Of a stretch of DNA of 62,063 nucleotides, positions 1-62,063 are shown piece after piece. Within the stretch, counting starts at the first letter, position 1; every line of letters starts with the position of its first letter. Origin of the DNA: Chitinophaga pinensis. GTDB lineage: Bacteria > Bacteroidota > Bacteroidia > AKYH767-A > OLB10. Below the pieces are notes generated by a model. It was not told where the DNA came from, searched no databases, and saw nothing but the letters and a program-made list of their open reading frames with translations. The DNA is taken from positions 1 through 62,063 of the forward strand of contig CALQOD010000003.1 of NCBI GenBank assembly GCA_943332105.1, written 5' to 3'. The position numbers were made by a program, and so were the translations under genes.

Positions 1-7
1 AATAGAT

Positions 8-233
8 TTGCGTCATAATTGCGTCAATTGCACCATAGTTGCATCAACATTGCACATTGACTGCCCAATAAATGACTCAATTGCTCCAGTAAAATTTTAA
101 GCAACTTTTGGAAATGGCGTATATAATGAAGTTTTGGCGGATATATGGCGGATAAATAATGGGCTCAAAGGGCTCATGATGGACTCAAGAAGGGCTCAAT
201 ACTATTTGCAAGCACGTTTGCAACTATTTGTAA
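8..233. repeat. Phased short-repeat array (several 9-mer families at 11/9-bp spacing), non-coding
   Basis: TTGC-type units start at 8,19,28,39,50,(61),(72),81 (spacings 11,9,11,11,11,11,9). TGGCG at 115,135,146. GG(G/A)CTCA at 161,170,181,192. ACTATTTG(C/T)AA at 201 and 223. No ORF in the track; plus-strand frames hit stops. Confidence 0.85.
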
Positions 234-266
234 AGAAATATAAATTAGGTCTAAAAAATTAACCCC

Positions 267-638
267 CTAATTTTTTTCATTCTCATCATTAATCTCCTCC
301 ACCTTCTCCTCACTCACCGGCATCACCACCGTACTCGATTTAGGTTGTGATAAGGGTTCGCTTTCGAGGGTGTATTTGACAATGTCGTTGGTGTCAGGCA
401 GGTCTTTGGTGACGTCGCCTTTAATTTTATTGATCTCTTTTTCTGCTTCGCGTAAACCTCCTTTTAATTCGTCTTGCACGCCGTTCATCGCGTCTTTGAC
501 TTCACGGATTCCTTTGCCTAATCCACGAGCAATACCAGGAATTTTATCAGAGCCAAAAAACATAAGTATGAAAAGTAAGATGACCATTACTTCTCCACCA
601 CCAAGGCTTTCGAGGAATAAAACAACTGATAAATTCAT
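267..638 (-). CDS. tatA: Twin-arginine translocase TatA/TatB family subunit
   Basis: N-terminal GGGEVMVILLFILMFFGSDKIPGIARGLGKGIREVK: TM helix, FG hinge and amphipathic helix. Confidence 0.88.
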   Translation of the reverse strand: MNLSVVLFLESLGGGEVMVILLFILMFFGSDKIPGIARGLGKGIREVKDAMNGVQDELKGGLREAEKEINKIKGDVTKDLPDTNDIVKYTLESEPLSQPKSSTVVMPVSEEKVEEINDENEKN

Positions 639-671
639 TGGGTAAAGATAAGGCTAATTTTTAGGAGATTT

Positions 672-2312
672 TTATTTGGTTATTTCAAGAATAGGGTATC
701 CTTTACAAGCATTCGGCAAGTTGGTATGCAACAAGAAGGAAAGGGTAGGAGCAATGTCTGTAATGTTGATGCTTCTCGTTGTAGATCCTTGTGTAATGCC
801 TGTTCCCATCCATAACAATGGCACATGCGTATCATACGCGTAAGGCGAGCCATGCGTGGTGCCTTGCTTTCCATTGCCACCATATAAATTTTCTATCCAG
901 CCAGGAGCATAAACTACAATCACATCGCCTGAACGCTCTGGATGATAACCGTTTTTAATTCTTGTCATCAATGGATCACTGGATGCATCTGTTTTTATTT
1001 TTTCGCCCGCAATGCACGTGTAAATTCCTTCTACTACATTCGATAAGTACAAAGCTATTTTTGTCTGCACTTCTTCCAAGTTTAATTTGTCTTCTGCAAT
1101 TGCTTTTCTGTTTAAATACACCTGGTTATTATCGTAGCAACTAAAGTATTTTGCAGAACCGTATTGCTGTTTTAAGAAATCAATTACAGTATCGTTAATT
1201 ATTCTTGCATTGATAAATCCTGCGTTTAGTTTGTTATCAATTAATGATTGTGGATTTTGTATCGCTGCATGATCAGCAGTTAAAAATACGAGGTAATTAT
1301 CTTTGCCTAGTTTGTTATCTAAGAAGGAGAATAAATCACCAAGGTCTTTATCTAAGCGGATATAGGTATCTTCTAATTCAATCGCGTTGGTTCCGAATTG
1401 ATGTCCTACGTAATCAGTAGCAGAAAAGCTCACGCATAAAAAGTCAGTCACATCATCTTCGCCCATATGCTCAGCCGTTATAGCCTCTACCGCTAAGTCT
1501 TTGGTAATGGTGTTGCCAAATGGTGTACGGCGGACTAAATCCCACGACGTGCCTTTAAATGCAGGTAAGTTATGAGGGAAAACAGGTTTTGTTTCTCCTT
1601 TATAACTCATTTCATACGGAGAATCGTCTTTGTCGCTTTCGGTGTATTGATCAATAGGGAGTAAGGTGTTCCAAGGTTTCGATAAATACTGATCAGGATA
1701 TTTTTTGTTATTGAAATTCTTTACCCATTCAGGTAAATCAGTCATGTACCAGCTGCTCGATATCCAGTTGCCTGTGTATCCATCAAACCAATACGAAGCA
1801 TCAGCAGCACGTCCCGCAGGTAAAATTGCGCCACGGTCTTTTAGCGAGATTCCAATCACCTTCGATTTACCCTGTGTAGTCAATTGTAATTCGTCGGTAA
1901 TGGTAGTCGTTAGTAGGTTGTTGGGCGACATTCGTCCGGAAGCATTTTCAGCACCCACGGTTTTAACATTTTTATCAGAAACGCAATACATGGTGTCATT
2001 CGATTTACGTACATACCAGTCGTTAGAAACGATGCCATTTAACATCGGTGTTGTACCTGTGTAAATACTCGCATGTCCAGGCCCAGTAAAAGTAGGAGCG
2101 TAGTTAAAATTCGTATTTCTGCAATCGAAACCTTGCGACTGTAATCTTAAAAAACCTTTTTGAGAATATTTGCTTTTGTATTTATCAATGTAATCAGCTC
2201 TCATCTGATCTACCACAATTCCTACAACCAGTTTAGGCTGTTTCGTTTTTTGTGAGAAGGAAATTGAAACAAGTGATACTAAAAGTAAGACGAGTGAAAA
2301 TAATTTTTTCAT
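672..2312 (-). CDS. pafA: Alkaline phosphatase PafA (nucleotide pyrophosphatase/phosphodiesterase superfamily), exported
   Basis: Signal peptide; VVGIVVDQMRADY, PTFTGPGHASIYTG (Thr nucleophile), SLKDRGAI, DYVGHQFG, TADH, THGS motifs. Confidence 0.9.
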   Translation of the reverse strand: MKKLFSLVLLLVSLVSISFSQKTKQPKLVVGIVVDQMRADYIDKYKSKYSQKGFLRLQSQGFDCRNTNFNYAPTFTGPGHASIYTGTTPMLNGIVSNDWYVRKSNDTMYCVSDKNVKTVGAENASGRMSPNNLLTTTITDELQLTTQGKSKVIGISLKDRGAILPAGRAADASYWFDGYTGNWISSSWYMTDLPEWVKNFNNKKYPDQYLSKPWNTLLPIDQYTESDKDDSPYEMSYKGETKPVFPHNLPAFKGTSWDLVRRTPFGNTITKDLAVEAITAEHMGEDDVTDFLCVSFSATDYVGHQFGTNAIELEDTYIRLDKDLGDLFSFLDNKLGKDNYLVFLTADHAAIQNPQSLIDNKLNAGFINARIINDTVIDFLKQQYGSAKYFSCYDNNQVYLNRKAIAEDKLNLEEVQTKIALYLSNVVEGIYTCIAGEKIKTDASSDPLMTRIKNGYHPERSGDVIVVYAPGWIENLYGGNGKQGTTHGSPYAYDTHVPLLWMGTGITQGSTTRSINITDIAPTLSFLLHTNLPNACKGYPILEITK

Positions 2313-2875
2313 TATTGGATAAACTTAGTTTTTTCAATGATAAATTTTATAATGAGCGCACTTATCAAATAGCCCATCAACCATCCCATCAATACATCTA
2401 GCGGGTAGTGATATCCTAAATAAACACGACTGTATCCAACGGAAATAAAATAAATAAATAACAAAGGTTTTAAAAACGGATTTTTATTAGTCAGAAATAT
2501 CCACGAGAAAACAAACACAGCAGCTGAGTTTGATGCATGCGAACTATAAAATCCAAACTGTCCTCCGAGATATGTGCTAACAAGATGTAGGTGAGGGTAA
2601 ATTGAATCGTTATGTGTCGGCCGTGGGCGCATCCATGTTTCTTTAAAAAATACAGATAGCTGATCGCTGATTAAAATGATGAGTGCAATCAAAAACAACA
2701 AACGAATAGTCTGTTGACCATACGTCTTGTAAATAGAATATAAGATTAGCAGGTAAAATGGAATCCAGAAAAAGCGATCACTAACAACAGTAAAAATGGA
2801 ATCTAAAACTTCATTATGATAACCATTAATGATCAATAGCAAATCCTTATCCAGTTGCAATATTTTTTCTTTCAT
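2312..2875 (-). CDS. PAP2-family membrane phosphatase
   Basis: K...RPRP, SSHA and SRVYLGYHYPLDV motifs. TAATG stop/start overlap with pafA. ATG at 2875 preferred over TTG at 2878. Confidence 0.88.
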   Translation of the reverse strand: MKEKILQLDKDLLLIINGYHNEVLDSIFTVVSDRFFWIPFYLLILYSIYKTYGQQTIRLLFLIALIILISDQLSVFFKETWMRPRPTHNDSIYPHLHLVSTYLGGQFGFYSSHASNSAAVFVFSWIFLTNKNPFLKPLLFIYFISVGYSRVYLGYHYPLDVLMGWLMGYLISALIIKFIIEKTKFIQ

Positions 2876-2881
2876 CAATTC

Positions 2882-3913
2882 TTAGCGATCTAAAAAAGAA
2901 CGTTCATTCATTAAATCCCACAACACATCTTTCAGTTCAACAATGCCTTTGTTGGCTACAGCAGAAATAAATAACACTGGAACCTTCATTCCATCATTCA
3001 TTTTATCGACTGGAATTTCATTTAATAATTGTTCTTGCAATTCGTCGTCAATCATATCACATTTCGTAATAGCAATTACTCTTCGCTTATCGATCAATTC
3101 AGGATTGTGTAGTTGCAATTCATTCATCAGAATTTTATATTCTTCACGAATATCTTTCGTGTCAACAGGAATCATAAATAACAATACTGAATTTCGTTCA
3201 ATATGTCGTAAGAAACGTGTTCCTAATCCTCTTCCTTCTGATGCTCCTTCAATAATTCCTGGAATATCAGCCATTACAAACGATTGATTGTCGCGATAGC
3301 GCACCATTCCTAAGTTCGGGACAATGGTCGTGAATGGATAATCAGCAATTTCAGGTTTAGCGGCTGATACAACAGATAGTAATGTCGATTTACCCGCATT
3401 CGGAAATCCAACTAACCCAACATCGGCTAATAATTTTAATTCTAAAATTTTCCATTCTTCTAATCCAGGCTCGCCAGGTTGTGCAAAGCGAGGAGTTTGT
3501 TTAGTAGATGATTTGAAAAAATTATTACCCTTTCCTCCTCTACCACCAGGCGCTATAATTTCTTCTTGTCCGTCATGTTCAATTTCAAAGAGCACTTCAC
3601 CAGTTTCATTATCTTTCGCGATAGTACCAATAGGGACTTCCAAAATAATATCTTCTCCGTCAGCTCCTGTTTTCAAAGCACTACTTCCCGGTTCTCCATC
3701 TTCACCTAAAACATGCTTCCGGTATTTAAGATGTAGCAATGTCCATAATTGAGTGTTACCTTTTATAATGATATGTCCTCCACGACCGCCATCACCACCA
3801 TCAGGACCACCTTTTGCGGTAAGTTTATCTCGGTGAAAATGCACAGCGCCAGCTCCGCCTTTTCCAGAGCGACAACAAATTTTAACATAATCAACGAAGT
3901 TACTTCCCGACAT
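2882..3913 (-). CDS. obgE: GTPase ObgE/CgtA
   Basis: Gly-rich Obg fold ([12 protein letters not shown]), [27 protein letters not shown]. Start moved to ATG 3913. Confidence 0.97.
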
Positions 3914-3921
3914 AATTTTAT

Positions 3922-4497
3922 TTATTTTATTGTTTCGATAGCAGCACAAAGTCTATCGAAAATTTCATTAATAGAACCGATTCCATTGACACCTGTATAT
4001 TTATTTTGTGCCTTGTAAAAATCACGCACAGGTTCTGTTTCATTCTTATAAACATCAATTCTCTTCTGAATAATCGCAGTGTCTTGATCATCTGGACGAC
4101 CAGAATCTTTACCACGAATCATCAAGCGCGTTCTTAGTTCTTCTTCTTCCACTTCCAATGCAATCATTCCGCTAATTGAAGTCTCTTTTGAAATCAGGAA
4201 ACTATCCAAGGCCTCAGCTTGCGCTGGTGTTCTTGGAAATCCATCGAAAATATATCCTTTCGCATCAGGGTGTTTATTTGCTTCCGACTCAAGCATGCCA
4301 ATCGTAATTTCATCAGGTACTAACTGACCTTGATCCATAAATTGCTTTGCCTTATTTCCTAACTCCGTTCCACCTTTGATGTTTGCACGGAAAATATCTC
4401 CCGTAGAAAGATGGACTAAATGATACTCGTGGATTAACTTTTCAGATTGAGTTCCTTTTCCTGCTCCTGGAGGGCCAAATAATACAATGTTTAACAT
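3922..4497 (-). CDS. adk: Adenylate kinase (short LID)
   Basis: [25 protein letters not shown]. Confidence 0.97.
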
Positions 4498-4508
4498 AGG
4501 ATAGTAAA

Positions 4509-5048
4509 TTAACTTTTTAATTGGTAAATGTCTGCCAAGTTTCTTCCAAGTCCGTCGTAGTCGAGGCCATAACCAATAACAAAAGCAGGAGGAATTTCAA
4601 AACCTACATAATCTGGTTTAACTGGCTGACGAAGCGAAGCAGGCTTGAATAACAAAGTAGCAAAGGCCAGGCTCGCCGGATTCTGTTTTTTAAATTCTTC
4701 AATTAAATAAATAGCCGTATCGCCTGTATCAATAATATCTTCCACAATAATTACATCTCTACCTTCAATACTCTCGTTGAGACCTATCACATTTTTAATC
4801 TTTCCTGTTGATGAAGTGCCTTCGTATGAACTCACACGAATAAAACCAATCTCACAAGGCAGTTGAATGTTGCGTAATAAATCAGCCATAAAAATTACGG
4901 ACCCATTTAAAACACCAATCACCAAAGGACGCTTACCTTGATAATCTTCGTTGATTTTTTGACCTAACTCAACGCTTTTTGCTTGTAATACGTCAGCAGT
5001 GATAAATGGCACGAATACCTTATCGTGAACTTGTACTTCGTTTTTCAT
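4509..5048 (-). CDS. hpt: Hypoxanthine phosphoribosyltransferase
   Basis: VLNGSVIFMADL, IIVEDIIDTGDT PRPP motif, FVIGYGLDY. Confidence 0.95.
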   Translation of the reverse strand: MKNEVQVHDKVFVPFITADVLQAKSVELGQKINEDYQGKRPLVIGVLNGSVIFMADLLRNIQLPCEIGFIRVSSYEGTSSTGKIKNVIGLNESIEGRDVIIVEDIIDTGDTAIYLIEEFKKQNPASLAFATLLFKPASLRQPVKPDYVGFEIPPAFVIGYGLDYDGLGRNLADIYQLKS

Positions 5049-5057
5049 AGGAAGGCA

Positions 5058-5065
5058 CGAAGGTA
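5058..5065 (-). promoter_or_regulatory. Bacteroidota -7 box (TACCTTCG) for the hpt-adk-obgE operon
   Basis: TAnnTTCG variant about 10 nt upstream of the hpt ATG. Confidence 0.6.
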
Positions 5066-5203
5066 CGCAAATAGAGGGAAAAATAAGCGTTGCCTAGTTA
5101 AATTTGGATGGGAAAACCTGGTCAATTCGTGATTCGTTTGTGCTCAAACTAAAATTAAACGATTGTAATCGCTTATAATCGGGTTTTTCTAAAAGAAAGG
5201 GTT

Positions 5204-5211
5204 TATTTTTG
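5204..5211 (+). promoter_or_regulatory. Bacteroidota -7 box (TATTTTTG) for purK-purE
   Basis: Exact TAnnTTTG 9 nt upstream of ATG 5221. Confidence 0.7.
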
Positions 5212-5220
5212 CGACCAGTT

Positions 5221-6369
5221 ATGCAACAACAATTCGCAGGTAAAGACTTTAAACTCGGTATTTTAGGTGGAGGCCAGCTTGGGCGTATGCTTATTCAAGA
5301 GGCTATTAACCTTAATCTATCCACATCCGTTTTAGATCCGGATGCGAATGCGCCATGTAGATACTTGGCAGAGCATTTTGTAGTAGGTGATTTTCGAGAT
5401 GAAGAAACTGTATATGCTTTTGGAAAAAAAGTAAATCTTTTAACCATCGAAATTGAGCATGTAAATATTAATGCGCTGCTGCGATTAGAAAGAGAAGGTG
5501 TTTTGGTTTATCCACAACCTCAAATTTTAGCTATGGTGCAAGACAAAGGAATTCAAAAAGAATTTTTTGCATCGCATCAAATCCCTACTGCCGATTTTAA
5601 ATTGATTCACGATAGAGAACATTTAAAAGAAAATATTGGTGAATTGCCTGCTATTTTGAAATTGAGAAAAGGAGGGTACGATGGTAAAGGCGTCATGAAA
5701 TTGAAGGACGCAAATAATTTAAAGGATGCGTTTGATGCACCTTGTGTTTTAGAAAAACTAGTCGATTTTGATTGTGAGATTGCAGTAATTGTTGCTCGTA
5801 ATAATGCTGGAGATATTGTTCATTATCCACCGGTAGATATGGAATTTAATGCTGATGCTAATCTGGTGGAATTCTTATGTAGTCCTGCAAGAATTTCAGA
5901 TGAGATTAAAGAAAAAGCAATTGCTATTGCGCGCAAAGTGGTTGAGAAAACAGGCCTTACGGGAATATTGGCAGTAGAAATGTTCGTCACAAAATCAGGG
6001 GATGTATTAGTGAATGAAATTGCACCGAGGCCACATAATAGCGGACATCAAACAATAGAAGGGAATAATACTTCGCAATATGCACAACATTTAAGAGCTA
6101 TTTTAGGATTACCATTAGGTGATACAACGATTATTTCTCCTTCTGTTATGATAAATTTATTGGGAGAAAAAGGACATACCGGTGAAGCGCATTACGATGG
6201 CATTCGGAATGCGATGGCTAACGGGGGTGTATATGTTCATTTGTACGGAAAAAAAGAAACTAAGCCGATGCGTAAAATGGGACATGTAACAATCCTTGCA
6301 GATACATTAGAATCAGCAATTGCAAGTGCAAAAAAAGTTCAACAGCAAATAAAAGTTTTAACCCGATAA
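5221..6369 (+). CDS. purK: N5-carboxyaminoimidazole ribonucleotide synthase
   Basis: [41 protein letters not shown]. Confidence 0.97.
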
Positions 6370-6379
6370 AATCAATAAA

Positions 6380-6910
6380 ATGAATAAGCCATTGGTAGGA
6401 ATCATTATGGGAAGTAATAGCGATTTACCTGTTATGCAAGAGGCTGCAACTATTTTGGAGCAGTTTGGTGTTGCGTATGAAATGACTGTTGTTTCGGCAC
6501 ATCGTACACCTGAGCGAATGTTTGATTATGCAAAGCAAGCGGATAAAAAAGGGATTAAAGTTATCATCGCTGGTGCTGGTGGTGCTGCTCACTTGCCTGG
6601 AATGGTTGCATCTGTTACACCTTTGCCAGTAATTGGTGTTCCAGTTAAATCAAGTAATAGCATTGATGGATGGGATTCTATTTTATCAATCTTACAAATG
6701 CCGAATGGTGTTCCTGTTGCAACAGTTGCTTTGAATGCTGCGCAAAACGCAGGTATTTTAGCAACGCAAATTTTAAGCACCGGCGATAAAAAATTATTGA
6801 AGAAAATATCCGACTTTAAGAGCGGTTTAAAAGATAAAGTATTGAAGGCGGCGAGTGACATGGAGAATACTGCTAAAGCGATGAAAGCACCAAAGAAAAA
6901 AACAAAGTAA
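6380..6910 (+). CDS. purE: N5-CAIR mutase
   Basis: [32 protein letters not shown]. Confidence 0.97.
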
Positions 6911-6967
6911 TTTAATTATAAACAGTAAAATCCTTTCCATTTTCAAAGGGGGACGAATTAATTTTTT

Positions 6968-7753
6968 ATGAAAACACTATTGATAACGGCAGGCATTGCC
7001 GTAGGGATTTTATCCTCAATTATTTCAAACGCTCAAGTGCAGCCAGATTGGAAAGGAGTTTTTTCCGAATTGGAAGTATCGCCGCATCAAGCAATTTCGA
7101 CAAATGTTATTTCTATAAGGTCCGATAGCTTATGGCATGCAGGATTGTTTTGTTATTCTCCTGGAGGAATTAAGGAATTAAACAAGCAAACTATTTATTT
7201 ACAAAAGCGAATTCGACCAAAAGAGCAGTTAAGGTGTTATTATGAAACAAGGAGGTTTCATGAGTATGCCGAAAATTCGCTAGTAGTTGGATATGCGAAA
7301 AAATATAGCAATTTATTTTCTGCAGGTTTGACAATTAATTTTCAATCGCAAAAGTTTAGCAACGATTATTTGATTAAATCTAAGCTGCTTGTACAACCAT
7401 CGTGTTTAATTCAACTTAATGAAAAGGTGAGTACTTATTCTTGTTTGTCGTTGGCTACCTATAAAACTACAAAAAGAATTGATCATTTAGTGTTTGCGTT
7501 ACGCTATGATTATAGTAAGTCAATTGCATTAAATGTTGATGCTTGTTTATCGAAGGTAACTGCCGATTGTTTCATTGGTATTTCTTACTTTACTACGGAT
7601 GACTTTAAAATGCAATTGCGTTTTGATTGTTTGTCGGCAGCTACGGCTTTTCAGATTGCTTATACTAAAAAACGAATGGGTTTTGTGTTCGGCTCCAAGT
7701 ATAATTATCTACTTGGTTTATCTCCATTTGTAGGAATTACAACACAACTATAA
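6968..7753 (+). CDS. Hypothetical exported protein, probable outer-membrane beta-barrel
   Basis: Signal peptide and alternating hydrophobic/aromatic strand pattern; 1 nt upstream of the next ORF. Confidence 0.6.
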   Translation: MKTLLITAGIAVGILSSIISNAQVQPDWKGVFSELEVSPHQAISTNVISIRSDSLWHAGLFCYSPGGIKELNKQTIYLQKRIRPKEQLRCYYETRRFHEYAENSLVVGYAKKYSNLFSAGLTINFQSQKFSNDYLIKSKLLVQPSCLIQLNEKVSTYSCLSLATYKTTKRIDHLVFALRYDYSKSIALNVDACLSKVTADCFIGISYFTTDDFKMQLRFDCLSAATAFQIAYTKKRMGFVFGSKYNYLLGLSPFVGITTQL

Positions 7754-7754
7754 T

Positions 7755-9731
7755 ATGAAGAACATTTTACTTTTACTTGGACTAATCAGTTGTGATTTTA
7801 TTCAAGCGCAGAATAATATTTCTGATTTAAGTGTAACTATCAGCGATGATGAATTGGTAAATGCCAATTTTCAAGATCAGTTGTTTGTAGATAGTGTTGA
7901 CTATTTGAAAATAAATTTTGCCAATAGAGATGAGTTACTTCAATCTGGATTTTTCATATGTTTGGAAGTAGATTCGATACTTAATTACCGAAGCAAATAC
8001 GGCTATTTTTATTCGTTGGAGGAGATGCAAGCATTAGATATTATCGCGCTCAATCGATTGGAAAAATTAAAGTCAAAAGTATCTTTTGAAATACCGGTTT
8101 CGATGTCTGAACTGGTAGATTTAAAAAAGCTAGATGGAAGTGTGGTAGCTCGAATTGCCACTCCTTTTTCGAAGAGTGAAACTGCCGAAGATTGGATTTA
8201 TAAGGGAAATAAATACCGAGAGGCTATTGGAATTAAAATAAATGCTGGAGAAAAAATCAACTTTGTGTTAAACGCAGAAAAAGATGCAGGTGAAGCATTT
8301 CAGTTTGCGAAAAAAGTTAAGGGCTTCGACTTTATTTCATCGCATCTAACGATAAAGAATATCCGAAGAGTAAATAAAATTTCGATTGGCGATTATCAAA
8401 TTCAATTAGGACAAGGATTAGTAATATTTCAAGGAATGTCGTTGGGGAAAACATCAGATATCGCCACCATCCGAAAGCAAGAAATCGGAATAAAAGATTA
8501 CAATGGAATGTCGGAGTTCGGATTTTTTAGAGGAATGGCCATCGATTATAAAATAAAAAAAATAAAAATTATTAATTGGGCTTCCTATAAAAATCAGGAT
8601 GCAACTATTTATTCTGATAGTTCAACGGGAGATTATATTCAATCGATAAAAACAGATGGCTATCATCGAACTGATTTAGAACTCGAGCATAAAAATAGTA
8701 TTCTGCAAATGGTTGTTGGTTCATCTTGTTCAATGTTGGTTAGAAATACAACAATCGGTTTGAATGCTATTTTTACATCAAACAGTATTACAATAAAATC
8801 TAATAACGATTATTACAACTACTATGCTTTCAGAGGAAAGAATAGTTTTAATCAATCAATTTCTTATTCGGGCACTCGAAAAAACTTTAATTATTTCGGC
8901 GAAGCTGCAATTGATCAGAATTTATCGCCTGCAATTGTCAATGGCATCATTGCAAGTATCGAAAAGAATTTTTCTGTGAGTCTATTACATCGATATTATT
9001 CCAAAAATTATTTTTCATTTCATTCGAATGCGTTTGGAGAAAATAATAAAGTTGCTAATGAAAACGGATTTTATGTGGGAGGTAATTATAGTTGCAATAA
9101 AAAAATCCAACTTAGCGCTTATTACGATTTGTATTCATTTCCATGGTTAAAATATCAGCTAAGTATGCCTTCTTTTGGACATGATTATTCATTGCAATTT
9201 ATTTATACGCCTGCAAAAATTACAAGCATTAGTTTGCGTTATCATCAAACAAGCAATCAAGAAGAAGTAGTAGGAAGCGATGATCATACAGCTGATATTA
9301 ATGAAACTACTACAAGGTCGTTGCGATTTCAATTACGCACAGAGCTTAATCGTTTGCAAATTACGGGTAGGTACGATTTAACATTTTTAAAACAGCAGAC
9401 CAATGAATCGGGAATGTTAGCTTATTTAGATATTCAGTATAAACCTATGATGAAACCTTATTCATTTTCAATTAGGACTAGCATTTATCGAACAGATTCA
9501 TATTCAACAAGAATGTATGCCTATCAAAGCGATTTACCTGGTTCCTATAATTTGGGGGCTTTTTATGGGAATGGAGAGGCTATTTATCTAATGGTTCATT
9601 ATAAACCCGCCAGAAATTTGCATGTATGGGTTAGAGGTAGCCGAGCTCTAAGTTATTCGCAACTCATTGATAATAAGAATGTATTCCCTGAATACGAGTT
9701 AAAAATGCAGGTAGCCTATAAATTTCATTAG
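7755..9731 (+). CDS. Helix-hairpin-helix (ComEA-like) domain protein with predicted C-terminal OM beta-barrel
   Basis: Signal peptide; KINFANRDELL...ILNYRSKYGYFYSLEEMQAL (HHH_3-like); GDYQIQLGQGLV motif; strand-rich C-terminus ending QVAYKFH. Confidence 0.75.
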   Translation: MKNILLLLGLISCDFIQAQNNISDLSVTISDDELVNANFQDQLFVDSVDYLKINFANRDELLQSGFFICLEVDSILNYRSKYGYFYSLEEMQALDIIALNRLEKLKSKVSFEIPVSMSELVDLKKLDGSVVARIATPFSKSETAEDWIYKGNKYREAIGIKINAGEKINFVLNAEKDAGEAFQFAKKVKGFDFISSHLTIKNIRRVNKISIGDYQIQLGQGLVIFQGMSLGKTSDIATIRKQEIGIKDYNGMSEFGFFRGMAIDYKIKKIKIINWASYKNQDATIYSDSSTGDYIQSIKTDGYHRTDLELEHKNSILQMVVGSSCSMLVRNTTIGLNAIFTSNSITIKSNNDYYNYYAFRGKNSFNQSISYSGTRKNFNYFGEAAIDQNLSPAIVNGIIASIEKNFSVSLLHRYYSKNYFSFHSNAFGENNKVANENGFYVGGNYSCNKKIQLSAYYDLYSFPWLKYQLSMPSFGHDYSLQFIYTPAKITSISLRYHQTSNQEEVVGSDDHTADINETTTRSLRFQLRTELNRLQITGRYDLTFLKQQTNESGMLAYLDIQYKPMMKPYSFSIRTSIYRTDSYSTRMYAYQSDLPGSYNLGAFYGNGEAIYLMVHYKPARNLHVWVRGSRALSYSQLIDNKNVFPEYELKMQVAYKFH

Positions 9732-9811
9732 AAAAAATTGCATAAGAAAATACAATATTAAATTTCCTTATTTGCTTTTATTTTGGGACTTGTATAATAA
9801 CATGTTTTTTT

Positions 9812-9819
9812 TAACTTCG
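9812..9819 (+). promoter_or_regulatory. -7 box (TAACTTCG) for the S8 protease gene
   Basis: TAnnTTCG 20 nt upstream of ATG 9840. Confidence 0.6.
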
Positions 9820-9839
9820 TGCCTCACGAAACAAAACTT

Positions 9840-12674
9840 ATGATAAAATCCTTACAACTATTAGCTGCTAGTTTATTACTGACGCTAACTACAGTAACAG
9901 CAGGTGTTCCAGGTGCAGGCCAAAGCTACCGCATTCCCGCTAATGTTACAGCTGACGATTACATTGCAAAAACAATTGTATTAAAAGTAAAAGATCAGTA
10001 CAGAGCATCTTGCACTAATGAGCAAATTAATATTACTGCAGTACAACGAATACTTGCTTCTACTAATCAACAATCATTAGCAAAAATTTTCCCTCGTCAT
10101 TTGAAACCAGCTCGTATTACAAACGATTATGGAATGCCTTTAATCGATTTAAGTTTGATTTATGAATTTCAGTATAAGTCGGACGCTGATTTAGTAAAAA
10201 CAATTAATGCATTGTTGCAAACAGGTATTTTTGAATATGTAGAACCTAAGTTTTTACCTAAGGTAGTTGCTTATAATCCAAACGATCCCCAACAAGCTAG
10301 TCAATGGTTTTTAGCCAAAGTTAAATTATTTGATGCATGGGGTGTTCAGCAAGGAGATACGAATGTTGTAATTGGAATTACAGATACTGGTACAGATACG
10401 GATCATCCCGATTTAGCTGCTAATATGAAGCATAACTATAACGATCCTATCAATGGAGTGGATGATGATAATGATGGATACCTTGACAATTTTACAGGGT
10501 GGGATGTAGGAGAAAATGATAATGACGCACAAGTTGGCACGTGTGGTTCATGTGATCATGGTAGTCATGTTGCAGGATGTGCTGATGCAGTTACTGATAA
10601 CGGAGTAGGTGTTGCAGGTCCTGGTTTTAAATGTAAGTTCATGCCTGTGAAAATTGCGGATGCAAGTGGGTCATTAACTAAAGCTTATGAAGGTATTGCT
10701 TATGCTGCGGATAATGGTTGTCAGATTATCAACTGCTCTTGGGGTGGTGCTGGTGGTGGTTCATTCGGACAAAACATTATCGATTACGCAACGAACAATC
10801 AGAACTGCTTAGTAGTAGTTGCTGCAGGTAACAATAATTCAAGTTTAGAATTTTTCCCAGCTGCTTATCCTAATGCATTATGTGTTGCTGCAACAAACTC
10901 TAACGATTCGAAATCTAGTTTCTCTAACTACGGAACATATATCGATGTTTGTGCTCCCGGAAGTAATATCTTTTCAACTGTTGATAATAATTCATACACT
11001 AGTATGAGCGGTACTTCAATGGCATCACCAATTGCTGCTGGATGTGCTGCAATTATTAAATCGCAAAACCCTTCGTTCACAGGATTGCAAGTAGGTGAGC
11101 AGTTAAGAATCACTTGTGATAATATTTATGGTGTTGCTGCAAACAGCGGTTACCAAGGTAAATTAGGTACTGGTCGTATTAATCTATACAAAGGGTTAAC
11201 AATAACAGGTCCTTCTGTTAGAGCAAACAATTTAGTAACGGTTGATAATAACGATAACGTTTTCATCGTGAATGATACATTACGTATTACAGGTGATTTT
11301 ACAAATTACTTATCGCCAACTACTGCATTAACTGTTACACTTTCTACTACTTCAACATTTGTAACTATTCTTGATAACAGTACTACAGTTGGTTTATTAG
11401 GAACATTAGCTACAGTGAATAATACGACAGATCCATTTACTGTTAAGATTAACTCGAATGCTCCTCAAAATACACTGATTACTTTTACTCTAACATTTGT
11501 TGATGGTACTTATACCTCTACACAAACATTTACAAAAACGGTTAATGTGGATTATTTGAATATCACGATGAATGATATTTTTACAACTAACTCTAGTAAA
11601 GGAAGAATTTGCTATAACGGTACTGGTCAGACAGAAGGTTTAGGTTTCGATTATATGAATGGTGGTACTGTTTCTTATGAAACTGGTTTCATGTTAGGAA
11701 CAGCAACAGGTGTTTCTGATAATGTTCGTGGTGCTGCGGGTGGTGCAACTGATGAAGACTTTGCTGCAACACAAACTATTCAACGTAATGATCCTTCACA
11801 ATGGTCAGACTTTGATACATATGGTAAATTCAATGATGCGGTAGCTGCTACTCCTCATAATTTATTGATGAATTTTCGCACGCTTTCATGGACAAATGCA
11901 CCTGATTCTAAATATCACATTTTCGAATATACTATCAAGAATAACGGTGCTGCCTTATCGAACTTATGGGCAGGTATTTTCTCAGACTGGGATATCCAAA
12001 CATATGCGAATAATAAAGCGAATGAAGATGTAAGCTTGAAAATGGGATATGCTTATTGTACGGATACTAGTGGTTTATATGCAGGTATTAAATTGCTGAC
12101 GCAAAACGCTGGATTCAATCACTATGCAGTTGATAATATTACTGGTGGTGCAGGTGGTGCTGATTTATCTGATGGATATGATGAGACAGAAAAGTTTACA
12201 ACACTTTCTACTCCGCGTGCAACAGCAGGTGGTACAGGAACTGGTAATGATGTAATTGATGTTGTTTCTACTGGTCCATTTACTATTGCAACAGGCGATT
12301 CTGTAACAGTAGCATTCGCATTAATTTGTGGAAGTGAATTAGGCGATATTCAAGCTAGCGCTGCTGCTGCTCAAATTAAATATGATTTAGCAACTGCTGT
12401 TAATGAAAACAATGCATCAATCGTAACGATAAATGCTTATCCTAATCCTGCAACAAGCTCTACTGTTATTCCTTTCTACTTAAGAAAAATGAATACTGTT
12501 AAAATGGAAATTGTAGATATTGCTGGTCGTGTAATTAAAACAGAAAACATTAAGAATGTAAATCTTGGTGAAAATCAAATTACACTTGATTTATCAGGAT
12601 ATGCAACTGGGTTATATCATTTCCGCTTAATTGCAGGAGAAGAAGTAGCAATAGGAGCAATTCAAAAATTATAA
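9840..12674 (+). CDS. S8 subtilisin-family serine peptidase with T9SS type A CTD
   Basis: Triad ITDTG / HGSHVAG / SGTSMASP; oxyanion AAGNN; C-terminal AYPNP...GLYHFRL. Confidence 0.93.
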   Translation: MIKSLQLLAASLLLTLTTVTAGVPGAGQSYRIPANVTADDYIAKTIVLKVKDQYRASCTNEQINITAVQRILASTNQQSLAKIFPRHLKPARITNDYGMPLIDLSLIYEFQYKSDADLVKTINALLQTGIFEYVEPKFLPKVVAYNPNDPQQASQWFLAKVKLFDAWGVQQGDTNVVIGITDTGTDTDHPDLAANMKHNYNDPINGVDDDNDGYLDNFTGWDVGENDNDAQVGTCGSCDHGSHVAGCADAVTDNGVGVAGPGFKCKFMPVKIADASGSLTKAYEGIAYAADNGCQIINCSWGGAGGGSFGQNIIDYATNNQNCLVVVAAGNNNSSLEFFPAAYPNALCVAATNSNDSKSSFSNYGTYIDVCAPGSNIFSTVDNNSYTSMSGTSMASPIAAGCAAIIKSQNPSFTGLQVGEQLRITCDNIYGVAANSGYQGKLGTGRINLYKGLTITGPSVRANNLVTVDNNDNVFIVNDTLRITGDFTNYLSPTTALTVTLSTTSTFVTILDNSTTVGLLGTLATVNNTTDPFTVKINSNAPQNTLITFTLTFVDGTYTSTQTFTKTVNVDYLNITMNDIFTTNSSKGRICYNGTGQTEGLGFDYMNGGTVSYETGFMLGTATGVSDNVRGAAGGATDEDFAATQTIQRNDPSQWSDFDTYGKFNDAVAATPHNLLMNFRTLSWTNAPDSKYHIFEYTIKNNGAALSNLWAGIFSDWDIQTYANNKANEDVSLKMGYAYCTDTSGLYAGIKLLTQNAGFNHYAVDNITGGAGGADLSDGYDETEKFTTLSTPRATAGGTGTGNDVIDVVSTGPFTIATGDSVTVAFALICGSELGDIQASAAAAQIKYDLATAVNENNASIVTINAYPNPATSSTVIPFYLRKMNTVKMEIVDIAGRVIKTENIKNVNLGENQITLDLSGYATGLYHFRLIAGEEVAIGAIQKL

Positions 12675-12690
12675 TTCTAAGACTGATTAG

Positions 12691-12724
12691 AGGCGCTGTG
12701 CGATTTTCGTGCAGCGCTTTTTAT
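12691..12724 (+). terminator. Rho-independent terminator after the S8 gene
   Basis: GCGCTGTGCG/CGTGCAGCGC 10-bp stem (2 G-U pairs), then a T-run. Confidence 0.75.
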
Positions 12725-12728
12725 TTTT

Positions 12729-12736
12729 TACCTTTG
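12729..12736 (+). promoter_or_regulatory. -7 box (TACCTTTG)
   Basis: Exact TAnnTTTG upstream of ATG 12752. Confidence 0.7.
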
Positions 12737-12751
12737 ATCAAAATTTTTAAT

Positions 12752-13270
12752 ATGGCACTTATTAAACCTGTGCATGGAATCATGCCTGAATTTGGAGAGA
12801 ATTGTTACCTAGCAGAAAATGCAACTATTGTTGGGCAAGTGAAGATGGGCGATCAATGCAGCGTTTGGTTTAATGCTGTTGTTCGTGGCGATGTGAATTT
12901 TATTACTATAGGTAATAAAGTAAATATTCAAGATGGTGCTGTAATACATTGTACTTATCAGAAGGCAGAAACAATTATTGGTAATAATGTTTCTATCGGA
13001 CATAATGCTTTAGTGCATGGATGTACGATTCACGATAACGTGTTGGTAGGGATGGGTGCTATTGTGATGGATCATTGCGTGGTGGAGTCGAATTCGATTA
13101 TTGCTGCTGGATCTGTAGTATTAGAAAATACTCATATCGAATCAGGATGTATTTATGCGGGTGTCCCTGCCAAGAAAGTAAAGTCGATAGACCCCGAACA
13201 AGTACGTGTATTGATTGAAGGTATTGCCAATAATTACACGATGTATTCAGATTGGTTTAAAGAAGAATAA
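12752..13270 (+). CDS. Gamma-carbonic anhydrase family (YrdA/PaaY-like) hexapeptide-repeat protein
   Basis: VWFNAVVRGD, NIQDGAVIH, IGHNALVHGC. Confidence 0.92.
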   Translation: MALIKPVHGIMPEFGENCYLAENATIVGQVKMGDQCSVWFNAVVRGDVNFITIGNKVNIQDGAVIHCTYQKAETIIGNNVSIGHNALVHGCTIHDNVLVGMGAIVMDHCVVESNSIIAAGSVVLENTHIESGCIYAGVPAKKVKSIDPEQVRVLIEGIANNYTMYSDWFKEE

Positions 13271-13271
13271 G

Positions 13272-13892
13272 ATGGATTTATTTTCATCAGAAGATGCTAA
13301 TTCACTTCCGTTGGATGGAGAACTTTTTTATTATCCATCCTTCTTTACAAAAGCGCAAAGCGATTTTTATTTTGATGCTTTGATGCAATCAATCCCATGG
13401 CAACACGATGAAGTGATGATGTTTGGTAAAAAGATTATTACTAAGCGAATGACGGCTTGGTATGGCGATGAAGGTTGCAGTTATACTTATTCAAAAATAC
13501 TTCGGGTTCCGATTAGCTGGAGTGAAATCTTGCTTGAAATAAAAAGTCAAGTCGAAGAAAAAGCTAATACAAATTTTAATTCATGCTTGTTGAATCTTTA
13601 TCATGATGGTAATGAAAGCATGGCTTACCACGCCGATGATGAGCCAATGTTAGAACAAAATGGTACCATTGCATCAGTAAGCTTTGGAGTTGAACGACGT
13701 TTTTTATTTCGTCATAACAATTTTCGGGAAAATAAAATTCCAGTTGTTGAAACGGTACTTTTGAATGGAAGTCTGCTATTGATGCAAGGAGAAATCCAAT
13801 CTCATTGGAAGCATGCCTTGCCAGCATCAAAAAAAATAAAAACTCCGCGCATCAATCTTACTTTTCGTAAAATCGTTACCGTTAGTCGATAA
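13272..13892 (+). CDS. AlkB-family 2OG-Fe(II) dioxygenase (ALKBH2/3-like)
   Basis: LLNLY, HADDE (HxD), WKHALP, RINLTFR. Confidence 0.9.
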   Translation: MDLFSSEDANSLPLDGELFYYPSFFTKAQSDFYFDALMQSIPWQHDEVMMFGKKIITKRMTAWYGDEGCSYTYSKILRVPISWSEILLEIKSQVEEKANTNFNSCLLNLYHDGNESMAYHADDEPMLEQNGTIASVSFGVERRFLFRHNNFRENKIPVVETVLLNGSLLLMQGEIQSHWKHALPASKKIKTPRINLTFRKIVTVSR

Positions 13893-15177
13893 TTTCAGCC
13901 ACGGTAAACGTACTTCCACCAACGAAGATTAAGTCGTTTGTTGAAGCGTCTTTAATTGCGTTTTGTAAGGCATCTTGAACACTGTTGTAAATATTGCCTT
14001 GTAGATTAAATTCGCTTGCTTTCTCTTGCAGAATTTGCGCATCTAATCCACGAGGAATATCAGCTTTGCAAAAATAGTACTGCGCGTTAATAGGGAATAA
14101 AGGAAGTACACTTGTAATATCTTTATCATCTACCATTCCTAAAACAATTCTAACATTCCCATTTGAATAGTTAGATATCAGCGGAAGTACTTGTTGTAGT
14201 CCATCTTTATTATGCGCTGTATCACACATCACAAGCGGATTTTCCTGTAGTTTATACCAGCGACCTTTAAATCCAGTGTTGCGCTTGATGTTTTGCATTC
14301 CAGCTTTAATATTCAAATCTGAAATTATAAAATCATGTTTGTTTAATTCATCGATACAAGCCAATACACCAGCTATGTTTTTTGTTTGATAAGGACCTGT
14401 TAAGTTACACTCAAAGTTGAGTTTCGATTCATTAGATTTGTTGCTAGCATCTACCATCATAGTGTCAGAAAAATCACTAGTTGATTGTGTACTTATTTCC
14501 CATACATCATTTGCGAAAATAATGGGTGCATTATATTCATTCGCTTTGTTTGTAAAAATAGTTGCAATATTATCTTGGTACTCACTGATGATAATGGGAG
14601 TATTTTGCTTGATGATGCCTGCTTTTTCTCCTGCTATCTTCGGAAGCGTATCACCTAACAAATTCATGTGATCATAGCCGATATTCGTAATGATACTTAC
14701 AATAGGATGAATCACATTAGTGGAGTCTAATCTGCCTCCTAATCCTGTCTCAATAATATTAATATCCGTTTGCATGGCATCAAAATAAGCAAATGCCATA
14801 GCGGTTGTCATTTCAAAGAAAGAAGGTTGTATTTTATCGAAATCGCCTTTGTAATTCGTTACAAAATCAGCAATCCATTCTTCATTCGCCATTTCGCCAT
14901 TTACACGAATTCTCTCTCGAAAATCTTTTAAATGTGGAGAAGTATAGAGTCCGGTTTTGAATCCTGCTTCCTGTAAAATACTGGCCAGTATATTCGACGT
15001 AGATCCCTTTCCGTTAGTCCCAGCAATATGAATACATTTTATTTTTTGATGTGGATTGTTTAGCAATTCCATCAAAGCATACGTATTATCGAGGTTTGCT
15101 TTATAAGCAGCTGGTCCGATGCGATGAAACATTGGAAGTGCTGATTGTAAATAGGCTATCGTTTCTGCGTAATTCAT
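13882..15177 (-). CDS. folC: Bifunctional folylpolyglutamate/dihydrofolate synthase
   Basis: HIAGTNGKGS, YTSPHL, ETGLGGRLDSTN, DTAHN. Confidence 0.96.
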   Translation of the reverse strand: MNYAETIAYLQSALPMFHRIGPAAYKANLDNTYALMELLNNPHQKIKCIHIAGTNGKGSTSNILASILQEAGFKTGLYTSPHLKDFRERIRVNGEMANEEWIADFVTNYKGDFDKIQPSFFEMTTAMAFAYFDAMQTDINIIETGLGGRLDSTNVIHPIVSIITNIGYDHMNLLGDTLPKIAGEKAGIIKQNTPIIISEYQDNIATIFTNKANEYNAPIIFANDVWEISTQSTSDFSDTMMVDASNKSNESKLNFECNLTGPYQTKNIAGVLACIDELNKHDFIISDLNIKAGMQNIKRNTGFKGRWYKLQENPLVMCDTAHNKDGLQQVLPLISNYSNGNVRIVLGMVDDKDITSVLPLFPINAQYYFCKADIPRGLDAQILQEKASEFNLQGNIYNSVQDALQNAIKDASTNDLIFVGGSTFTVAEIID

Positions 15178-15264
15178 AATTGTCTTGCAAAGTAAAGCGA
15201 ATACGACTAATATTTCGCTCTGATGCGTGAAAATTTATTAGATTTGAATTCCAAAACTCTTTCA

Positions 15265-17730
15265 ATGAAAATCAATTTAATCAAGTCACTGAAGTTACTC
15301 GTGTTAGTAGTTCTTACTAGTGTTGCTAACGCTCAAATGCCGATATTTAAATATTCCACTTCTGATGAACAGGTTCCTATTAACTATCGGATTTATAAAT
15401 CAGTTATCATGGATAGTTTAGGTAATTCGTTTTATACGGGTTCGTTTCAAGATAGCATCGATTTAGATCCGGGTGCGGGAGTTCAGTATGTTACTTCACA
15501 TGGTGGAACAGATATCTTTTTATACTCATTGGATTCAAATGGAACCTATCGTTGGGGATTTTCCATTGGTGGTGCTCTTGGCGATTTTAGTATGAAAGTG
15601 CTACCTGAACGAAGTGGGACTGTTTTATTATTAGGATATCAAAATGGTCAGATCGATTTAGATCCCGATACTGGTGTTGCCAATACCCCCGCTACGGGAA
15701 AGGTGTTTGTTGCGCGTTATGATGCGAACGGACATTTTCTAGCTGGATTCGATTTACCGTTAATTACGAATCAATCGAGCGTTACGGATTATCCAGATAT
15801 GGCCATCGATTACAATAACAATATTGTTGTAACTGGTTACGGACAAGGAGATGTTGATCCGGGTGCAGGAGTGTTTACTGTTGGTGGATCATTAAGTGCA
15901 GATATAATTTTAGCAAAGTACACACCTGCATTGCAGTTAGATTGGGCTTTCTCGTTAAATTCAACAAGAGGGATTTCGGAGGTCTCGCATCAGGTAGTGA
16001 TTGATTCTTCAAATAATATTTACATCGCAGGATATTTTAGTACTTCTGATACTGTCGATTTTGATCCAGGTGTTGGTATCGCAAAATTGAATTGCTCTCC
16101 TTCGTATGATATTTTTTATGCAAAGTATAATTCATCAGGTGTATATCAATGGGCAAAAAATCTTACTACCGGTGTTTCTGTTTATGGTACGATGCCTATT
16201 CGTTTAACCATTATTCCTGGCGGAAGATTATTGATTTTTGGATTTGCTTATGCACAGATTGATTTAAATCCTGGTCCGTTTGCAAACTATTATCCCAGCG
16301 GACAATTCGTTGCGCAGTATATGCAGAACACAGGAAGTTTATATTCTGCGTATTCAGTTAATGTAGGTTTTGGAAATGTAATCACAGATTTAAACGTAGA
16401 TAATACAGGTAAAATTTATATCACCGGTAGCTTCAGAGATTCTGTTGATTTCGATATGTTCGGAACAGGAGTTTATAAATTGTATGGAAATACAAGTCCT
16501 CATTCCTCTGAATTTATTGCTTCCTATAATTCAAATCTGCAATTTCGGTGGGCGCGTAATTTAACTACATCCACAGTAGGAACACCTGGAGGAATGATTG
16601 TCACGATTAATAAGCCTGGTTATATTTTATTTACTTCAAGAGTGCAAGGGACCAATGATATGAATCCTTCTGCTGCTGTTTGTATTGTAAGTGCTCCTTC
16701 TACTACCGTAGATGTTCAGGCATGCTGGACGGATGGAGTTATTCCTGCATTTACTGTAAAGCCAGGCGATGCTGATAATAGTGGCGTAGTTGATATGAGT
16801 GATTTATTACCGATTGGCATTTATTACAATGATTCCTCTTATGCTCGTGATACGATTTCTATTTTATGGAATGATCATGTTGCTTCTGCTTGGGATGCAC
16901 CATTGCAATCAAACGGACAAAATCGTGCGCATGCTGATTGTGATGGAAATGGAATTATCAATGCCGATGATACATTAGCGATCAATCAGAATTTTGGTTT
17001 GCTAGGAGCTGTGAATCCTGATTGGACAGAACGTACTGCTACTGCAACAGAAGTTCATTTTATTCCGCAGCAAACAGCGTATTATGCTGGCGATACAGTA
17101 AAGATTCATGTTATGGCAGGAACGCTTGCTAATCCGTATTCGAATTTATTAGGTGCTGCGTATGCTCTTCCGGTATCCTCAAATTATATTCAATCGAATT
17201 CTATAAAATTCTTTTACAGCAATAGTGTTATAGGAGGAGTTTCCAATCTTAAACTTGACCGAGTTCTTTCGAATGCGATAACATCATCAATTATTAAAAC
17301 CGATCACGTTGGTGTGAATGGTTACGGCGAAATAGGCGAGCTTCAATTTGTAGTTCCTTCGAACTATACCACTCCAACCATGGTCCCGCTTCAAGCAAGT
17401 TTATTAAAGTTGGTGGATGCAAATGGAAACAATCTATCGGTAACTCACGCAATTGATACTTTGTATTTGAATATGTCGGTAGGTATGGATGAATTGAATG
17501 AAGCACGTTGGAATGTTTATCCGAATCCGATGAGTGGAAACACGATTCATATCAGTGGTCCGATGCAATTTAGTGCTGCATTGTTGAGCGATATTTCAGG
17601 AAGAGTGCTGGCAGAATTTTCTGGTAATGGAAATTCAAGTTTGATAATTCCATCAACTCTTGATAAAGGAACTTATCTACTACAGTTAATTACAGCGAAA
17701 GGGATTGTTGTTAAGAAGCTGATTTTTTAA
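15265..17730 (+). CDS. T9SS cargo: SBBP-like beta-propeller (DLDPG repeats) + dockerin-like pair + cohesin-like domain + CTD
   Basis: Repeated D(L/F)DPG and ..D..N.Y.TG.F units; GDADNSGVVDMSD and ADCDGNGIINADD loops; VYPNP...GTYLLQL CTD. Confidence 0.8.
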   Translation: MKINLIKSLKLLVLVVLTSVANAQMPIFKYSTSDEQVPINYRIYKSVIMDSLGNSFYTGSFQDSIDLDPGAGVQYVTSHGGTDIFLYSLDSNGTYRWGFSIGGALGDFSMKVLPERSGTVLLLGYQNGQIDLDPDTGVANTPATGKVFVARYDANGHFLAGFDLPLITNQSSVTDYPDMAIDYNNNIVVTGYGQGDVDPGAGVFTVGGSLSADIILAKYTPALQLDWAFSLNSTRGISEVSHQVVIDSSNNIYIAGYFSTSDTVDFDPGVGIAKLNCSPSYDIFYAKYNSSGVYQWAKNLTTGVSVYGTMPIRLTIIPGGRLLIFGFAYAQIDLNPGPFANYYPSGQFVAQYMQNTGSLYSAYSVNVGFGNVITDLNVDNTGKIYITGSFRDSVDFDMFGTGVYKLYGNTSPHSSEFIASYNSNLQFRWARNLTTSTVGTPGGMIVTINKPGYILFTSRVQGTNDMNPSAAVCIVSAPSTTVDVQACWTDGVIPAFTVKPGDADNSGVVDMSDLLPIGIYYNDSSYARDTISILWNDHVASAWDAPLQSNGQNRAHADCDGNGIINADDTLAINQNFGLLGAVNPDWTERTATATEVHFIPQQTAYYAGDTVKIHVMAGTLANPYSNLLGAAYALPVSSNYIQSNSIKFFYSNSVIGGVSNLKLDRVLSNAITSSIIKTDHVGVNGYGEIGELQFVVPSNYTTPTMVPLQASLLKLVDANGNNLSVTHAIDTLYLNMSVGMDELNEARWNVYPNPMSGNTIHISGPMQFSAALLSDISGRVLAEFSGNGNSSLIIPSTLDKGTYLLQLITAKGIVVKKLIF

Positions 17731-17761
17731 GGGCGGAAAATAGAGGTCTGATTAATCGATT

Positions 17762-17787
17762 AAAAGAGTGTCGAACTCGACACTTTT
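17762..17787 (+). terminator. Rho-independent terminator
   Basis: AGTGTCG/CGACACT stem flanked by an A-run and a T-run. Confidence 0.65.
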
Positions 17788-17991
17788 AAGTTATGATTGA
17801 TAAAAGCAAGTTTGATTCGCTAAACGATTTCTTAAAAATTAAACGTTTGTAAATGCTTATAATTGGGTAGAAGAAAAAATTGCAATTATTTTTACCCCCG
17901 GGGGGACTTATTCATATGCCGTTTACAAGTACTTAATTAAGTCGTAACACTCTTCAAGACGTGTATTCATTAAATAAGAAATTTACATTAA

Positions 17992-18768
17992 TTATTTCAA
18001 GAAATACCTAAACGTCATAGTTCCTTTCTGAACTTCTACGTCGCTAGGCGAGAACTTTACTTTCTCAGCGGCCTCTTTCGATTTCTTTACAAGGTTAGCA
18101 CTTGTAGTTGTAGAGCCTCTGGCAGGACCATTAGCTGATACAACATTTCCGGTTTTGTCAACCGTGATATTTATTACTACGATACCTGTCTCTTGAGAAT
18201 TATCGACCACCTTAGGTGTACTGCGGGTAGTCCTACCCGTTAGGTCATAACCAAATCCGTCGCCTTTGCCAGATCCACCTCCATTTCCACCACCATCACC
18301 ACTGCCTGTACCTGTTCCATTGCCTGTTCCTTTTCCATCACCTAAACCACCGCCTTCGCCAGTGCCTTGTTGAGCACCACCATTGTTTCTTTTTCCACCT
18401 TTGAAAAGTGCATTCTGATTTACCTTTGGGACTTCAACTAAATCAACCTTAACTTTAGGTTGTTCCTTAATTTTTTCTTTCTTCTTTGGTTTATTCTTAG
18501 TTTTCTCTGGCTGATCAATACTTACTGTTTGCTCGTCATCATTCGTCATGATTTCTTCTTCGGGTTCAGGCTCGGGAGCAGGTGCAGGAGCAACATCAGA
18601 AATATCCAATGTTCCAAACTCTACGAAGCTACCACCACCGCCACCACCCGCAAGTCCCTCAGGAAAAGGAGGATCTGGCGTGGTTAAATTCAATAGTAAC
18701 ATTAGCAAAGCAATGATACCATGCAATCCTAATGTTAAGGCTATTGATTTTTTTTGATTTGCAGTCAT
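17992..18768 (-). CDS. TonB-family energy transducer
   Basis: N-terminal TM with His (LGLHGII), Pro/Glu- and Gly-rich linker, TonB_C-like end (GIVVINITVDKTGNV...GTMTFRY). Confidence 0.85.
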   Translation of the reverse strand: MTANQKKSIALTLGLHGIIALLMLLLNLTTPDPPFPEGLAGGGGGGSFVEFGTLDISDVAPAPAPEPEPEEEIMTNDDEQTVSIDQPEKTKNKPKKKEKIKEQPKVKVDLVEVPKVNQNALFKGGKRNNGGAQQGTGEGGGLGDGKGTGNGTGTGSGDGGGNGGGSGKGDGFGYDLTGRTTRSTPKVVDNSQETGIVVINITVDKTGNVVSANGPARGSTTTSANLVKKSKEAAEKVKFSPSDVEVQKGTMTFRYFLK

Positions 18769-19175
18769 TACTGATTAATCTTGGTAATATTTGTTGCTGC
18801 AACCATTTTGATTTTATTTTTGTTCCCTATGTCTAATAAAAAAACTACATCTTGCCATGGAACGGCTTTATCAACTTTTAATAGTGCAGTTGGGTCTATA
18901 ATTCCTTTTACTGCTGCTACCACGGCGGATTCAACTTGTTCGCGAGGTACAACTTGATCGTTAATTCCAAATTGTAAGTCGGCAGACACACTTATTACTA
19001 ATGGATGCTTTACACTCTGAATTCCTGTTTTTGAATTCGGAAGAAGCAGTTTCAATACTGATGGGGTTGCCATCGTGGAAGCGATAAGAAAGAATAACAA
19101 TAAGAAGAACATAATATCATTTAACGAATGACTATATACTTCAGATGCTGTTTTTTGACGGCGACTTAATTTCAT
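18768..19175 (-). CDS. exbD: ExbD/TolR family protein
   Basis: SLNDIMFFLLLFFLIAS TM segment with conserved Asp. Confidence 0.9.
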   Translation of the reverse strand: MKLSRRQKTASEVYSHSLNDIMFFLLLFFLIASTMATPSVLKLLLPNSKTGIQSVKHPLVISVSADLQFGINDQVVPREQVESAVVAAVKGIIDPTALLKVDKAVPWQDVVFLLDIGNKNKIKMVAATNITKINQ

Positions 19176-19867
19176 GAGTTTGCAGGTTCTTCTAATAAAT
19201 CGATAAAGTCAACAGCATTAATCTCCATCTTATTAATTACACGATCAATTAATTGTACCAAGTAATGATATCCAGCGTAAGCAATCATACCCACTAATAA
19301 TCCTGATCCAGATGAAATCATCTTCACATATAAACCACCAGAAATAGTATCAATCTCTAAACTGTTTTGCAATGAAATCTGATAGAAGATTTTAATTACT
19401 CCGAAGATTGTTCCTAAGAAACCAAACATAGGTGCAATACCTGCGATCGTCCCTAAAAATCCTAAGTTCTTTTCTAGTTTGAATATTTCAAGCTTTCCAG
19501 TGCTTTCGATTGCTGCTTCAATCTCGCGAACTGGTTTTCCTAAACGCATCAGCCCTTTTTCAATCATGCGTGCAGAAGGATTTCTTGTTGCACGGCATAA
19601 ATTTCTTGCCGCTTCAATATTTCCAGAATTTACATGTTGTTTAATCTGGTTCATGAAGTTAACATCTAACTTGCTGGCCTTTGAAATCACGAGTAGTCGT
19701 TCAAAGAAAATATATACTGCTAGTATGCTAAGGATACCAATAGGAATTAAAATGGGACCTCCTTTCGAAGCCATTTCCCATAGCGAAATACTTTTTTCAC
19801 CTGTTGTTCCAGTTGTGGCAGCAGCCGTTTCAGTTACTGCATTTGTAAGTTGAAGAAATAATGACAT
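19172..19867 (-). CDS. exbB: MotA/TolQ/ExbB proton channel
   Basis: IAPMFGFLGTIFGVI and GLLVGMIAY TM motifs. Confidence 0.92.
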   Translation of the reverse strand: MSLFLQLTNAVTETAAATTGTTGEKSISLWEMASKGGPILIPIGILSILAVYIFFERLLVISKASKLDVNFMNQIKQHVNSGNIEAARNLCRATRNPSARMIEKGLMRLGKPVREIEAAIESTGKLEIFKLEKNLGFLGTIAGIAPMFGFLGTIFGVIKIFYQISLQNSLEIDTISGGLYVKMISSGSGLLVGMIAYAGYHYLVQLIDRVINKMEINAVDFIDLLEEPANS

Positions 19868-20027
19868 ATTCGTTTTTGCTTTTTAGCGTAGATGGTAAAA
19901 TTATCAGTATAGTTAGCAGAAATAGTATCGCTTAATACCTCTTTACTAACAATCTTGTGTTGATGATAACGAAACATTAGTTGTGTTTATTATTGATACT
20001 TCAATCAGGTAAGTACAAATTTGTATC

Positions 20028-22454
20028 ATGAGAAAATACATAGTGCTGACAGCAATTTTATTACTGCAATTAAATTTTTCCAACGCGCAGACGTGTATTG
20101 GCACTACAGGACTAAAACATGGTCGTGGGTTTTTCAGTTATCTGAGTTATACAAATGATCATCAGATTATTGTTGGTGGTACTTATGCTACTGCAACACA
20201 GCCTTTCTTTGCTATGGATGGTGATACGTTGTACCCTAACCCCGGAGATATATTAACGGCATTTGCGGCTATTCTCGATACGAATTTTAATCTCATTAGA
20301 ATGTTCAATGTTGTTGGATTTAATTATGCTGGTGGCCCATTTACACCGACACGTATTTGGGATATGGCAGTTGATGATAATAAAAACATTTACATTGTTG
20401 GAGGGTATGCGCAAGATACGCTTACAGCAGGCAATGATACGGTAGTTGGTGATGGTTATCTTGAATGTTTTGTTGCAGGAGTTGATTCAATGGGGAATCA
20501 TATTTTTCTCAAAAGCTTTGGCTCATCATCGTGGTGGACAAGCTACGTGTATAGCGATCGTATAACTGCTGCTGCTTGCGATCATGATGGTAACTTATAT
20601 CTTACAGGAACATTCGGTGGATCGTATTTTAAAGTTAACAGCGATAGTATTGCTAACCTAAGTTTTGTAGGAGTGAATGATAAGCCTCATATTTTTACTG
20701 TGTCGCTTACACCTACAGGACAAACACGCTGGCTCAAGGGTTGTGGCGTTCAGAACTATGATGATTTATCATTAGGAATTGCTGTAGATGATAACGGTAA
20801 TGCATCCATCTGTGGAAGTACTGAAGCAAGTAATGCAAATTTTATTTTTGGAAATATTACTTATCTCTATAAAACATCTCCCAATGCATTTCAAGGATAT
20901 GTTGCTAGTTATGATTCTGTCGGTAATGAACGTTGGTTTTTTCCTATTGATTCCTATACCGGTAGCGGAGATGTTAGCGGCTATGATGTGGCGATGGATG
21001 CAAACGGAAATACCTATACGATGGGATTCTTTGAAGGCTATGCCATTTTTAAAGGAGATACTGTTCGTCCACTTTACGGATATACGAGTAGTTACCTTTT
21101 GAAAATAAATCGAACAGGAGCAAAGCAGTTTGTAAAAACAGGACGTATTGATACTTTCTATCCTTTCCCTGGGAAAATTGATTTGAAAGATGATAAAGTA
21201 TTTATTACAGGACAAACCTACACGAATCAATTATGGTTTGACCAGCTTGGATTATGTTGCAGTAATGATGTTTACTTTGCGATGTATGATACAAGTGGAG
21301 TATTGCAGTGGTTGAAGAGCGGGCAAACAGCTGGTTCATCTAATTTGTATTCATCATCAATTGCGATTGGATACAATGGTACTGCTTATGGTGCAGGACA
21401 AGCTAGTAATGGAAACGTGACTTTTATTCCGCAGACATTTAATGCCGCTTCAGCAGGAGAATATTATTTAACGAAATGGAGTTTGTTAAACAATGCAGGA
21501 TTGTCCGTTTCGATTCAGAATAATACAGGAACAGATACTGTGAATTGTGGTGGGTTAGTGCAACTACAAGCGGTAGTGAGTCCGACTACACCAACACCTC
21601 AGTATTACTGGTATGCAGCTACCGATACATTTACATTTAGTTTCCCCGGAGCCAATCTTCCGGCATCTCCTAAGGTGAATACCTTGTACATTGCATCGGC
21701 TTATGTAAATGGGTGTGTTGCCTCGGATAGTATTGTTATTTACTCAACGCCACCTACTCTCGATTTAGGTTCCGATTTGAATATTTGTATAGGTGATACT
21801 GTTCAATTGAGTGCAACGCAATATGCGAATGCAAAGTATTTGTGGACACCAACTGGTGCAGGGTTTAGCAGCGATACCATTTACAATCCTACGATTGCTC
21901 CCGCTAACACAACCTATTATTATTGTAATTTGAATATCAACGATTGTCGTAATCGTGATTCACTATTTGTATTCGTTAATCCGTTACCGTTAGCCGACTT
22001 TACCTATACACCAGGATTTTTAACGATTGATGTTACTTCTATTTCAGATCCATCTGCGCAATACACCTGGGATTTTGGCGATGGCACCCCACAGCAAAAC
22101 GGATTCACCGCACAGCATAGTTATGTGGCTACAGGTTCATACACTATCTGTTGTTACATGCAAACGCTATGTGGCACTGACAGTATTTGTAAAACGGTTA
22201 ATATAACCAATGTGGGATTAGGAGAAAATGTAATTACAGATTTGTTAGTGATTAATCGAGTAGGGGAGTGGGAAATAAAATCTAACTCTGTAATTCAAAA
22301 TTATTCTTTGATGAATGCTATAGGGCAGGTGACGTATTCTAATAGTAACTATTTCAGCAATATTGTTCTTAATAACGAGCAATTGCCGGATGGTATTTAT
22401 CTACTGCAAATAAGGCTTGCTGATAAAATCAAAGTCATTAAGTTGAAGAAATAA
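20028..22454 (+). CDS. T9SS cargo: SBBP-like propeller + Ig-like/PKD domains + divergent CTD
   Basis: D..GN.Y.TG.F repeats; YTWDFGDG...HSY PKD motif; LPDGIYLLQI...KLKK end without YPNP. Confidence 0.8.
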   Translation: MRKYIVLTAILLLQLNFSNAQTCIGTTGLKHGRGFFSYLSYTNDHQIIVGGTYATATQPFFAMDGDTLYPNPGDILTAFAAILDTNFNLIRMFNVVGFNYAGGPFTPTRIWDMAVDDNKNIYIVGGYAQDTLTAGNDTVVGDGYLECFVAGVDSMGNHIFLKSFGSSSWWTSYVYSDRITAAACDHDGNLYLTGTFGGSYFKVNSDSIANLSFVGVNDKPHIFTVSLTPTGQTRWLKGCGVQNYDDLSLGIAVDDNGNASICGSTEASNANFIFGNITYLYKTSPNAFQGYVASYDSVGNERWFFPIDSYTGSGDVSGYDVAMDANGNTYTMGFFEGYAIFKGDTVRPLYGYTSSYLLKINRTGAKQFVKTGRIDTFYPFPGKIDLKDDKVFITGQTYTNQLWFDQLGLCCSNDVYFAMYDTSGVLQWLKSGQTAGSSNLYSSSIAIGYNGTAYGAGQASNGNVTFIPQTFNAASAGEYYLTKWSLLNNAGLSVSIQNNTGTDTVNCGGLVQLQAVVSPTTPTPQYYWYAATDTFTFSFPGANLPASPKVNTLYIASAYVNGCVASDSIVIYSTPPTLDLGSDLNICIGDTVQLSATQYANAKYLWTPTGAGFSSDTIYNPTIAPANTTYYYCNLNINDCRNRDSLFVFVNPLPLADFTYTPGFLTIDVTSISDPSAQYTWDFGDGTPQQNGFTAQHSYVATGSYTICCYMQTLCGTDSICKTVNITNVGLGENVITDLLVINRVGEWEIKSNSVIQNYSLMNAIGQVTYSNSNYFSNIVLNNEQLPDGIYLLQIRLADKIKVIKLKK

Positions 22455-22482
22455 AAAAAGTCGAGAGGTTCCTCGACTTTTT
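22455..22482. terminator. Bidirectional terminator
   Basis: AAAAAGTCGAG/CTCGACTTTTT perfect arms between convergent genes. Confidence 0.8.
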
Positions 22483-22497
22483 AATTAGATTATTTTT

Positions 22498-22971
22498 TTA
22501 ATAAACAACTTCAATATCATCCATGCTTATCCAGCCATCGGTCGATTTATAAGACGAGTTATTAAAGAACTCGATATAGATAAAGTTGTTTTGAACTCTT
22601 ATTGGATTACAACGATCGCCTTTAACGAGGTAGGCTTTGCGTTTTGAGCGACTATCTGCTCGAGAATGAAAATAGGTCTTTCCTGCTACAACAACGCATT
22701 CCGAAGCCCTTTCAAAATCCATTTGCCGTTTAGCATTTTCCACCGACTCCATTCTTTCCTTTTTCTCGTCTATTGCTTCTTCCTTATTTTGCAATTCACG
22801 TTCTTTTAATTCCAATTCTTTTTCTTGAAGCTCTAATTCTTTCTTTTTATTTTCTGCAGCTATTTCATCAGGAGATTTTTCGTTAGGATTGTTAGCTGGC
22901 GCATTACAAGAATTTAAAAACAATGCTGATACAAAAACTGCTATTAAATAAAGATGTTTGTTTGGTTTCAT
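22498..22971 (-). CDS. Hypothetical lipoprotein, coiled coil + SH3-like C-terminus
   Basis: Lipobox FLNSC; KELELKEREL coiled coil; YLVKGD...DGWI. Start moved to ATG 22971. Confidence 0.7.
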   Translation of the reverse strand: MKPNKHLYLIAVFVSALFLNSCNAPANNPNEKSPDEIAAENKKKELELQEKELELKERELQNKEEAIDEKKERMESVENAKRQMDFERASECVVVAGKTYFHSRADSRSKRKAYLVKGDRCNPIRVQNNFIYIEFFNNSSYKSTDGWISMDDIEVVY

Positions 22972-23089
22972 ATAGTTATATGTTTGAAGTCCTAAAAATA
23001 TAAATAAAAAGGCTAATAAGCGATACATATAATATTTTAGATTTTAATTGCTTTACTTTATCAAATAATTAATAATAAAAATAAACCCT

Positions 23090-23497
23090 ATGAAAGCTCT
23101 AATTGTATTTCTAATTTCGGTTTTGGTTTTCAACAAATCAATAGCTCAAAATCTAAACAATCCATTAGATGGTGTTTGGATGGGGACGTATCAGTGTGCA
23201 CAAGGGGAAACCGGTATTCGTTTAACTTTAACTGCTATTACAGATTCTACCTTCGATGGAATTTATGATTTTTTTCCGATTTGTTCAAATTATGCTAAAG
23301 ATGTTGAAGTAGGGAAGTACTATGTAACTGGAAATAACGATAGATACCGCAATATTAAGATATTTGGTAGGCAATGGATTTGGAGACCATTAGACTGGTT
23401 TATGGTCGATTTAAGTGGAAAATTATTCGGTGATAAGATCGAAGGGAATATCGTTCAACAGTCGTGCGGAAATTTTAAAATTATTAAACAGGAGTAG
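23090..23497 (+). CDS. Hypothetical exported protein
   Basis: Signal peptide; GVWMGTYQCAQG beta-rich domain with 3 Cys. Confidence 0.7.
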   Translation: MKALIVFLISVLVFNKSIAQNLNNPLDGVWMGTYQCAQGETGIRLTLTAITDSTFDGIYDFFPICSNYAKDVEVGKYYVTGNNDRYRNIKIFGRQWIWRPLDWFMVDLSGKLFGDKIEGNIVQQSCGNFKIIKQE

Positions 23498-23550
23498 TTC
23501 CAAAATATAAATGAATTTTGTTTTGAAACAAATACATTAAAAGAATTTCG

Positions 23551-23570
23551 CGTCACTAATTCGTCACTAA
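23551..23570. repeat. Tandem CGTCACTAA x2 at 11-bp spacing (integrase arm-site-like)
   Basis: Identical 9-mers at 23551-23559 and 23562-23570. Confidence 0.75.
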
Positions 23571-23617
23571 AAAGGATTGTAGCCCCATTTTGAAAATGCG
23601 AAAGCCAGTCTAACTTA

Positions 23618-23645
23618 AACAGGGTTACAGCTTCGCTGTGTTCCT
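23618..23645 (-). repeat. att-like repeat copy 1: T-arm-derived, with GC-GAA-GC hairpin
   Basis: 24/28 identity to 25937-25964; minus strand AGG-AAC-ACAGC-GAA-GCTGT-AAC-CCTGTT. Confidence 0.8.
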
Positions 23646-23843
23646 AAATCCAATTAAATTAAATTACCGCATTAGATTAATGCAAATTAAAATCTAATTT
23701 AATAGTACTTTAAATTAATCATTATCAAGTAATTGTACATTAACATAGTTTAACCAATCAGTGTTTTCTTATGCTTTCCGTCTTGTCAATTTTAAATTCT
23801 CTTTATCTTTAAATTACTTTTAATCATATATCATTAATTGGTT

Positions 23844-23851
23844 TATTTTCG
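23844..23851 (+). promoter_or_regulatory. -7 box (TATTTTCG)
   Basis: TAnnTTCG 20 nt upstream of ATG 23872. Confidence 0.55.
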
Positions 23852-23871
23852 TTGCTTTAACTTTAATTATT

Positions 23872-25749
23872 ATGTCAAATAATAAACATACCACCATTAG
23901 GTTTAACTCAGAAATGGTTCTTGCGATTATTATTTCTGCCTTTTGTTTTCTTTTATATGCGAATACAATTAATCATGGATATGTTTTAGATGATTTTTCA
24001 ATCATAAGTGATAATACAGTAACAACTAAAGGCATAAGTGCAATTCCAGATATCTTCACTCATTTCTATCGTTATGGATATTATAATTCCGATGACGGAA
24101 TTTACAGGCCACTTTCTGTTGTCATGTTCGCAATAGAATGGTCGATTTCACCCAACAACCCTGCACTGAGTCACTTTGTTAATGTTTTACTTTATGTATT
24201 AACCGGGTTTTTACTATTCAAAACATTACGTAAGTTACTCAATGAGTATGATGAAATTTATCCGTTTATAATAACGTTACTTTTTGTTGCTCACCCTGTT
24301 CATACCGAGGTAGTGGCAAATATAAAAAGTAGAGATGAACTATTGAGTTTTCTATTAGTCATTGCTTCTTTAAATTATTTGTTGGATTATATCGTTAATA
24401 AAAAAACAATTCAATTAATTCAATCTTCAATTTTCCTTTTTGGAGCTTTATTATCAAAGGAAACAGCTATAACTATGTTCGTTGTTTTTCCAATTGGAAT
24501 TTACATGTTTACTGAAGCCGACAGAAAAACCATTTTGAAATCTACTGTTGGATTTGGTATTGTTATCCTTCTGTTTTTAGTAATACGATCTTCCATTTTG
24601 AACGCCGACAATTCAACTTATACAGTAACCTCTTTAGAAAATTTATTACTTGCTGCACCTGATAAATCCCATCAAATTTCGACAGCGATAAAAATTCTTG
24701 GAAGTTATTTGTATCTAACTTTTCTTCCTAACGACTTAATTTATGATAGATCATTTAATCAAATATCAATTGTTAGCTTAAATGATATTAGTTTTATTAT
24801 TTCCTTATTAATATTTGTTTCCTTATTAATTTTTGGAATCACTGGAATTATAAAAAAAAATGCAATCGCATTTGGAATAATATTTTACTTAGCAACTTTA
24901 AGTTTATTTAGTAATTTGTTTTTTACAATTGGAGTAGCAATGGCAGATCGATTTTTATTTTTTGCTTCTTTTGGATTCTGCTTTAGTATCGGATTCTTAA
25001 TACTTAAATTATTGAAGCATGTAAATAAGAAAGCTACTAACTATGAATCGTTATCTAATTTCTATTCTAGGAATCGGAAGGTAATTCAAATAACTGGATT
25101 GATCTGTCTTTTATATTCCATTAAAACTGTTTCAAGAAATGGAGATTGGAAGGATAATTTTCATTTATATTCTGCAGATATCTCGAAGCAAGAAAATAAT
25201 TCAAGGGCACATTTGTTTTTAGGAAATGAGCTCATAAAAAATGTTGCATCATCAGAAAAAGATAAGTTTAAACGTGATCAAATTATTTTTCAAGGAATTG
25301 AAGAAGTTAAAAAGTCGCTTTCAATATATCCTAATAATCCCGATGCTTGGAATACAATAGGTGCAGGATACTTTCAAATTGATAGTGCCGATCAAGCCGC
25401 TTACTATTTCGAGAAAGCAATTAAAACAAACCCCGACGATTTAATGAACCTTGCAGGATTATATTTAGCAAAGCAAGAATTCAACAAAGCTATAGAACTC
25501 TTTGAAAAGGTTTTAGTAAAAAATCCTGATAATCTAGATGTCTTAGTTAATCTCGGGATCTGCTATGGCACTATTAAACAATATAGTAAAGCAGTTAGTT
25601 CCTTTAACAAGGCAGTAATATTAGCACCCGAAAATTCGCAACTTTATTATTATCTTTCTACTGCATATAAATTTAATGGAGATAGTATTAATTGCGAGAA
25701 ATATTATCAAGAAGCCTTAAAGTTAGACCCGAATTTAAATCGACCTTAA
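23872..25749 (+). CDS. TMTC-like multi-pass GT-C protein with C-terminal TPRs (paralog 1)
   Basis: GYVLDD, YRPLS, HPVHTEVVANIKSRDELL, LSKE, ADRFLF, WKDNFHLY; about 11 TM segments, then TPRs. Confidence 0.8.
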   Translation: MSNNKHTTIRFNSEMVLAIIISAFCFLLYANTINHGYVLDDFSIISDNTVTTKGISAIPDIFTHFYRYGYYNSDDGIYRPLSVVMFAIEWSISPNNPALSHFVNVLLYVLTGFLLFKTLRKLLNEYDEIYPFIITLLFVAHPVHTEVVANIKSRDELLSFLLVIASLNYLLDYIVNKKTIQLIQSSIFLFGALLSKETAITMFVVFPIGIYMFTEADRKTILKSTVGFGIVILLFLVIRSSILNADNSTYTVTSLENLLLAAPDKSHQISTAIKILGSYLYLTFLPNDLIYDRSFNQISIVSLNDISFIISLLIFVSLLIFGITGIIKKNAIAFGIIFYLATLSLFSNLFFTIGVAMADRFLFFASFGFCFSIGFLILKLLKHVNKKATNYESLSNFYSRNRKVIQITGLICLLYSIKTVSRNGDWKDNFHLYSADISKQENNSRAHLFLGNELIKNVASSEKDKFKRDQIIFQGIEEVKKSLSIYPNNPDAWNTIGAGYFQIDSADQAAYYFEKAIKTNPDDLMNLAGLYLAKQEFNKAIELFEKVLVKNPDNLDVLVNLGICYGTIKQYSKAVSSFNKAVILAPENSQLYYYLSTAYKFNGDSINCEKYYQEALKLDPNLNRP

Positions 25750-25911
25750 TTTATAATTAACTGGATTGTTTAGTTTTTTTTAACCTGAATTATGTGGAAT
25801 AATTCTATTTTGAAAATTGAAAGTTTTTCTAACGTAACATCTAATAAGTTATAGGCTAAATATGATATATAGGTGGTGCATAAAACAAATTAAAGTGATA
25901 AATCCGTACTA

Positions 25912-25972
25912 GGCTTTTGCGTTTATCTGTGGGAGCAACAGGGTGACAGCTACGCTGTGAACCTGTCAACCC
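25912..25972 (-). repeat. att-like repeat copy 2: tRNA-Val 3' half with hairpin inserted in the T-loop
   Basis: Minus strand GGGTTG-ACAGG-TTC-ACAGC-GTA-GCTGT-CAC-CCTGT-TGCTCCC-A-CAG. The 12-mer TCTGTGGGAGCA is identical at 25926 and 26100, and part of the terminator arm is also copied. Confidence 0.85.
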
Positions 25973-26059
25973 AAAGATGCAAAACAAAAAAGTCAACCCT
26001 TCGGGGTGTTTTTACATGTAGCTTTCTAATTTCTCAAGCAAGCTTGATAATTATTCGCT

Positions 26060-26100
26060 AAATGCAAAAAGCCACTCAAATGGAGTGGCTTTTTGCATTT
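26060..26100. terminator. tRNA-Val terminator (18-bp perfect inverted repeat)
   Basis: AAATGCAAAAAGCCACTC / GAGTGGCTTTTTGCATTT. Confidence 0.85.
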
Positions 26101-26103
26101 CTG

Positions 26104-26178
26104 TGGGAGCACACGGGTTCGAACCGCGGACCCTCTGCTTGTAAGGCAGATGCTCTGAACCAGCTGAGCTATGCTCCC
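26104..26178 (-). tRNA. tRNA-Val (anticodon TAC), CCA not encoded
   Basis: GGGAGCA/TGCTCCC acceptor stem, GCTC/GAGC D-stem, TCTGC-CTTACAA-GCAGA anticodon arm, CGCGG-TTCGAAC-CCGTG T-arm. Confidence 0.97.
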
Positions 26179-26208
26179 CTTCGTTGATAATAATCTTCAA
26201 CGGGGTTG

Positions 26209-26216
26209 CAAATATA
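26209..26216 (-). promoter_or_regulatory. -7 box (TATATTTG) for tRNA-Val
   Basis: Exact TAnnTTTG 30 nt upstream of the tRNA. Confidence 0.7.
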
Positions 26217-26333
26217 GAAAGTCAATCTAAATCTTCAAAATAAATTGATAAGAAGTTTTTAATATGTTAGAGCGTGTTTGTATTGGTAATTATAGGAACC
26301 TTAAGCACTTGAAAACTAGCTGTTTCGTGTAAT

Positions 26334-27092
26334 TTAAGGATAGTATTCTATTTGAACTTGTATAACCTTATTTGGTTTTCCATCCTTATAAACTTGTTGT
26401 AAAATCCAATTGCCCTCTTTGTCGAGTATCTGATAGGCGTTTTTAATCTCCCAAATTTTGCTTCTGTCATTTGCAAATCCAGTGTTTTTTTCTAGTCTGC
26501 CTTTTTCATCATAGACGTTTACAGCCCGATAATCCAACGTGCTGTCGGCTAGATAAATCATTTCTTCAATCAATTGGTTTTTTTCATTGTATTTGTTGGT
26601 CGCCGTGAAATCGATTTCATTATTCCCCTTATATCCAGTAGTACCAATAAGATTGTTTTTTTCGTCGAATAGATTAATCTGTTTTATCGTAGAGTTAGTA
26701 TTATGTTCCGTTGTGCTGATCTCTATTAAATTATTGTTTGTATCGTACTTGTAGGTTGAGGTGTAAAGTAGATTTCCTTCCTCATCTGTTTCCTTCGACT
26801 CAGTTTTTATTTTTTCATCGTTAAAAGAATTTTTTCTGATCGATTCCACTTCATCTTCTTCGTTGATGTAAGTATAACTAATCTCATTTCCATCTGTATT
26901 AAATTCACGTATACTCTTGTTGATTAACTTTCCTAAATGAGGCGCCACCTTTGTACTGTCATAAAAAAATGTACCCATCGTAATCGACTTGATTTTACCG
27001 TTCCAATGCTCTTTAATTAAATCACTTGAATCAGAATCTTTTTTGCAAGCAAACAGAAACGATAGGGCTATAAGAAAGTAAATCTTCTTCAT
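26334..27092 (-). CDS. Lipoprotein with YD/RHS-like beta-repeats
   Basis: Lipobox LFAC; repeated Y(K/V)YD..N/G..E units. Start moved to ATG 27092. Confidence 0.75.
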   Translation of the reverse strand: MKKIYFLIALSFLFACKKDSDSSDLIKEHWNGKIKSITMGTFFYDSTKVAPHLGKLINKSIREFNTDGNEISYTYINEEDEVESIRKNSFNDEKIKTESKETDEEGNLLYTSTYKYDTNNNLIEISTTEHNTNSTIKQINLFDEKNNLIGTTGYKGNNEIDFTATNKYNEKNQLIEEMIYLADSTLDYRAVNVYDEKGRLEKNTGFANDRSKIWEIKNAYQILDKEGNWILQQVYKDGKPNKVIQVQIEYYP

Positions 27093-27195
27093 TTTGTAGA
27101 TTCTATATTTTAATTCAAATTTCGATTTCAAATTTAGTCAAATCCGTTGTTGTCGTTATTCTATATTTAGGATTCTTTGTCAATAATGATATAAT

Positions 27196-27231
27196 AAAAA
27201 AAGGGCTGAATTTCTTCAGCCCTTTTTTTTT
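27196..27231. terminator. Bidirectional terminator
   Basis: AAAAAAAGGGCTGAA / TTCAGCCCTTTTTTT. Confidence 0.85.
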
Positions 27232-27245
27232 ATCATAAGTGAAAA

Positions 27246-28994
27246 TTATTTCACAGTTAACTTTTCGCTATAAGAGAAGTCGTTTCCTTCAACTTTAACA
27301 AGGTATAAACCTGCAGCAAATGTAGAAACATCAACTGTAGTGTTCATTTCATTTAATAAAGCATTGTAGATTTCATTTCCTGTTACATCAAAAATACGAA
27401 CTGTTGAATTGTCATATTTCTTAACCTGAATAGCGATTAAATTCTCAGCTGGATTAGGGAATACTTTTACTCCACCAACATTTGTTGCTTCGTTGATGCC
27501 AGTTGCAGAGCTTACTGTAACTAAGTCAACACGGATAGAACTTGATCCAGCAGCACTGAATGCATGCCATCCAATGTAGTAGTTTCCATTTGTAGGAACT
27601 GTGAAAGTATTACTTGATAAATGGTAAATAGAATCTATAACTTCAGAAGCAATTGCCTGAGTTGAAGTTGCCACATCTTGTGAAGTTGCTAAGAAAACTT
27701 CTAAATCACATGGAGCTTGTAAGTCAAATTGACGGTACCAGTAATCTAATTGGTAAGTAGAACCAGCAGACATATTGAAACATCCTGACCACATCCAATC
27801 GTCGTCAGCAGATCCGCTACCAGCTTTACGGATAGCTTGAGTTCCTGAATATGCTAAACTTGCAACTGGAGCCCAAGATACTCCATCGCCATTTGCATCA
27901 TAAACTGCCCATGCTGATAAATCATCAGCAGGTTCGAAATCCATAACATAAGCAGTTGATAAATTCACTGGAGTGAAGTTGTCTACTGTTACAGATAATG
28001 AGTTGTTAGCGGTATTTGCATCGCCAGGCATAGTTGCAGAGCAATTAACTGAAGAACTAGCACCTGTTGATAGGTTTGCTGTAGCTGTAAATGTATAGTC
28101 AGCGCTACTGTTTGGAGCAATAGGGCCTGGAGCAACTTCATTTACTGCAGCCCCACCGTTTACTGAGAAAGAAACAGGGATGTTAGAGATTGAAGATCCT
28201 CCGTAGTTATTAATTGTAATTGTTACAGGAGTTGTAGATGATAATAAACATCCTGAAGATAAAGTAGACGCTGTAACACCAGCATCCACTGCAGCTGGTT
28301 CAAATAATGTTACATCATCAATCATCCAAGAATAACCACATCCTGGTGCTCCAGCTGGTCCAACAAAAGTTGAAGGACTGTAGAATTCAAATCGAATCCA
28401 TACAGTAGCTTGGTTAGCTGCAACCGAAGAAATATTAATATTAACAAGGTCTGGATTTACGTTAGCAGTTCCCCCAGGGCAAAATTCATTATTTAAAACT
28501 GTAGTATTTAAAGGAAACCCAGTCCAATTAATATTGTCAGTGCTCACAAAAACTATTGTGCTATCATCATATCGACGGTAGTATTGCTCAAATGAAATAA
28601 TTACTGCTGAATTACCACTACAGTTAATAGAATTTACAGTAGTCAAGTCAGCTATTTGATCACCTGAACATAAAAGGTCTGAATCGAATAATGCAAAACC
28701 ATTCGTTGCAGTCGTTGATAAAATTCCAGGAATAGCATACAATCCAGAAGGTACACCTGTGCCAATTACCCAATCATCGGTATTCCCAACTTGATTGGAA
28801 ATATCCCAATTGTTTGGGTCAGAGAAGTCATCCGTCCAAATTGTAGCAAGTGATTTTGGCGTAATACCTTTTTGCGAGCTTACAGTCGGAGCGTAGTGGT
28901 TTTTCCCTTTACCATTTGCCAAACGAGCATCTTGCGAAAACCCTAGTTGAAATGTCGTAATTAAGGAAAGTAAAATAAGTAAGTGTTTTTTCAT
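27246..28994 (-). CDS. T9SS cargo with CARDB/Ig-like and cleaved-adhesin (choice-of-anchor J)-like domains
   Basis: Signal peptide; WAVYDANGDGVSW, DDWMWS; VFPNP...GLYLVKV CTD. Confidence 0.8.
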   Translation of the reverse strand: MKKHLLILLSLITTFQLGFSQDARLANGKGKNHYAPTVSSQKGITPKSLATIWTDDFSDPNNWDISNQVGNTDDWVIGTGVPSGLYAIPGILSTTATNGFALFDSDLLCSGDQIADLTTVNSINCSGNSAVIISFEQYYRRYDDSTIVFVSTDNINWTGFPLNTTVLNNEFCPGGTANVNPDLVNINISSVAANQATVWIRFEFYSPSTFVGPAGAPGCGYSWMIDDVTLFEPAAVDAGVTASTLSSGCLLSSTTPVTITINNYGGSSISNIPVSFSVNGGAAVNEVAPGPIAPNSSADYTFTATANLSTGASSSVNCSATMPGDANTANNSLSVTVDNFTPVNLSTAYVMDFEPADDLSAWAVYDANGDGVSWAPVASLAYSGTQAIRKAGSGSADDDWMWSGCFNMSAGSTYQLDYWYRQFDLQAPCDLEVFLATSQDVATSTQAIASEVIDSIYHLSSNTFTVPTNGNYYIGWHAFSAAGSSSIRVDLVTVSSATGINEATNVGGVKVFPNPAENLIAIQVKKYDNSTVRIFDVTGNEIYNALLNEMNTTVDVSTFAAGLYLVKVEGNDFSYSEKLTVK

Positions 28995-29022
28995 ATTGTT
29001 TTTATTAGGTTTATTTTAACTA

Positions 29023-29030
29023 CGAAGTTA
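29023..29030 (-). promoter_or_regulatory. -7 box (TAACTTCG)
   Basis: Upstream of ATG 28994. Confidence 0.55.
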
Positions 29031-29233
29031 ATTAAAAACTCTGATTGAAAGATGATTTCAGGATATTTTATCAAAAATTGATTGTTGATTATTTAGACAT
29101 TGATGATTTCAGTGATAATTACCAATAGGTTATAGTTTGAGTTAAAGTGCTTTTGAGTTGCGTATAGCTAGCTGAATAAGGGAAATTTACTTTTGAATGG
29201 GAGCTGTTTTTATTGATTTGTACAAAAACAATA

Positions 29234-29241
29234 TATATTTG
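29234..29241 (+). promoter_or_regulatory. -7 box (TATATTTG)
   Basis: Exact TAnnTTTG upstream of ATG 29261. Confidence 0.65.
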
Positions 29242-29260
29242 CCTAAACTTTTCTTTGGCT

Positions 29261-29677
29261 ATGTTTCATTTTACTGAGCATTTTGTTAAAAAATCAATTC
29301 AAAACGGATTTGCTTTATTGTTCATTTCTGCTGTTTTGATGTATTTGAGTAGTGATGAGTTTGTGCACTATGTGTATATTCCAGCGTTTCTGATAGCAGG
29401 GGGCTGTTGGATTTACTTTGGATTCAAATTTAAAAAGCTATTGGATTCCGTTGATGAACCAACAAATCATGAATTCGAAACAACTAAAGTCAGGATTTTT
29501 AAGTTAGTTGATTCATTACTTTCTGTTACTTTAACTCTTTCTATGATTTTGTCAATGGGATTTCCAGCCGGTAATGCTATTTACTTTTTATTGTCCGTGA
29601 TTTCGGTCTTGTTTATCATCAGAATCTATCAGATTGTAATTATTTCAAACTATCTAAAGCAAGAAGTTCGAAACTAA
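29261..29677 (+). CDS. Hypothetical 4-TM membrane protein
   Basis: Four hydrophobic segments; start supported by the -7 box. Confidence 0.65.
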   Translation: MFHFTEHFVKKSIQNGFALLFISAVLMYLSSDEFVHYVYIPAFLIAGGCWIYFGFKFKKLLDSVDEPTNHEFETTKVRIFKLVDSLLSVTLTLSMILSMGFPAGNAIYFLLSVISVLFIIRIYQIVIISNYLKQEVRN

Positions 29678-29739
29678 TTCCACAAAGTTTAGCATCCTTC
29701 CGTTTTTTTTGTATTTTCAGCAACCAAATCACAAAAAAA

Positions 29740-31182
29740 ATGGAAATCAAAAAACAAAATTCAAGTAACTCTTTCTTAATCCTTATATCGGTATTCTTTT
29801 TTTGGGGATTCGTGGCAGCCAGTAATGATATTTTAATTCCTGTATTTAAGGAGAAGCTCAATTTGGAGCAGTGGCAAAGTCAAATGATTTCTTTCGCATT
29901 TTATGTGGCCTATACCGTGGGTTCTCTCATTTACTATTTCATTTCTAAAGCTACTGGTGGTGATTTACTTAACCGTCTTGGTTATAAAAACGGAATTGCT
30001 CTTGGATTAACAATTTCTGCATTAGGGTCTCTTCTTTTTTATCCTGCAGCGGAACAAGCTTCTTTCGGATTGATGATTACAGGTTTATTCATCGTTGCGT
30101 TAGGCTTCTCATTGCAACAAACTGCCGCTAATCCACTTGCTATTACTATCGGTGATCCTAAAAAAGGAGCCCAGCGTTTAAGTCTTGCAGGCGGTATCAA
30201 TAATGTTGGAACTACCATCGGGCCAATCATCGTTTCTTTTGCCATTTTCGGAGCTATTAGCGAAGGTGCTAAACTTGATTCGTTAGCTGCAGTGAAAGTT
30301 CCTTACCTCATTCTAGGAGCCGCATTTTTAGTCGTAGCTGTTCTATTTAAATTTTCAAGCCTTCCGAATCAAATTCATTACGATGATGTAAAGGAAGATG
30401 CCGTAGAAGATAAAAATTCGAAGTCGGTTTTATCTTACCCTCAATTGTGGATGGGAATGATTGCTATCTTTTTATATGTGGGTGTTGAAGTTTCTACCGC
30501 ATCAAATCTTCCAGAGTACATGCGTGTGTATTTAAAAACTTCTACCAATGAAGTAGCTCCTTATGTTTCTCTCTTCTGGGCTAGTTTAATGATTGGTCGT
30601 TGGACAGGTGCCGTAGGTGCAATGGATGTTAAGTCAGGATTGAAAAATATTTTGAAGTGGTTATTGCCGTATGCAGCATTTGGAATTTTCTTACTAGTAA
30701 ATACAATTGCAAAGCATGATATAACAATATTCTTTGCTTATGCTGGAGTAATTGTTATTTTAATTCTTGCAGATTATATAAGTAAAGGAAATCCTGCAAA
30801 GCAGTTATTAATATTTTCAACTTTCGGAATTATCGCCTTAATAACAGGTATGTTGACTTCCGGAATGACCAGCGTTTATGCTTTTATATCTGTTGGATTA
30901 TTCTGTTCTACTTTATGGCCTTGCATCTTTACATTAGCTATTGCAGGTTTAGGAAAGAAAACAAACGAAGGCTCAGGATTTTTAATTATGATGATTATGG
31001 GTGGAGGATTCGTAAGTCTTTTACAAGGATATTTAGCAGGAGAACATTTATTAGGAATACGCTATAGCTACGTCGTGGGTGTTGCTTGTTTCTTATACCT
31101 TGCTTATTATGGTTGGAAAGCAAAATCAATCCTTGCTGCTCAAGGTATCGACTACGATCAAAAATCTACTTCGGCTCACTAA
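29740..31182 (+). CDS. FucP/GluP (NagP-like) MFS sugar transporter
   Basis: FFFWGF, LQQTAANP, YVGVEV, LWPCIFTLA, IMGGG. Confidence 0.9.
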   Translation: MEIKKQNSSNSFLILISVFFFWGFVAASNDILIPVFKEKLNLEQWQSQMISFAFYVAYTVGSLIYYFISKATGGDLLNRLGYKNGIALGLTISALGSLLFYPAAEQASFGLMITGLFIVALGFSLQQTAANPLAITIGDPKKGAQRLSLAGGINNVGTTIGPIIVSFAIFGAISEGAKLDSLAAVKVPYLILGAAFLVVAVLFKFSSLPNQIHYDDVKEDAVEDKNSKSVLSYPQLWMGMIAIFLYVGVEVSTASNLPEYMRVYLKTSTNEVAPYVSLFWASLMIGRWTGAVGAMDVKSGLKNILKWLLPYAAFGIFLLVNTIAKHDITIFFAYAGVIVILILADYISKGNPAKQLLIFSTFGIIALITGMLTSGMTSVYAFISVGLFCSTLWPCIFTLAIAGLGKKTNEGSGFLIMMIMGGGFVSLLQGYLAGEHLLGIRYSYVVGVACFLYLAYYGWKAKSILAAQGIDYDQKSTSAH

Positions 31183-31200
31183 TCTGATTTTATAAATCTT

Positions 31201-33438
31201 ATGTTTCAAAAGTTTAAACTTGCGCTTGTTGTTCTAATCTTAAGCGTGAGCCATGCCTCTTATTCTCAAATAGAATTACCACTTATACCAAAACCAGATA
31301 CAATTATTTTGGGTAATGGAAATTTTAGCTTTTCTAATGATATCAAAATTGTTGCATCAAAAACGAATTATGCTGTTGCACAACAATGGTTATCTGAAAG
31401 TGCTAACATGAATTTTGCTCGAGCTTCACAGGCATCAAAAAAAGTGAAGAATATTATTTTAAAAGTAGATAAGCATAATACTTCTGAAGGGTATACCCTT
31501 ACCGTTACATCTGAAAAAATCGAGTTGCTCGCAGGTAAAAAAGGATTGATTCGTGGATTAGCAACAGTCACTCAACTTGCTTGGTATGCTTCTGAGCATA
31601 ATAATCAGATTCCTTGTTTAACAATTAACGATAATCCTCATTTTGGATATCGTGGAGTACATCTCGATGTGTCACGACATTTCTTTGATGTAACGTTCAT
31701 CAAAAAATATATCGACTTAATCGCGCTTTATAAAATGAATACTTTTCATTGGCATTTAGTCGATGATCAAGGTTGGAGAATTGAAATTAAAAAATATCCG
31801 AAGCTCACGTCCGTTGGTGCTAATCGCGCCGGTAGTATGATAGGCCCTTATCGTGATCATAAAATCGATTCAATTCCGTATGGTGGTTTTTACACGCAAA
31901 AAGAAATTAAAGAGGTAATAAAATATGCCACTGCTCGTGGTATTACTATTATTCCTGAAATTGAAATGCCAGGACATTCAATGGCAGCACTGGCTGCTTA
32001 TCCGGAGTTCTCATGTAAAGGTGGTACATTTCAGGTGTCAACCGGTTGGGGCGGATTTGATGATGTGTTTTGTTCTAAAGAATCAACTTTTAAATTCATC
32101 GATGATGTATTGGATGAAGTAGCTCATCTTTTTCCATCTGAATATATTCATATTGGTGGCGATGAATGTCCTAAATCACGCTGGAAAGAATGTCCGGTTT
32201 GCCAGGAGACAAAAAAGAAAAATAATCTGAAAGATGAATTTGAATTGCAGAGCTATTTTATTCAGCGTGTAGAAAAGATTCTTGAATCGAAAGGAAAAAA
32301 ATTAATTGGTTGGGATGAAATTCTTGAAGGCGGACTTGCGCAAAATGCAACAGTTATGAGCTGGCAAGGAATAGAAGGAGGTATTGCAGCAGCAACATCA
32401 AATCATTATGCAATTATGACTCCTGGTTCTCATTGTTATTTTGATCACTATCAAGGAGAGAAGAATTTAGAACCATTGGCTATTGGAGGATATACCCCAC
32501 TTGAAAAAGTGTATGCATATCAACCAATACCAGACACCTTGAAAGGTGACCAACGAAAATATATTTTAGGCGCACAAGCAAATCTGTGGACAGAATATAT
32601 GTATGACACGAAACAAGTAGAGTATATGTTGTTCCCTCGATTAGAAGCATTGAGTGAAGTACTTTGGTCTGATTCGTTAACTCGTAATTATCCGCGCTTC
32701 GAAAAAAATGTTATCCAACATCAGTCGCTTTTAAAAAAATGGAATGTCAATTTTGCAAAAAGTTATTTACGTCCAGCAGTAACAATTAATGCATCTGATA
32801 TAATTGGAGAATTAACAATTAGCGTTACACCAAAAGAAAATCAGAAAATCGATTTATCCTGGAATGATGGAGAGTTCGAATCTTACACTGATCCGATTTC
32901 AGTAGATGAATCTGGTGTTTTAAAAATCAGAAGCGTATTAAATACAGACACAGTTACTTTAGTAAAGAGTTTAACTATCGCGCCTTCATCAGGTGCTAAC
33001 GTTACCGTATTAACGCCAACTAAAGGCAACTATGCAAATCCTCCAGCTACATTAACTGATGGTATTGTTGGTGAATTCCCTTGGACAACCAAGCATTGGT
33101 TAGGATGGCTTGGCAAGGACGCTGTTTTATCTCTTGATATGAAAGATACATTTGCTATCGATAGTGTAAAAGTATTTTATCTTAACGATCGAGGAAGTTG
33201 GATTCATCCTCCTGCTTCAATGATTATACAAAACGATAGTCTTAATACAGTTCAAGTTGTAAAAAATGAAAATGCAATTTGTTCAATCGTATACACCAAG
33301 CCTTTTATTTCAAGTAAAGTTGATATCACAGTTAAGTCAATTGGTAAAGTGCCCGAAGGAAATCCTGGTGCAGGATCTAACAGCTGGTTATTTATTAGCG
33401 AAGTGATGGTATATGGACATACAAAAAATGAGAGGTAA
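31201..33438 (+). CDS. GH20 beta-N-acetylhexosaminidase
   Basis: RGVHLDVSRHF, HWHLVDDQGWR, IPEIEMPGH, HIGGDEC catalytic DE; C-terminal discoidin-like module. Confidence 0.95.
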   Translation: MFQKFKLALVVLILSVSHASYSQIELPLIPKPDTIILGNGNFSFSNDIKIVASKTNYAVAQQWLSESANMNFARASQASKKVKNIILKVDKHNTSEGYTLTVTSEKIELLAGKKGLIRGLATVTQLAWYASEHNNQIPCLTINDNPHFGYRGVHLDVSRHFFDVTFIKKYIDLIALYKMNTFHWHLVDDQGWRIEIKKYPKLTSVGANRAGSMIGPYRDHKIDSIPYGGFYTQKEIKEVIKYATARGITIIPEIEMPGHSMAALAAYPEFSCKGGTFQVSTGWGGFDDVFCSKESTFKFIDDVLDEVAHLFPSEYIHIGGDECPKSRWKECPVCQETKKKNNLKDEFELQSYFIQRVEKILESKGKKLIGWDEILEGGLAQNATVMSWQGIEGGIAAATSNHYAIMTPGSHCYFDHYQGEKNLEPLAIGGYTPLEKVYAYQPIPDTLKGDQRKYILGAQANLWTEYMYDTKQVEYMLFPRLEALSEVLWSDSLTRNYPRFEKNVIQHQSLLKKWNVNFAKSYLRPAVTINASDIIGELTISVTPKENQKIDLSWNDGEFESYTDPISVDESGVLKIRSVLNTDTVTLVKSLTIAPSSGANVTVLTPTKGNYANPPATLTDGIVGEFPWTTKHWLGWLGKDAVLSLDMKDTFAIDSVKVFYLNDRGSWIHPPASMIIQNDSLNTVQVVKNENAICSIVYTKPFISSKVDITVKSIGKVPEGNPGAGSNSWLFISEVMVYGHTKNER

Positions 33439-35944
33439 TAAGGTTGCGCTTTTGAGTTTATTCTTTTTGTTCGGTTGCTTTTCTTCAGTTGCACAACAAA
33501 TTTCAAAAAGAGTAATTAGTAATTGGACATTTAGTATCAGTGGCGAGAAGAACAAATACAATGCAACTGTTCCTGGCGATGTTCAAAGTGATTTAATCAA
33601 AGAGAAGAAAATCTCCGATCCTTATTATGACAATATCGATAGTGCATTAACAAAGCTTGAAAAATCTACCATCATTTACCAATGTAATTTTACTTGTGCA
33701 GATGTTGAGCTGAATAAAAATGCAGTTATTCGTTTTAACGGATTAGATACCTACGCGCAGGTTTTTTTGAATGATTCTCTTTTGTTTTTTAATGATAATA
33801 TGTTTTTAAAACAGGATGTTCCCGTTAGTCGCTTTCTTCAAAAAAATAATCATCTTGAAATTCGTTTTTTGCCAATCGATTCTATTGAGCAGTCAAAAAT
33901 TAAATCACTGAGCTATCAATTGCCCGAAGGTAATCGCGTACATACACGCAAAGCGCAGTATCAATATGGTTGGGACTTTGCACCGAAAATTAAAACCATA
34001 GGTATCTGGAAGCCGGTAGAGTTATTCTTTTTTAAAAATGTCTTTCTTCAAAACTTATCGGTGAGTAATAGACCTATCAATAGTAGTGATTACGAGACAA
34101 CAATGTTGGTCGATTTCTATTCTGAAAAAGATACTGTCATTCAATGTACCTATTATCTTTCTCGATTTCAAAAACCTGAAATTATGCAGGATGTTATTAT
34201 ACCTGTTTATTTTGACTTAATTCAACGAGATACAACAATAAAATTATTTAAAGGAAATAATACGATTAAAATAAATAGTATTGTTAAAAATGCAGATTTA
34301 TGGAGCATGGGAAAGGATGCAGATAAGCATTATTATTTTGTAGCTCTTGATTTCAAAGGACAAAAATTATCAAAAAGATTTTCCTTCAGAGATATAAGAT
34401 TAGATCAATCAAAAGATGCAAATGGTTCTTCGTTTAAGTTTATTGTGAACGGTAAGCCGATGTTTATGAAAGGAGTTAATATTGTTCCTGCAGGAATGTT
34501 CCCTACTTCAACACCTGATTCAGTTTATATCAATCTCGTAAAAATGGCGCATGATGCAAATATGAATATGATTCGTGTATGGGGTGGAGGATATTATTTG
34601 CCAGAAGCATTTTACGATTATTGTGATGAGTATGGAATTTTAGTATGGCAGGATTTTATGTTTGCTTGTGCGATGTATCCTGGCGATAACAATTTTCTTT
34701 CATCAGTAAAAGCAGAAGTCGCGCAAGAAGTAAAACGTTTAAGTTGTCATCCTTCTATTGCTTTGTTTTGTGGCAACAACGAAATTTCAGAGGGCTGGAA
34801 TAACTGGGGCTGGCAAAAGCAATTAAATTATTCATCGCAAGATTCTGCAAAAGTGCAAGCTGATTATATCAATTTGTTTGAAAAGTTAATTCCATCTATC
34901 ATCGATTCAATTGCGCCACAAACAATCTACTGGCCTTCCTCTCCTAAGAATGGTTGGGGAAGAAAGTTAAGTTTAACCGAAGGTGATTGTCATTATTGGG
35001 GTGTATGGTGGGGATTCGAACCATTTGCAAATTACCATAATCGTATTCCTCGTTTTATGAGTGAATATGGCTTTCAAGGCTATCCATCTAATCTGCTTTT
35101 AATGAAATATGCAGGTTCAATTGATTCTTCGGATATTCATGTCCGTTATCATCAAAAGCATCCCCGCGGATTTGAAACGATTGCTACCTATTTAAGTCGC
35201 GATTACCCTGCTGTTAAAACCGATTCTTCCTTTGCCTATCTATCGCAGCTGATGCAGGCAGAAGAGATTTCTCGCACTGCACTGATTCATCGTACTAGTT
35301 ATCCGTATTGTTCAGGAACATTGTTCTGGCAATTAAACGATGCATGGCCCTCTATCTCTTGGAGCAGCATCGATTTTTCTATGCAACCTAAAATGCTTTA
35401 TTCGTCGATTGCAAAAGCATATGAGGATATTGTTATGTTCGTCGATACAAATAATCGTCAATGGGATTTGAAAATTTACAATGGAAGTTCATCTGTAGTA
35501 AAAGCGAAGCTTCAAGTTATTCAAGCAACAACAAATACGATTGATGCGCCTTGGAATTACGAACAAAATCCAATTACTCTTTATCCTGATTCTGTTCAGA
35601 AATATGGAATTCTGCAAATGGTCTCTGATAAAAACAGAAATGTCATTTATCAGCTTCGCCTTACTTCAGAAGATGGAAAACTCATCACATCTTGCTGGCA
35701 TTTTAATGGCATGCCAAAAGACTTACCATTGATTAATCCAGGTATTAATGTATCCCGAATAAATGAAAAGGAAATTGAAATTACCAATGATAAATTTGTT
35801 TACGGACTTCGTATTACTGATAAAAATGGAATTCTTTCTTCCAGTTTAAATGGTGTTTATCTTTTACCTAAAACAAAATTGGTAGTTCCTTATTCAGGAG
35901 ATGTTAAAGGACTAATCTTTGAATCGCTTAATACAGTTAAGTAG
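33428..35944 (+). CDS. GH2 beta-mannosidase-like
   Basis: RKAQYQYGWD, NMIRVWGGG, VWQDFMFAC, GNNE, SEYG, FWQLND. Start moved to ATG 33428. Confidence 0.92.
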   Translation: MRGNKVALLSLFFLFGCFSSVAQQISKRVISNWTFSISGEKNKYNATVPGDVQSDLIKEKKISDPYYDNIDSALTKLEKSTIIYQCNFTCADVELNKNAVIRFNGLDTYAQVFLNDSLLFFNDNMFLKQDVPVSRFLQKNNHLEIRFLPIDSIEQSKIKSLSYQLPEGNRVHTRKAQYQYGWDFAPKIKTIGIWKPVELFFFKNVFLQNLSVSNRPINSSDYETTMLVDFYSEKDTVIQCTYYLSRFQKPEIMQDVIIPVYFDLIQRDTTIKLFKGNNTIKINSIVKNADLWSMGKDADKHYYFVALDFKGQKLSKRFSFRDIRLDQSKDANGSSFKFIVNGKPMFMKGVNIVPAGMFPTSTPDSVYINLVKMAHDANMNMIRVWGGGYYLPEAFYDYCDEYGILVWQDFMFACAMYPGDNNFLSSVKAEVAQEVKRLSCHPSIALFCGNNEISEGWNNWGWQKQLNYSSQDSAKVQADYINLFEKLIPSIIDSIAPQTIYWPSSPKNGWGRKLSLTEGDCHYWGVWWGFEPFANYHNRIPRFMSEYGFQGYPSNLLLMKYAGSIDSSDIHVRYHQKHPRGFETIATYLSRDYPAVKTDSSFAYLSQLMQAEEISRTALIHRTSYPYCSGTLFWQLNDAWPSISWSSIDFSMQPKMLYSSIAKAYEDIVMFVDTNNRQWDLKIYNGSSSVVKAKLQVIQATTNTIDAPWNYEQNPITLYPDSVQKYGILQMVSDKNRNVIYQLRLTSEDGKLITSCWHFNGMPKDLPLINPGINVSRINEKEIEITNDKFVYGLRITDKNGILSSSLNGVYLLPKTKLVVPYSGDVKGLIFESLNTVK

Positions 35945-35974
35945 TATTTTGTTGGGATAGTTGATTTCATTTCT

Positions 35975-35982
35975 TATTTTCG
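35975..35982 (+). promoter_or_regulatory. -7 box (TATTTTCG) for GH92
   Basis: 5 nt upstream of ATG 35988. Confidence 0.5.
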
Positions 35983-35987
35983 GAGGG

Positions 35988-38900
35988 ATGAAAAATTTAA
36001 TTTGTGCGCTGTTTATTCTTGCATCTTACAATTCATATTCGCAAGACTTTAGCAATTACGTAAATCCTATGATTGGTACGGGAGGCGTAGGACATACTTA
36101 TCCTGGTGCCACTGTCCCTTACGGAATGGTGCAGGTTAGTCCTGATACTCGTAATGAATCAAGCTGGGAAGGCTGTGGTGGTTACTGGTATAACGACTCG
36201 CTGATTTACGGATTCTCTCATACTCATTTGAGTGGTACGGGCTGTAGCGATTATGGTGATGTTTTATTGATGCCTGGTACAGACAAAATTTCATTTAATC
36301 CATTAGACTATGGTTCTCCTTTTAAACATGCAACAGAGAAGTCATCGCCAGGTTATTATTCAGTGCTATTGACAGATAACAAGATAAAATGTGAAATGAC
36401 CGCATCCACGCGCGTAGGTGTGCAAAAATATACTTACCCTCCAATCTTTACGCCTTCAGTTTTGCTCGACTTAATGCATCGTGATAAAGTTCTTGGTTCT
36501 TCTATTAAAATTGTGAATGATCATACTGTCGAAGGTTATCGTCATAGCGAAGCATGGGCAAAAGATCAGTATGTTTATTTTTCAATGGAATTTTCGCAGC
36601 CATTTACAGAAATAAAAATGATGGGAAGAACAAATCCATTAAAGGTGGGTGATAGCATCGTAAGTGATTCAATTCGTATCGCATTTGTATTTAAAAAATC
36701 TACCAATAATATTGTTGAAGTCCGAACAGGAATTTCTTCTGTTTCTACTGCAGGAGCTCGAAATAATCGTAATACTGAAATTGGCAAAAAAACTTTTATA
36801 CAAATTCAATCAGATGCTCGCGCTTATTGGAATAAGGAACTAGGAAGAATTGCTGTTTATGATGAATCGCAGCGCAATCTAACTAATTTTTACACATCTC
36901 TTTATCATATGATGATTGTTCCGAATGTCTATTCTGATATTGATGGAAAGTATCGCGGTAGAGATAATAAGATTCATACCGCCAATGGCTATACGCAGTA
37001 TTCAGTTTTTAGTTTGTGGGATACTTTCCGTGCAGCACATCCTATGTATGCTTTGATTGATAAGCAACGCTCCTTAGATTTTATCAAAACATTTTTGGCA
37101 CAGTATGAGCAAGGTGGAAGATTGCCAGTATGGGAGCTTGGCGCGAATGAAACGGATTGTATGATTGGTTATCATTCAGTATCCGTAATTGCAGATGCGC
37201 TAGCAAAAGATATAACAGGATTTAATGTTCCCTTGGCATTTGAAGCGGCAAAGAAAAGCGCTAACTGGAATCATTTAGGACTGCCTGCATTTAATGCTAA
37301 TAATTATTTGCAGATTGACGATGAATCAGAATCTGTTTCTAAAACATTAGAGTATTCCTACGATGCTTGGTGTGTTGCGCAAATAGCAAAATACTTAAGT
37401 AAAACGGATGATGCATTGTACTATAATCGGCTTGCTTCTTCTTATCGTAATTTGTATGATCATTCAACTGGATTTATGCGCCCTCGTAGGAATGGTAATT
37501 GGCTTTCTCCTTTCGATCCTTTAGAAGTTAATAATCATTTCACCGAAGCAAATAGTTATCAGTATTCATTCTTCGTTCCTCAAGATATTCCAGGAATGAT
37601 AGATATGATGGGAGGGGCTAATAAGTTTGATAATAAGTTGGATGGTTTGTTTAATGCACCAACGTCTACTACCGGACGACAGCAAGCGGATATCACTGGT
37701 TTAATCGGACAATATGCGCATGGGAACGAGCCGAGCCATCACATGGCTTATTTGTATGATTATATTGGTAAACCTTGGAAGACTCAGGAAATAGTTCATC
37801 GCGTAGTGGATAGTTTGTATAATACTACTTATGATGGATTGCCTGGTAATGAAGACTGCGGGCAGATGTCAGCATGGTATGTCTGGAGTGCAATTGGTTT
37901 GTATCCTGTTACTCCCGGAAGCACGCAATATGCAATCGGAACTCCTTTGTTCAATCATGTTGTAATCAATCTTGAAAATGGAAGTAAAATCGATATTACA
38001 GCTAATAAGCAATCACCTAAATCTTTTTATATTGAAACACTTCGTTATAACGGTGCTGTATATGATAACAATTTGCTTTCTTATGATCGCTTAAGAGATG
38101 GTTGCTATTTAGACGCTGTATTAAAAGATTATCCAAATAAAGGTCGCGGACTTAATCCTGAATTAAGTGGTCGTTTGCTGTCTTATGGATTTATTAATGC
38201 TCCATTTATCAGTACGAACAAAAGAAATTTTTCAGATAGTTTGTTGGTTGCAATATCAAATCCTGATTCGTTATCAATGCGCTTTTGGATAAACAATGAC
38301 TCAGCGCACATAATTGAATATACTAAACCCTTTTATATTTACAATACTTCATCAGTAACTGCTATATCTTATAATGGAAATTTTAAAAGTGGCAGAGCAA
38401 CTGGTTTCTTTAATAAACTACCTCATCCCAATTGGCAGGTAAAATTAATCAGCACTCCTGGCCGCCAGTATGCTGCTGAAGGCCCCCAAAGTTTAATTGA
38501 TGGAATAAATGGAAGTGTTGAATGGAGAAAAGGCGATTGGCATGGCTATCAAGATCAAAATATGGAAGTAGTATTTACATTCGAAAAAGACGAAACAATT
38601 GGTCGTGTAATGCCTGGCTTCTTGCAGGATACACGCGCATGGATTTTAATGCCAACAAAACTTGAAGTATCATTATCGAATGACGGCACTACATGGTCGT
38701 TAGTTGGTCAATTGGATGTAAAAGTTGATCCGAAAGATTATACTCCGCAGATTGCACATCCTCAGTTAAAATTTACTCCGCAAAAGGCAAAGTATATGAA
38801 AGTAAAGGCTTATAACTTCGGAAAATTACCTTCGTGGCATTTAGGTGTAGATGGCGAAGCTTATATTTTCTGTGATGAAATAACAGTATCTGAAAAATAA
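35988..38900 (+). CDS. GH92 alpha-mannosidase with C-terminal Fn3-like and discoidin modules
   Basis: GHTYPGATVPYG, HLSGTG, SLWDTFR, TEANS, HGNEPSHH, GNEDCGQMSAWY. Confidence 0.95.
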   Translation: MKNLICALFILASYNSYSQDFSNYVNPMIGTGGVGHTYPGATVPYGMVQVSPDTRNESSWEGCGGYWYNDSLIYGFSHTHLSGTGCSDYGDVLLMPGTDKISFNPLDYGSPFKHATEKSSPGYYSVLLTDNKIKCEMTASTRVGVQKYTYPPIFTPSVLLDLMHRDKVLGSSIKIVNDHTVEGYRHSEAWAKDQYVYFSMEFSQPFTEIKMMGRTNPLKVGDSIVSDSIRIAFVFKKSTNNIVEVRTGISSVSTAGARNNRNTEIGKKTFIQIQSDARAYWNKELGRIAVYDESQRNLTNFYTSLYHMMIVPNVYSDIDGKYRGRDNKIHTANGYTQYSVFSLWDTFRAAHPMYALIDKQRSLDFIKTFLAQYEQGGRLPVWELGANETDCMIGYHSVSVIADALAKDITGFNVPLAFEAAKKSANWNHLGLPAFNANNYLQIDDESESVSKTLEYSYDAWCVAQIAKYLSKTDDALYYNRLASSYRNLYDHSTGFMRPRRNGNWLSPFDPLEVNNHFTEANSYQYSFFVPQDIPGMIDMMGGANKFDNKLDGLFNAPTSTTGRQQADITGLIGQYAHGNEPSHHMAYLYDYIGKPWKTQEIVHRVVDSLYNTTYDGLPGNEDCGQMSAWYVWSAIGLYPVTPGSTQYAIGTPLFNHVVINLENGSKIDITANKQSPKSFYIETLRYNGAVYDNNLLSYDRLRDGCYLDAVLKDYPNKGRGLNPELSGRLLSYGFINAPFISTNKRNFSDSLLVAISNPDSLSMRFWINNDSAHIIEYTKPFYIYNTSSVTAISYNGNFKSGRATGFFNKLPHPNWQVKLISTPGRQYAAEGPQSLIDGINGSVEWRKGDWHGYQDQNMEVVFTFEKDETIGRVMPGFLQDTRAWILMPTKLEVSLSNDGTTWSLVGQLDVKVDPKDYTPQIAHPQLKFTPQKAKYMKVKAYNFGKLPSWHLGVDGEAYIFCDEITVSEK

Positions 38901-38904
38901 AATT

Positions 38905-39936
38905 ATGCAAAGAAGACAATTTTTACTCAAATCAATTTTAGCGTCAGGTGGATTAATGCTGTTTAGAAAAGCAGCAATTGGTAAAACCAAATCAACTGAT
39001 AATTTACGAGCAGGGTTTCCATTAGTGATTTCGACCTGGGCTCCTAATATAAAGGCGAATTCAGCAGCTTGGGAAGTGCTTTCAAAAGGTGGTAAAGCCT
39101 TAGATGCTGTAGAAGCAGGTGTGCGCGTCCCTGAAGCAGATCCTGATGATACAAGTGTAGGGTACGGTGGTCTGCCCGATCGTGATGGTAATGTTACGCT
39201 TGATGCTTGCATTATGGATGAAAAGGGTAACTGCGGTTCCGTTATGTTCCTTCAAAATATTATGCATCCAATTTCAGTTGCTCGTATGGTAATGGAAAAA
39301 ACTCCACATGTTATTTTAGTTGGTGATGGTGCATTACAATTTGCATTGCAGAACGGATTTAAACAAGAAAATTTATTAACGCCTAAGAGCGAGCAAATCT
39401 GGAAGGAATGGTTAAAAAAGCATAATTATAATCCGATGGATACCATCAAGTATATACGTGATCAGAAAGAGGAGAAAGGTAAAGGTGGTCAAGGTAATCA
39501 TGATACGATAGGGATGATTGCTATGGACTCCAACGGTGATTTTAGTGGAGCTTGTACAACTAGCGGGATGGCGTTTAAATTACATGGTCGTGTAGGTGAT
39601 TCACCTGTAATAGGTGCTGGCTTGTTTGTCGATAATGAAGTGGGTGCAGCAACTTCAACAGGAGTAGGTGAGGAAGTGATTCGTATTTGTGGTTCACATA
39701 CTATCGTGGAAGCAATGCGCTATGGTAAGTCGCCATTAGAAGCATGTAAAATTGGAGTAGAGCGTATGTATAAACTGCGAAAAGATAAAATTGCTGATAT
39801 GCAAATTGGATTTCTAGCTGTAAATAAAAAAGGAGAAATCGGTGCTTTTGCGCTACGAAAAGGTTTTACCTATACTTATAAACTTGCCAATGGGGTTGAT
39901 GTTATTAAAGAAGCTGATTGCTTGCTAAAAGATTAA
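38905..39936 (+). CDS. aspG: Glycosylasparaginase (N4-(beta-N-acetylglucosaminyl)-L-asparaginase), Tat substrate
   Basis: MQRRQFL twin-Arg leader; SVGYGGLPD; HDTIG autocleavage site; GRVGDSP; STGVGE. Confidence 0.92.
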   Translation: MQRRQFLLKSILASGGLMLFRKAAIGKTKSTDNLRAGFPLVISTWAPNIKANSAAWEVLSKGGKALDAVEAGVRVPEADPDDTSVGYGGLPDRDGNVTLDACIMDEKGNCGSVMFLQNIMHPISVARMVMEKTPHVILVGDGALQFALQNGFKQENLLTPKSEQIWKEWLKKHNYNPMDTIKYIRDQKEEKGKGGQGNHDTIGMIAMDSNGDFSGACTTSGMAFKLHGRVGDSPVIGAGLFVDNEVGAATSTGVGEEVIRICGSHTIVEAMRYGKSPLEACKIGVERMYKLRKDKIADMQIGFLAVNKKGEIGAFALRKGFTYTYKLANGVDVIKEADCLLKD

Positions 39937-39937
39937 G

Positions 39938-40609
39938 ATGATTTTTGAATTAGCTGTCTTTCATCCGGACTCAGTTGCAATCGCGCAAGCATCCAAGGTG
40001 TCGCGCATTGAGCTTTGTGATAATTATTCAGTGGGTGGTATTACTCCGTCAATTGATAATTTTATTGCAACACGTAAAATATTTGAAGGACCTATCATGG
40101 TTATGATACGCCCTAGGGCAGGAGATTTTATTTATGATGATGAGCTACTTAATCAGATGGTTGATGAGATTAAAGCATTTGATAATAGGGGAGCCGATGG
40201 ATTTGTATTTGGATGTTTGAATGCTGATAAAAGCGTTAATGCCTCGCAGTTAGAAAAGCTTGTAAATGCTGCTAATGGAAAACCAACAACTTTTAATCGT
40301 GCAATTGATGAGGTGGTAGATTACGAAGCAGGATTACAAACGTTGATTAATTGTGGCGTAAGTAATGTGTTAACAACAGCGGGAGCATCAAGTGCCTTGC
40401 AAGGAAAACTAACGATTGAATCAATGATTAATCGATTTGGAACTCAATTAAATTTTATTGCAGGTGGTGGAGTTAGAAGTAACAATGTGTCGGAGTTGTT
40501 ATTGAACTCAAACATTACGCAAATACACAGTGCTGCAATTATAAACAGTCCAGATTTTATTGCAGATAAAAACGAAGTGATTGCAATTATTGAAAAAATA
40601 AAAAACTAA
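39938..40609 (+). CDS. cutC: CutC family protein
   Basis: RIELC...GGITPS, MIRPRAGDF, GFVFG, AGGGVR. Confidence 0.92.
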   Translation: MIFELAVFHPDSVAIAQASKVSRIELCDNYSVGGITPSIDNFIATRKIFEGPIMVMIRPRAGDFIYDDELLNQMVDEIKAFDNRGADGFVFGCLNADKSVNASQLEKLVNAANGKPTTFNRAIDEVVDYEAGLQTLINCGVSNVLTTAGASSALQGKLTIESMINRFGTQLNFIAGGGVRSNNVSELLLNSNITQIHSAAIINSPDFIADKNEVIAIIEKIKN

Positions 40610-42768
40610 AATTTATATTTCATCGACAAGTTTATTACTCTTCCTTCAGTTGGTCCCCATAATTGAGTATAAATAGGAGGTCCATTTTCGATTTTTACCA
40701 CCAATGGCTCGTATTTCGATTGTTTGAAATCAAGAATGTTTTCACAATTTAACACGATGCTTAATCGGTTTATTTTTCGTTCTATCATGGCTGCAGTAAA
40801 CCAGTAATCTGGAACGTTTTGGTAGTTTTCATTTACTTGATTTGCATTATAAGCAGCTTCAATTCCCATTCGCCATTTATTCTCTATTTCATAAGCTAGA
40901 GTAATTGCAAATTTATCATTCGGGTTAAATGGCAACTTGTAGTTTTTATTTTGAATTTCATGATAAGCCCTCGTATGATTATAGCCTAAATATAATTCCC
41001 AATCTTCAAGGCTAAGTCGGATATAAGTATCTGTACCAATACTTTTCACCTTTCCGGTTTCATTAGTTATAAAAACATCTCCAATATAATTTTTATGTAC
41101 AATTGCAGGGTTAGAAATGTCTGTATAATAAAATGCTTGATTAATATCTAGATGAACTTTGTTCCCAATTAATACAGAGTAATTAATATCTGTATTGTAA
41201 CCATTTGATTTTTCTATTTGCAATTCATTGGCTGATGCTTGATAAGATTTGAATTCAGTTACTTCTAACTCATTTAATACAGCGGGCTTTCTATATCCAC
41301 TTGCATAACGAATGCGAATAGATAAATCATTGTTGGGTTTAATAAAAAATCCTAGAGAGGGAAGATGTATGGAGTTCTTATTTGCATAATCAAATCGATA
41401 GCCCAAATCAAGTATAACTTTTTCAGATAGTTTATAGTCGTCTTGTAAAAATACTCCAATGGTATTTCTGTTAAAATCACCAAATGGTATACTGTCGTTT
41501 TGAGCATGAGAGAAGTTGCTTGTAATAATATTTATTCCTGCAACAGCCGTATGTTTTCCTTTTATAGAGACTATATTTATTTCTTGATATGAGTTTGTTT
41601 CTTTACCATTAAAAATCATATCTGGATTGGAATAATCACGTTTGTAAAAAGAAACTGCACTTCTGTAATGCAAAGAAGAAGCTTCGTTTAATTTATATTC
41701 GGCAGTAAGGTCTCCTGAGTTTCTAACATATTTTTCTATAACATGATAGTTGTTGGTAGCTGTTATTCCATTTGTAAGTGCATTTATCAATCCTGATTCA
41801 CGGTTATCATAATTTAAATTATAACCTAAATTAACTTTTAAATTATTGTTTTCGTAAAACAGTCGCGGATGAACAATATAGTTTCTGTCCTTAGGCACTT
41901 CTAAATACCCATCTTTATCAATATCATTAGCCTCTTTTACATTACCTCCCAAGAATAAGGTATAACCAAATTTATTTTTTTTCTGTCCTGCAAAAAAGTT
42001 TAGATTGTTCTCATTTAATGTAGTATGGTTACCCACAATTGTTCCTTTAAGAGAATCGGTTGGTGTTTTTGAAATGAAATTAATTACACCACCAATTGCA
42101 CTTTCACCATATAAAGTGGATCCGCATCCTTTTATTATTTCTACTTGTTGTAAGTCGAGGGGGGGAATACTTAAAACACCTAATGATCCTGAAAATCCAT
42201 CATATAGTGGAAGTCCGTCTTTAATAATTTTAGTGTATTTACTTTCTAAACCTTGAATTCGTATTGCATCATTTCCATTGACAGGATTTGTTTTTTGAAC
42301 AGTGATAACCGAAAGGTCTCCTAGTATGCTTCCAATTCCACCAGGCACAATGCTACTTTCTTCATCCATTTCTTCTTTTCCGAGGACTTCTACTTTAACA
42401 GGTAAGTCTTCTATTCGCGCATTGGTTCGGGTACTAGAAATAATTACTTCGTCAAAAACAAGAGGGGATAATTTTGTTGTCATCGACTCTTCCAACTCTG
42501 CTTCGGAAAGTTGTATGGTTTTCTTAATATATCCAACGGCAGATAAAATAATTTTATAATCTGATGTGACTGAAAAAATTAAGTTGATGTTACCATTGAC
42601 ATCAGCATTGCCTCCAACATTTTCATGCGGTTGATACGCGGTAAAAAATGGTATGGCAGTATTTGATAAGCTATCTACAACAGTTAGTTGTATTTTATGT
42701 ATCGGGTTTTGAGCCTGTACTTGAAGCCCTGTAATAAAAATGACTATGATGATCAGAATTCTTTTCAT
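40606..42768 (-). CDS. TonB-dependent receptor (non-SusC) with N-terminal carboxypeptidase-regulatory-like domain
   Basis: SAVGY N-terminal domain; plug IRIQGL...VEIIKG..STLYG..AIGGVIN; terminal MKYKF. Confidence 0.88.
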   Translation of the reverse strand: MKRILIIIVIFITGLQVQAQNPIHKIQLTVVDSLSNTAIPFFTAYQPHENVGGNADVNGNINLIFSVTSDYKIILSAVGYIKKTIQLSEAELEESMTTKLSPLVFDEVIISSTRTNARIEDLPVKVEVLGKEEMDEESSIVPGGIGSILGDLSVITVQKTNPVNGNDAIRIQGLESKYTKIIKDGLPLYDGFSGSLGVLSIPPLDLQQVEIIKGCGSTLYGESAIGGVINFISKTPTDSLKGTIVGNHTTLNENNLNFFAGQKKNKFGYTLFLGGNVKEANDIDKDGYLEVPKDRNYIVHPRLFYENNNLKVNLGYNLNYDNRESGLINALTNGITATNNYHVIEKYVRNSGDLTAEYKLNEASSLHYRSAVSFYKRDYSNPDMIFNGKETNSYQEINIVSIKGKHTAVAGINIITSNFSHAQNDSIPFGDFNRNTIGVFLQDDYKLSEKVILDLGYRFDYANKNSIHLPSLGFFIKPNNDLSIRIRYASGYRKPAVLNELEVTEFKSYQASANELQIEKSNGYNTDINYSVLIGNKVHLDINQAFYYTDISNPAIVHKNYIGDVFITNETGKVKSIGTDTYIRLSLEDWELYLGYNHTRAYHEIQNKNYKLPFNPNDKFAITLAYEIENKWRMGIEAAYNANQVNENYQNVPDYWFTAAMIERKINRLSIVLNCENILDFKQSKYEPLVVKIENGPPIYTQLWGPTEGRVINLSMKYKF

Positions 42769-42819
42769 GTATCAAAGGAAACAAGAATACCTATTTAAAA
42801 CGAATTTATTTGGTTAATT

Positions 42820-43392
42820 TTAGGCTTGTCGGGACATTAAAGACTGACGCTGACGAAAATATTCGTCCTCTGAAATAAATCCTTTATTCTTAAGCATCTC
42901 CAAACTCTCAAGTTGCGGATTCGAATGTACTTGTCCGATAACGTTACCGCTGTTATTACTTTGACTCACAGGTTGAGAGGTAATACGTTTAATTGCGTAA
43001 AAGATTATTCCGAATTGAATTAGGACAAAGAGTACGAAAAATAAAATGATGATAAATAAATAATGCATTGATTCTGATAATGATTCGCTGTGCGAGTTTT
43101 CTAAATTCAATTGCACAATATAATTGGCTGAATCTGAACGCAATTTTTCAATCTTGTGTTTTCTATTTCCCATCTCAATCAACAAAATTGTTTTTTGATC
43201 TTCCAGTTCTTCAGTAACTCCTTCTAAACTGTCAATCTTCGATTGAAACGACTTCTGATAGCGTGTAACTACCTGCTCTTCTGTTTGAGACGTACTGTTT
43301 GATTCTTTTCTCGGGCGTTTCGACAAAGCAACATCAGTCGTTAAAAACATAACAACTAATAGTAGTAAAAAGCTCGATTTCTTAAATGACAT
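42820..43392 (-). CDS. Hypothetical: signal peptide, coiled coil, TM, C-terminal SHOCT-like motif
   Basis: LESLEMLKNKGFISEDEYFRQRQSLM. Confidence 0.7.
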   Translation of the reverse strand: MSFKKSSFLLLLVVMFLTTDVALSKRPRKESNSTSQTEEQVVTRYQKSFQSKIDSLEGVTEELEDQKTILLIEMGNRKHKIEKLRSDSANYIVQLNLENSHSESLSESMHYLFIIILFFVLFVLIQFGIIFYAIKRITSQPVSQSNNSGNVIGQVHSNPQLESLEMLKNKGFISEDEYFRQRQSLMSRQA

Positions 43393-43415
43393 GAATAGGG
43401 GTTGCTTATCGTTTG

Positions 43416-43423
43416 CAAAGTTA
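43416..43423 (-). promoter_or_regulatory. -7 box (TAACTTTG)
   Basis: Exact TAnnTTTG upstream of ATG 43392. Confidence 0.65.
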
Positions 43424-43461
43424 CGACCTGAACCGATGCAAGTAAAGAAAAACTTTACTGA

Positions 43462-44376
43462 TTATTGTGTTTTTACCAAGTAATTAGCCACTTTCGCCCC
43501 TAGAAAAGCATTATTTTTTATTAAAGCAATGTTTGTAGCTAAACTACTGCCTCCCGTAATCTCTGCAATGCGCTTCAATAAGAAGGGTGTAGTTTCTTTC
43601 CCGCTTATCCCAGCCGTTTTAGCTTCAGCAAGTGATTGTTGTATCTTGTTTTCAATTTCAGTAAATGTGATTTCCATTTCTTTAGGTACTGGATTCGCTA
43701 TTAATACAGATCCGTTAATATGTAAATCCCACTTGACTTTTAATATTTCAGCAATTTCTTCTGCCGAGTCAGATGATAACGGTGATGTATAGCCGCTTTC
43801 TCTCGAATAAAAACTTGGAAATTCTTTTTGCGAATAGGTAATAACCGGAACTCCTAATGTTTCTAAATACTCTAAGGTTAATCCAATGTCTAAAATTGAT
43901 TTTACTCCCGCAGATACAATAGCAACATTAGTATTGCTCATCTCCGTTAAATCGGCTGATATGTCCATCGTTTGTTGCGCATTTCTATGTACGCCACCAA
44001 TGCCACCTGTAACGAATACTTTTATTCCTGCCATTGAAGCAATGCGCATCGTAGCAGCAACTGTTGTAGCACCTGCTAATTTCTTCGCAATTACATATGG
44101 CATGTCGCGTAGGCTCACTTTCCATACATCCTTTGCCTGACCTAAATATTCTAATTGTTCTTCGTTTAATCCAACGCAACATTGTCCATTTAATATGGCT
44201 ATCGTTGCTGGAATAGCGCCCTGCTCGCGAATAATATTTTCAACTGCTCGTGCTGTTGCGACATTTTGCGGATAGGGCATACCGTGAGAAATTATCGTCG
44301 ACTCTAATGCAACAATAGGCTTATTGTTTTTTAATGCATCAGCAACTTCAGGATGAATATTTAAGTAGTTATTCAT
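43462..44376 (-). CDS. psuG: Pseudouridine-5'-phosphate glycosidase
   Basis: ALESTIISHGMPYP, ATTVAATM, TGGIGGVHR, DISADL, TPFLL. Confidence 0.95.
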   Translation of the reverse strand: MNNYLNIHPEVADALKNNKPIVALESTIISHGMPYPQNVATARAVENIIREQGAIPATIAILNGQCCVGLNEEQLEYLGQAKDVWKVSLRDMPYVIAKKLAGATTVAATMRIASMAGIKVFVTGGIGGVHRNAQQTMDISADLTEMSNTNVAIVSAGVKSILDIGLTLEYLETLGVPVITYSQKEFPSFYSRESGYTSPLSSDSAEEIAEILKVKWDLHINGSVLIANPVPKEMEITFTEIENKIQQSLAEAKTAGISGKETTPFLLKRIAEITGGSSLATNIALIKNNAFLGAKVANYLVKTQ

Positions 44377-44377
44377 A

Positions 44378-45307
44378 TTAGTTTGGGAATAAACGATAAA
44401 CTTCTTCTTCTAATTTATCAGGAGTTAAATTGTGTACTATGGTTCCTTTCTGTTGTAATACTAATGCGGCTAAAGTATGTCCGTATCTGATTTTATCTTC
44501 TGTCGATTTTTCATGCACAAAGCCATGCACCCAGCCAGCTAATGCCGCATCTCCGGCACCTGTAGTATCAATAACATTTACAGCGGGAGCATGCAATGAA
44601 AAATGACTGCTCTTATCGTAAATAGTTGAGCCATTTTCTCCTTGACGTAACCACACATGCTGCACACCTCTGGCCAATAATCCGTTAATCATTCCCTTTA
44701 ATCCCGGTTCGGATGCTACACTTTGTATCGATGAAAGTTCAACTTCATTTGGAGTAACTAAAAATAGATTCGATAAATCCATTGCGCCTAATTTTTTTGC
44801 TTTCGGAATGGATACTGGCTCGATGATACAAGGAATTACATTGTCAGAACAAAATTGAATTAACCACTGAATGCATTCAGGATTCATATTTGTATCTGTG
44901 ATTATAAGACCTGCATTTTTAAGGACATCAGTTTTTGTTTCTATTAAGGTTGAATTTAACAATGGTTCTAAATCGTTCACAACCGTACCCACAAATAGTT
45001 CACCGTCTGTGCCCAATACTGCAGTAAATCTTCCTGTAACACCATCAATGCGAAAAGTATGTTGCATATCAATTCCAGCCTGTGAACATTGTTCGTTCAG
45101 CCAATCGCCTTCTTTATCATTACCAAGAATTGTTATGAGTTGAACATTGTGATGTAGCAAGGCAAGATGGTGAGCAATGTTTCTTACAACACCGCCAGCA
45201 CTTAATTCAAGCTTTGCAGGATTACTAGTCCCTTTTATTGGAGGTTGCAAACAATAAAAGGTCTCATCAACTAAAGAACCTCCAATACATACTATAGGCT
45301 TATCCAT
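44378..45307 (-). CDS. psuK: PfkB-family kinase, probable pseudouridine kinase
   Basis: GGVVRNIA, TPNEVE, DTTGAGDA; directly upstream of psuG. Confidence 0.85.
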   Translation of the reverse strand: MDKPIVCIGGSLVDETFYCLQPPIKGTSNPAKLELSAGGVVRNIAHHLALLHHNVQLITILGNDKEGDWLNEQCSQAGIDMQHTFRIDGVTGRFTAVLGTDGELFVGTVVNDLEPLLNSTLIETKTDVLKNAGLIITDTNMNPECIQWLIQFCSDNVIPCIIEPVSIPKAKKLGAMDLSNLFLVTPNEVELSSIQSVASEPGLKGMINGLLARGVQHVWLRQGENGSTIYDKSSHFSLHAPAVNVIDTTGAGDAALAGWVHGFVHEKSTEDKIRYGHTLAALVLQQKGTIVHNLTPDKLEEEVYRLFPN

Positions 45308-45327
45308 GTTTATTCGGAATAAGCGAC

Positions 45328-45335
45328 CAAAGTTA
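45328..45335 (-). promoter_or_regulatory. -7 box (TAACTTTG) for psuK-psuG
   Basis: Exact TAnnTTTG upstream of ATG 45307. Confidence 0.7.
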
Positions 45336-45397
45336 GCCGTTAATTACTATTCAAAAAACATATTCTCATGTTTTTCAAAATGTTTTACCTTTATAGC

Positions 45398-45817
45398 ATG
45401 GTAAATAAGATACTTATTGCTTTTGCACTCATTTTTTCTGCGCTTACCTCCAAACTAAATGCGCAGAATACTTCTGTAAAAATATTCAGTAGTCCGCTAT
45501 TGTTTTATAACGAGGATATTTTATCCTACCAGCAGATTATGCATAAGTATCAACGCTACGACGAAATGATGCCTTTCTTTTACGGACCGCTTTGCAACAA
45601 TAAAGTTGGATTAGAAAAGCGAATCAGCGACGACGATTTTGGATATGATTTATCTATGGTTGGTTCGAAACAAATTAATTCAACTGAATGGTCGATTACC
45701 TATCAGAAAATAATTTACGGCACTAAAAAGAATTTCAAAATCAATTGTAAATTAATCAACGATACTTGTCGTATTTATCTCGACGAAACTATTTACAAGA
45801 AGATTTTCAAAGATTAA
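45398..45817 (+). CDS. Hypothetical exported protein
   Basis: Signal peptide [22 protein letters not shown]; 3' end overlaps the purL stop by 4 nt. Confidence 0.6.
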
Positions 45818-48057
45818 TGACTATCATTCATTAAATCGCCAATCGCATTATTGTATTTCGTGCTATAATCAGCTGATGAACCATAATTTGTTTCATCAAT
45901 ATGAATTTCGCCAGCTGTTACTTCTCCTAAGTTCATAAAGTCGACATTCGTTTCAGCAAGTAAAGCAGTGAATACATCTAACTTTTCTTCGTTCACACTT
46001 ACTACAATTCTGCTCTGTGATTCGCCAAATAAAAACGCATCTTTACGAATATCTTCATCGCACTCAATCTTAAATCCTAATCCGCGAGGCATAGCTGATT
46101 CAAGCAAAGTGATAAACAATCCACCATCAGAAACATCATGCGCACTTTCAATCAGGTTTTCTTCAATCAACGATTTAACTACATTCTGCACATCTAGCTC
46201 TTCATCTAAATCGATGTAGGGTGCTTGTGAATTTTTTACGTTGCAATAAGAGTATAAATATTCTGATGAGTTAATATCATTACGAGAAGTGCCAATCAAG
46301 AAAATAGAATCACCTGCATTCTTAAAATCTAAACTCATGCGCTTACGCTTATCAGGAATAATTCCAACCATCCCAATTGTTGGAGTAGGGAATACAGGTA
46401 CTTCACCGTGCTCTGATTTCGATTGATTATAGAAACTTACATTTCCTCCTGTTACTGGTGTTTCAAATCTGCGACAAGCTGCACTCATTCCTTTAATCGC
46501 ATGCACAAATTGCCAGTATACTTCTGGGTTATAAGGATTACCAAAATTCAAACAGTTTGTTACAGCTGATGGTTGTCCGCCTGCACAAATAATATTTCTC
46601 GCTGCTTCAGCAACTGCAATTTTACAACCTTCTTCTGCATGCGCATACACATATCTCGAATTACAATCTACTGTTAATGCTAACGCTTTATTCGTATCAC
46701 GCACATCAACTATCGCAGCATCCGAAGGAGCATTTGTCGTCATGTTAATTGTTCCAACCATCGAGTCATACTGTGTAGTAACCCAACGCTTCGATGCAAT
46801 GTTCGGGTGACTTACTAAATGATTGATGATAGGTTGAATATCTGATGGCTCATTGATTGAATCAATAGTAAATGCATTGTTTTTTGCTAGGTAAGCAGGC
46901 TCTTTGTATTCACGCTCGTAAATAGGAGCACCACCACCAAGCACTAACGCTTCAGCAGGTACGTCAGCAAGTAATTCTCCATGCATCATGAATTTTAATC
47001 GGTCACCTTCCGTCACTTCTCCAATTTGCGTGCAGTTCAAGTCCCACTTTTTAAATATGGTTTCTACTTCTTCTTCTCTACCTTTTTCTACTACCACTAG
47101 CATACGCTCTTGACTCTCACTTAAAAGAATTTCCCATCCTTTCATATTGCTTTGTCGAGTCGGACATTTATCTAAGTGAATCACCATTCCGTGTTTCCCT
47201 TTCGCCGACATTTCAGAGGTAGAACAAATAATTCCTGCAGCACCCATGTCTTGCATGCCAACTACTGCGCCTGTCTTGATAATTTCTAAGGAAGCTTCTA
47301 ATAATAATTTCTCCATAAAGGGATCTCCCACCTGAACAGATGGTAAATCTTCATGAGAATCTGCGTGTAAGTCGCCAGATGCAAAAGTAGCTCCGTGTAT
47401 TCCGTCTTTGCCTGTTGATGATCCAACAATATAAACAGGATTGCCAGCACCGTAAGAGATAGCCGAAACTGTTTCGCCTTCTTTCACTAATCCAACCGAC
47501 ATTGCATTCACTAAAATATTTACGTTGTAAGAATCATCAAAAAATACTTCACCACCTACTGTGGGAATTCCGAATGCATTGCCATAATTACCAATTCCTT
47601 TTACAACACCTTTCATTAACCATTTTGTGCGAGCTAAATTCGGATTTCCAAATCGCAAAGAGTTTAATTGTGCAATCGGACGAGCGCCCATTGTGAAAAT
47701 ATCACGGTTAATTCCGCCAACACCTGTTGCCGCTCCCTGATAAGGTTCAATAGCCGAAGGGTGATTATGCGATTCAATCTTAAATGCACAAGCTAATCCA
47801 TCTCCAATGGATACCAGCCCCGCATTTTCTTCTCCCGCTTTCGCCAGCATGTGAGGACCATCTTTTGGCAATGTTTTAAGCCAAACGATAGAATTCTTAT
47901 ATGAGCAGTGTTCCGACCACATCACAGAAAATATACTTAGCTCGGTAAAGTTCGGCGTACGACCTAAAATACTCTTGATTTTTTCAAATTCCTCAGGTAG
48001 TAAACCTAATTTCTGGGCTGTTGATACACTGATTTGGTCTTCGGCTGTAGCTGACAT
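45814..48057 (-). CDS. purL: Phosphoribosylformylglycinamidine synthase subunit PurL (small type)
   Basis: [44 protein letters not shown]. Confidence 0.97.
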
Positions 48058-48089
48058 ATGCTAAATATTAAGGTTAAATAAATATGAGG

Positions 48090-48097
48090 CAAAAGTA
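48090..48097 (-). promoter_or_regulatory. -7 box (TACTTTTG) for purL
   Basis: Exact TAnnTTTG. Confidence 0.7.
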
Positions 48098-48238
48098 ACA
48101 AAGTCATTTTTCTTTTTGAAGAGCGGGGCCACTAATTAAACATGATTTATCAAAAAAATAATACGCGGTTGTTCACAACTATATTCGTAAATATTCAATA
48201 AAATTCAGAGATAATTCTTATTACCTGCTTCCTTTTTT

Positions 48239-48246
48239 TATTTTTG
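48239..48246 (+). promoter_or_regulatory. -7 box (TATTTTTG)
   Basis: Exact TAnnTTTG 4 nt upstream of ATG 48251. Confidence 0.6.
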
Positions 48247-48250
48247 ACCT

Positions 48251-49561
48251 ATGCTCGAATTCATCCTTTCGCTGGCAATTATTGCGTTTGCTATCTTTTT
48301 AATCGATAGGATACCTGTATTTCAACATCAGAAAATAAATACGGGTACGTTCAAAATTATTTTTCTGGTGAAATTAGTTGCCGGCTTTTTACTGTACCTG
48401 ATTTATACCCGTTACTATACTGATCGTGCTACTGCAGATATATTCCGTTACTTCGATGATGCAGATATAATGTATCAGTCTCTCTTTACTCATCCTTACG
48501 ATTATTTACGAATGTTAACGGGTTATGATTCGGCAAGTCCCGATCTGCAGCATTACTACGATGCAATGCGTAATTGGTACAATACCGATATGGTTTTTAA
48601 TGACACACGAACCATGATTCGCTTCAGTGCATTTCTGAAATTGTTTTCACTTGGCACCTATTACCCGCATGCTGTTGTCATGTGTTTTTTATCGTTATGC
48701 GGATTAACAGCACTCTATCGTTTTTTTACATCTTTCATCGAAGGAAAAGAGTTAGTTTTACTAGTGGCTGTTTTTTTAATGCCCTCAACACTTATTTGGA
48801 CAAGCGGTTTGATCAAGGAAGCATTCTTGATTTTTTCTTTAGGGATGTTACTTAACACATTGTATAATCTGATAGAAAAAAAGGAAGTGACACGCAGAAA
48901 TTTTTGGCAGTTGATAATTTTTTTATGTTGTTTGTTCTTTATTAAGCCTTATATCATTTTCCTACTTGTTCCTTGCATTGCTAGTTGGATGCTATTAAAA
49001 AATAACGCTAATACGCAGTTTTTAAAAGTGGTTGCCGTTTATTTTGTATACGGATGTTTGGTTGTTTTTACAGCTGAATTTTTATTTGGAAAACGTATTC
49101 CTAAATTGCTTTTAGACAAGCAAACAGAGTTTTTTCATGTCGCTGATCGTGATCATGCGAATAGTTTAATTCAAATACCTCCACTAACCAATGCTTATTC
49201 CTCATTAATTGTTAATGCTCCTAATGCAATTAAGAATGTAATATTTCGTCCCTCTTTGTTTGAAGTAAAAAATCCTTTAATTTTATTAGCCGCAATAGAG
49301 AATTTGATTATTACAATCTCACTTTTATTTAGTTTGTATTTTGTATTCAAATCGAAATTTAAAATCGCCTCCTATTGGGTTCTGATAGCATTCTTTTTCT
49401 GTATGACTATTTTTGTTTTAACTGGATTGGTAACTCCGATATTAGGAGCAATTGTAAGATATAAAGTGCCTGCTTTACCATTTTTCCTTTTTGTAATCAT
49501 TAGTTATTTGCCCGAAATTAATTTAGGCAACTCAATAAGTAATTTAATAAAGAAGAACTGA
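48251..49561 (+). CDS. Polytopic membrane protein, GT-C/Wzy-like (paralog A)
   Basis: About 10 TMs; YY...ADIFRYFDD loop, IWTSGLIKEAF, GAIVRYK. Confidence 0.7.
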   Translation: MLEFILSLAIIAFAIFLIDRIPVFQHQKINTGTFKIIFLVKLVAGFLLYLIYTRYYTDRATADIFRYFDDADIMYQSLFTHPYDYLRMLTGYDSASPDLQHYYDAMRNWYNTDMVFNDTRTMIRFSAFLKLFSLGTYYPHAVVMCFLSLCGLTALYRFFTSFIEGKELVLLVAVFLMPSTLIWTSGLIKEAFLIFSLGMLLNTLYNLIEKKEVTRRNFWQLIIFLCCLFFIKPYIIFLLVPCIASWMLLKNNANTQFLKVVAVYFVYGCLVVFTAEFLFGKRIPKLLLDKQTEFFHVADRDHANSLIQIPPLTNAYSSLIVNAPNAIKNVIFRPSLFEVKNPLILLAAIENLIITISLLFSLYFVFKSKFKIASYWVLIAFFFCMTIFVLTGLVTPILGAIVRYKVPALPFFLFVIISYLPEINLGNSISNLIKKN

Positions 49562-50874
49562 TGGGAATACTGCTAGCCTTATTTTATGCTTTGATTATTG
49601 CTTATTGTATTTATCGTTTTGAAACGCTCAGGCCAAAGAATATGCAATGGGAAATTCCTGCAGTTTACTTTTTGGCAAAGTGTATTGTTGGAATTGGTCT
49701 AGGTCTGTTTTATTTAAAGTATTATGGTGCTGGTGATACCTATGGTTATTTCAGCGACTCCGGACATTTATTTTCGACGTTATTTAATGAACCAAAGCAG
49801 TTTTTAAAAATTATGCTTGGCTATCATTTAGATAGTCCAGATACTGCACGAAATGTTGCTTCTTTGCACACATGGGTAGATAGTGGTTTCGATGAGTATT
49901 ACAATGATGCAAAATCACTCGTTAAGTTAAATACGATTTTTCGATTTGTTTCTTTCGGCCATTACGAAGTGCATGTGGTTTTGATGGCATTTTTGGCATA
50001 TATCGGATTGCTATTATTGTATAATGTGTTTTTAAAAGATAGCGTTCCGAATAATAAAGGTGCATGGCTGATTTTACTTTTTATTTTTATAATTCCTTCT
50101 CATTTTATTTGGAGTTCTGGACTTATGAAGGAGCCATTAATCTTATTTGTGTTTGCTGTTTTACTATACCTGACAAATATTACAACACAGGAAATGCGCA
50201 TTAGGTACATACCTTATTTTATTGGTATAGTGATTATCTTTTGTTTCATTAAAATTTATTTATTGTTCATTATGCTGCCAGGCATTCTCGCTATTTATAG
50301 TTTTCGATTTAAAAAACCATCGATTCAAATTTTGATGTTGGGAGTGTTTTATTTTGTTGCTATTTCTAGTGTCTTATTATTAGGAAAGTTTAATTCAAAT
50401 TTCGATTTGCCTGCTTTGATGTTTGGAAAGCAGTTGAATACTTATCGTTTCGCAGTGTTTATGAATGCAGGTAGTCTCGTGCAACCAATTTCTTTTGCAC
50501 CATCAGTAACTAGTTTTTTAAAACATTTTCCAGAAGCATCTTGGTATGCATTTTTTCATCCTACTTTATCAGAGTTGAAAGAATGGTGGTTCTTTCCTTT
50601 TTCATTTGAATCATGGATAATCATTTTCTTCTTCATATTGAATATTGTACTAGATAAAGGCAAAATGTATTTTAATTCTTCGTTTTGTGTATTGTCGTTG
50701 ATTATTGCAGTGATGTTACTAGCTTTAGTTGGATTTACTAACCCTGTGTTGGGTAATATCGTGCGCTACCGAATGATTGCAATGCTTGTTTTAATTCTTT
50801 CTTCTGGTTCAACATTAATCAAGTTGCTTAATCAGAAATATATCAGTAACACAAATGAAAAAATCGAATTATGA
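49561..50874 (+). CDS. Polytopic membrane protein, GT-C/Wzy-like (paralog B)
   Basis: YYGAGDTYGYFSD, IWSSGLMKEPL, GNIVRYR; TGATG overlap with paralog A. Confidence 0.7.
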   Translation: MGILLALFYALIIAYCIYRFETLRPKNMQWEIPAVYFLAKCIVGIGLGLFYLKYYGAGDTYGYFSDSGHLFSTLFNEPKQFLKIMLGYHLDSPDTARNVASLHTWVDSGFDEYYNDAKSLVKLNTIFRFVSFGHYEVHVVLMAFLAYIGLLLLYNVFLKDSVPNNKGAWLILLFIFIIPSHFIWSSGLMKEPLILFVFAVLLYLTNITTQEMRIRYIPYFIGIVIIFCFIKIYLLFIMLPGILAIYSFRFKKPSIQILMLGVFYFVAISSVLLLGKFNSNFDLPALMFGKQLNTYRFAVFMNAGSLVQPISFAPSVTSFLKHFPEASWYAFFHPTLSELKEWWFFPFSFESWIIIFFFILNIVLDKGKMYFNSSFCVLSLIIAVMLLALVGFTNPVLGNIVRYRMIAMLVLILSSGSTLIKLLNQKYISNTNEKIEL

Positions 50875-52577
50875 GTTTATTCAGAAAGAAAAATATTCAT
50901 CATATACTGAAATCTGTTGAAAGCAACGAAGGACAGTTGGCACTTAAAAAGCATTTGCGTGTTCGCGACTTAACAGCATTCGGAATTGCTGCAATTATCG
51001 GAGCAGGTATTTTTAGTACAATTGGTCAAGCTTCTGCATCGGGTGGGCCAGGAGTGATTTTTCTTTTTGTGTTTACTGCTATCGCTTGCGGGTTCGCAGC
51101 TTTTTGTTATGCGGAATTTGCAAGTATGGTTCCAGTAAGTGGTTCTGCATATACGTATTCATATGTTGCTTTCGGCGAGTTGTTCGCTTGGATTATCGGA
51201 TGGGCACTCATTATGGAATACGCCATTGGAAATATTGTCGTAGCTATTTCGTGGTCTGGTTATTTCGCTTCTTTACTTGAGCATATTCATCTTCCTTTCC
51301 TTGGTTTGCAAAATGGTATTCATCTTCCTGAATGGTCGGGCATCGATTATTTCTCTGCTAAACGAGCATACGAAGCTGCTCTGGCTAATTCAGTTGATGT
51401 TTCGTTAGTACAATCCGAAGGATATCTTGCATGGATAGGCGCACCTGTTATAGCAGGAGTAAAATTGATTTTAGATATTCCAGCTTTAATAATTAATGTT
51501 TTAATCACCTGGCTTGTTTATCGCGGAATTAAAGAAACGCGCAACGCATCAAATATTATGGTTGTGATTAAGCTTGCTGTAGTAGTGCTGGTAATTGGTT
51601 GCGGATTTTTCTATGTCAATACTGCAAACTGGTCGCCGTTTATGCCCGAAGGATTAGGAGGTATACTTGCTGGTGTATCAGCTGTTTTCTTTGCTTATAT
51701 TGGCTTTGATGCGATATCAACAACTGCGGAAGAATGTCATGATCCTCAACGCGATTTACCTCGTGGAATGATGTACTCTATTATTATTTGTACTGTGTTA
51801 TATGTGCTTATCGCACTCGTTTTAACGGGAATGGTGAATTATAAAAAATTAGGTGTTAATGATCCACTTGCCTTTGCATTTAGTGAGGTAGGATTAAATT
51901 GGATCAGTGGAATAATTGCAATTAGTGCAGTGGTCGCGATGGCAAGTGTATTACTGGTATTTCAAATGGGGCAACCTCGCATTTGGATGAGTATGAGTCG
52001 CGATGGTTTATTACCTAAACGTTTTGCAGCAATTCATCCTAAATTTGGAACACCGGGATTTTCTACAATTGTCACTGGTGTTTTAGTCGGTGTGCCTATT
52101 TTATTTATTGATATGAATACAGTTGTAGATCTTTGCTCTATAGGAACCTTGTTCGCTTTTATTCTTGTTTGTGGCGGTGTGCTCATGTTGCAAAACAATA
52201 GAGATTTACCTCGTAAGTTTAAAGTTCCTTACATCAACGGAAAAATAGTAGTACCGGTTTTATTTATTGTACTTACTACATATCTTTTCAAGTACCAGTC
52301 AGGTTGGTTTAATGAAAATGTTAATCCGTTTGTGAATACTGATACGATTCCAATGTTTATTTTCTTCGTTGTTTTTTTAATCATGGCCATCGCTTCTATT
52401 TTGAAAAATCTTTCGTTGATACCTGTACTCGGAATATTAACTTGTCTTTATCTTATGGCGCAAATTCATGTCAAAAACTGGATTGGCTTTACTATTTGGT
52501 TAATCATCGGATTGGTTATTTATTTTTCTTATAGTTATCATAATAGTAAATTAAATGCAACTAGCTTTGCAAAATAA
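50871..52577 (+). CDS. APC-family amino acid permease
   Basis: GIAAIIGAGIF, YAEFASMVPVSGSAYTY, FAYIGFD, SRDGLLP. Confidence 0.93.
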   Translation: MSLFRKKNIHHILKSVESNEGQLALKKHLRVRDLTAFGIAAIIGAGIFSTIGQASASGGPGVIFLFVFTAIACGFAAFCYAEFASMVPVSGSAYTYSYVAFGELFAWIIGWALIMEYAIGNIVVAISWSGYFASLLEHIHLPFLGLQNGIHLPEWSGIDYFSAKRAYEAALANSVDVSLVQSEGYLAWIGAPVIAGVKLILDIPALIINVLITWLVYRGIKETRNASNIMVVIKLAVVVLVIGCGFFYVNTANWSPFMPEGLGGILAGVSAVFFAYIGFDAISTTAEECHDPQRDLPRGMMYSIIICTVLYVLIALVLTGMVNYKKLGVNDPLAFAFSEVGLNWISGIIAISAVVAMASVLLVFQMGQPRIWMSMSRDGLLPKRFAAIHPKFGTPGFSTIVTGVLVGVPILFIDMNTVVDLCSIGTLFAFILVCGGVLMLQNNRDLPRKFKVPYINGKIVVPVLFIVLTTYLFKYQSGWFNENVNPFVNTDTIPMFIFFVVFLIMAIASILKNLSLIPVLGILTCLYLMAQIHVKNWIGFTIWLIIGLVIYFSYSYHNSKLNATSFAK

Positions 52578-52588
52578 ATTATAAAAAT

Positions 52589-53347
52589 ATGTCTATCGCA
52601 TTAATCACTGGAGCTACTTCAGGTTTTGGAAAAGCTACCGCAATACGTTTTGCAGAGCATGGATACAATGTAATTATTACAGGTAGAAGACAAGATCGTT
52701 TAAACGAACTTGAAGACTATGTAAAAGAAAATTTTGAGGTCGATGTGCTAACCCTATGTTTTGATGTTCGCAATCGCGAGGAAACAATCAATGAGCTAAA
52801 TGCAATTCCGCACGATTGGAAAGATGTTACTGTGTTAGTCAATAATGCAGGACTAGCAGCGGGACTTTCAACTATTCAAGATGGTGATATCGACGATTGG
52901 GAAACAATGATTGATACCAATTTAAAAGGCTTGTTGTATGTAACGCGTACTGTCTCTCCTTGGATGATTAAAAACAACAAAGGACATATCATCAATATCG
53001 GCTCTATCGCAGGTAAAGATGTTTATCCGAAAGGCAATGTTTATTGTGCAACCAAATTTGCTGTTGGTGCATTAAGTCAAGCTATGCGCATTGATATGTT
53101 GCCGCATGGCATTCGAGTTACAGCTATCCATCCAGGTGCAGCAGAAACAGAATTTTCACTAGTGCGCTATCACGGTGATGCAGAAAAAGCAAAGAATGTG
53201 TATGCAGGTTATGAACCTTTAATCGCAGATGATATTGCCGACATCGCTTACTTTGCTGTTAGTCGACCAGCCCATGTTGTATTGAATGAAATTGTAGTAA
53301 CACCAACTGCGCAAGCTGCTCCAGCCTACTGGCACAAACAACTGTAA
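52589..53347 (+). CDS. SDR oxidoreductase (YdfG-like)
   Basis: TGATSGFG, NNAG, YCATK (YxxxK). Confidence 0.92.
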   Translation: MSIALITGATSGFGKATAIRFAEHGYNVIITGRRQDRLNELEDYVKENFEVDVLTLCFDVRNREETINELNAIPHDWKDVTVLVNNAGLAAGLSTIQDGDIDDWETMIDTNLKGLLYVTRTVSPWMIKNNKGHIINIGSIAGKDVYPKGNVYCATKFAVGALSQAMRIDMLPHGIRVTAIHPGAAETEFSLVRYHGDAEKAKNVYAGYEPLIADDIADIAYFAVSRPAHVVLNEIVVTPTAQAAPAYWHKQL

Positions 53348-53348
53348 T

Positions 53349-54533
53349 TTACTTTTTATTTGGTGGGGGTAGTCGACTAATTAATTGAAGTGACTGCTTA
53401 GGATCAACGCCTTGTTTCGTCGCCTGATCAATGGCATGATATAAAACAGTTCTTGCTTCATCGTATTTTTCATTTCGATAATATAAACAAGCAAGGGTGT
53501 AATTGTTTTTATAAGTATCCATTAATGATACCGCTTTCAGCGACCAGCCCTCTGCGCGACGTAATAAATCTTTGTCGTATGCCTTCTCAAAAATATTGTA
53601 AGCCACATCATTTAATCGGCGATAATCATTAGTAGCATATTTGACAACAAACGAATCTACATTGTGAAAATACCCTTCCCAATCACCTTTCATCTTCATT
53701 TTATTCAAATCAGCAAAGGCAATAATTTTCTCTGCTAAATCAATTTCACTAGCACGCAATTTCTGCTGAATTGATAAATAGCCATTACTATCTACCATTT
53801 GAACTTTACTCATCAAGGCATTGATGTATAATCCCATGATTTTATTATCGATGGAGTCGGCTGTGTATTTGGCAGCATAATCAATTCGATGGTCTAAAAT
53901 CAATTTCATACATGGTTGCTCAATGTCTTTGTAAAGCTCATACATCATTTTCCAGCTATAGGTAGCCGTTAGTTTGTCTTCTGGTATTATAGTCAGGTAA
54001 TTATTAATCAACGACTGATTATCCATTCCTGCACGATCAACCATTTTAAAGTATTCATAGGTCTGCTGAGGGGATAATTTTCCATCTCTATATTTATATA
54101 CAAATGTTCTGAGTTGTTTTGTGCTATCTAGCGCGTCTTTTCCAATCTGTATAAAATCTTGTGCATCTTTTTTTCCAGTTACTCTATGAAGCATTTCTCC
54201 TTGTGCATTCATAAATAATAACACAGGAAAACTCTTTGCACGAATTGTTTTTTGATTTAGATTTTTTCCTTCTTTCTCTAAATCCATTTTAATACAAATG
54301 AAATTTTCATTGTAAAAATTACCGACAGCCTCCGTAATTAATACGCTATCTTTCATGTACTCGCAAAAGTGACACCAGGTAGCATAGCCAAATAAAAAAA
54401 CGGGTTTCTTTTCAGCAGCACTTTTTTGTAAAGCCTGCTCGTAAGAAATATCTTGAAATTGTAATCCTTTTTTTTGTGCATCTGCTTTATACAAACATAA
54501 AATCAAAAATAAAAACACCAGGCTATTCTTCAT
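53349..54533 (-). CDS. Exported thioredoxin-fold (DUF255/Thioredoxin_7-like) protein with helical C-terminus
   Basis: Signal peptide; YATWCHFC (CxxC); FPVLLF. Confidence 0.82.
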   Translation of the reverse strand: MKNSLVFLFLILCLYKADAQKKGLQFQDISYEQALQKSAAEKKPVFLFGYATWCHFCEYMKDSVLITEAVGNFYNENFICIKMDLEKEGKNLNQKTIRAKSFPVLLFMNAQGEMLHRVTGKKDAQDFIQIGKDALDSTKQLRTFVYKYRDGKLSPQQTYEYFKMVDRAGMDNQSLINNYLTIIPEDKLTATYSWKMMYELYKDIEQPCMKLILDHRIDYAAKYTADSIDNKIMGLYINALMSKVQMVDSNGYLSIQQKLRASEIDLAEKIIAFADLNKMKMKGDWEGYFHNVDSFVVKYATNDYRRLNDVAYNIFEKAYDKDLLRRAEGWSLKAVSLMDTYKNNYTLACLYYRNEKYDEARTVLYHAIDQATKQGVDPKQSLQLISRLPPPNKK

Positions 54534-54544
54534 ATTATATTGAC

Positions 54545-55189
54545 TTATCGTGTGGGTATTTCTGAGGTATTATTAGTGGGCACTAAACAGTAGGGCACGT
54601 ACCAGCGTTTTTCGGCAATTCTATTTTCATTGCTAACAACATTACCTTCGCAATCTAAAAATTCATTTTTTTTATTTCTGAAGAGCATGAAAAATTCTCC
54701 CGCTAATATCCCATTTAAAACTAACTCTTTTATTTCATCATCCGATTTGTCTTTGTATCCTATGCCATAGGCAATTCCTAAATCATTATTTAGCAAATCC
54801 ATCTGACAAGACATAGAATCTTGAAGTGCATTGTCTTCTTTTATGCTTTTATAAAAATGGACCTTATTACTTTCTTCATGCATTTGTCCAACTCTTCTTG
54901 CTTTTTTATCTCCAATATGTTTGGCGCTTAAAGCCATCCATAAAGCATGACGATAAGCATCTGCTTGTCCACCATGAATTAAACTATCAATTTTATTTTC
55001 TGTCATCTTTAATCGGACATCACTTCGCACTGCAGGAATGATTTTCTTTACTTTTTTAGCTGCTCTCGGATGAAACATTGCCCAGTGTTTTTCTTTACTA
55101 GACAAATCGCTATAGTGCACGTCGTTATTTTGTGCAGCTGTACGCAAACTGAAACCGGATACTAGCAGAAGTATTACAATTATCCTCAT
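54545..55189 (-). CDS. Exported DUF6973-like protein
   Basis: ADAYRHALW...MHEE...MDLLNNDLG motif set; signal peptide. Confidence 0.7.
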   Translation of the reverse strand: MRIIVILLLVSGFSLRTAAQNNDVHYSDLSSKEKHWAMFHPRAAKKVKKIIPAVRSDVRLKMTENKIDSLIHGGQADAYRHALWMALSAKHIGDKKARRVGQMHEESNKVHFYKSIKEDNALQDSMSCQMDLLNNDLGIAYGIGYKDKSDDEIKELVLNGILAGEFFMLFRNKKNEFLDCEGNVVSNENRIAEKRWYVPYCLVPTNNTSEIPTR

Positions 55190-55617
55190 TTAGAAGAGTA
55201 AAACGAAAGTGCTTTCCCTAAGGCAAAAGATAAAAACTGCAATTGTTCTTGCTTGTTGTCAATTTCGCCAGCTAAACTTACCCTAAAGCGATCCCATAAT
55301 AATTCATCCGCATCTGGGGAAGGAATACAATAATATTCCGGTGCGCCTCTCAATCGTGAATAAGCAATAATCATCGCACAAGGTTTTAGCTCTGTTGGGC
55401 GATACAATCCTTTCAAAACCATTTTGCGTTCGCCATACTCGTATTCTTTCAAATCAACAATGCGGTAGCCTGGCTTCAATGGTAATCCCATCTGTAAATA
55501 CATTTTGTAACCTGTGGTAGCCATGTTGAATTCTTCGTCTGTTGTAGGGCTAACACTTTGACATTTTCCTTGATATGACAAGAATAAAAGTGTAAATAGA
55601 AATAATAACTTTTTCAT
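55186..55617 (-). CDS. Hypothetical exported protein
   Basis: Signal peptide; ATGA overlap with the downstream gene. Confidence 0.7.
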   Translation of the reverse strand: MKKLLFLFTLLFLSYQGKCQSVSPTTDEEFNMATTGYKMYLQMGLPLKPGYRIVDLKEYEYGERKMVLKGLYRPTELKPCAMIIAYSRLRGAPEYYCIPSPDADELLWDRFRVSLAGEIDNKQEQLQFLSFALGKALSFYSSK

Positions 55618-55633
55618 TTGATTTTATTTGTTG

Positions 55634-55641
55634 CAAATTTA
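55634..55641 (-). promoter_or_regulatory. -7 box (TAAATTTG)
   Basis: Exact TAnnTTTG upstream of ATG 55617. Confidence 0.65.
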
Positions 55642-55668
55642 ATAATTCAGTTTTAGTAATAACGTATT

Positions 55669-56679
55669 TTACTCAAACAAGGTATGTAGTTTTTGATAGG
55701 CGTCGGAGGTTTCCTTTTTTAGCTTATTGATAATCTCTTCACAGGATGCGGTTTTGTCAATTAATGCACTACTTTGTCCTGCACTCCAAATGGAGTTGTA
55801 ATTACCCGGTTGTATCGCTTTCTCTAACTTTTTCATTCCTCGAAATTGCGTAATCATCTTAAACCATTTTTTGGTCGTCGGATTTTTATTCATCCAGCGC
55901 TCAATAAAATTTTGTTTTAATCCAATACGCTTTACATAGTCTGTATTAATTACCGAACATGGTGTGCCCGATAATCGCTCCGTCATAACGATATCGTCTA
56001 TACCCGCATCAATAATCGCTTGCTTGTATTCATTACTCACCGTAGCTTCATCGCAGGTAATAAAATGTGTTCCGATGCTTATTCCCGCAGCTCCTAAACT
56101 TAATGCTGCTAATATTCCTTGACCGTCTGCAATTCCTCCTGCCATCACTACAGGAATGGTTGGAAATTCTTTTCGCAAAACCGGAATTAATACTGTTGCT
56201 GGGTGAGGACCTGCATGTCCGCCAGCCCCTGAACATACTGCAATAAATCCATCTGCTCCTAACGATGCACATTTACGAGCATGTTCCATGTTTGTAACAT
56301 CGCAATAAACTTTTCCTCCATAACGATGCGCGCCTTCAATCACTTCTTTCGGATTTCCTAAGCTCGTGATAAAAAAAGGCACTTCTTCTTCTAAGCAAAT
56401 AGCAAGGTGTTTTTTATACAGTGCATTCGTTTGCTGAACGATTAAATTAACTCCGTAATTTCCACTGTTATTATTTTCTAATCGATATGTTTTTAATTCT
56501 GATAAAATACTTTTTAATTCACCTTCATTTCTGTAATTCAAGCTTGGGAAAACACCCAAAATTTTATTTCGAATAGCCGCTTTTATCATTGCCTCATTTG
56601 AAACTAAAAACATTGGAGCCATAATCATCGGAAAGTCTATTCCTGCCTGTTCACAAAGTACTGTATTCATTTTCTTCAT
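55669..56679 (-). CDS. Nitronate monooxygenase / FabK-like flavin oxidoreductase
   Basis: MAPMFLVS, AGGHAG, AGGIADG, GTHF. Confidence 0.88.
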   Translation of the reverse strand: MKKMNTVLCEQAGIDFPMIMAPMFLVSNEAMIKAAIRNKILGVFPSLNYRNEGELKSILSELKTYRLENNNSGNYGVNLIVQQTNALYKKHLAICLEEEVPFFITSLGNPKEVIEGAHRYGGKVYCDVTNMEHARKCASLGADGFIAVCSGAGGHAGPHPATVLIPVLRKEFPTIPVVMAGGIADGQGILAALSLGAAGISIGTHFITCDEATVSNEYKQAIIDAGIDDIVMTERLSGTPCSVINTDYVKRIGLKQNFIERWMNKNPTTKKWFKMITQFRGMKKLEKAIQPGNYNSIWSAGQSSALIDKTASCEEIINKLKKETSDAYQKLHTLFE

Positions 56680-56710
56680 CACGTATATTGGCTCTTTGAC
56701 GTTTGTCTGC

Positions 56711-56718
56711 TATATTTG
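56711..56718 (+). promoter_or_regulatory. -7 box (TATATTTG)
   Basis: Exact TAnnTTTG upstream of ATG 56742. Confidence 0.7.
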
Positions 56719-56741
56719 ACATAAAGCTAAAAAAAATACTA

Positions 56742-58514
56742 ATGGAAGTAACTTGTTTGTTTGATTTAATTGATCGTTATGAAGAGCGCTATGCTTTTAA
56801 AGACGATTCGTTGGTGAATAAAATTAACGGTGAATGGGTAAAGCATTCAGCTCCCGAATTTATAAATACTGTACGTAATGTTAGTTACGGGTTGCTAAAT
56901 ATCGGAATGCAAAAAGGCGATACGTTTGCCACCCTAAGTAATAATCGCCCCGAATGGAATTTCGTCGATTTAGGTGCTATGTGCATTGGAGGAATTCATG
57001 TTCCTGTGTATACGAATCTTTCTGCAAATGATTTACAATTTATCATCAAAGATGCAGGCATCAAATTCATCTTCGTTTCCAATCAAGAGATGTATGATAA
57101 AGCTCAGGAAGCAATCAAAGGATTTGATCAGGTGAAAGCTGTTTTTTCTTTTGATGATTTAAACGGCGTTAGAAGTTGGAAAGAAATAGTTGAAGCAGGT
57201 AAAAATAATCCCGCACCTGATAAGGTAAATGAAATTAAAGCAACTATTTCATCAAACGATTTAGCAACCTTGCTTTATACTAGCGGGACTACTGGTGTGC
57301 CAAAGGGTGTTATGCTCTCGCATAATAATATCGTAAGTCAGTTAATCGCAGCACAAAATCTAGCTCCTGTTAATGCACATAGTCGTGCTCTTAGTTTTTT
57401 ACCGCTTAATCACGTCTACGAACGCGTACTAACTTACTTGTATTTCTATTTAGGAGTTTCTATTTGGTATGCTGAGAGTATCGAAAAGGTCGCAGATAAT
57501 TTAAAGGAAGTGCAACCTGAAATTTTTGGTTGTGTTCCTCGTTTATTTGAAAAAGTATATGATAAAATTGTTGCGAAAGGAAATGATTTAACAGGTATAA
57601 AACGCAAACTTTTTTACTGGGCACTCGAACTTGGATTGCATTATGAAACGAATGGGAAAAATGGCTGGTGGTATGAGTTTCAACTAGGTATTGCACGAAA
57701 ATTAATTTTCAGTAAGTGGCAGGAAGCATTAGGTGGAAAAGTAAAAGCTGCAATTTCTGGTGGTGCTGCATTACAACCACGACTGGCACGTGTATTCTGG
57801 GCTGCACAAATCCCAATCTTAGAAGGCTATGGCTTGACAGAAACGAGTCCTGTTGTTGCAGTGAATACTTTAGATCCCGGCGGACTTAAATTCGGAACAG
57901 TTGGAAAGTTATTAGATAAGGTAACGGTGCGCATAGCCGAAGATGGAGAAATATTGTGTAAAGGTCCTAATTTAATGTTGGGCTATTATAACCGTCCCGA
58001 TTTAACAGCAGAAGTAATTGATGCGGAGGGCTGGTTTCATACAGGTGATATTGGGATGTTTGAAGACGGTGTTTATTTGAAAATAACTGATCGTAAAAAA
58101 GAAATTTTCAAAACATCTGGTGGTAAATACATTGTTCCGCAGGCGACAGAAAATAAATTAAAAGAATCACGTTTTATTGAACAAGTGATGGTAATTGGTG
58201 AAGGACAAAAATTTGCTGCTGCATTCATCGTTCCTGCTGTTCCATTTATTACTGAATGGGCATCACGCAAAGGAATTACGTTGCCATCTAGTCGTGAAGA
58301 GATTTGTAAAAACGAAGCCGTTATTCAGCGAATTCAAAAAGAAATTGATGCTGTAAATGCTACTCTTGGGAATTTTGAAGCAATTAAAAAGTTTGCCCTT
58401 TTATCTCGTGAATGGACAGTGGAAGGAGGGGAGTTATCTCCTAAACTAAGTCTGAAACGCAGAGTGATTCTAAGTGAAAATCAATCAGCGTTTAATCAGA
58501 TTTATAGCGAATAA
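56742..58514 (+). CDS. Long-chain fatty acyl-CoA synthetase (FadD15-like)
   Basis: YTSGTTGVPKG, EGYGLTET, TGDIG, DRKKEIFK. Confidence 0.93.
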   Translation: MEVTCLFDLIDRYEERYAFKDDSLVNKINGEWVKHSAPEFINTVRNVSYGLLNIGMQKGDTFATLSNNRPEWNFVDLGAMCIGGIHVPVYTNLSANDLQFIIKDAGIKFIFVSNQEMYDKAQEAIKGFDQVKAVFSFDDLNGVRSWKEIVEAGKNNPAPDKVNEIKATISSNDLATLLYTSGTTGVPKGVMLSHNNIVSQLIAAQNLAPVNAHSRALSFLPLNHVYERVLTYLYFYLGVSIWYAESIEKVADNLKEVQPEIFGCVPRLFEKVYDKIVAKGNDLTGIKRKLFYWALELGLHYETNGKNGWWYEFQLGIARKLIFSKWQEALGGKVKAAISGGAALQPRLARVFWAAQIPILEGYGLTETSPVVAVNTLDPGGLKFGTVGKLLDKVTVRIAEDGEILCKGPNLMLGYYNRPDLTAEVIDAEGWFHTGDIGMFEDGVYLKITDRKKEIFKTSGGKYIVPQATENKLKESRFIEQVMVIGEGQKFAAAFIVPAVPFITEWASRKGITLPSSREEICKNEAVIQRIQKEIDAVNATLGNFEAIKKFALLSREWTVEGGELSPKLSLKRRVILSENQSAFNQIYSE

Positions 58515-58515
58515 T

Positions 58516-60597
58516 TTATTGGTTGCTGAGCATAGCACGATAACGAGCTGCCTCTGCAGAATTGCCTTGCGCTTGATAAGTATCGACTAATACTCCAATA
58601 CTTTTGCGTGCCTTCGGATTTAACGCAAGTGCTTTACTAGCGTATTCGATTGCCTGATTATAGTTTTTATTTACGAAGCTCATCGCAGCAATATTTTCGA
58701 CAATCATCATATTGTTTGATTCAATCTGATAACCCATTTTCAAATAGTATAAACACGAATCGACTTCGTTTTTACCTGCGTGTAATGATGCACAGTTGTT
58801 AATTGCCATTACATTTTCTGGTCCGAAGAAAATACTTTTTCGATATTCATCAATCGCCAAATTTACATTCCCAACACTCGATGCTTGCAGTCCTTTGTTG
58901 TAAAATAAATTCGAAATATTTTGTAATAACGATTTTTCCTTCGGAGTAATTTTTAACGCCATCTGATAATAGTAAAATGCGCTATCATGATTTCGTTGTC
59001 CTTCGTAAAGCACCGCAAGGTTATTCATCGAATTCGTATAAACATTGTTTAGCGCAATCGATTTTTTGTAAGCGCTTATTGCGTTGAGTGTATCACCATT
59101 TAATGAATAACATAATCCAGTGTTGTAGAGCGTTTGAAAATTATCTGGCAATATTTCTAAGCTGCGTTCAAAATGTGATATTGCTTTTTTGATGTATTCA
59201 TTACGCTGATTCACATCTGCTGTCTTGCCAAATAAACTTAAATATTCAGAGGCTAGACTGTAATGCGTTCTTGCGCTATTCGGAGAGGCTTTTACGCTAC
59301 TTTCAAATAGCGTAATATTGTTTTTCCAGTCGCTAGAACGCGCCATCGTCATTCCTGAAAAAAGAATAACAATACCAATTATAATTTTATAGCTGTTTGA
59401 TTTTTTTAAGGCATGGTCAGTGTTTGCTTCCGATTTTGTAAACTGAATTGCATAGTTTGCAACTAAAACTGCGAATGCAAATGAAGGGACAAACAAAAAG
59501 CGTTCACCCATAGTACAACCAGTAGTAAATAATAAATTATTGGTCGGCAAAGAGGTGATTAAAAAGAAAAGAGTAAAAAATGAAATCATTGGATTTTTCT
59601 TCCATTGATAAATGCTCAAGCCAATCAAGCCAAGATAAATTATTACCGATATCCATGGCAATGCTTGCGTCCAGCTGGCAACAGGGATTTGATTGAACGA
59701 ATAGTCCCATACTAACGGCCATGGAGTAACCAATAGTTTAACATAATAAAACGATATAACTGCTTTTGTAGCCGATAATTCTCCAATTCCATTGCTTACA
59801 TTCAGAATATTAGATAGTGCTGGTACATCACGAACAATTATTCCGTTGCTGGTGCATAAATGTCGTGCGCCTAAATAGAACAATGCTGCTATTAGTAGGG
59901 GAGTAGTTAGCAGTAAATTATTTTTGATGGAGCGATCCTTCATCATTAAATTCCATAATGGAATGATTGCAAGAAAAACAATTCCGCTTTCCTTCGACAT
60001 ACAGCTTAAGATAAAGAATACTGTTCCTAATAGGATTGATTTATAATTGATGTTTTCGTTTTCTTTAAAATTCAGCAGCGTCTTCCAGGCTAAAAATCCA
60101 AATAATGCTGCCAGCAATTCATCACGACCTTTAACGCTCGAAACAACTTCGGTATGGATAGGATGGGCAGCATAGATTAGTACGATGAGGCCGGGGAATA
60201 AGGCGTTGGTGTTCGGAATTAATTTCAATAGCAGACTAAAAACGAGTTGTAGTAATACAATATAAAGCACTACATTCATTAAATGTCGCATGCTTGCATT
60301 GTTCCCGAAAAATGAATTCTCTATTGCAAATGAGCTTAACATAACAGGGCGATAGGGGAGCGTTCCGATGTCACTCTTGGTGCCACTTGTAAAAATTGAG
60401 GTGATAGACGATATTCCATTTTGCACTTTCTCATTCTTCACCACAAATAAATCATCGTCTAGTGTATAATCAAATCCAACACTGGCTCCATAAAGTACCA
60501 ACCCCAAAATAACGAGCACAATGCGTATCCATTTAATTGACGAAGCTTGTTCGTTGTTAGTGGATTTATTTTTTGAGGTGGGTTTTTGTTTTTGCAT
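58516..60597 (-). CDS. TMTC-like multi-pass GT-C protein with C-terminal TPRs (paralog 2)
   Basis: DYTLDDD, YRPVM, HPIHTEVVSSVKGRDELL, MSKE, GERFLFVPS, WKNNITLF, then about 6 TPRs. Confidence 0.82.
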   Translation of the reverse strand: MQKQKPTSKNKSTNNEQASSIKWIRIVLVILGLVLYGASVGFDYTLDDDLFVVKNEKVQNGISSITSIFTSGTKSDIGTLPYRPVMLSSFAIENSFFGNNASMRHLMNVVLYIVLLQLVFSLLLKLIPNTNALFPGLIVLIYAAHPIHTEVVSSVKGRDELLAALFGFLAWKTLLNFKENENINYKSILLGTVFFILSCMSKESGIVFLAIIPLWNLMMKDRSIKNNLLLTTPLLIAALFYLGARHLCTSNGIIVRDVPALSNILNVSNGIGELSATKAVISFYYVKLLVTPWPLVWDYSFNQIPVASWTQALPWISVIIYLGLIGLSIYQWKKNPMISFFTLFFLITSLPTNNLLFTTGCTMGERFLFVPSFAFAVLVANYAIQFTKSEANTDHALKKSNSYKIIIGIVILFSGMTMARSSDWKNNITLFESSVKASPNSARTHYSLASEYLSLFGKTADVNQRNEYIKKAISHFERSLEILPDNFQTLYNTGLCYSLNGDTLNAISAYKKSIALNNVYTNSMNNLAVLYEGQRNHDSAFYYYQMALKITPKEKSLLQNISNLFYNKGLQASSVGNVNLAIDEYRKSIFFGPENVMAINNCASLHAGKNEVDSCLYYLKMGYQIESNNMMIVENIAAMSFVNKNYNQAIEYASKALALNPKARKSIGVLVDTYQAQGNSAEAARYRAMLSNQ

Positions 60598-60638
60598 GGA
60601 AGAATCAAATTAATGTGATAAAATTAATCATAAAACAA

Positions 60639-60670
60639 AAAAGCATCCCGTGGATTTACGAGATGCTTTT
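60639..60670. terminator. Terminator after pdhC
   Basis: AAAAGCATCCCGT / ACGAGATGCTTTT. Confidence 0.7.
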
Positions 60671-60689
60671 AACAATTCATTTTTATAAA

Positions 60690-61964
60690 TTAAATATTCC
60701 CTTGCCCTAATAGCACAATCGGATTTTCTAATAATGCTTTTAATGTGTTTAAGAATTTAGATCCTACAACACCATCTACCACGCGGTGATCGCAGCTTAA
60801 TGTTACTTTCATTACATTGCCCGGTTGTACAATTCCGTTCTTCACCACCGGCACTTGCTTAATACCACCAACCGCTAAAATACAAGCATCTGGCGGATTT
60901 ATAATCGCAGTGAACTCTTCTATGTTAAACATACCTAAGTTAGAAATCGTAAACGTGTTTCCTTCCCAATCTGCAGGTTGTAATTTTTTATCCTTCGCTT
61001 TTTGTGAGAAGCCTTTTACTTCAGTAGAAATCTGTGTTAACGTTTTGCTATCTGCATAACGCACTACCGGTACTAATAAACCATCTTCTACAGCTACTGC
61101 AACACCGATATTAATATGGTTGTTATAACGGATTCTGTCATCTAACCACGATGAATTTACTGTTGGGTGCTGACGTAATGAACTAGCCACCGCCTTAACG
61201 ATAAAATCGTTGAATGATATTTTAACAGATGCCACCTGATTAACACTTTCACGAGCCGCAATCAATGCGTCCATGTCAATGTCCATAGTTAAATAAAAAT
61301 GTGGAGCTGTAAATTTACTTTCAGATAAACGACGTGCAATTGTTTTACGCATTTGCGATACCGCTACTTCTGAATAGCTTTCAGAGGTAACTGCATTCGG
61401 AGCAAAAGCAGCAGTTTGTACAAACGTACCTGGCTTAAACCACTCGATATCGCGCTTTACGATACGTCCATGGTCGCCACTGCCTTTTAACATACTTAAG
61501 TCGATGCCTTTTTCAGTTGCTAAGCGCTTTGCTAACGGTGATGCCTTAGTGCGATCGTCAGAAGAAGACGATGCCACAGGTGCAGCTACAGGCGCCGCTA
61601 CAGGAGCAGGATCTGGTTTTGGTGCTTCTACCTTTGGAGCAGGAGCAGCCTTTACTTCTTCTGCAGGTTTTGATGCAGCGGGAGATTTTGCTAATTCAGT
61701 TTCTAATAATGCTTTATAATCTTCTCCTTCTTTTCCTACAATAGCTAATATACCATCAATGGCAACAGACTTTCCTTCTTCCACACCTAAATATAAAACA
61801 GTACCGTTGTGATACGATTCGTATTCCATTGTTGCTTTATCTGTTTCTACTTCTGCAACTAATTCTCCGCTCTTTACTTTATCTCCAACTTTCTTATGCC
61901 ATTTTACTACAACACCTTCGGTCATAGTGTCACTCATCTTCGGCATTCTTACTATTTCAGCCAT
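60690..61964 (-). CDS. pdhC: Pyruvate dehydrogenase E2 dihydrolipoamide acetyltransferase
   Basis: Lipoyl domain ETDKA, E3-binding ASPLAKRLA, catalytic DHRVVDG. Confidence 0.96.
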   Translation of the reverse strand: MAEIVRMPKMSDTMTEGVVVKWHKKVGDKVKSGELVAEVETDKATMEYESYHNGTVLYLGVEEGKSVAIDGILAIVGKEGEDYKALLETELAKSPAASKPAEEVKAAPAPKVEAPKPDPAPVAAPVAAPVASSSSDDRTKASPLAKRLATEKGIDLSMLKGSGDHGRIVKRDIEWFKPGTFVQTAAFAPNAVTSESYSEVAVSQMRKTIARRLSESKFTAPHFYLTMDIDMDALIAARESVNQVASVKISFNDFIVKAVASSLRQHPTVNSSWLDDRIRYNNHINIGVAVAVEDGLLVPVVRYADSKTLTQISTEVKGFSQKAKDKKLQPADWEGNTFTISNLGMFNIEEFTAIINPPDACILAVGGIKQVPVVKNGIVQPGNVMKVTLSCDHRVVDGVVGSKFLNTLKALLENPIVLLGQGNI

Positions 61965-62063
61965 CTTGCTTTTTTATTTTCGGTAATTCGTGTACGTTAT
62001 GATTTAATTATTCAATGATGTAAGGGTAATCAGCTTGATCATATACATCTTTGTAAAGTTCTG

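What the first reader, a model, noticed from the sequence alone, without database searches (positions are those of the whole stretch)
8..233. Helically phased concatemer of several different integrase-arm-like 9-mer families
Seen: a non-coding stretch built almost entirely of 9-mers at 11- or 9-bp spacing, with the family changing along it: TTGCGTCA x2; TTGCA(C/T)CA-type x3; TGCCCAA/TGACTCAA; TGGCG(G/T)ATA x3; GG(G/A)CTCA x4; TTTG(C/T)AA x3. Left units (8-91) begin TTG on the + strand; right units (161-233) begin TTG on the - strand. An imperfect palindrome TTGCT..TAAAATTTTA..AGCAA (81-104) lies between them. Established: tyrosine integrases use paired short direct-repeat arm sites around a core in attP. 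Inference: five or six distinct families packed in helical phase exceeds a normal single attP. It could be a stacked record of successive integrations at a hotspot just left of the window, or a multi-specific decoy/landing platform for MGE integrases. The same 9+2+9 geometry recurs at 23551-23570 beside the tRNA island.
Basis: partly seen in the sequence, partly recalled or inferred. Interest (0 to 1): 0.72.

Follow-up and report, generated by a model that had tools for sequence, protein, structure and literature searches.

The report
Fossil repeat arrays behind a Schlafen defence gene
The phased 9/11-bp repeats are real, but they are not integrase sites: they are a stack of leftover direct-repeat arrays that in Bacteroidota always start at the stop codon of Schlafen-ATPase-HTH (candidate phage-defence) genes and match each protein's DNA-reading helix, a pairing I found no report of.

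Summary
Window 8-233 is non-coding and has a strong 11-bp periodicity (z=6.4; 0 of 1000 shuffles reach it). The integrase reading does not hold.

The stretch lies downstream of a 5'-truncated gene that ends 117 bp left of the window. That gene belongs to the SLFN(AlbA_2)+GHKL(HATPase_c_4)+winged-HTH family ("Schlatpase-HTH").

In 80 or more homologous loci, the stop codon of this gene family is followed at once by 3-6 direct repeats spaced 11-9-11-11 bp, about 10.5 bp per turn:
- More than 12 different core sequences occur (ATTGCACA, TGGCGGATA, GGGCTCA, TAACGCCA and others).
- Each core goes with one recognition-helix signature.
- Helix plus array are exchanged as one module between genes that are otherwise 95-97% identical.
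- Cores stay exact while four-fold sites are near saturation.

The window holds three such arrays and the first 13 nt of a conserved downstream hairpin. Two arrays are homologous to flanks of other loci from exactly their stop codons onward. So this is a stacked record of 3'-module replacements, now decaying.

Most likely function: cognate winged-HTH docking sites. This is inferred, not shown. The gene-array pairing is not mentioned in either Schlafen paper I searched.

The parts
8..56 (+). Array B. Five direct repeats: TTGCGTCA, TTGCGTCA, TTGCACCA, TTGCATCA, TTGCACA, with start-to-start spacing 11-9-11-11. It is a relic of the array that follows '...YYEL*'-type Schlatpase-HTH genes.
   Evidence: Searches show the repeats. 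Window 8-45 (5-45) is 90-92% identical to L140 and L221 from one base before the end of, or just after, their stop codons. Window 23-123 is 81% identical to a second copy (copy A) attached to the truncated gene left of the window.
57..112 (+). Tail B. Degenerate units (TTGACTGCCCAA, ATGACTCAA, TTGCTCCAG) plus AAAATTTTAAGCAACTTT. It is duplicated with array B, and it contains the 81-104 palindrome, which is not conserved.
   Evidence: Alignment of copy A and copy B; self-match within the L001 island.
113..157 (+). Array C. Units ATGGCGTATATA, (ATGAAGTTT), TGGCGGATATA, TGGCGGATAAAT. It is a relic of the array that follows '...KxGG*'-type genes.
   Evidence: Window 112-188 is 96% identical to L141 1711-1787, which begins in the last two bases of L141's stop codon (stop ends at 1712). 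L134, L142 and L143 match the same way.
159..199 (+). Array D. (T/A)GGGCTCA x4 (one unit is GGACTCA), spacing 9-11-11. It is the GGGCTCA-class array with its first unit missing.
   Evidence: Searches show the repeats. It matches the cognate arrays of L169, L187, L205 and L206. The same C-then-D order is seen in L134 and L141-L143.
200..215 (+). TACTATTTGCAAGCAC: the first 13-16 nt of a conserved hairpin element (TTTGCAAGCACATTTAAAAAC...GTTTTTAAAAGAGCTTGCAAA) that follows the arrays in 12 other loci. It is cut short here.
   Evidence: No Rfam family matches it.
216..241 (+). GTTTGCAACTATTTGTAAAGAAATAT: a local re-duplication of the TTTGCAA word. It has no counterpart in other loci.
   Evidence: repeat families D5, D9, I4. 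Homology to L141 ends at window 219.
242..273 (-). Hairpin AAATTAGG...CCTAATTT overlapping the tatA stop codon and followed by a T-rich run. It is the likely tatA terminator and marks the right-hand limit of the inserted material.
   Evidence: (inverted repeat I5). The simple terminator scan did not call it, so this is inference.
267..638 (-). tatA (123 aa, PF02416). This is the neighbouring gene, not part of the array system.

Best explanation
Window 8-233 is the downstream part of a decaying copy of a Bacteroidota 'Schlatpase-HTH' locus. The gene encodes a Schlafen/AlbA_2 nuclease, a GHKL ATPase and a C-terminal winged HTH.

In this gene family the stop codon is followed at once by 3-6 direct repeats spaced 11-9-11-11 bp, so that every unit faces the same side of B-DNA. 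The repeat core is specific to the protein's recognition helix. I therefore take each array to be the cognate docking site for the winged-HTH domains of one oligomer (four to five protomers, head to tail), loaded in cis next to its own gene.

The recognition helix, the wing and the array move together as one exchangeable module. When a new module replaces the old coding end, the old array stays behind downstream, and arrays pile up.

The window shows such a pile:
- array B (TTGCRYCA class);
- array C (TGGCGGATA class);
- array D (GGGCTCA class);
- the stump of a conserved hairpin element.

The pile lies behind a gene that has lost its nuclease half.

Shown here: homology, geometry, covariation, modular exchange and purifying selection on the cores. 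Inferred: protein binding, and what that binding does. My guesses for the latter are autoregulation, or tethering or silencing of a toxic tRNA nuclease.
For: 1. Gene identity. The gene ending 117 bp left of the window has HATPase_c_4, and its full-length relatives add SLFN_AlbA_2. The C-terminus models with high confidence as helix-helix-helix plus a beta hairpin, and it matches ArsR/MarR/HlyU/TubR winged helices. The architecture equals 'pSlfn HisKinase-HTH' (PMC13056530) and 'Schlatpase'+HTH (bioRxiv 10.64898/2026.05.29.728809).

2. Association with the gene end. Of 66 distinct 3' flanks of family genes, 50 have chains of three or more units. The figure is 5 of 170 for other ORFs in the same loci and 1 of 46 for window ORFs. 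Across 516 kb of loci, 69 strict array hits lie within -25 to +400 nt of the family stop codon. The five hits outside that range are the same arrays read on the other strand, or one lying just upstream of it.

3. Geometry. Spacings are almost only 11 and 9 bp, mostly 11-9-11(-11). This holds for more than 12 unrelated cores.

4. Covariation of helix and core:
- CSRNTASNDL goes with ATTGCACA.
- [TI]SDRTA[LS]RDL goes with TGGCGGATA.
- [VI]SK[AP]TATRDL goes with GGGCTCA.
- T[TS]ERTASR[DE]L goes with TAACGCCA.
- VARMTATRDL goes with ATTGCAYCA.
- IG[RK]TTATE[ED]L goes with TTGRCCG.

5. Modularity. Gene pairs that are 95-97% identical over residues 1-195 can be only 41-48% identical in the last 48 residues and carry a different core. 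In nucleotide sequence the break sits at codon ~205, just before the recognition helix.

6. Selection. Four-fold-site identity within a class is 0.37-0.44, yet about 3-3.6 cores per locus are exact. Cores carry 1.6-2.0 bits per position and spacers 0.2-0.8.

7. The window itself. Window 112-188 is 96% identical to the L141 flank, and window 8-45 (5-45) is 90-92% identical to the L140 flank. Both matches start at those genes' stop codons. The focal gene lacks about the first 180 residues. A co-occurring strain has fewer units in arrays C and D.
Against: - No binding experiment exists. Helix and array are physically adjacent, so part of the covariation could be linkage alone.
- A C2-symmetric tetramer, as solved for the related SLFN-pAgo, would be expected to read inverted rather than direct repeats.
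- Four non-Bacteroidota homologues show no array, so the arrays are not needed by the protein family as a whole.
- Binding sites downstream of the regulator's own gene are unusual.
- It is unresolved whether the second and third arrays are fossils or are still used. Their cores are only moderately more degenerate than those of first arrays.
- No RNA data cover the region.
Confidence: 0.72

Rival explanations
1. The arrays act as RNA. They are co-transcribed as the 3' UTR of a tRNA-nuclease gene and serve as a repeated pseudo-substrate or antitoxin (like ToxI of type III toxin-antitoxin systems), or as an autoregulatory binding site on the gene's own mRNA.
For: The arrays begin in or at the stop codon, so they must be part of the mRNA unless transcription stops earlier. 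The effector domain is an RNase-type Schlafen domain. Orientation relative to the gene is nearly always the same. Many cores end in CCA or TCA, like tRNA 3' ends (my own reading).
Against: The 11-9-11-11 spacing tracks the 10.5-bp repeat of B-DNA. Specificity covaries with a winged-HTH recognition helix. Units are 9-11 nt, far shorter than known antitoxin RNAs. Several classes (TGGCGGATA, TTGRCCG, GTCAAT) do not look like tRNA ends. One class appears in the opposite orientation (GTCAATT against AATTGAC). No RNA coverage is available.
Confidence: 0.12
2. The arrays are recombination signals that mediate exchange of the C-terminal module, or simply hotspots of template switching. On this view they are not protein operators.
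For: Module exchange is frequent, and the right-hand junctions fall at the first unit or the old stop codon. All classes share ATAA/AA spacers that could supply microhomology.
Against: A common recombination machinery would be expected to need one common core, not more than 12 cores that each match a recognition helix. The cores are under purifying selection within each class. No recombinase is consistently nearby.
Confidence: 0.08
3. One reading: clustered arm-type sites of tyrosine integrases or excisionases, left at an integration hotspot or acting as a decoy platform.
For: Phased short direct repeats are typical of attP arms and Xis sites (textbook knowledge). The tatA 3' end is a variable hotspot in relatives, with partial duplicates of the tatA 3' end.
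Against: There is no integrase, tRNA or tmRNA within 10 kb. There is no second att-like copy flanking an element. Relatives with other cargo at the hotspot lack the repeats. The repeats follow the Schlatpase-HTH gene wherever it sits.
Confidence: 0.03
4. The repeats are neutral minisatellite-like sequence made by replication slippage, with no function at any level.
For: Adjacent units resemble each other more than distant ones. Copy number differs between co-occurring strains. In this particular locus the gene is truncated, so the arrays here may indeed be drifting.
Against: Across the family, the same non-uniform 11-9-11-11 geometry recurs with unrelated cores. The cores are conserved while synonymous sites are near saturation. 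The arrays occur only at this gene's 3' end.
Confidence: 0.05

Closest known systems
Prokaryotic Schlafen 'HisKinase-HTH' proteins, also called Schlatpase+HTH (PMC13056530; bioRxiv 10.64898/2026.05.29.728809)
   Same: Same domain order: SLFN_AlbA_2, then PF13749 GHKL, then a short C-terminal HTH. In the SLFN-pAgo relative the GHKL domain drives ATP-dependent tetramers, which fits arrays of 4-5 units.
   Different: Term searches of those two papers found no DNA repeat array described next to the genes, and no DNA target for the HTH. The copy beside the window lacks the nuclease domain.
TubR-tubC, and other winged-helix or RHH proteins that coat tandem direct repeats (R1 ParR-parC with 11-bp iterons; PhoB/OmpR boxes with an 11-bp period)
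   Same: Short direct repeats in helical phase, read head to tail by a small DNA-binding domain. TubR (3m9a) is among the fold matches of the C-terminal domain. The rest is textbook knowledge.
   Different: No partition or replication genes are nearby. Spacing alternates 11 and 9 rather than being uniform. There are many interchangeable specificities.
cis-acting RepA-CIS-oriR of plasmid R1
   Same: The protein's target lies directly downstream of its own gene, which favours loading in cis (from my own knowledge, not tested here).
   Different: The protein here is not a replication initiator, and no origin features were found.
Lambda-type attP arm and Xis sites
   Same: Clusters of phased 9-11-bp direct repeats.
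   Different: No integrase, core site or attL/attR pair is present, and the repeats are linked to a different gene family.
ToxI-type repeated antitoxin RNAs (type III toxin-antitoxin systems)
   Same: A tandem repeat array lies next to an endoribonuclease gene.
   Different: ToxI-type units are about 36 nt and structured, and they lie upstream of the toxin gene. Here the units are 9-11 nt, lie downstream and are helically phased.

Membership tests
Tyrosine-integrase attP/attL/attR arm-site cluster | An integrase (with or without an excisionase) gene next to the site | tested here: not met
   The gene lists for 10 kb either side show none. No integrase was seen in the annotated neighbourhoods of homologous loci either.
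Tyrosine-integrase attP/attL/attR arm-site cluster | A core site plus a second att copy bounding an inserted element | tested here: not met
   The only other copy is a tandem duplicate 157 bp away.
Tyrosine-integrase attP/attL/attR arm-site cluster | The site travels with the integration target (here the tatA 3' end) | tested here: not met
   Relatives with 91-97% identical tatA carry other cargo and none of these repeats.
3' direct-repeat arrays of Bacteroidota Schlatpase-HTH genes (defined here) | The array starts in or at the stop codon of a SLFN-GHKL-winged-HTH gene | tested here: met
   Copy A overlaps the stop codon of the truncated gene. Arrays B and C are homologous to the L140 and L141 flanks from their stop codons onward.
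3' direct-repeat arrays of Bacteroidota Schlatpase-HTH genes (defined here) | 3-6 units spaced 11-9-11(-11) bp | tested here: met
   Array B is 11-9-11-11. Array D is 9-11-11, with its first unit lost. Array C is 20(=11+9)-11, as in cognate TGGCGGATA arrays.
3' direct-repeat arrays of Bacteroidota Schlatpase-HTH genes (defined here) | The core matches the class of the adjacent recognition helix | tested here: met
   The focal gene has CSRNTASNDL and its own array (copy A) is ATTGCACA. Arrays B-D are non-cognate, that is, secondary.
3' direct-repeat arrays of Bacteroidota Schlatpase-HTH genes (defined here) | The winged HTH binds the array | not testable with these tools
   Inferred only, from covariation and selection.
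Iterons or centromere repeats (Rep, ParR, TubR systems) | Partner replication or partition genes (Rep, ParA/ParM, TubZ) in the locus | tested here: not met
   None appear in the neighbourhoods examined.
Type III toxin-antitoxin RNA repeats | Structured repeat units of about 34-45 nt upstream of the toxin gene | tested here: not met
   Units are 9-11 nt and lie downstream. No Rfam family matches.
oriC / DnaA-box cluster | Several TTATCCACA-like boxes plus an AT-rich unwinding element | tested here: not met
   The only near matches are TTATCCGCC, with two mismatches, and these are the TGGCGGATA units read on the other strand. The same units follow Schlatpase-HTH genes in many genomes.

The most novel reading that the evidence does not exclude
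The arrays are cis-encoded DNA scaffolds that hold the Schlafen tRNA nuclease in an inactive, head-to-tail, DNA-bound assembly. This 'safety catch' would be analogous to the guide-RNA filament of SLFN-pAgo or the msDNA cage of Retron-Eco1.

On this reading, the many interchangeable helix+array modules reflect an arms race. In that race phages carry decoy arrays. Stand-alone arrays occur in viral contigs: ATTGCAC x4 plus GGCTCA x4 at L234 4800-4880, and arrays abutting phage tRNA genes in L237 and L241.
Probability: 0.15. Interest if true: 0.9.

Novelty: new variant of a known kind. Interest (0 to 1): 0.68.

Why it matters
Schlafen-GHKL ("Schlatpase") proteins were linked to phage defence only recently. 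More than 90% of their C-terminal tails carry an HTH domain, and no DNA target for it is mentioned in the two papers I searched.

If the arrays are the HTH targets, every Bacteroidota member comes with its own operator written next to it. That would provide:
- a ready-made recognition code, with more than 12 helix-core pairs;
- a direct handle for testing how these nucleases are kept silent or regulated;
- an example of a DNA-binding specificity module (helix plus site) that is exchanged as a unit and leaves a readable stack of old sites.

For genome annotation, it explains a class of odd phased repeats, and why assemblies break at them.

Tried and rejected
- oriC or DnaA boxes. I considered this because TTATCCGCC resembles TTATCCACA. 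I dropped it once the units proved to follow one gene family.
- Bacteroidota or sigma-70 promoters and terminators. The scan gave nothing beyond shuffle expectation.
- Known RNA families. No match in the window region, nor in 11 homologous loci.
- RNA evidence. The two metatranscriptomes hold only diverged tatA fragments, and none covers the arrays.
- Viral scan with TTGCGTCA-N3-TTGCGTCA. It returned 114 hits of no common context, so it was uninformative. The 25-nt unit shared by copy A and copy B is absent from viral contigs.
- Comparison of the tatA downstream region across relatives. There is no homology to the island, which showed that the repeats are not a tatA feature.
- AF2 model of the full-length protein. 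It is poor (mean pLDDT 52), and only the C-terminal winged HTH is usable. Whole-model Foldseek ranks are therefore weak.
- Phage decoy idea. The GGCTCA 11-9 pattern gave 22 viral stretches, against 9 for a 12-8 control and 73 for plain 10-10 tandem repeats. That is only about 2.4-fold over the control, so I kept it as a lead.
- Search for relic coding ends behind the arrays. Only L201 has one.

Full report
**1. The observation.**
Window 1-266 is non-coding. It lies downstream of tatA (267-638, minus strand).

Autocorrelation shows a sharp 11-bp period: 0.456 against 0.262 in dinucleotide shuffles, z=6.4, and 0 of 1000 shuffles reach it. Harmonics appear at lags 20, 22 and 31. Eight independent metagenome assemblies give the same sequence, so the repeats are neither chance nor an artefact.

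**2. What lies left of the window.**
Contigs that encode the identical TatA extend the sequence (L001-L008). The window begins inside a 382-bp spacer between two convergent genes. One is tatA. The other is a 243-aa ORF with a HATPase_c_4 domain whose stop codon ends 117 bp left of window position 1.

That ORF's last codons and its first 100 downstream bases form a second copy of window 23-123. This 'copy A' is 81% identical to the window copy.

Several assemblies break inside the repeats (L006-L008). One lake metagenome holds a variant in which window 125-183 (59 nt) is replaced by 28 nt that carry fewer units.

**3. The repeats are not a feature of tatA.**
Nine loci from related species (Phosphodiest protein 88-96% identical) keep tatA but have quite different DNA behind it:
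- a HepT/MNT toxin-antitoxin pair (L009);
- MNT alone (L012);
- a two-gene module that looks like a toxin-antitoxin pair but gave no confident Pfam match (L011, L017).

In L009 and L012 a partial duplicate of the tatA 3' end follows the cargo. None of these loci shares sequence with the focal island. So the tatA 3' end is a variable hotspot, but the repeats came in with the cargo.

**4. The repeats belong to a gene family.**
The 243-aa ORF is the C-terminal two-thirds of proteins of about 376-421 aa. These have SLFN_AlbA_2, then HATPase_c_4 (a GHKL ATPase), then a C-terminal HTH.

Homology to full-length genes starts 6 nt before the ORF's GTG, and about the first 180 residues (the nuclease domain) are missing. 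The architecture is the 'pSlfn HisKinase-HTH' class of PMC13056530. It is also the 'Schlatpase + HTH' class of bioRxiv 10.64898/2026.05.29.728809.

An AF2 model is confident only for the last ~70 residues. These form three helices and a beta hairpin, that is, a winged HTH, with the recognition helix at residues 390-402 of P0025. That domain matches ArsR, MarR, HlyU and TubR folds.

**5. The key result.**
Near-identical and distant homologues alike are followed, from the stop codon on, by arrays of the same short words. I saw this first in three contig sets and then in 80 metagenome loci at 65-93% identity.
- Many arrays already encode the last 2-4 residues of the protein (tails such as ...IGS*, ...KxGG*, ...SIAH*, ...ITPE*).
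- Spacings are almost only 11 and 9 bp, typically 11-9-11 or 11-9-11-11. The cumulative offsets of 11, 20, 31 and 42 bp stay within 1 bp of a 10.5-bp helical repeat.
- Of 66 distinct family flanks, 50 have chains of three or more units, against 5 of 170 other ORF flanks in the same loci and 1 of 46 in the window. Most of the remainder are TGGCGGATA arrays with a degenerate middle unit.
- A strict scan of 516 kb found 69 arrays downstream of family genes. The five hits outside the scored range are the same arrays read on the other strand, or one lying just upstream of it.
- One Hymenobacter homologue (42% identical) has a looser version. Four non-Bacteroidota homologues have none.

**6. Specificity and modularity.**
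More than 12 cores occur: ATTGCACA, TGGCGGATA, GGGCTCA/TTGGCTCA, TAACGCCA, ATTGCAYCA, ATTGCGYCA, TTGRCCG, GTCAAT, GGGCAA, CGACCGA, ATTGCGCA and TTGCCTC.

Each core goes with one recognition-helix and wing signature, for example CSRNTASNDL with ATTGCACA and [TI]SDRTA[LS]RDL with TGGCGGATA.

Gene pairs that are 95-97% identical over residues 1-195 can share only 41-48% identity in the last 48 residues, and then carry a different core. The DNA class follows the C-terminal part, not the body of the protein. In nucleotide sequence the break lies at codon ~205, just before the recognition helix.

Within a class, four-fold degenerate sites are only 37-44% identical, yet about 3-3.6 cores per locus are exact. 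Cores carry 1.6-2.0 bits per position and spacers 0.2-0.8. So the cores are under purifying selection.

**7. Reading the window.**
- Array B (8-56) has the canonical 11-9-11-11 spacing. Window 8-45 (5-45) is 90-92% identical to the flank of L140 and L221 from their stop codons on.
- Array C plus array D (112-188) is 96% identical to the L141 flank, again from the stop codon on. Homology to L141 runs on to window 219.
- Window 200-215 is the start of a conserved hairpin element that follows the arrays in 12 loci. That element shows three covarying pairs and has no Rfam match.

The order seen here (ATTGCACA, then TGGCGGATA, then GGGCTCA, then hairpin) also appears in L132. The order C, D, hairpin appears in L134 and L141-L143, and D, hairpin in L169. 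Other loci stack the classes in other orders.

The simplest history is repeated replacement of the helix+wing+array module, with each older array left behind. Secondary arrays are somewhat more degenerate than first arrays. One locus, L201, still keeps a relic of the older coding end behind its array.

**8. Mechanism.**
- Shown: homology, geometry, exclusivity to this gene's 3' end, covariation with the recognition helix, modular exchange and selection on the cores.
- Inferred: the winged-HTH domains of one oligomer bind the units head to tail along one face of the DNA.
- Supporting context: the related GHKL domain drives tetramers, which fits arrays of 4-5 units.
- Unknown: what binding achieves. 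Possibilities are autoregulation (for example a roadblock at the gene's own stop codon), loading in cis, or tethering or silencing of a toxic tRNA nuclease.

In this genome the gene is truncated and the arrays vary between strains. Locally the stretch is therefore most likely a fossil, unless intact paralogues elsewhere in the genome still use it.

**9. Rivals.**
- An RNA-level role is the most serious rival, because the arrays must be in the 3' UTR.
- A role as recombination signals is the next.
- The integrase model fails on context: no integrase, no att pair, and no link to tatA.
- Pure slippage fails at the family level.

**10. A lead, not a finding.**
Viral contigs contain arrays of the same geometry without the gene:
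- L234 4800-4880 has ATTGCAC x4 followed by GGCTCA x4.
- L237 and L241 have GGCTCA arrays abutting phage tRNA genes, inside clusters of 12 and 10 tRNAs.

The 11-9 pattern is only about 2.4 times as frequent as a 12-8 control. I therefore treat a decoy role as speculative.

**11. Novelty.**
The protein family is known. Phased direct repeats read by winged-helix proteins are also known. I searched both Schlafen papers for relevant terms ('repeat' in one, the phrase 'direct repeats' in both) and ran full-text searches. None of these turned up the following:
- the obligatory array at the stop codon;
- its co-exchange with the recognition helix;
- the stacking of old arrays.

I rate this a new variant of a known kind.

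Noticed in passing
L009 4770-5671; L012 2940-3545; L011 8080-8700; L017 1275-1850: In related species the DNA right after tatA holds other cargo. L009 has a HepT-like RNase plus an MNT nucleotidyltransferase, L012 has MNT alone, and L011/L017 have a two-gene module. In L009 and L012 a partial duplicate of the tatA 3' end (about codons 85-123) follows the cargo. The tatA 3' end therefore behaves as an insertion hotspot for small toxin-antitoxin or defence cassettes, with no integrase in sight.
   Followed up: partly
L169 4782-4860; L141 1803-1880; L143, L145, L139, L168, L174, L175, L187 (window 200-215 keeps only the start): A conserved ~75-nt hairpin element (TTTGCAAGCACATTTAAAAAC ... GTTTTTAAAAGAGCTTGCAAA) follows the arrays in 12 loci. 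It has three covarying pairs and no Rfam match. Its function is unknown.
   Followed up: partly
L234 4800-4880; L237 4890-4930; L241 2490-2525; L231 110-140; L232 6700-6725: Viral contigs carry arrays with the same cores and 11-9 spacing but no Schlatpase-HTH gene. Two of them abut tRNA genes inside large phage tRNA clusters (12 and 10 tRNAs). This is suggestive, given that Schlafen nucleases cut tRNA, but the pattern is only about 2.4 times as frequent as a spacing control.
   Followed up: partly
window 125-183: One lake metagenome (run X3) has a contig in which these 59 nt are replaced by the 28 nt GTGGTGGATAAATTATAGACTCAAAGGG. That leaves fewer TGGCGGATA and GGGCTCA units, so array copy number is polymorphic in the population.
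   Followed up: no
L006, L007, L008 ends (window about -33, about -21 and 54): Three independent assemblies end their contigs inside or just left of the repeat region. This is consistent with strain heterogeneity or repeat-induced breaks at this spot.
   Followed up: no
window 23541-23570: TTCGCGTCACTAA / TTCGTCACTAA is a two-unit repeat in the spacer after a 135-aa ORF. It has no link to the array family. The nearest, and only, tRNA in the window (tRNA-Val, 26103-26178) is 2.5 kb away, so there is no 'tRNA island'.
   Followed up: yes
L132 182-1498; L220 7820-9143; L336 275-1598; L334 2900-3720: Many family members are split or frameshifted. Examples are a 57-67-aa AlbA_2 ORF followed by a ~376-380-aa ORF, or a 196-aa ORF followed by a 243-aa ORF. 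About 240-aa 'short forms' that start at the GTG of VKIGRF are common among database proteins. This could be frequent pseudogenisation of a toxic gene, sequencing error, or something programmed.
   Followed up: partly
L201 781-930: Behind the ATTGCACA array lies a relic of an older C-terminal module (..EISDATASRDLKTLT*LGVFKISESKGSGTFYEFD*), followed by TTAATCGCCTCA. This is direct evidence that a new helix+array module was inserted ahead of an old one.
   Followed up: yes
L001 11846-12436 (left of the window): The island also carries a 196-aa protein with a C-terminal Pmp3 domain. About 360 bp and 500 bp of unassigned non-coding DNA lie on either side of it, before the conserved TetR/RND efflux operon resumes.
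   Followed up: no
L169 6593-8393: A group II intron (Rfam RF01999 and RF00029) lies 2 kb downstream of one homologous locus.
   Followed up: no

Follow-up and report, generated by a model that had tools for sequence, protein, structure and literature searches.

Genes for tRNAs and tmRNA are known hotspots for genomic islands, at which tandem accretion is accompanied by partial-tRNA repeats, as in the tycheposon islands of Prochlorococcus (bioRxiv 10.1101/2020.12.28.424599). Further examples include the ssrA islands of Dehalococcoides (PMC3146451) and CIME/IME accretion (PMC5704250). The tRNA-Val locus described here lies in a window of 62,063 nucleotides, which is the whole stretch of DNA that was analysed. 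It resembles these hotspots in that repeats of the tRNA 3′ part lie behind an intact tRNA, elements with an integrase occupy the corresponding site in relatives (in some cases as a tandem pair), older insertions are displaced outward by newer ones, and decayed remnants and cargo without an integrase are present. Unlike the described hotspots, its partial-tRNA repeats contain a mini-hairpin nested in the T-loop, are amplified into short gene-free mosaic arrays with a spacing of 67–165 nt, and have arms apparently made symmetrical by template switching; most of them bound no islands.

A second family of known systems is also relevant. Integron attC sites and the attP site of CTX phage are recognised as folded single strands, and integron cassettes each comprise an ORF, usually promoterless, with one attC. 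Like these sites, the repeats of the window are imperfect palindromes able to fold single-stranded, and two copies flank a gene. A preliminary description had proposed on these grounds an integron-like system that accumulates gene cassettes behind the tRNA. Our analysis indicates that the two repeats probably belong instead to a locus-specific mosaic array of tRNA-Val 3′-half relics and integrative-element ends, shaped by tandem duplication and quasi-palindrome mutagenesis. The features of the window, with array modules annotated by blastn-short, are as follows.

22498–23497, minus and plus strands: two lineage-specific small genes (176 aa, minus; 135 aa, plus) between the element remnant and a conserved 808-aa gene.
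23544–23578, minus strand: what is left of an integrative element's left end, including an arm-type repeat, TAGTGACG, in two copies.
23583–23606, minus strand: linker module a (GGCTTTCGCATTTTCAAAATGGGG), which follows nearly every hairpin unit in relatives.
23614–23652, minus strand: copy A, a hairpin (H) unit of H'' type (50.6 bits with the covariance model).
23647–23665, minus strand: partial linker module p (AATTTAATTTAATTGGATT).
23872–25749, plus strand: gene for a 625-aa PMT_2 and TPR membrane protein, the only ORF between copies A and B.
25896–25929, minus strand: 34 nt from the start of the native tRNA-Val trailer, 91% identical to the sequence directly behind the tRNA in L029 and L022.
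25925–25978, minus strand: copy B, a chimeric unit (48.4 bits with the covariance model).
25970–26013, minus strand: module t1, a hairpin of terminator-like form (ACCCC-GAA-GGGTT) flanked by runs of A and T.
26019–26047, minus strand: module r, which contains the palindrome TCAAGCTTGCTTGA and recurs in the arrays of relatives.
26060–26100, no strand assigned: module term2, a bidirectional terminator-like hairpin, perfect over 18 bp, that immediately follows the tRNA.
26103–26178, minus strand: intact tRNA-Val(TAC), identified by ARAGORN and Rfam.

A direct repeat of the 3′ part of the tRNA-Val is present downstream of the intact gene. The 12-mer TCTGTGGGAGCA, comprising the acceptor 3′ strand and 4 trailer nt, occurs at exactly two sites (25926–25937 and 26100–26111), and CCTGTTGCTCCCAC lies within copy B. 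The T-arm allele of the resident tRNA, CGCGG-TTCGAAC-CCGTG, is found only in the species cluster of the window, whereas relatives have ACAGG-TTCGAAT/C-CCTGT in a tRNA whose remainder is identical to that of the window. The six substitutions are thus clustered and confined to the T-arm, as would be expected if an element-borne copy had replaced the 3′ half of the gene. In copy B, the H part (25938–25966) reads GGGTTG ACAGG TTC ACAGC GTA GCTGT CAC CCTGT and is fused to a genuine acceptor strand (TGCTCCCAC, within 25929–25942). Its T-stem is ACAGG/CCTGT, compared with CGCGG/CCGTG in the resident tRNA, and matches the resident tRNA-Val allele of the sister species L019, L020, L022, L024, L027 and L029, in agreement with the earlier proposal that copy B comes from another tRNA-Val allele. 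The retained native allele and native trailer mark copy B as a displaced tRNA 3′ half.

Both repeats are confirmed as T-arm-like units with a nested ACAGC-GNA-GCTGT hairpin. The pattern ACAGCGNAGCTGT has exactly two matches in the window, both on the minus strand, at 23627–23639 (loop GAA) and 25946–25958 (loop GTA), against a chance expectation of 0.07, and none of 100 shuffles gave at least two. Copies A and B are identical at 24 of 28 positions (repeat family D1). The preliminary account of the repeats was therefore accurate, but could not show that both belong to a larger, locus-specific repeat family. Copy A reads AGG AAC ACAGC GAA GCTGT AAC CCTGT, has its left outer arm replaced by module p and is an ordinary array unit. 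As single-stranded DNA, copy B folds better than shuffled sequences (z −2.7 and −3.4 on the two strands), with pairing that reaches outward over 25925–25978; copy A alone folds no better than shuffles (z −0.5) and has an ordinary nearest-neighbour energy. No general excess of GAA triloops was found among the hairpins of the window, and a scan for consensus terminators and promoters showed no excess. A search of RNA runs returned one run with 5% of the sampled words, which was unusable.

H units occur behind tRNA-Val in at least 12 related metagenome or MAG loci, with 1–4 units per locus. Their loops are mostly GNA, in support of the preliminary description. The host clade is a genus of freshwater Bacteroidota whose tRNA-Val is repeatedly targeted by mobile elements. 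The covariance model (R1) weakly matches true T-arms (about 20 bits), which fits the derivation of H from a T-arm, as had also been suggested. In a scan of 286 kb from about 10 genomes, the same model found no H unit outside the tRNA-Val locus. This distribution bears on a comparison with REP/BIME sequences, the mosaic elements of enterobacteria. The units and the small set of recurrent linker motifs that join them in extragenic DNA do resemble the BIME architecture, and a genome-dispersed family moved by a Y1 (RAYT-type) transposase could appear confined to one locus as a small-window effect. We give this reading almost no credence: the 286 kb contained no copies elsewhere, the window has no HUH or Y1 transposase and no RAYT gene, and the units are clearly homologous to the T-arm of the adjacent tRNA.

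The arrangement of the units in relatives is informative with regard to cassettes. Most H copies lie in gene-free arrays joined by a few linker modules (L022, L024, L027, L029 and L020), so that most intervals between units hold 67–165 nt of linker and no gene, contrary to the expectation of single variable genes between units. Tandem H repeats are perfect in L022 (67 nt), a minimal locus that nonetheless has H units, and near-perfect in L029 (112 nt). Close relatives differ freely in how many units they have and in what order. Gene content behind the tRNA is indeed variable, as had been predicted: between the tRNA and the ExbB operon, L022 has no gene, L024, L027 and L029 have just the 808-aa gene, and other loci have other sets; L031 has a different cargo behind its tRNA-Val. 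In the window's species cluster one gene does lie between two units, and recurrences of the motif are on the tRNA-sense strand, with loops that are mostly GNA; these observations and the variable gene content favour folded single-strand recombination sites of the attC kind. Against them, the junctions of the 625-aa segment fall at non-equivalent positions of the units. The proximal end follows the acceptor strand and 34 nt of native trailer, the distal end lies inside linker p, and neither corresponds to an integron cassette boundary at a crossover point inside the site.

The integrative elements of relatives point in the same direction. Intact elements are present in the genuine tRNA-Val of L020, L034 and L019 (two in tandem in L019), i.e. 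four of four in the genuine tRNA and none in a hairpin unit. They encode an integrase (Arm-DNA-bind_5, Phage_int_SAM_5, Phage_integrase), DUF3987 and HTH_17, and their att repeat of 46 nt runs from the anticodon loop to the tRNA 3′ end. The recombinase that accompanies the locus, which belongs to relatives, is a classical tyrosine integrase of the arm-binding type whose duplex att identity spans 46 nt. In the window itself, none of the ORFs of at least 120 aa encodes a recombinase, and tblastn with the L019 integrase gave no match there. Unlike integron attC and CTX attP, these elements recombine in duplex tRNA sequence. Also unlike integrons, the window locus is without an IntI-type integrase, attI or Pc, does not show a regular alternation of one ORF and one site, and its units show no conserved attC core on inspection by eye. 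In four metagenome runs (assembled Logan contigs), joints match the L007/L008-type and tandem-array arrangements rather than excision products, and represent alternative fixed arrangements. Outside the genus, a scan of 185,579 species genomes with CACAGCNNNGCTGTNACCCTGTT gave three matches (Amycolatopsis, Granulicella and Abditibacteriaceae), which is chance level for a pattern of 19 specified bases with about four chance matches estimated; the pattern is too strict for sister-species variants, and the scan shows only that the exact motif is not widespread. A scan of viral contigs for the motif gave 0 matches. With gene-free intervals, non-equivalent junctions, elements only in the genuine tRNA, no recombinase in the window and some loops other than GNA, a cassette system is very unlikely. 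The locus warns against taking two hairpin repeats around one gene for a cassette system; here the comparison with relatives was decisive.

Sequence changes among the units resemble those of quasi-palindrome mutagenesis, in which template switching gives Ripley-type templated mutations. In L008, GTTACAGCTTC and GAAGCTGTAAC are exact reverse complements of each other and form a perfect stem of 24 bp, with the loop inverted. In L007 and L008, the sequence AACCCAAAGAT, found in place of TGCTCCCACAGAT, reproduces the left arm exactly as its reverse complement. Both loci also have a second displaced 3′ half with an independently expanded T-loop (TATCGCGTCGAGC). Clustered changes that equal the exact reverse complement of the opposite arm are a signature of template switching. 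As in the known process, multi-base changes in H units copy the reverse complement of the opposite arm and perfect the palindrome, including inversion of the loop; unlike it, the changes here separate natural strains instead of arising in a reporter gene, and the mechanism is suggested by sequence comparison.

The scar array that we favour could have arisen as follows. Elements with a tyrosine integrase would insert repeatedly into the tRNA-Val 3′ half, each bringing a new 3′ half and a terminator and displacing the old 3′ half outward. Decay of the elements by internal deletion would leave behind terminator modules (term2 and t1), arm-site remnants and displaced T-arms. The t1 flanks (AAAAACAA ... 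CTTTTTTGTTT) are shared with the terminator that integrative elements supply behind the tRNA. The remnant at 23544–23578 agrees at 34 of 35 positions with the left end of the intact element in L034, and homologous element remnants close the arrays in L024, L027 and L029. One displaced T-arm, itself a quasi-palindrome, may then have gained an inner C-GAA-G hairpin at the centre of its T-loop, where the insertion measures 12 nt. H would have multiplied via tandem duplication and unequal or illegitimate recombination, and template switching within one strand would have kept it palindromic. All H units have the same nested hairpin, so a model of one scar per integration is insufficient, and duplication or gene conversion must be invoked. 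Copy B would combine in one chimera an H unit and a genuinely displaced tRNA 3′ half with native allele and trailer, and the 625-aa gene would be lineage-specific cargo that landed inside the array. The hairpins would then be scars and rearrangement substrates rather than dedicated recombination sites; the order of these events, the origin of the nested hairpin and the absence of function are what we infer. The sequences themselves show the repeat anatomy, the allele differences, the elements of relatives, the window's remnant and the identities between reverse complements. The preliminary description named as its fallback a decayed attR that carries a template-switch duplication, which comes near to this explanation. 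If correct, the locus offers a detailed view, from nature, of the ageing of a tRNA integration hotspot, in which displaced tRNA halves become quasi-palindromic minisatellites, recombine with newer scars (copy B) and are then symmetrised by template switching.

Several properties of the modules count against passive scars. Array modules are 86–94% identical between species, whereas the 808-aa genes are only 52–72% identical at third codon positions, and scars should decay faster than this unless elements that move from one species to another repeatedly re-seed them. Such movement is hinted at by the arm remnant, which matches at 34/35 positions, whereas host genes are 81–86% identical. The GNA loop and inner stem (98% of cells paired) are well kept. 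The alternative is that selection preserves H units, linker a and the t1 terminator as structured, functional elements, with candidate roles as a terminator or insulator block for the tRNA and its neighbours, as inactivated att sites that lock cargo, or as single-stranded priming signals of the mini-hairpin kind. We regard this as unlikely, though not negligible. In addition to conservation above that of synonymous sites, it is favoured by the presence of units in all lineages, including the minimal locus L022, and by C-GAA-G loops also in the t1 and L022 terminators. Mini-hairpins of the GCGAAGC or CCGAAGG type occur at replication or priming sites (PMC13037366), and the tips of most units (GCGAAGC, GCGTAGC or GCGCAGC) resemble d(GCGNAGC) mini-hairpin DNA (PMC13037366, PMC3201870); ATG, AAA and TTC loops among the H units depart from it, and a single-stranded role here is putative.

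The loops and stems can be read in both directions. The GNA bias proposed earlier holds in 18 of 21 distinct units (N = A, C or T; tip G-C-G-N-A-G-C), with ATG, AAA and an inverted TTC as exceptions, but it is mostly due to common descent. Stem covariation, likewise anticipated, amounts in the inner stem to one type of compensatory change, C-G to A-U, and palindrome-templated correction yields such 'compensatory' changes without selection. The outer stems are decayed (82% paired), units whose stems are broken or whose loops read ATG or AAA are still present, the L008 loop is inverted, and the free variation from one to four units between close relatives also argues against selection. Further, no Rfam family matches the hairpin units, the tRNA being the sole match in the window. 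The more specific proposal that selection maintains GNA T-arm units and linker a because they function at the tRNA-Val hotspot as folded DNA or RNA appears quite improbable; possible roles would be overlap-inactivated att sites that lock captured cargo, secondary or single-strand recombination sites, or priming sites. If true, it would explain module conservation above that of synonymous sites across the genus. This unexplained conservation is the only element of the locus that could hide something new.

The cargo between copies A and B is lineage-specific and of low G+C content, and the 625-aa gene is a paralogue, with 27% identity, of a core gene at 58516–60597. Recent horizontal transfer of the 625-aa segment was considered, as it is 96% identical to its L007 counterpart while the flanks reach 84%. 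It was rejected, because a hypervariable gene of 252 aa accounts for the low identity of the flanks; 96–100% identity is seen in ExbB and the outer flanks. On the far side of the element remnant, the 176-aa and 135-aa genes are probably the residue of an older insertion.

The two tRNA-derived repeats reported in the preliminary description are confirmed, and the account given of their stems, loops and single intervening ORF is accurate. Both are T-arm-like units with a nested ACAGC-GNA-GCTGT hairpin, and lie as follows:

26103-26178, minus strand: tRNA-Val(TAC), the sole tRNA gene of the window
25925-25978, minus strand: copy B
23872-25749: gene for a 625-aa PMT_2 and TPR membrane protein, the only ORF between copies A and B
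23614-23652, minus strand: copy A

In the tRNA sense, copy B reads GGGTTG ACAGG TTC ACAGC GTA GCTGT CAC CCTGT TGCTCCCA CAG and copy A reads AGG AAC ACAGC GAA GCTGT AAC CCTGT, with 24/28 positions identical. The pattern ACAGCGNAGCTGT has two matches in the window, each on the minus strand, at 23627-23639 (GAA) and 25946-25958 (GTA), against a chance expectation of 0.07 (two matches were reached in 0/100 shuffles). The 12-mer TCTGTGGGAGCA, the plus-strand reading of the acceptor 3' strand and four trailer bases, occurs exactly at 26100-26111 and 25926-25937. The stretch holding the 625-aa gene has a G+C of 0.29-0.31 versus about 0.36. The window also holds, 33 kb away, a core PMT/TPR gene (58516-60597, minus strand, 693 aa), to which the 625-aa gene is a full-length, distant paralogue at 27% identity (E 7e-62).

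Related metagenome and MAG contigs, here given L-numbers, provided other versions of the locus. A metagenome scan with the 625-aa protein found the close relatives L007 and L008, and a protein search with the 252-aa lipoprotein adjoining the tRNA returned 38 homologues, whose contigs gave about ten further versions; three NCBI MAG contigs belong to the window's own strain and add no information. All relatives come from freshwater metagenomes or MAGs labelled Bacteroidota, and their conserved genes are 92-98% (L017, L018), 84-91% (L019-L025, L029) and 80-83% (L027) identical to the window. Every relative whose contig reaches past tRNA-Val carries behind it 1-4 copies of a unit, H, to which copies A and B belong: (GGGTT) ACAGG TTA/TTC ACAGC GNA GCTGT AAT/AAC CCTGT. 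The units are arranged in mosaic arrays, joined by a few linker types:

a, 31 nt, GTGGACAGGCTTTCGCATTTTCAAAATGGGG, containing the palindrome CATTTTCAAAATG: window 23583-23606; L022 5612-5642, 5679-5709, 5746-5776; also L029, L024, L027, L020
t1, terminator-like hairpin, C-GAA-G at its tip, flanked by A and T runs: window 25970-26013; L024 7737-7780; L027 3576-3619, 3722-3765; L020 17035-17076
r and term2, two further palindromes: window 26019-26047 and 26060-26100
p, AATCCAATTTAATTTAATTGGATT: window 23647-23665 (partial)
e, a T-stem half fused to sequence preceding integrase arm sites

Linker a is nearly invariant among species differing by 15-20% in coding DNA, and in the t1 hairpin AACCC/GGGTT alternates with AATCC/GGATT, a compensatory change. 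The native tRNA terminator of L022 likewise has a GAA loop (GTAC-GAA-GTAC); GAA triloops show no excess across the whole window. L022 contains a perfect 67-nt tandem repeat (H plus a), and L029 a near-perfect one of 112 nt.

The inner hairpin is flanked by TTC...AAT, the outer bases of the T-loop TTCGAAT; it therefore takes the place of the central G and sits inside the T-loop, as had been proposed. A covariance model of 21 distinct H units gave weak matches (about 20 bits) on genuine T-arms, and strong matches confined to the tRNA-Val arrays across 286 kb; that the units are dispersed repeats of the REP/BIME kind is scarcely credible. A strict-pattern scan of 185,579 species genomes returned three matches in unrelated phyla, where about four are expected by chance (an estimate from 19 specified bases), and in that exact form the motif is not widespread.

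The origin of copy B is indicated by its ACAGG/CCTGT stem, which is that of the resident tRNA-Val in L019, L020, L022, L024, L027 and L029; its suspected derivation from another allele is thus borne out. The tRNA-Val of the window, L017, L007 and L008 differs from that of those relatives by six clustered substitutions in the T-arm only, the other 59 nt being identical, which is the outcome expected if an element-borne copy replaced the 3' half. In L029 and L022 the tRNA is followed directly by a trailer with 91% identity to the 34 nt downstream of the copy B acceptor strand. Judged by this native allele and native trailer, copy B represents a displaced tRNA 3' half, chimeric with an H unit. 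Its left part is the H unit, in t1 context, and its right part, from CCTGT onward, is the 3' end of a genuine tRNA, still next to the original flank.

Elements that may have caused such displacement are present in relatives. A roughly 6-kb element lies inside the genuine tRNA-Val of L020, L034 and L019, flanked by a 46-nt repeat that begins in the anticodon loop and stops one base beyond the tRNA 3' end. It encodes an integrase (Arm-DNA-bind_5, Phage_int_SAM_5, Phage_integrase), a DUF3987 protein, an HTH_17 protein and small ORFs, and brings its own terminator and two arm-type repeats (TAGTGAYG) about 70 nt from the tRNA. L019 has a direct tandem pair (11098-16756 and 17053 onward), in which accretion is observed directly. 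L031 has another trailer and cargo directly past tRNA-Val: a different insertion (5503-6591) with a new terminator AAATCGCCTCAAGGCGATTT, a Metallophos gene and a MORN-like gene, its far boundary lying beyond the contig end. Immediately beyond copy A and linker a on the distal side, window 23544-23578 agrees at 34/35 positions with the end of the L034 element that bears the arm sites, and homologous remnants end the arrays in L024, L027 and L029, beside the conserved 808-aa gene.

The gene set between tRNA-Val and the ExbB/ExbD operon differs by lineage:

L022: no gene
L024, L027, L029: 808-aa PKD protein only
L020: element, TPR gene, DUF4468 gene and 808-aa gene
Window, L017: 625-aa gene, small gene (135 aa in the window, 66 aa in L017), 176-aa gene and 808-aa gene
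L007, L008: 625-aa gene and truncated 808-aa gene

The gene enclosed by copies A and B is therefore not fixed in the clade, a point on which the preliminary description had staked its integron-like, tRNA-anchored cassette system. In that model the hairpins are attC-like single-strand recombination sites, which we consider very improbable. Most intervals between H units hold no gene. The 625-aa segment ends at non-equivalent points of two units, proximally after the acceptor strand and 34-nt trailer and distally inside linker p. In L007 and L008 its distal bound is a decayed tRNA 3' half, in which the ACAGG/CCTGT stem is native and the T-loop has expanded independently (TATCGCGTCGAGC); this half has term2 and r copies of its own. 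None of the insertions in L019, L020, L034 and L031 lies in an H unit, although up to three such units are 150-450 nt away in L020; the genuine tRNA is used. No recombinase or transposase was found among window ORFs of at least 120 aa, and tblastn of the L019 integrase against the window gave no match. Integron membership fails on all features that could be tested; the repeats themselves are confirmed, and their interpretation is supported in part.

Hairpin evolution was followed across the 21 units. Tip loops on the tRNA-sense strand are GAA (14), GTA (3), GCA, AAA, ATG and TTC (1 each). Most units share descent, so independent changes are few: two keep GNA and about four do not, and the fit to GNA holds for most units only. 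The tip matches the d(GCGNAGC) mini-hairpin (PMC13037366) in sequence. The proposed stem covariation was seen in part: pairing reaches 98% in the inner helix, where one compensatory type (C-G to A-U) occurs, and 82% in the outer helix. Template switching produces such apparent compensation without selection, and L007 and L008 bear signatures of it within one strand of a quasi-palindrome. In L008, GTTACAGCTTC reproduces GAAGCTGTAAC in exact reverse complement, the latter being the loop, right inner stem and right bulge in an L017-type unit; the loop is thereby inverted and a 24-bp perfect stem formed. In both, TGCTCCCACAGAT is replaced by AACCCAAAGAT, the exact reverse complement of the left arm. 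Such switching would imply hairpin formation in vivo during replication.

Array blocks are 86-94% identical between species and thus better conserved than third codon positions of the 808-aa genes of the same species (52-72%). Either constraint acts on the modules, or species-crossing elements keep re-seeding them, so that their coalescence is more recent than that of the hosts. The conservation would suit selectively maintained structured elements, but the 34/35 arm-remnant match to L034, whose host genes are 81-86% identical, favours re-seeding, and we regard such maintenance as unlikely. That the H units are functional and under selection is a residual reading, and quite a doubtful one.

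The best-supported reading, and probably the correct one, is a scar array from repeated integration into tRNA-Val and decay, with duplication and template switching. Every insertion would bring a new 3' half and terminator, and its decay would leave displaced T-arms, arm-site remnants and terminator modules. One displaced T-arm may have gained the nested hairpin, been multiplied through tandem duplication and recombined with newer scars, as in copy B, while template switching would keep the units palindromic; the 625-aa gene would be cargo stranded within the array. The nearest known systems are island hotspots at tRNA or tmRNA genes that show accretion and partial-tRNA repeats. Prochlorococcus is one case: its incoming tycheposons displace older elements deeper into the island, leaving partial tRNAs (bioRxiv 10.1101/2020.12.28.424599). 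Cis-mobilizable elements are a further case of such accretion (PMC5704250). The locus is a variant of this kind, differing in its nested T-loop mini-hairpin, its amplification into short gene-free mosaic arrays and its documented symmetrisation.

Other changes were observed around the arrays. The 808-aa gene breaks off after about 92 nt in L007 (539-640) and L008 (30-121), where it runs into the module r palindrome CAAGCTTG; relative to the window, the rest of this gene and the 176-aa and 135-aa genes are lost. In L024 (5171-5920) and L025 (5778-6488), but not in the window, the T9SS protein gene and the 252-aa gene are separated by an rve-family transposase gene (IS element) and a 144-aa ORF. 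Several large secreted proteins of the window carry Por_Secre_tail (type IX secretion) domains (9819-12674, 15223-17730, 20028-22454 and 27246-28994), and a glycoside hydrolase cluster (GH20, GH2-like, GH92, MFS) occupies 29.7-38.9 kb; this content is free of mobile-element genes and ordinary for a Bacteroidota chromosome. Recent transfer of the 625-aa segment was considered and rejected, L007 and the window being 96-100% identical in ExbB and the outer flanks; low flank identity to L007 is due to the 252-aa lipoprotein gene (26334-27092, minus strand). Its central part is 67-73% identical to L007, compared with 91-100% for the DNA on either side (ExbB, tRNA region, 27128-27357). The protein, 52 to 96% identical across the genus, has the appearance of a surface protein that is hypervariable or allele-swapped.
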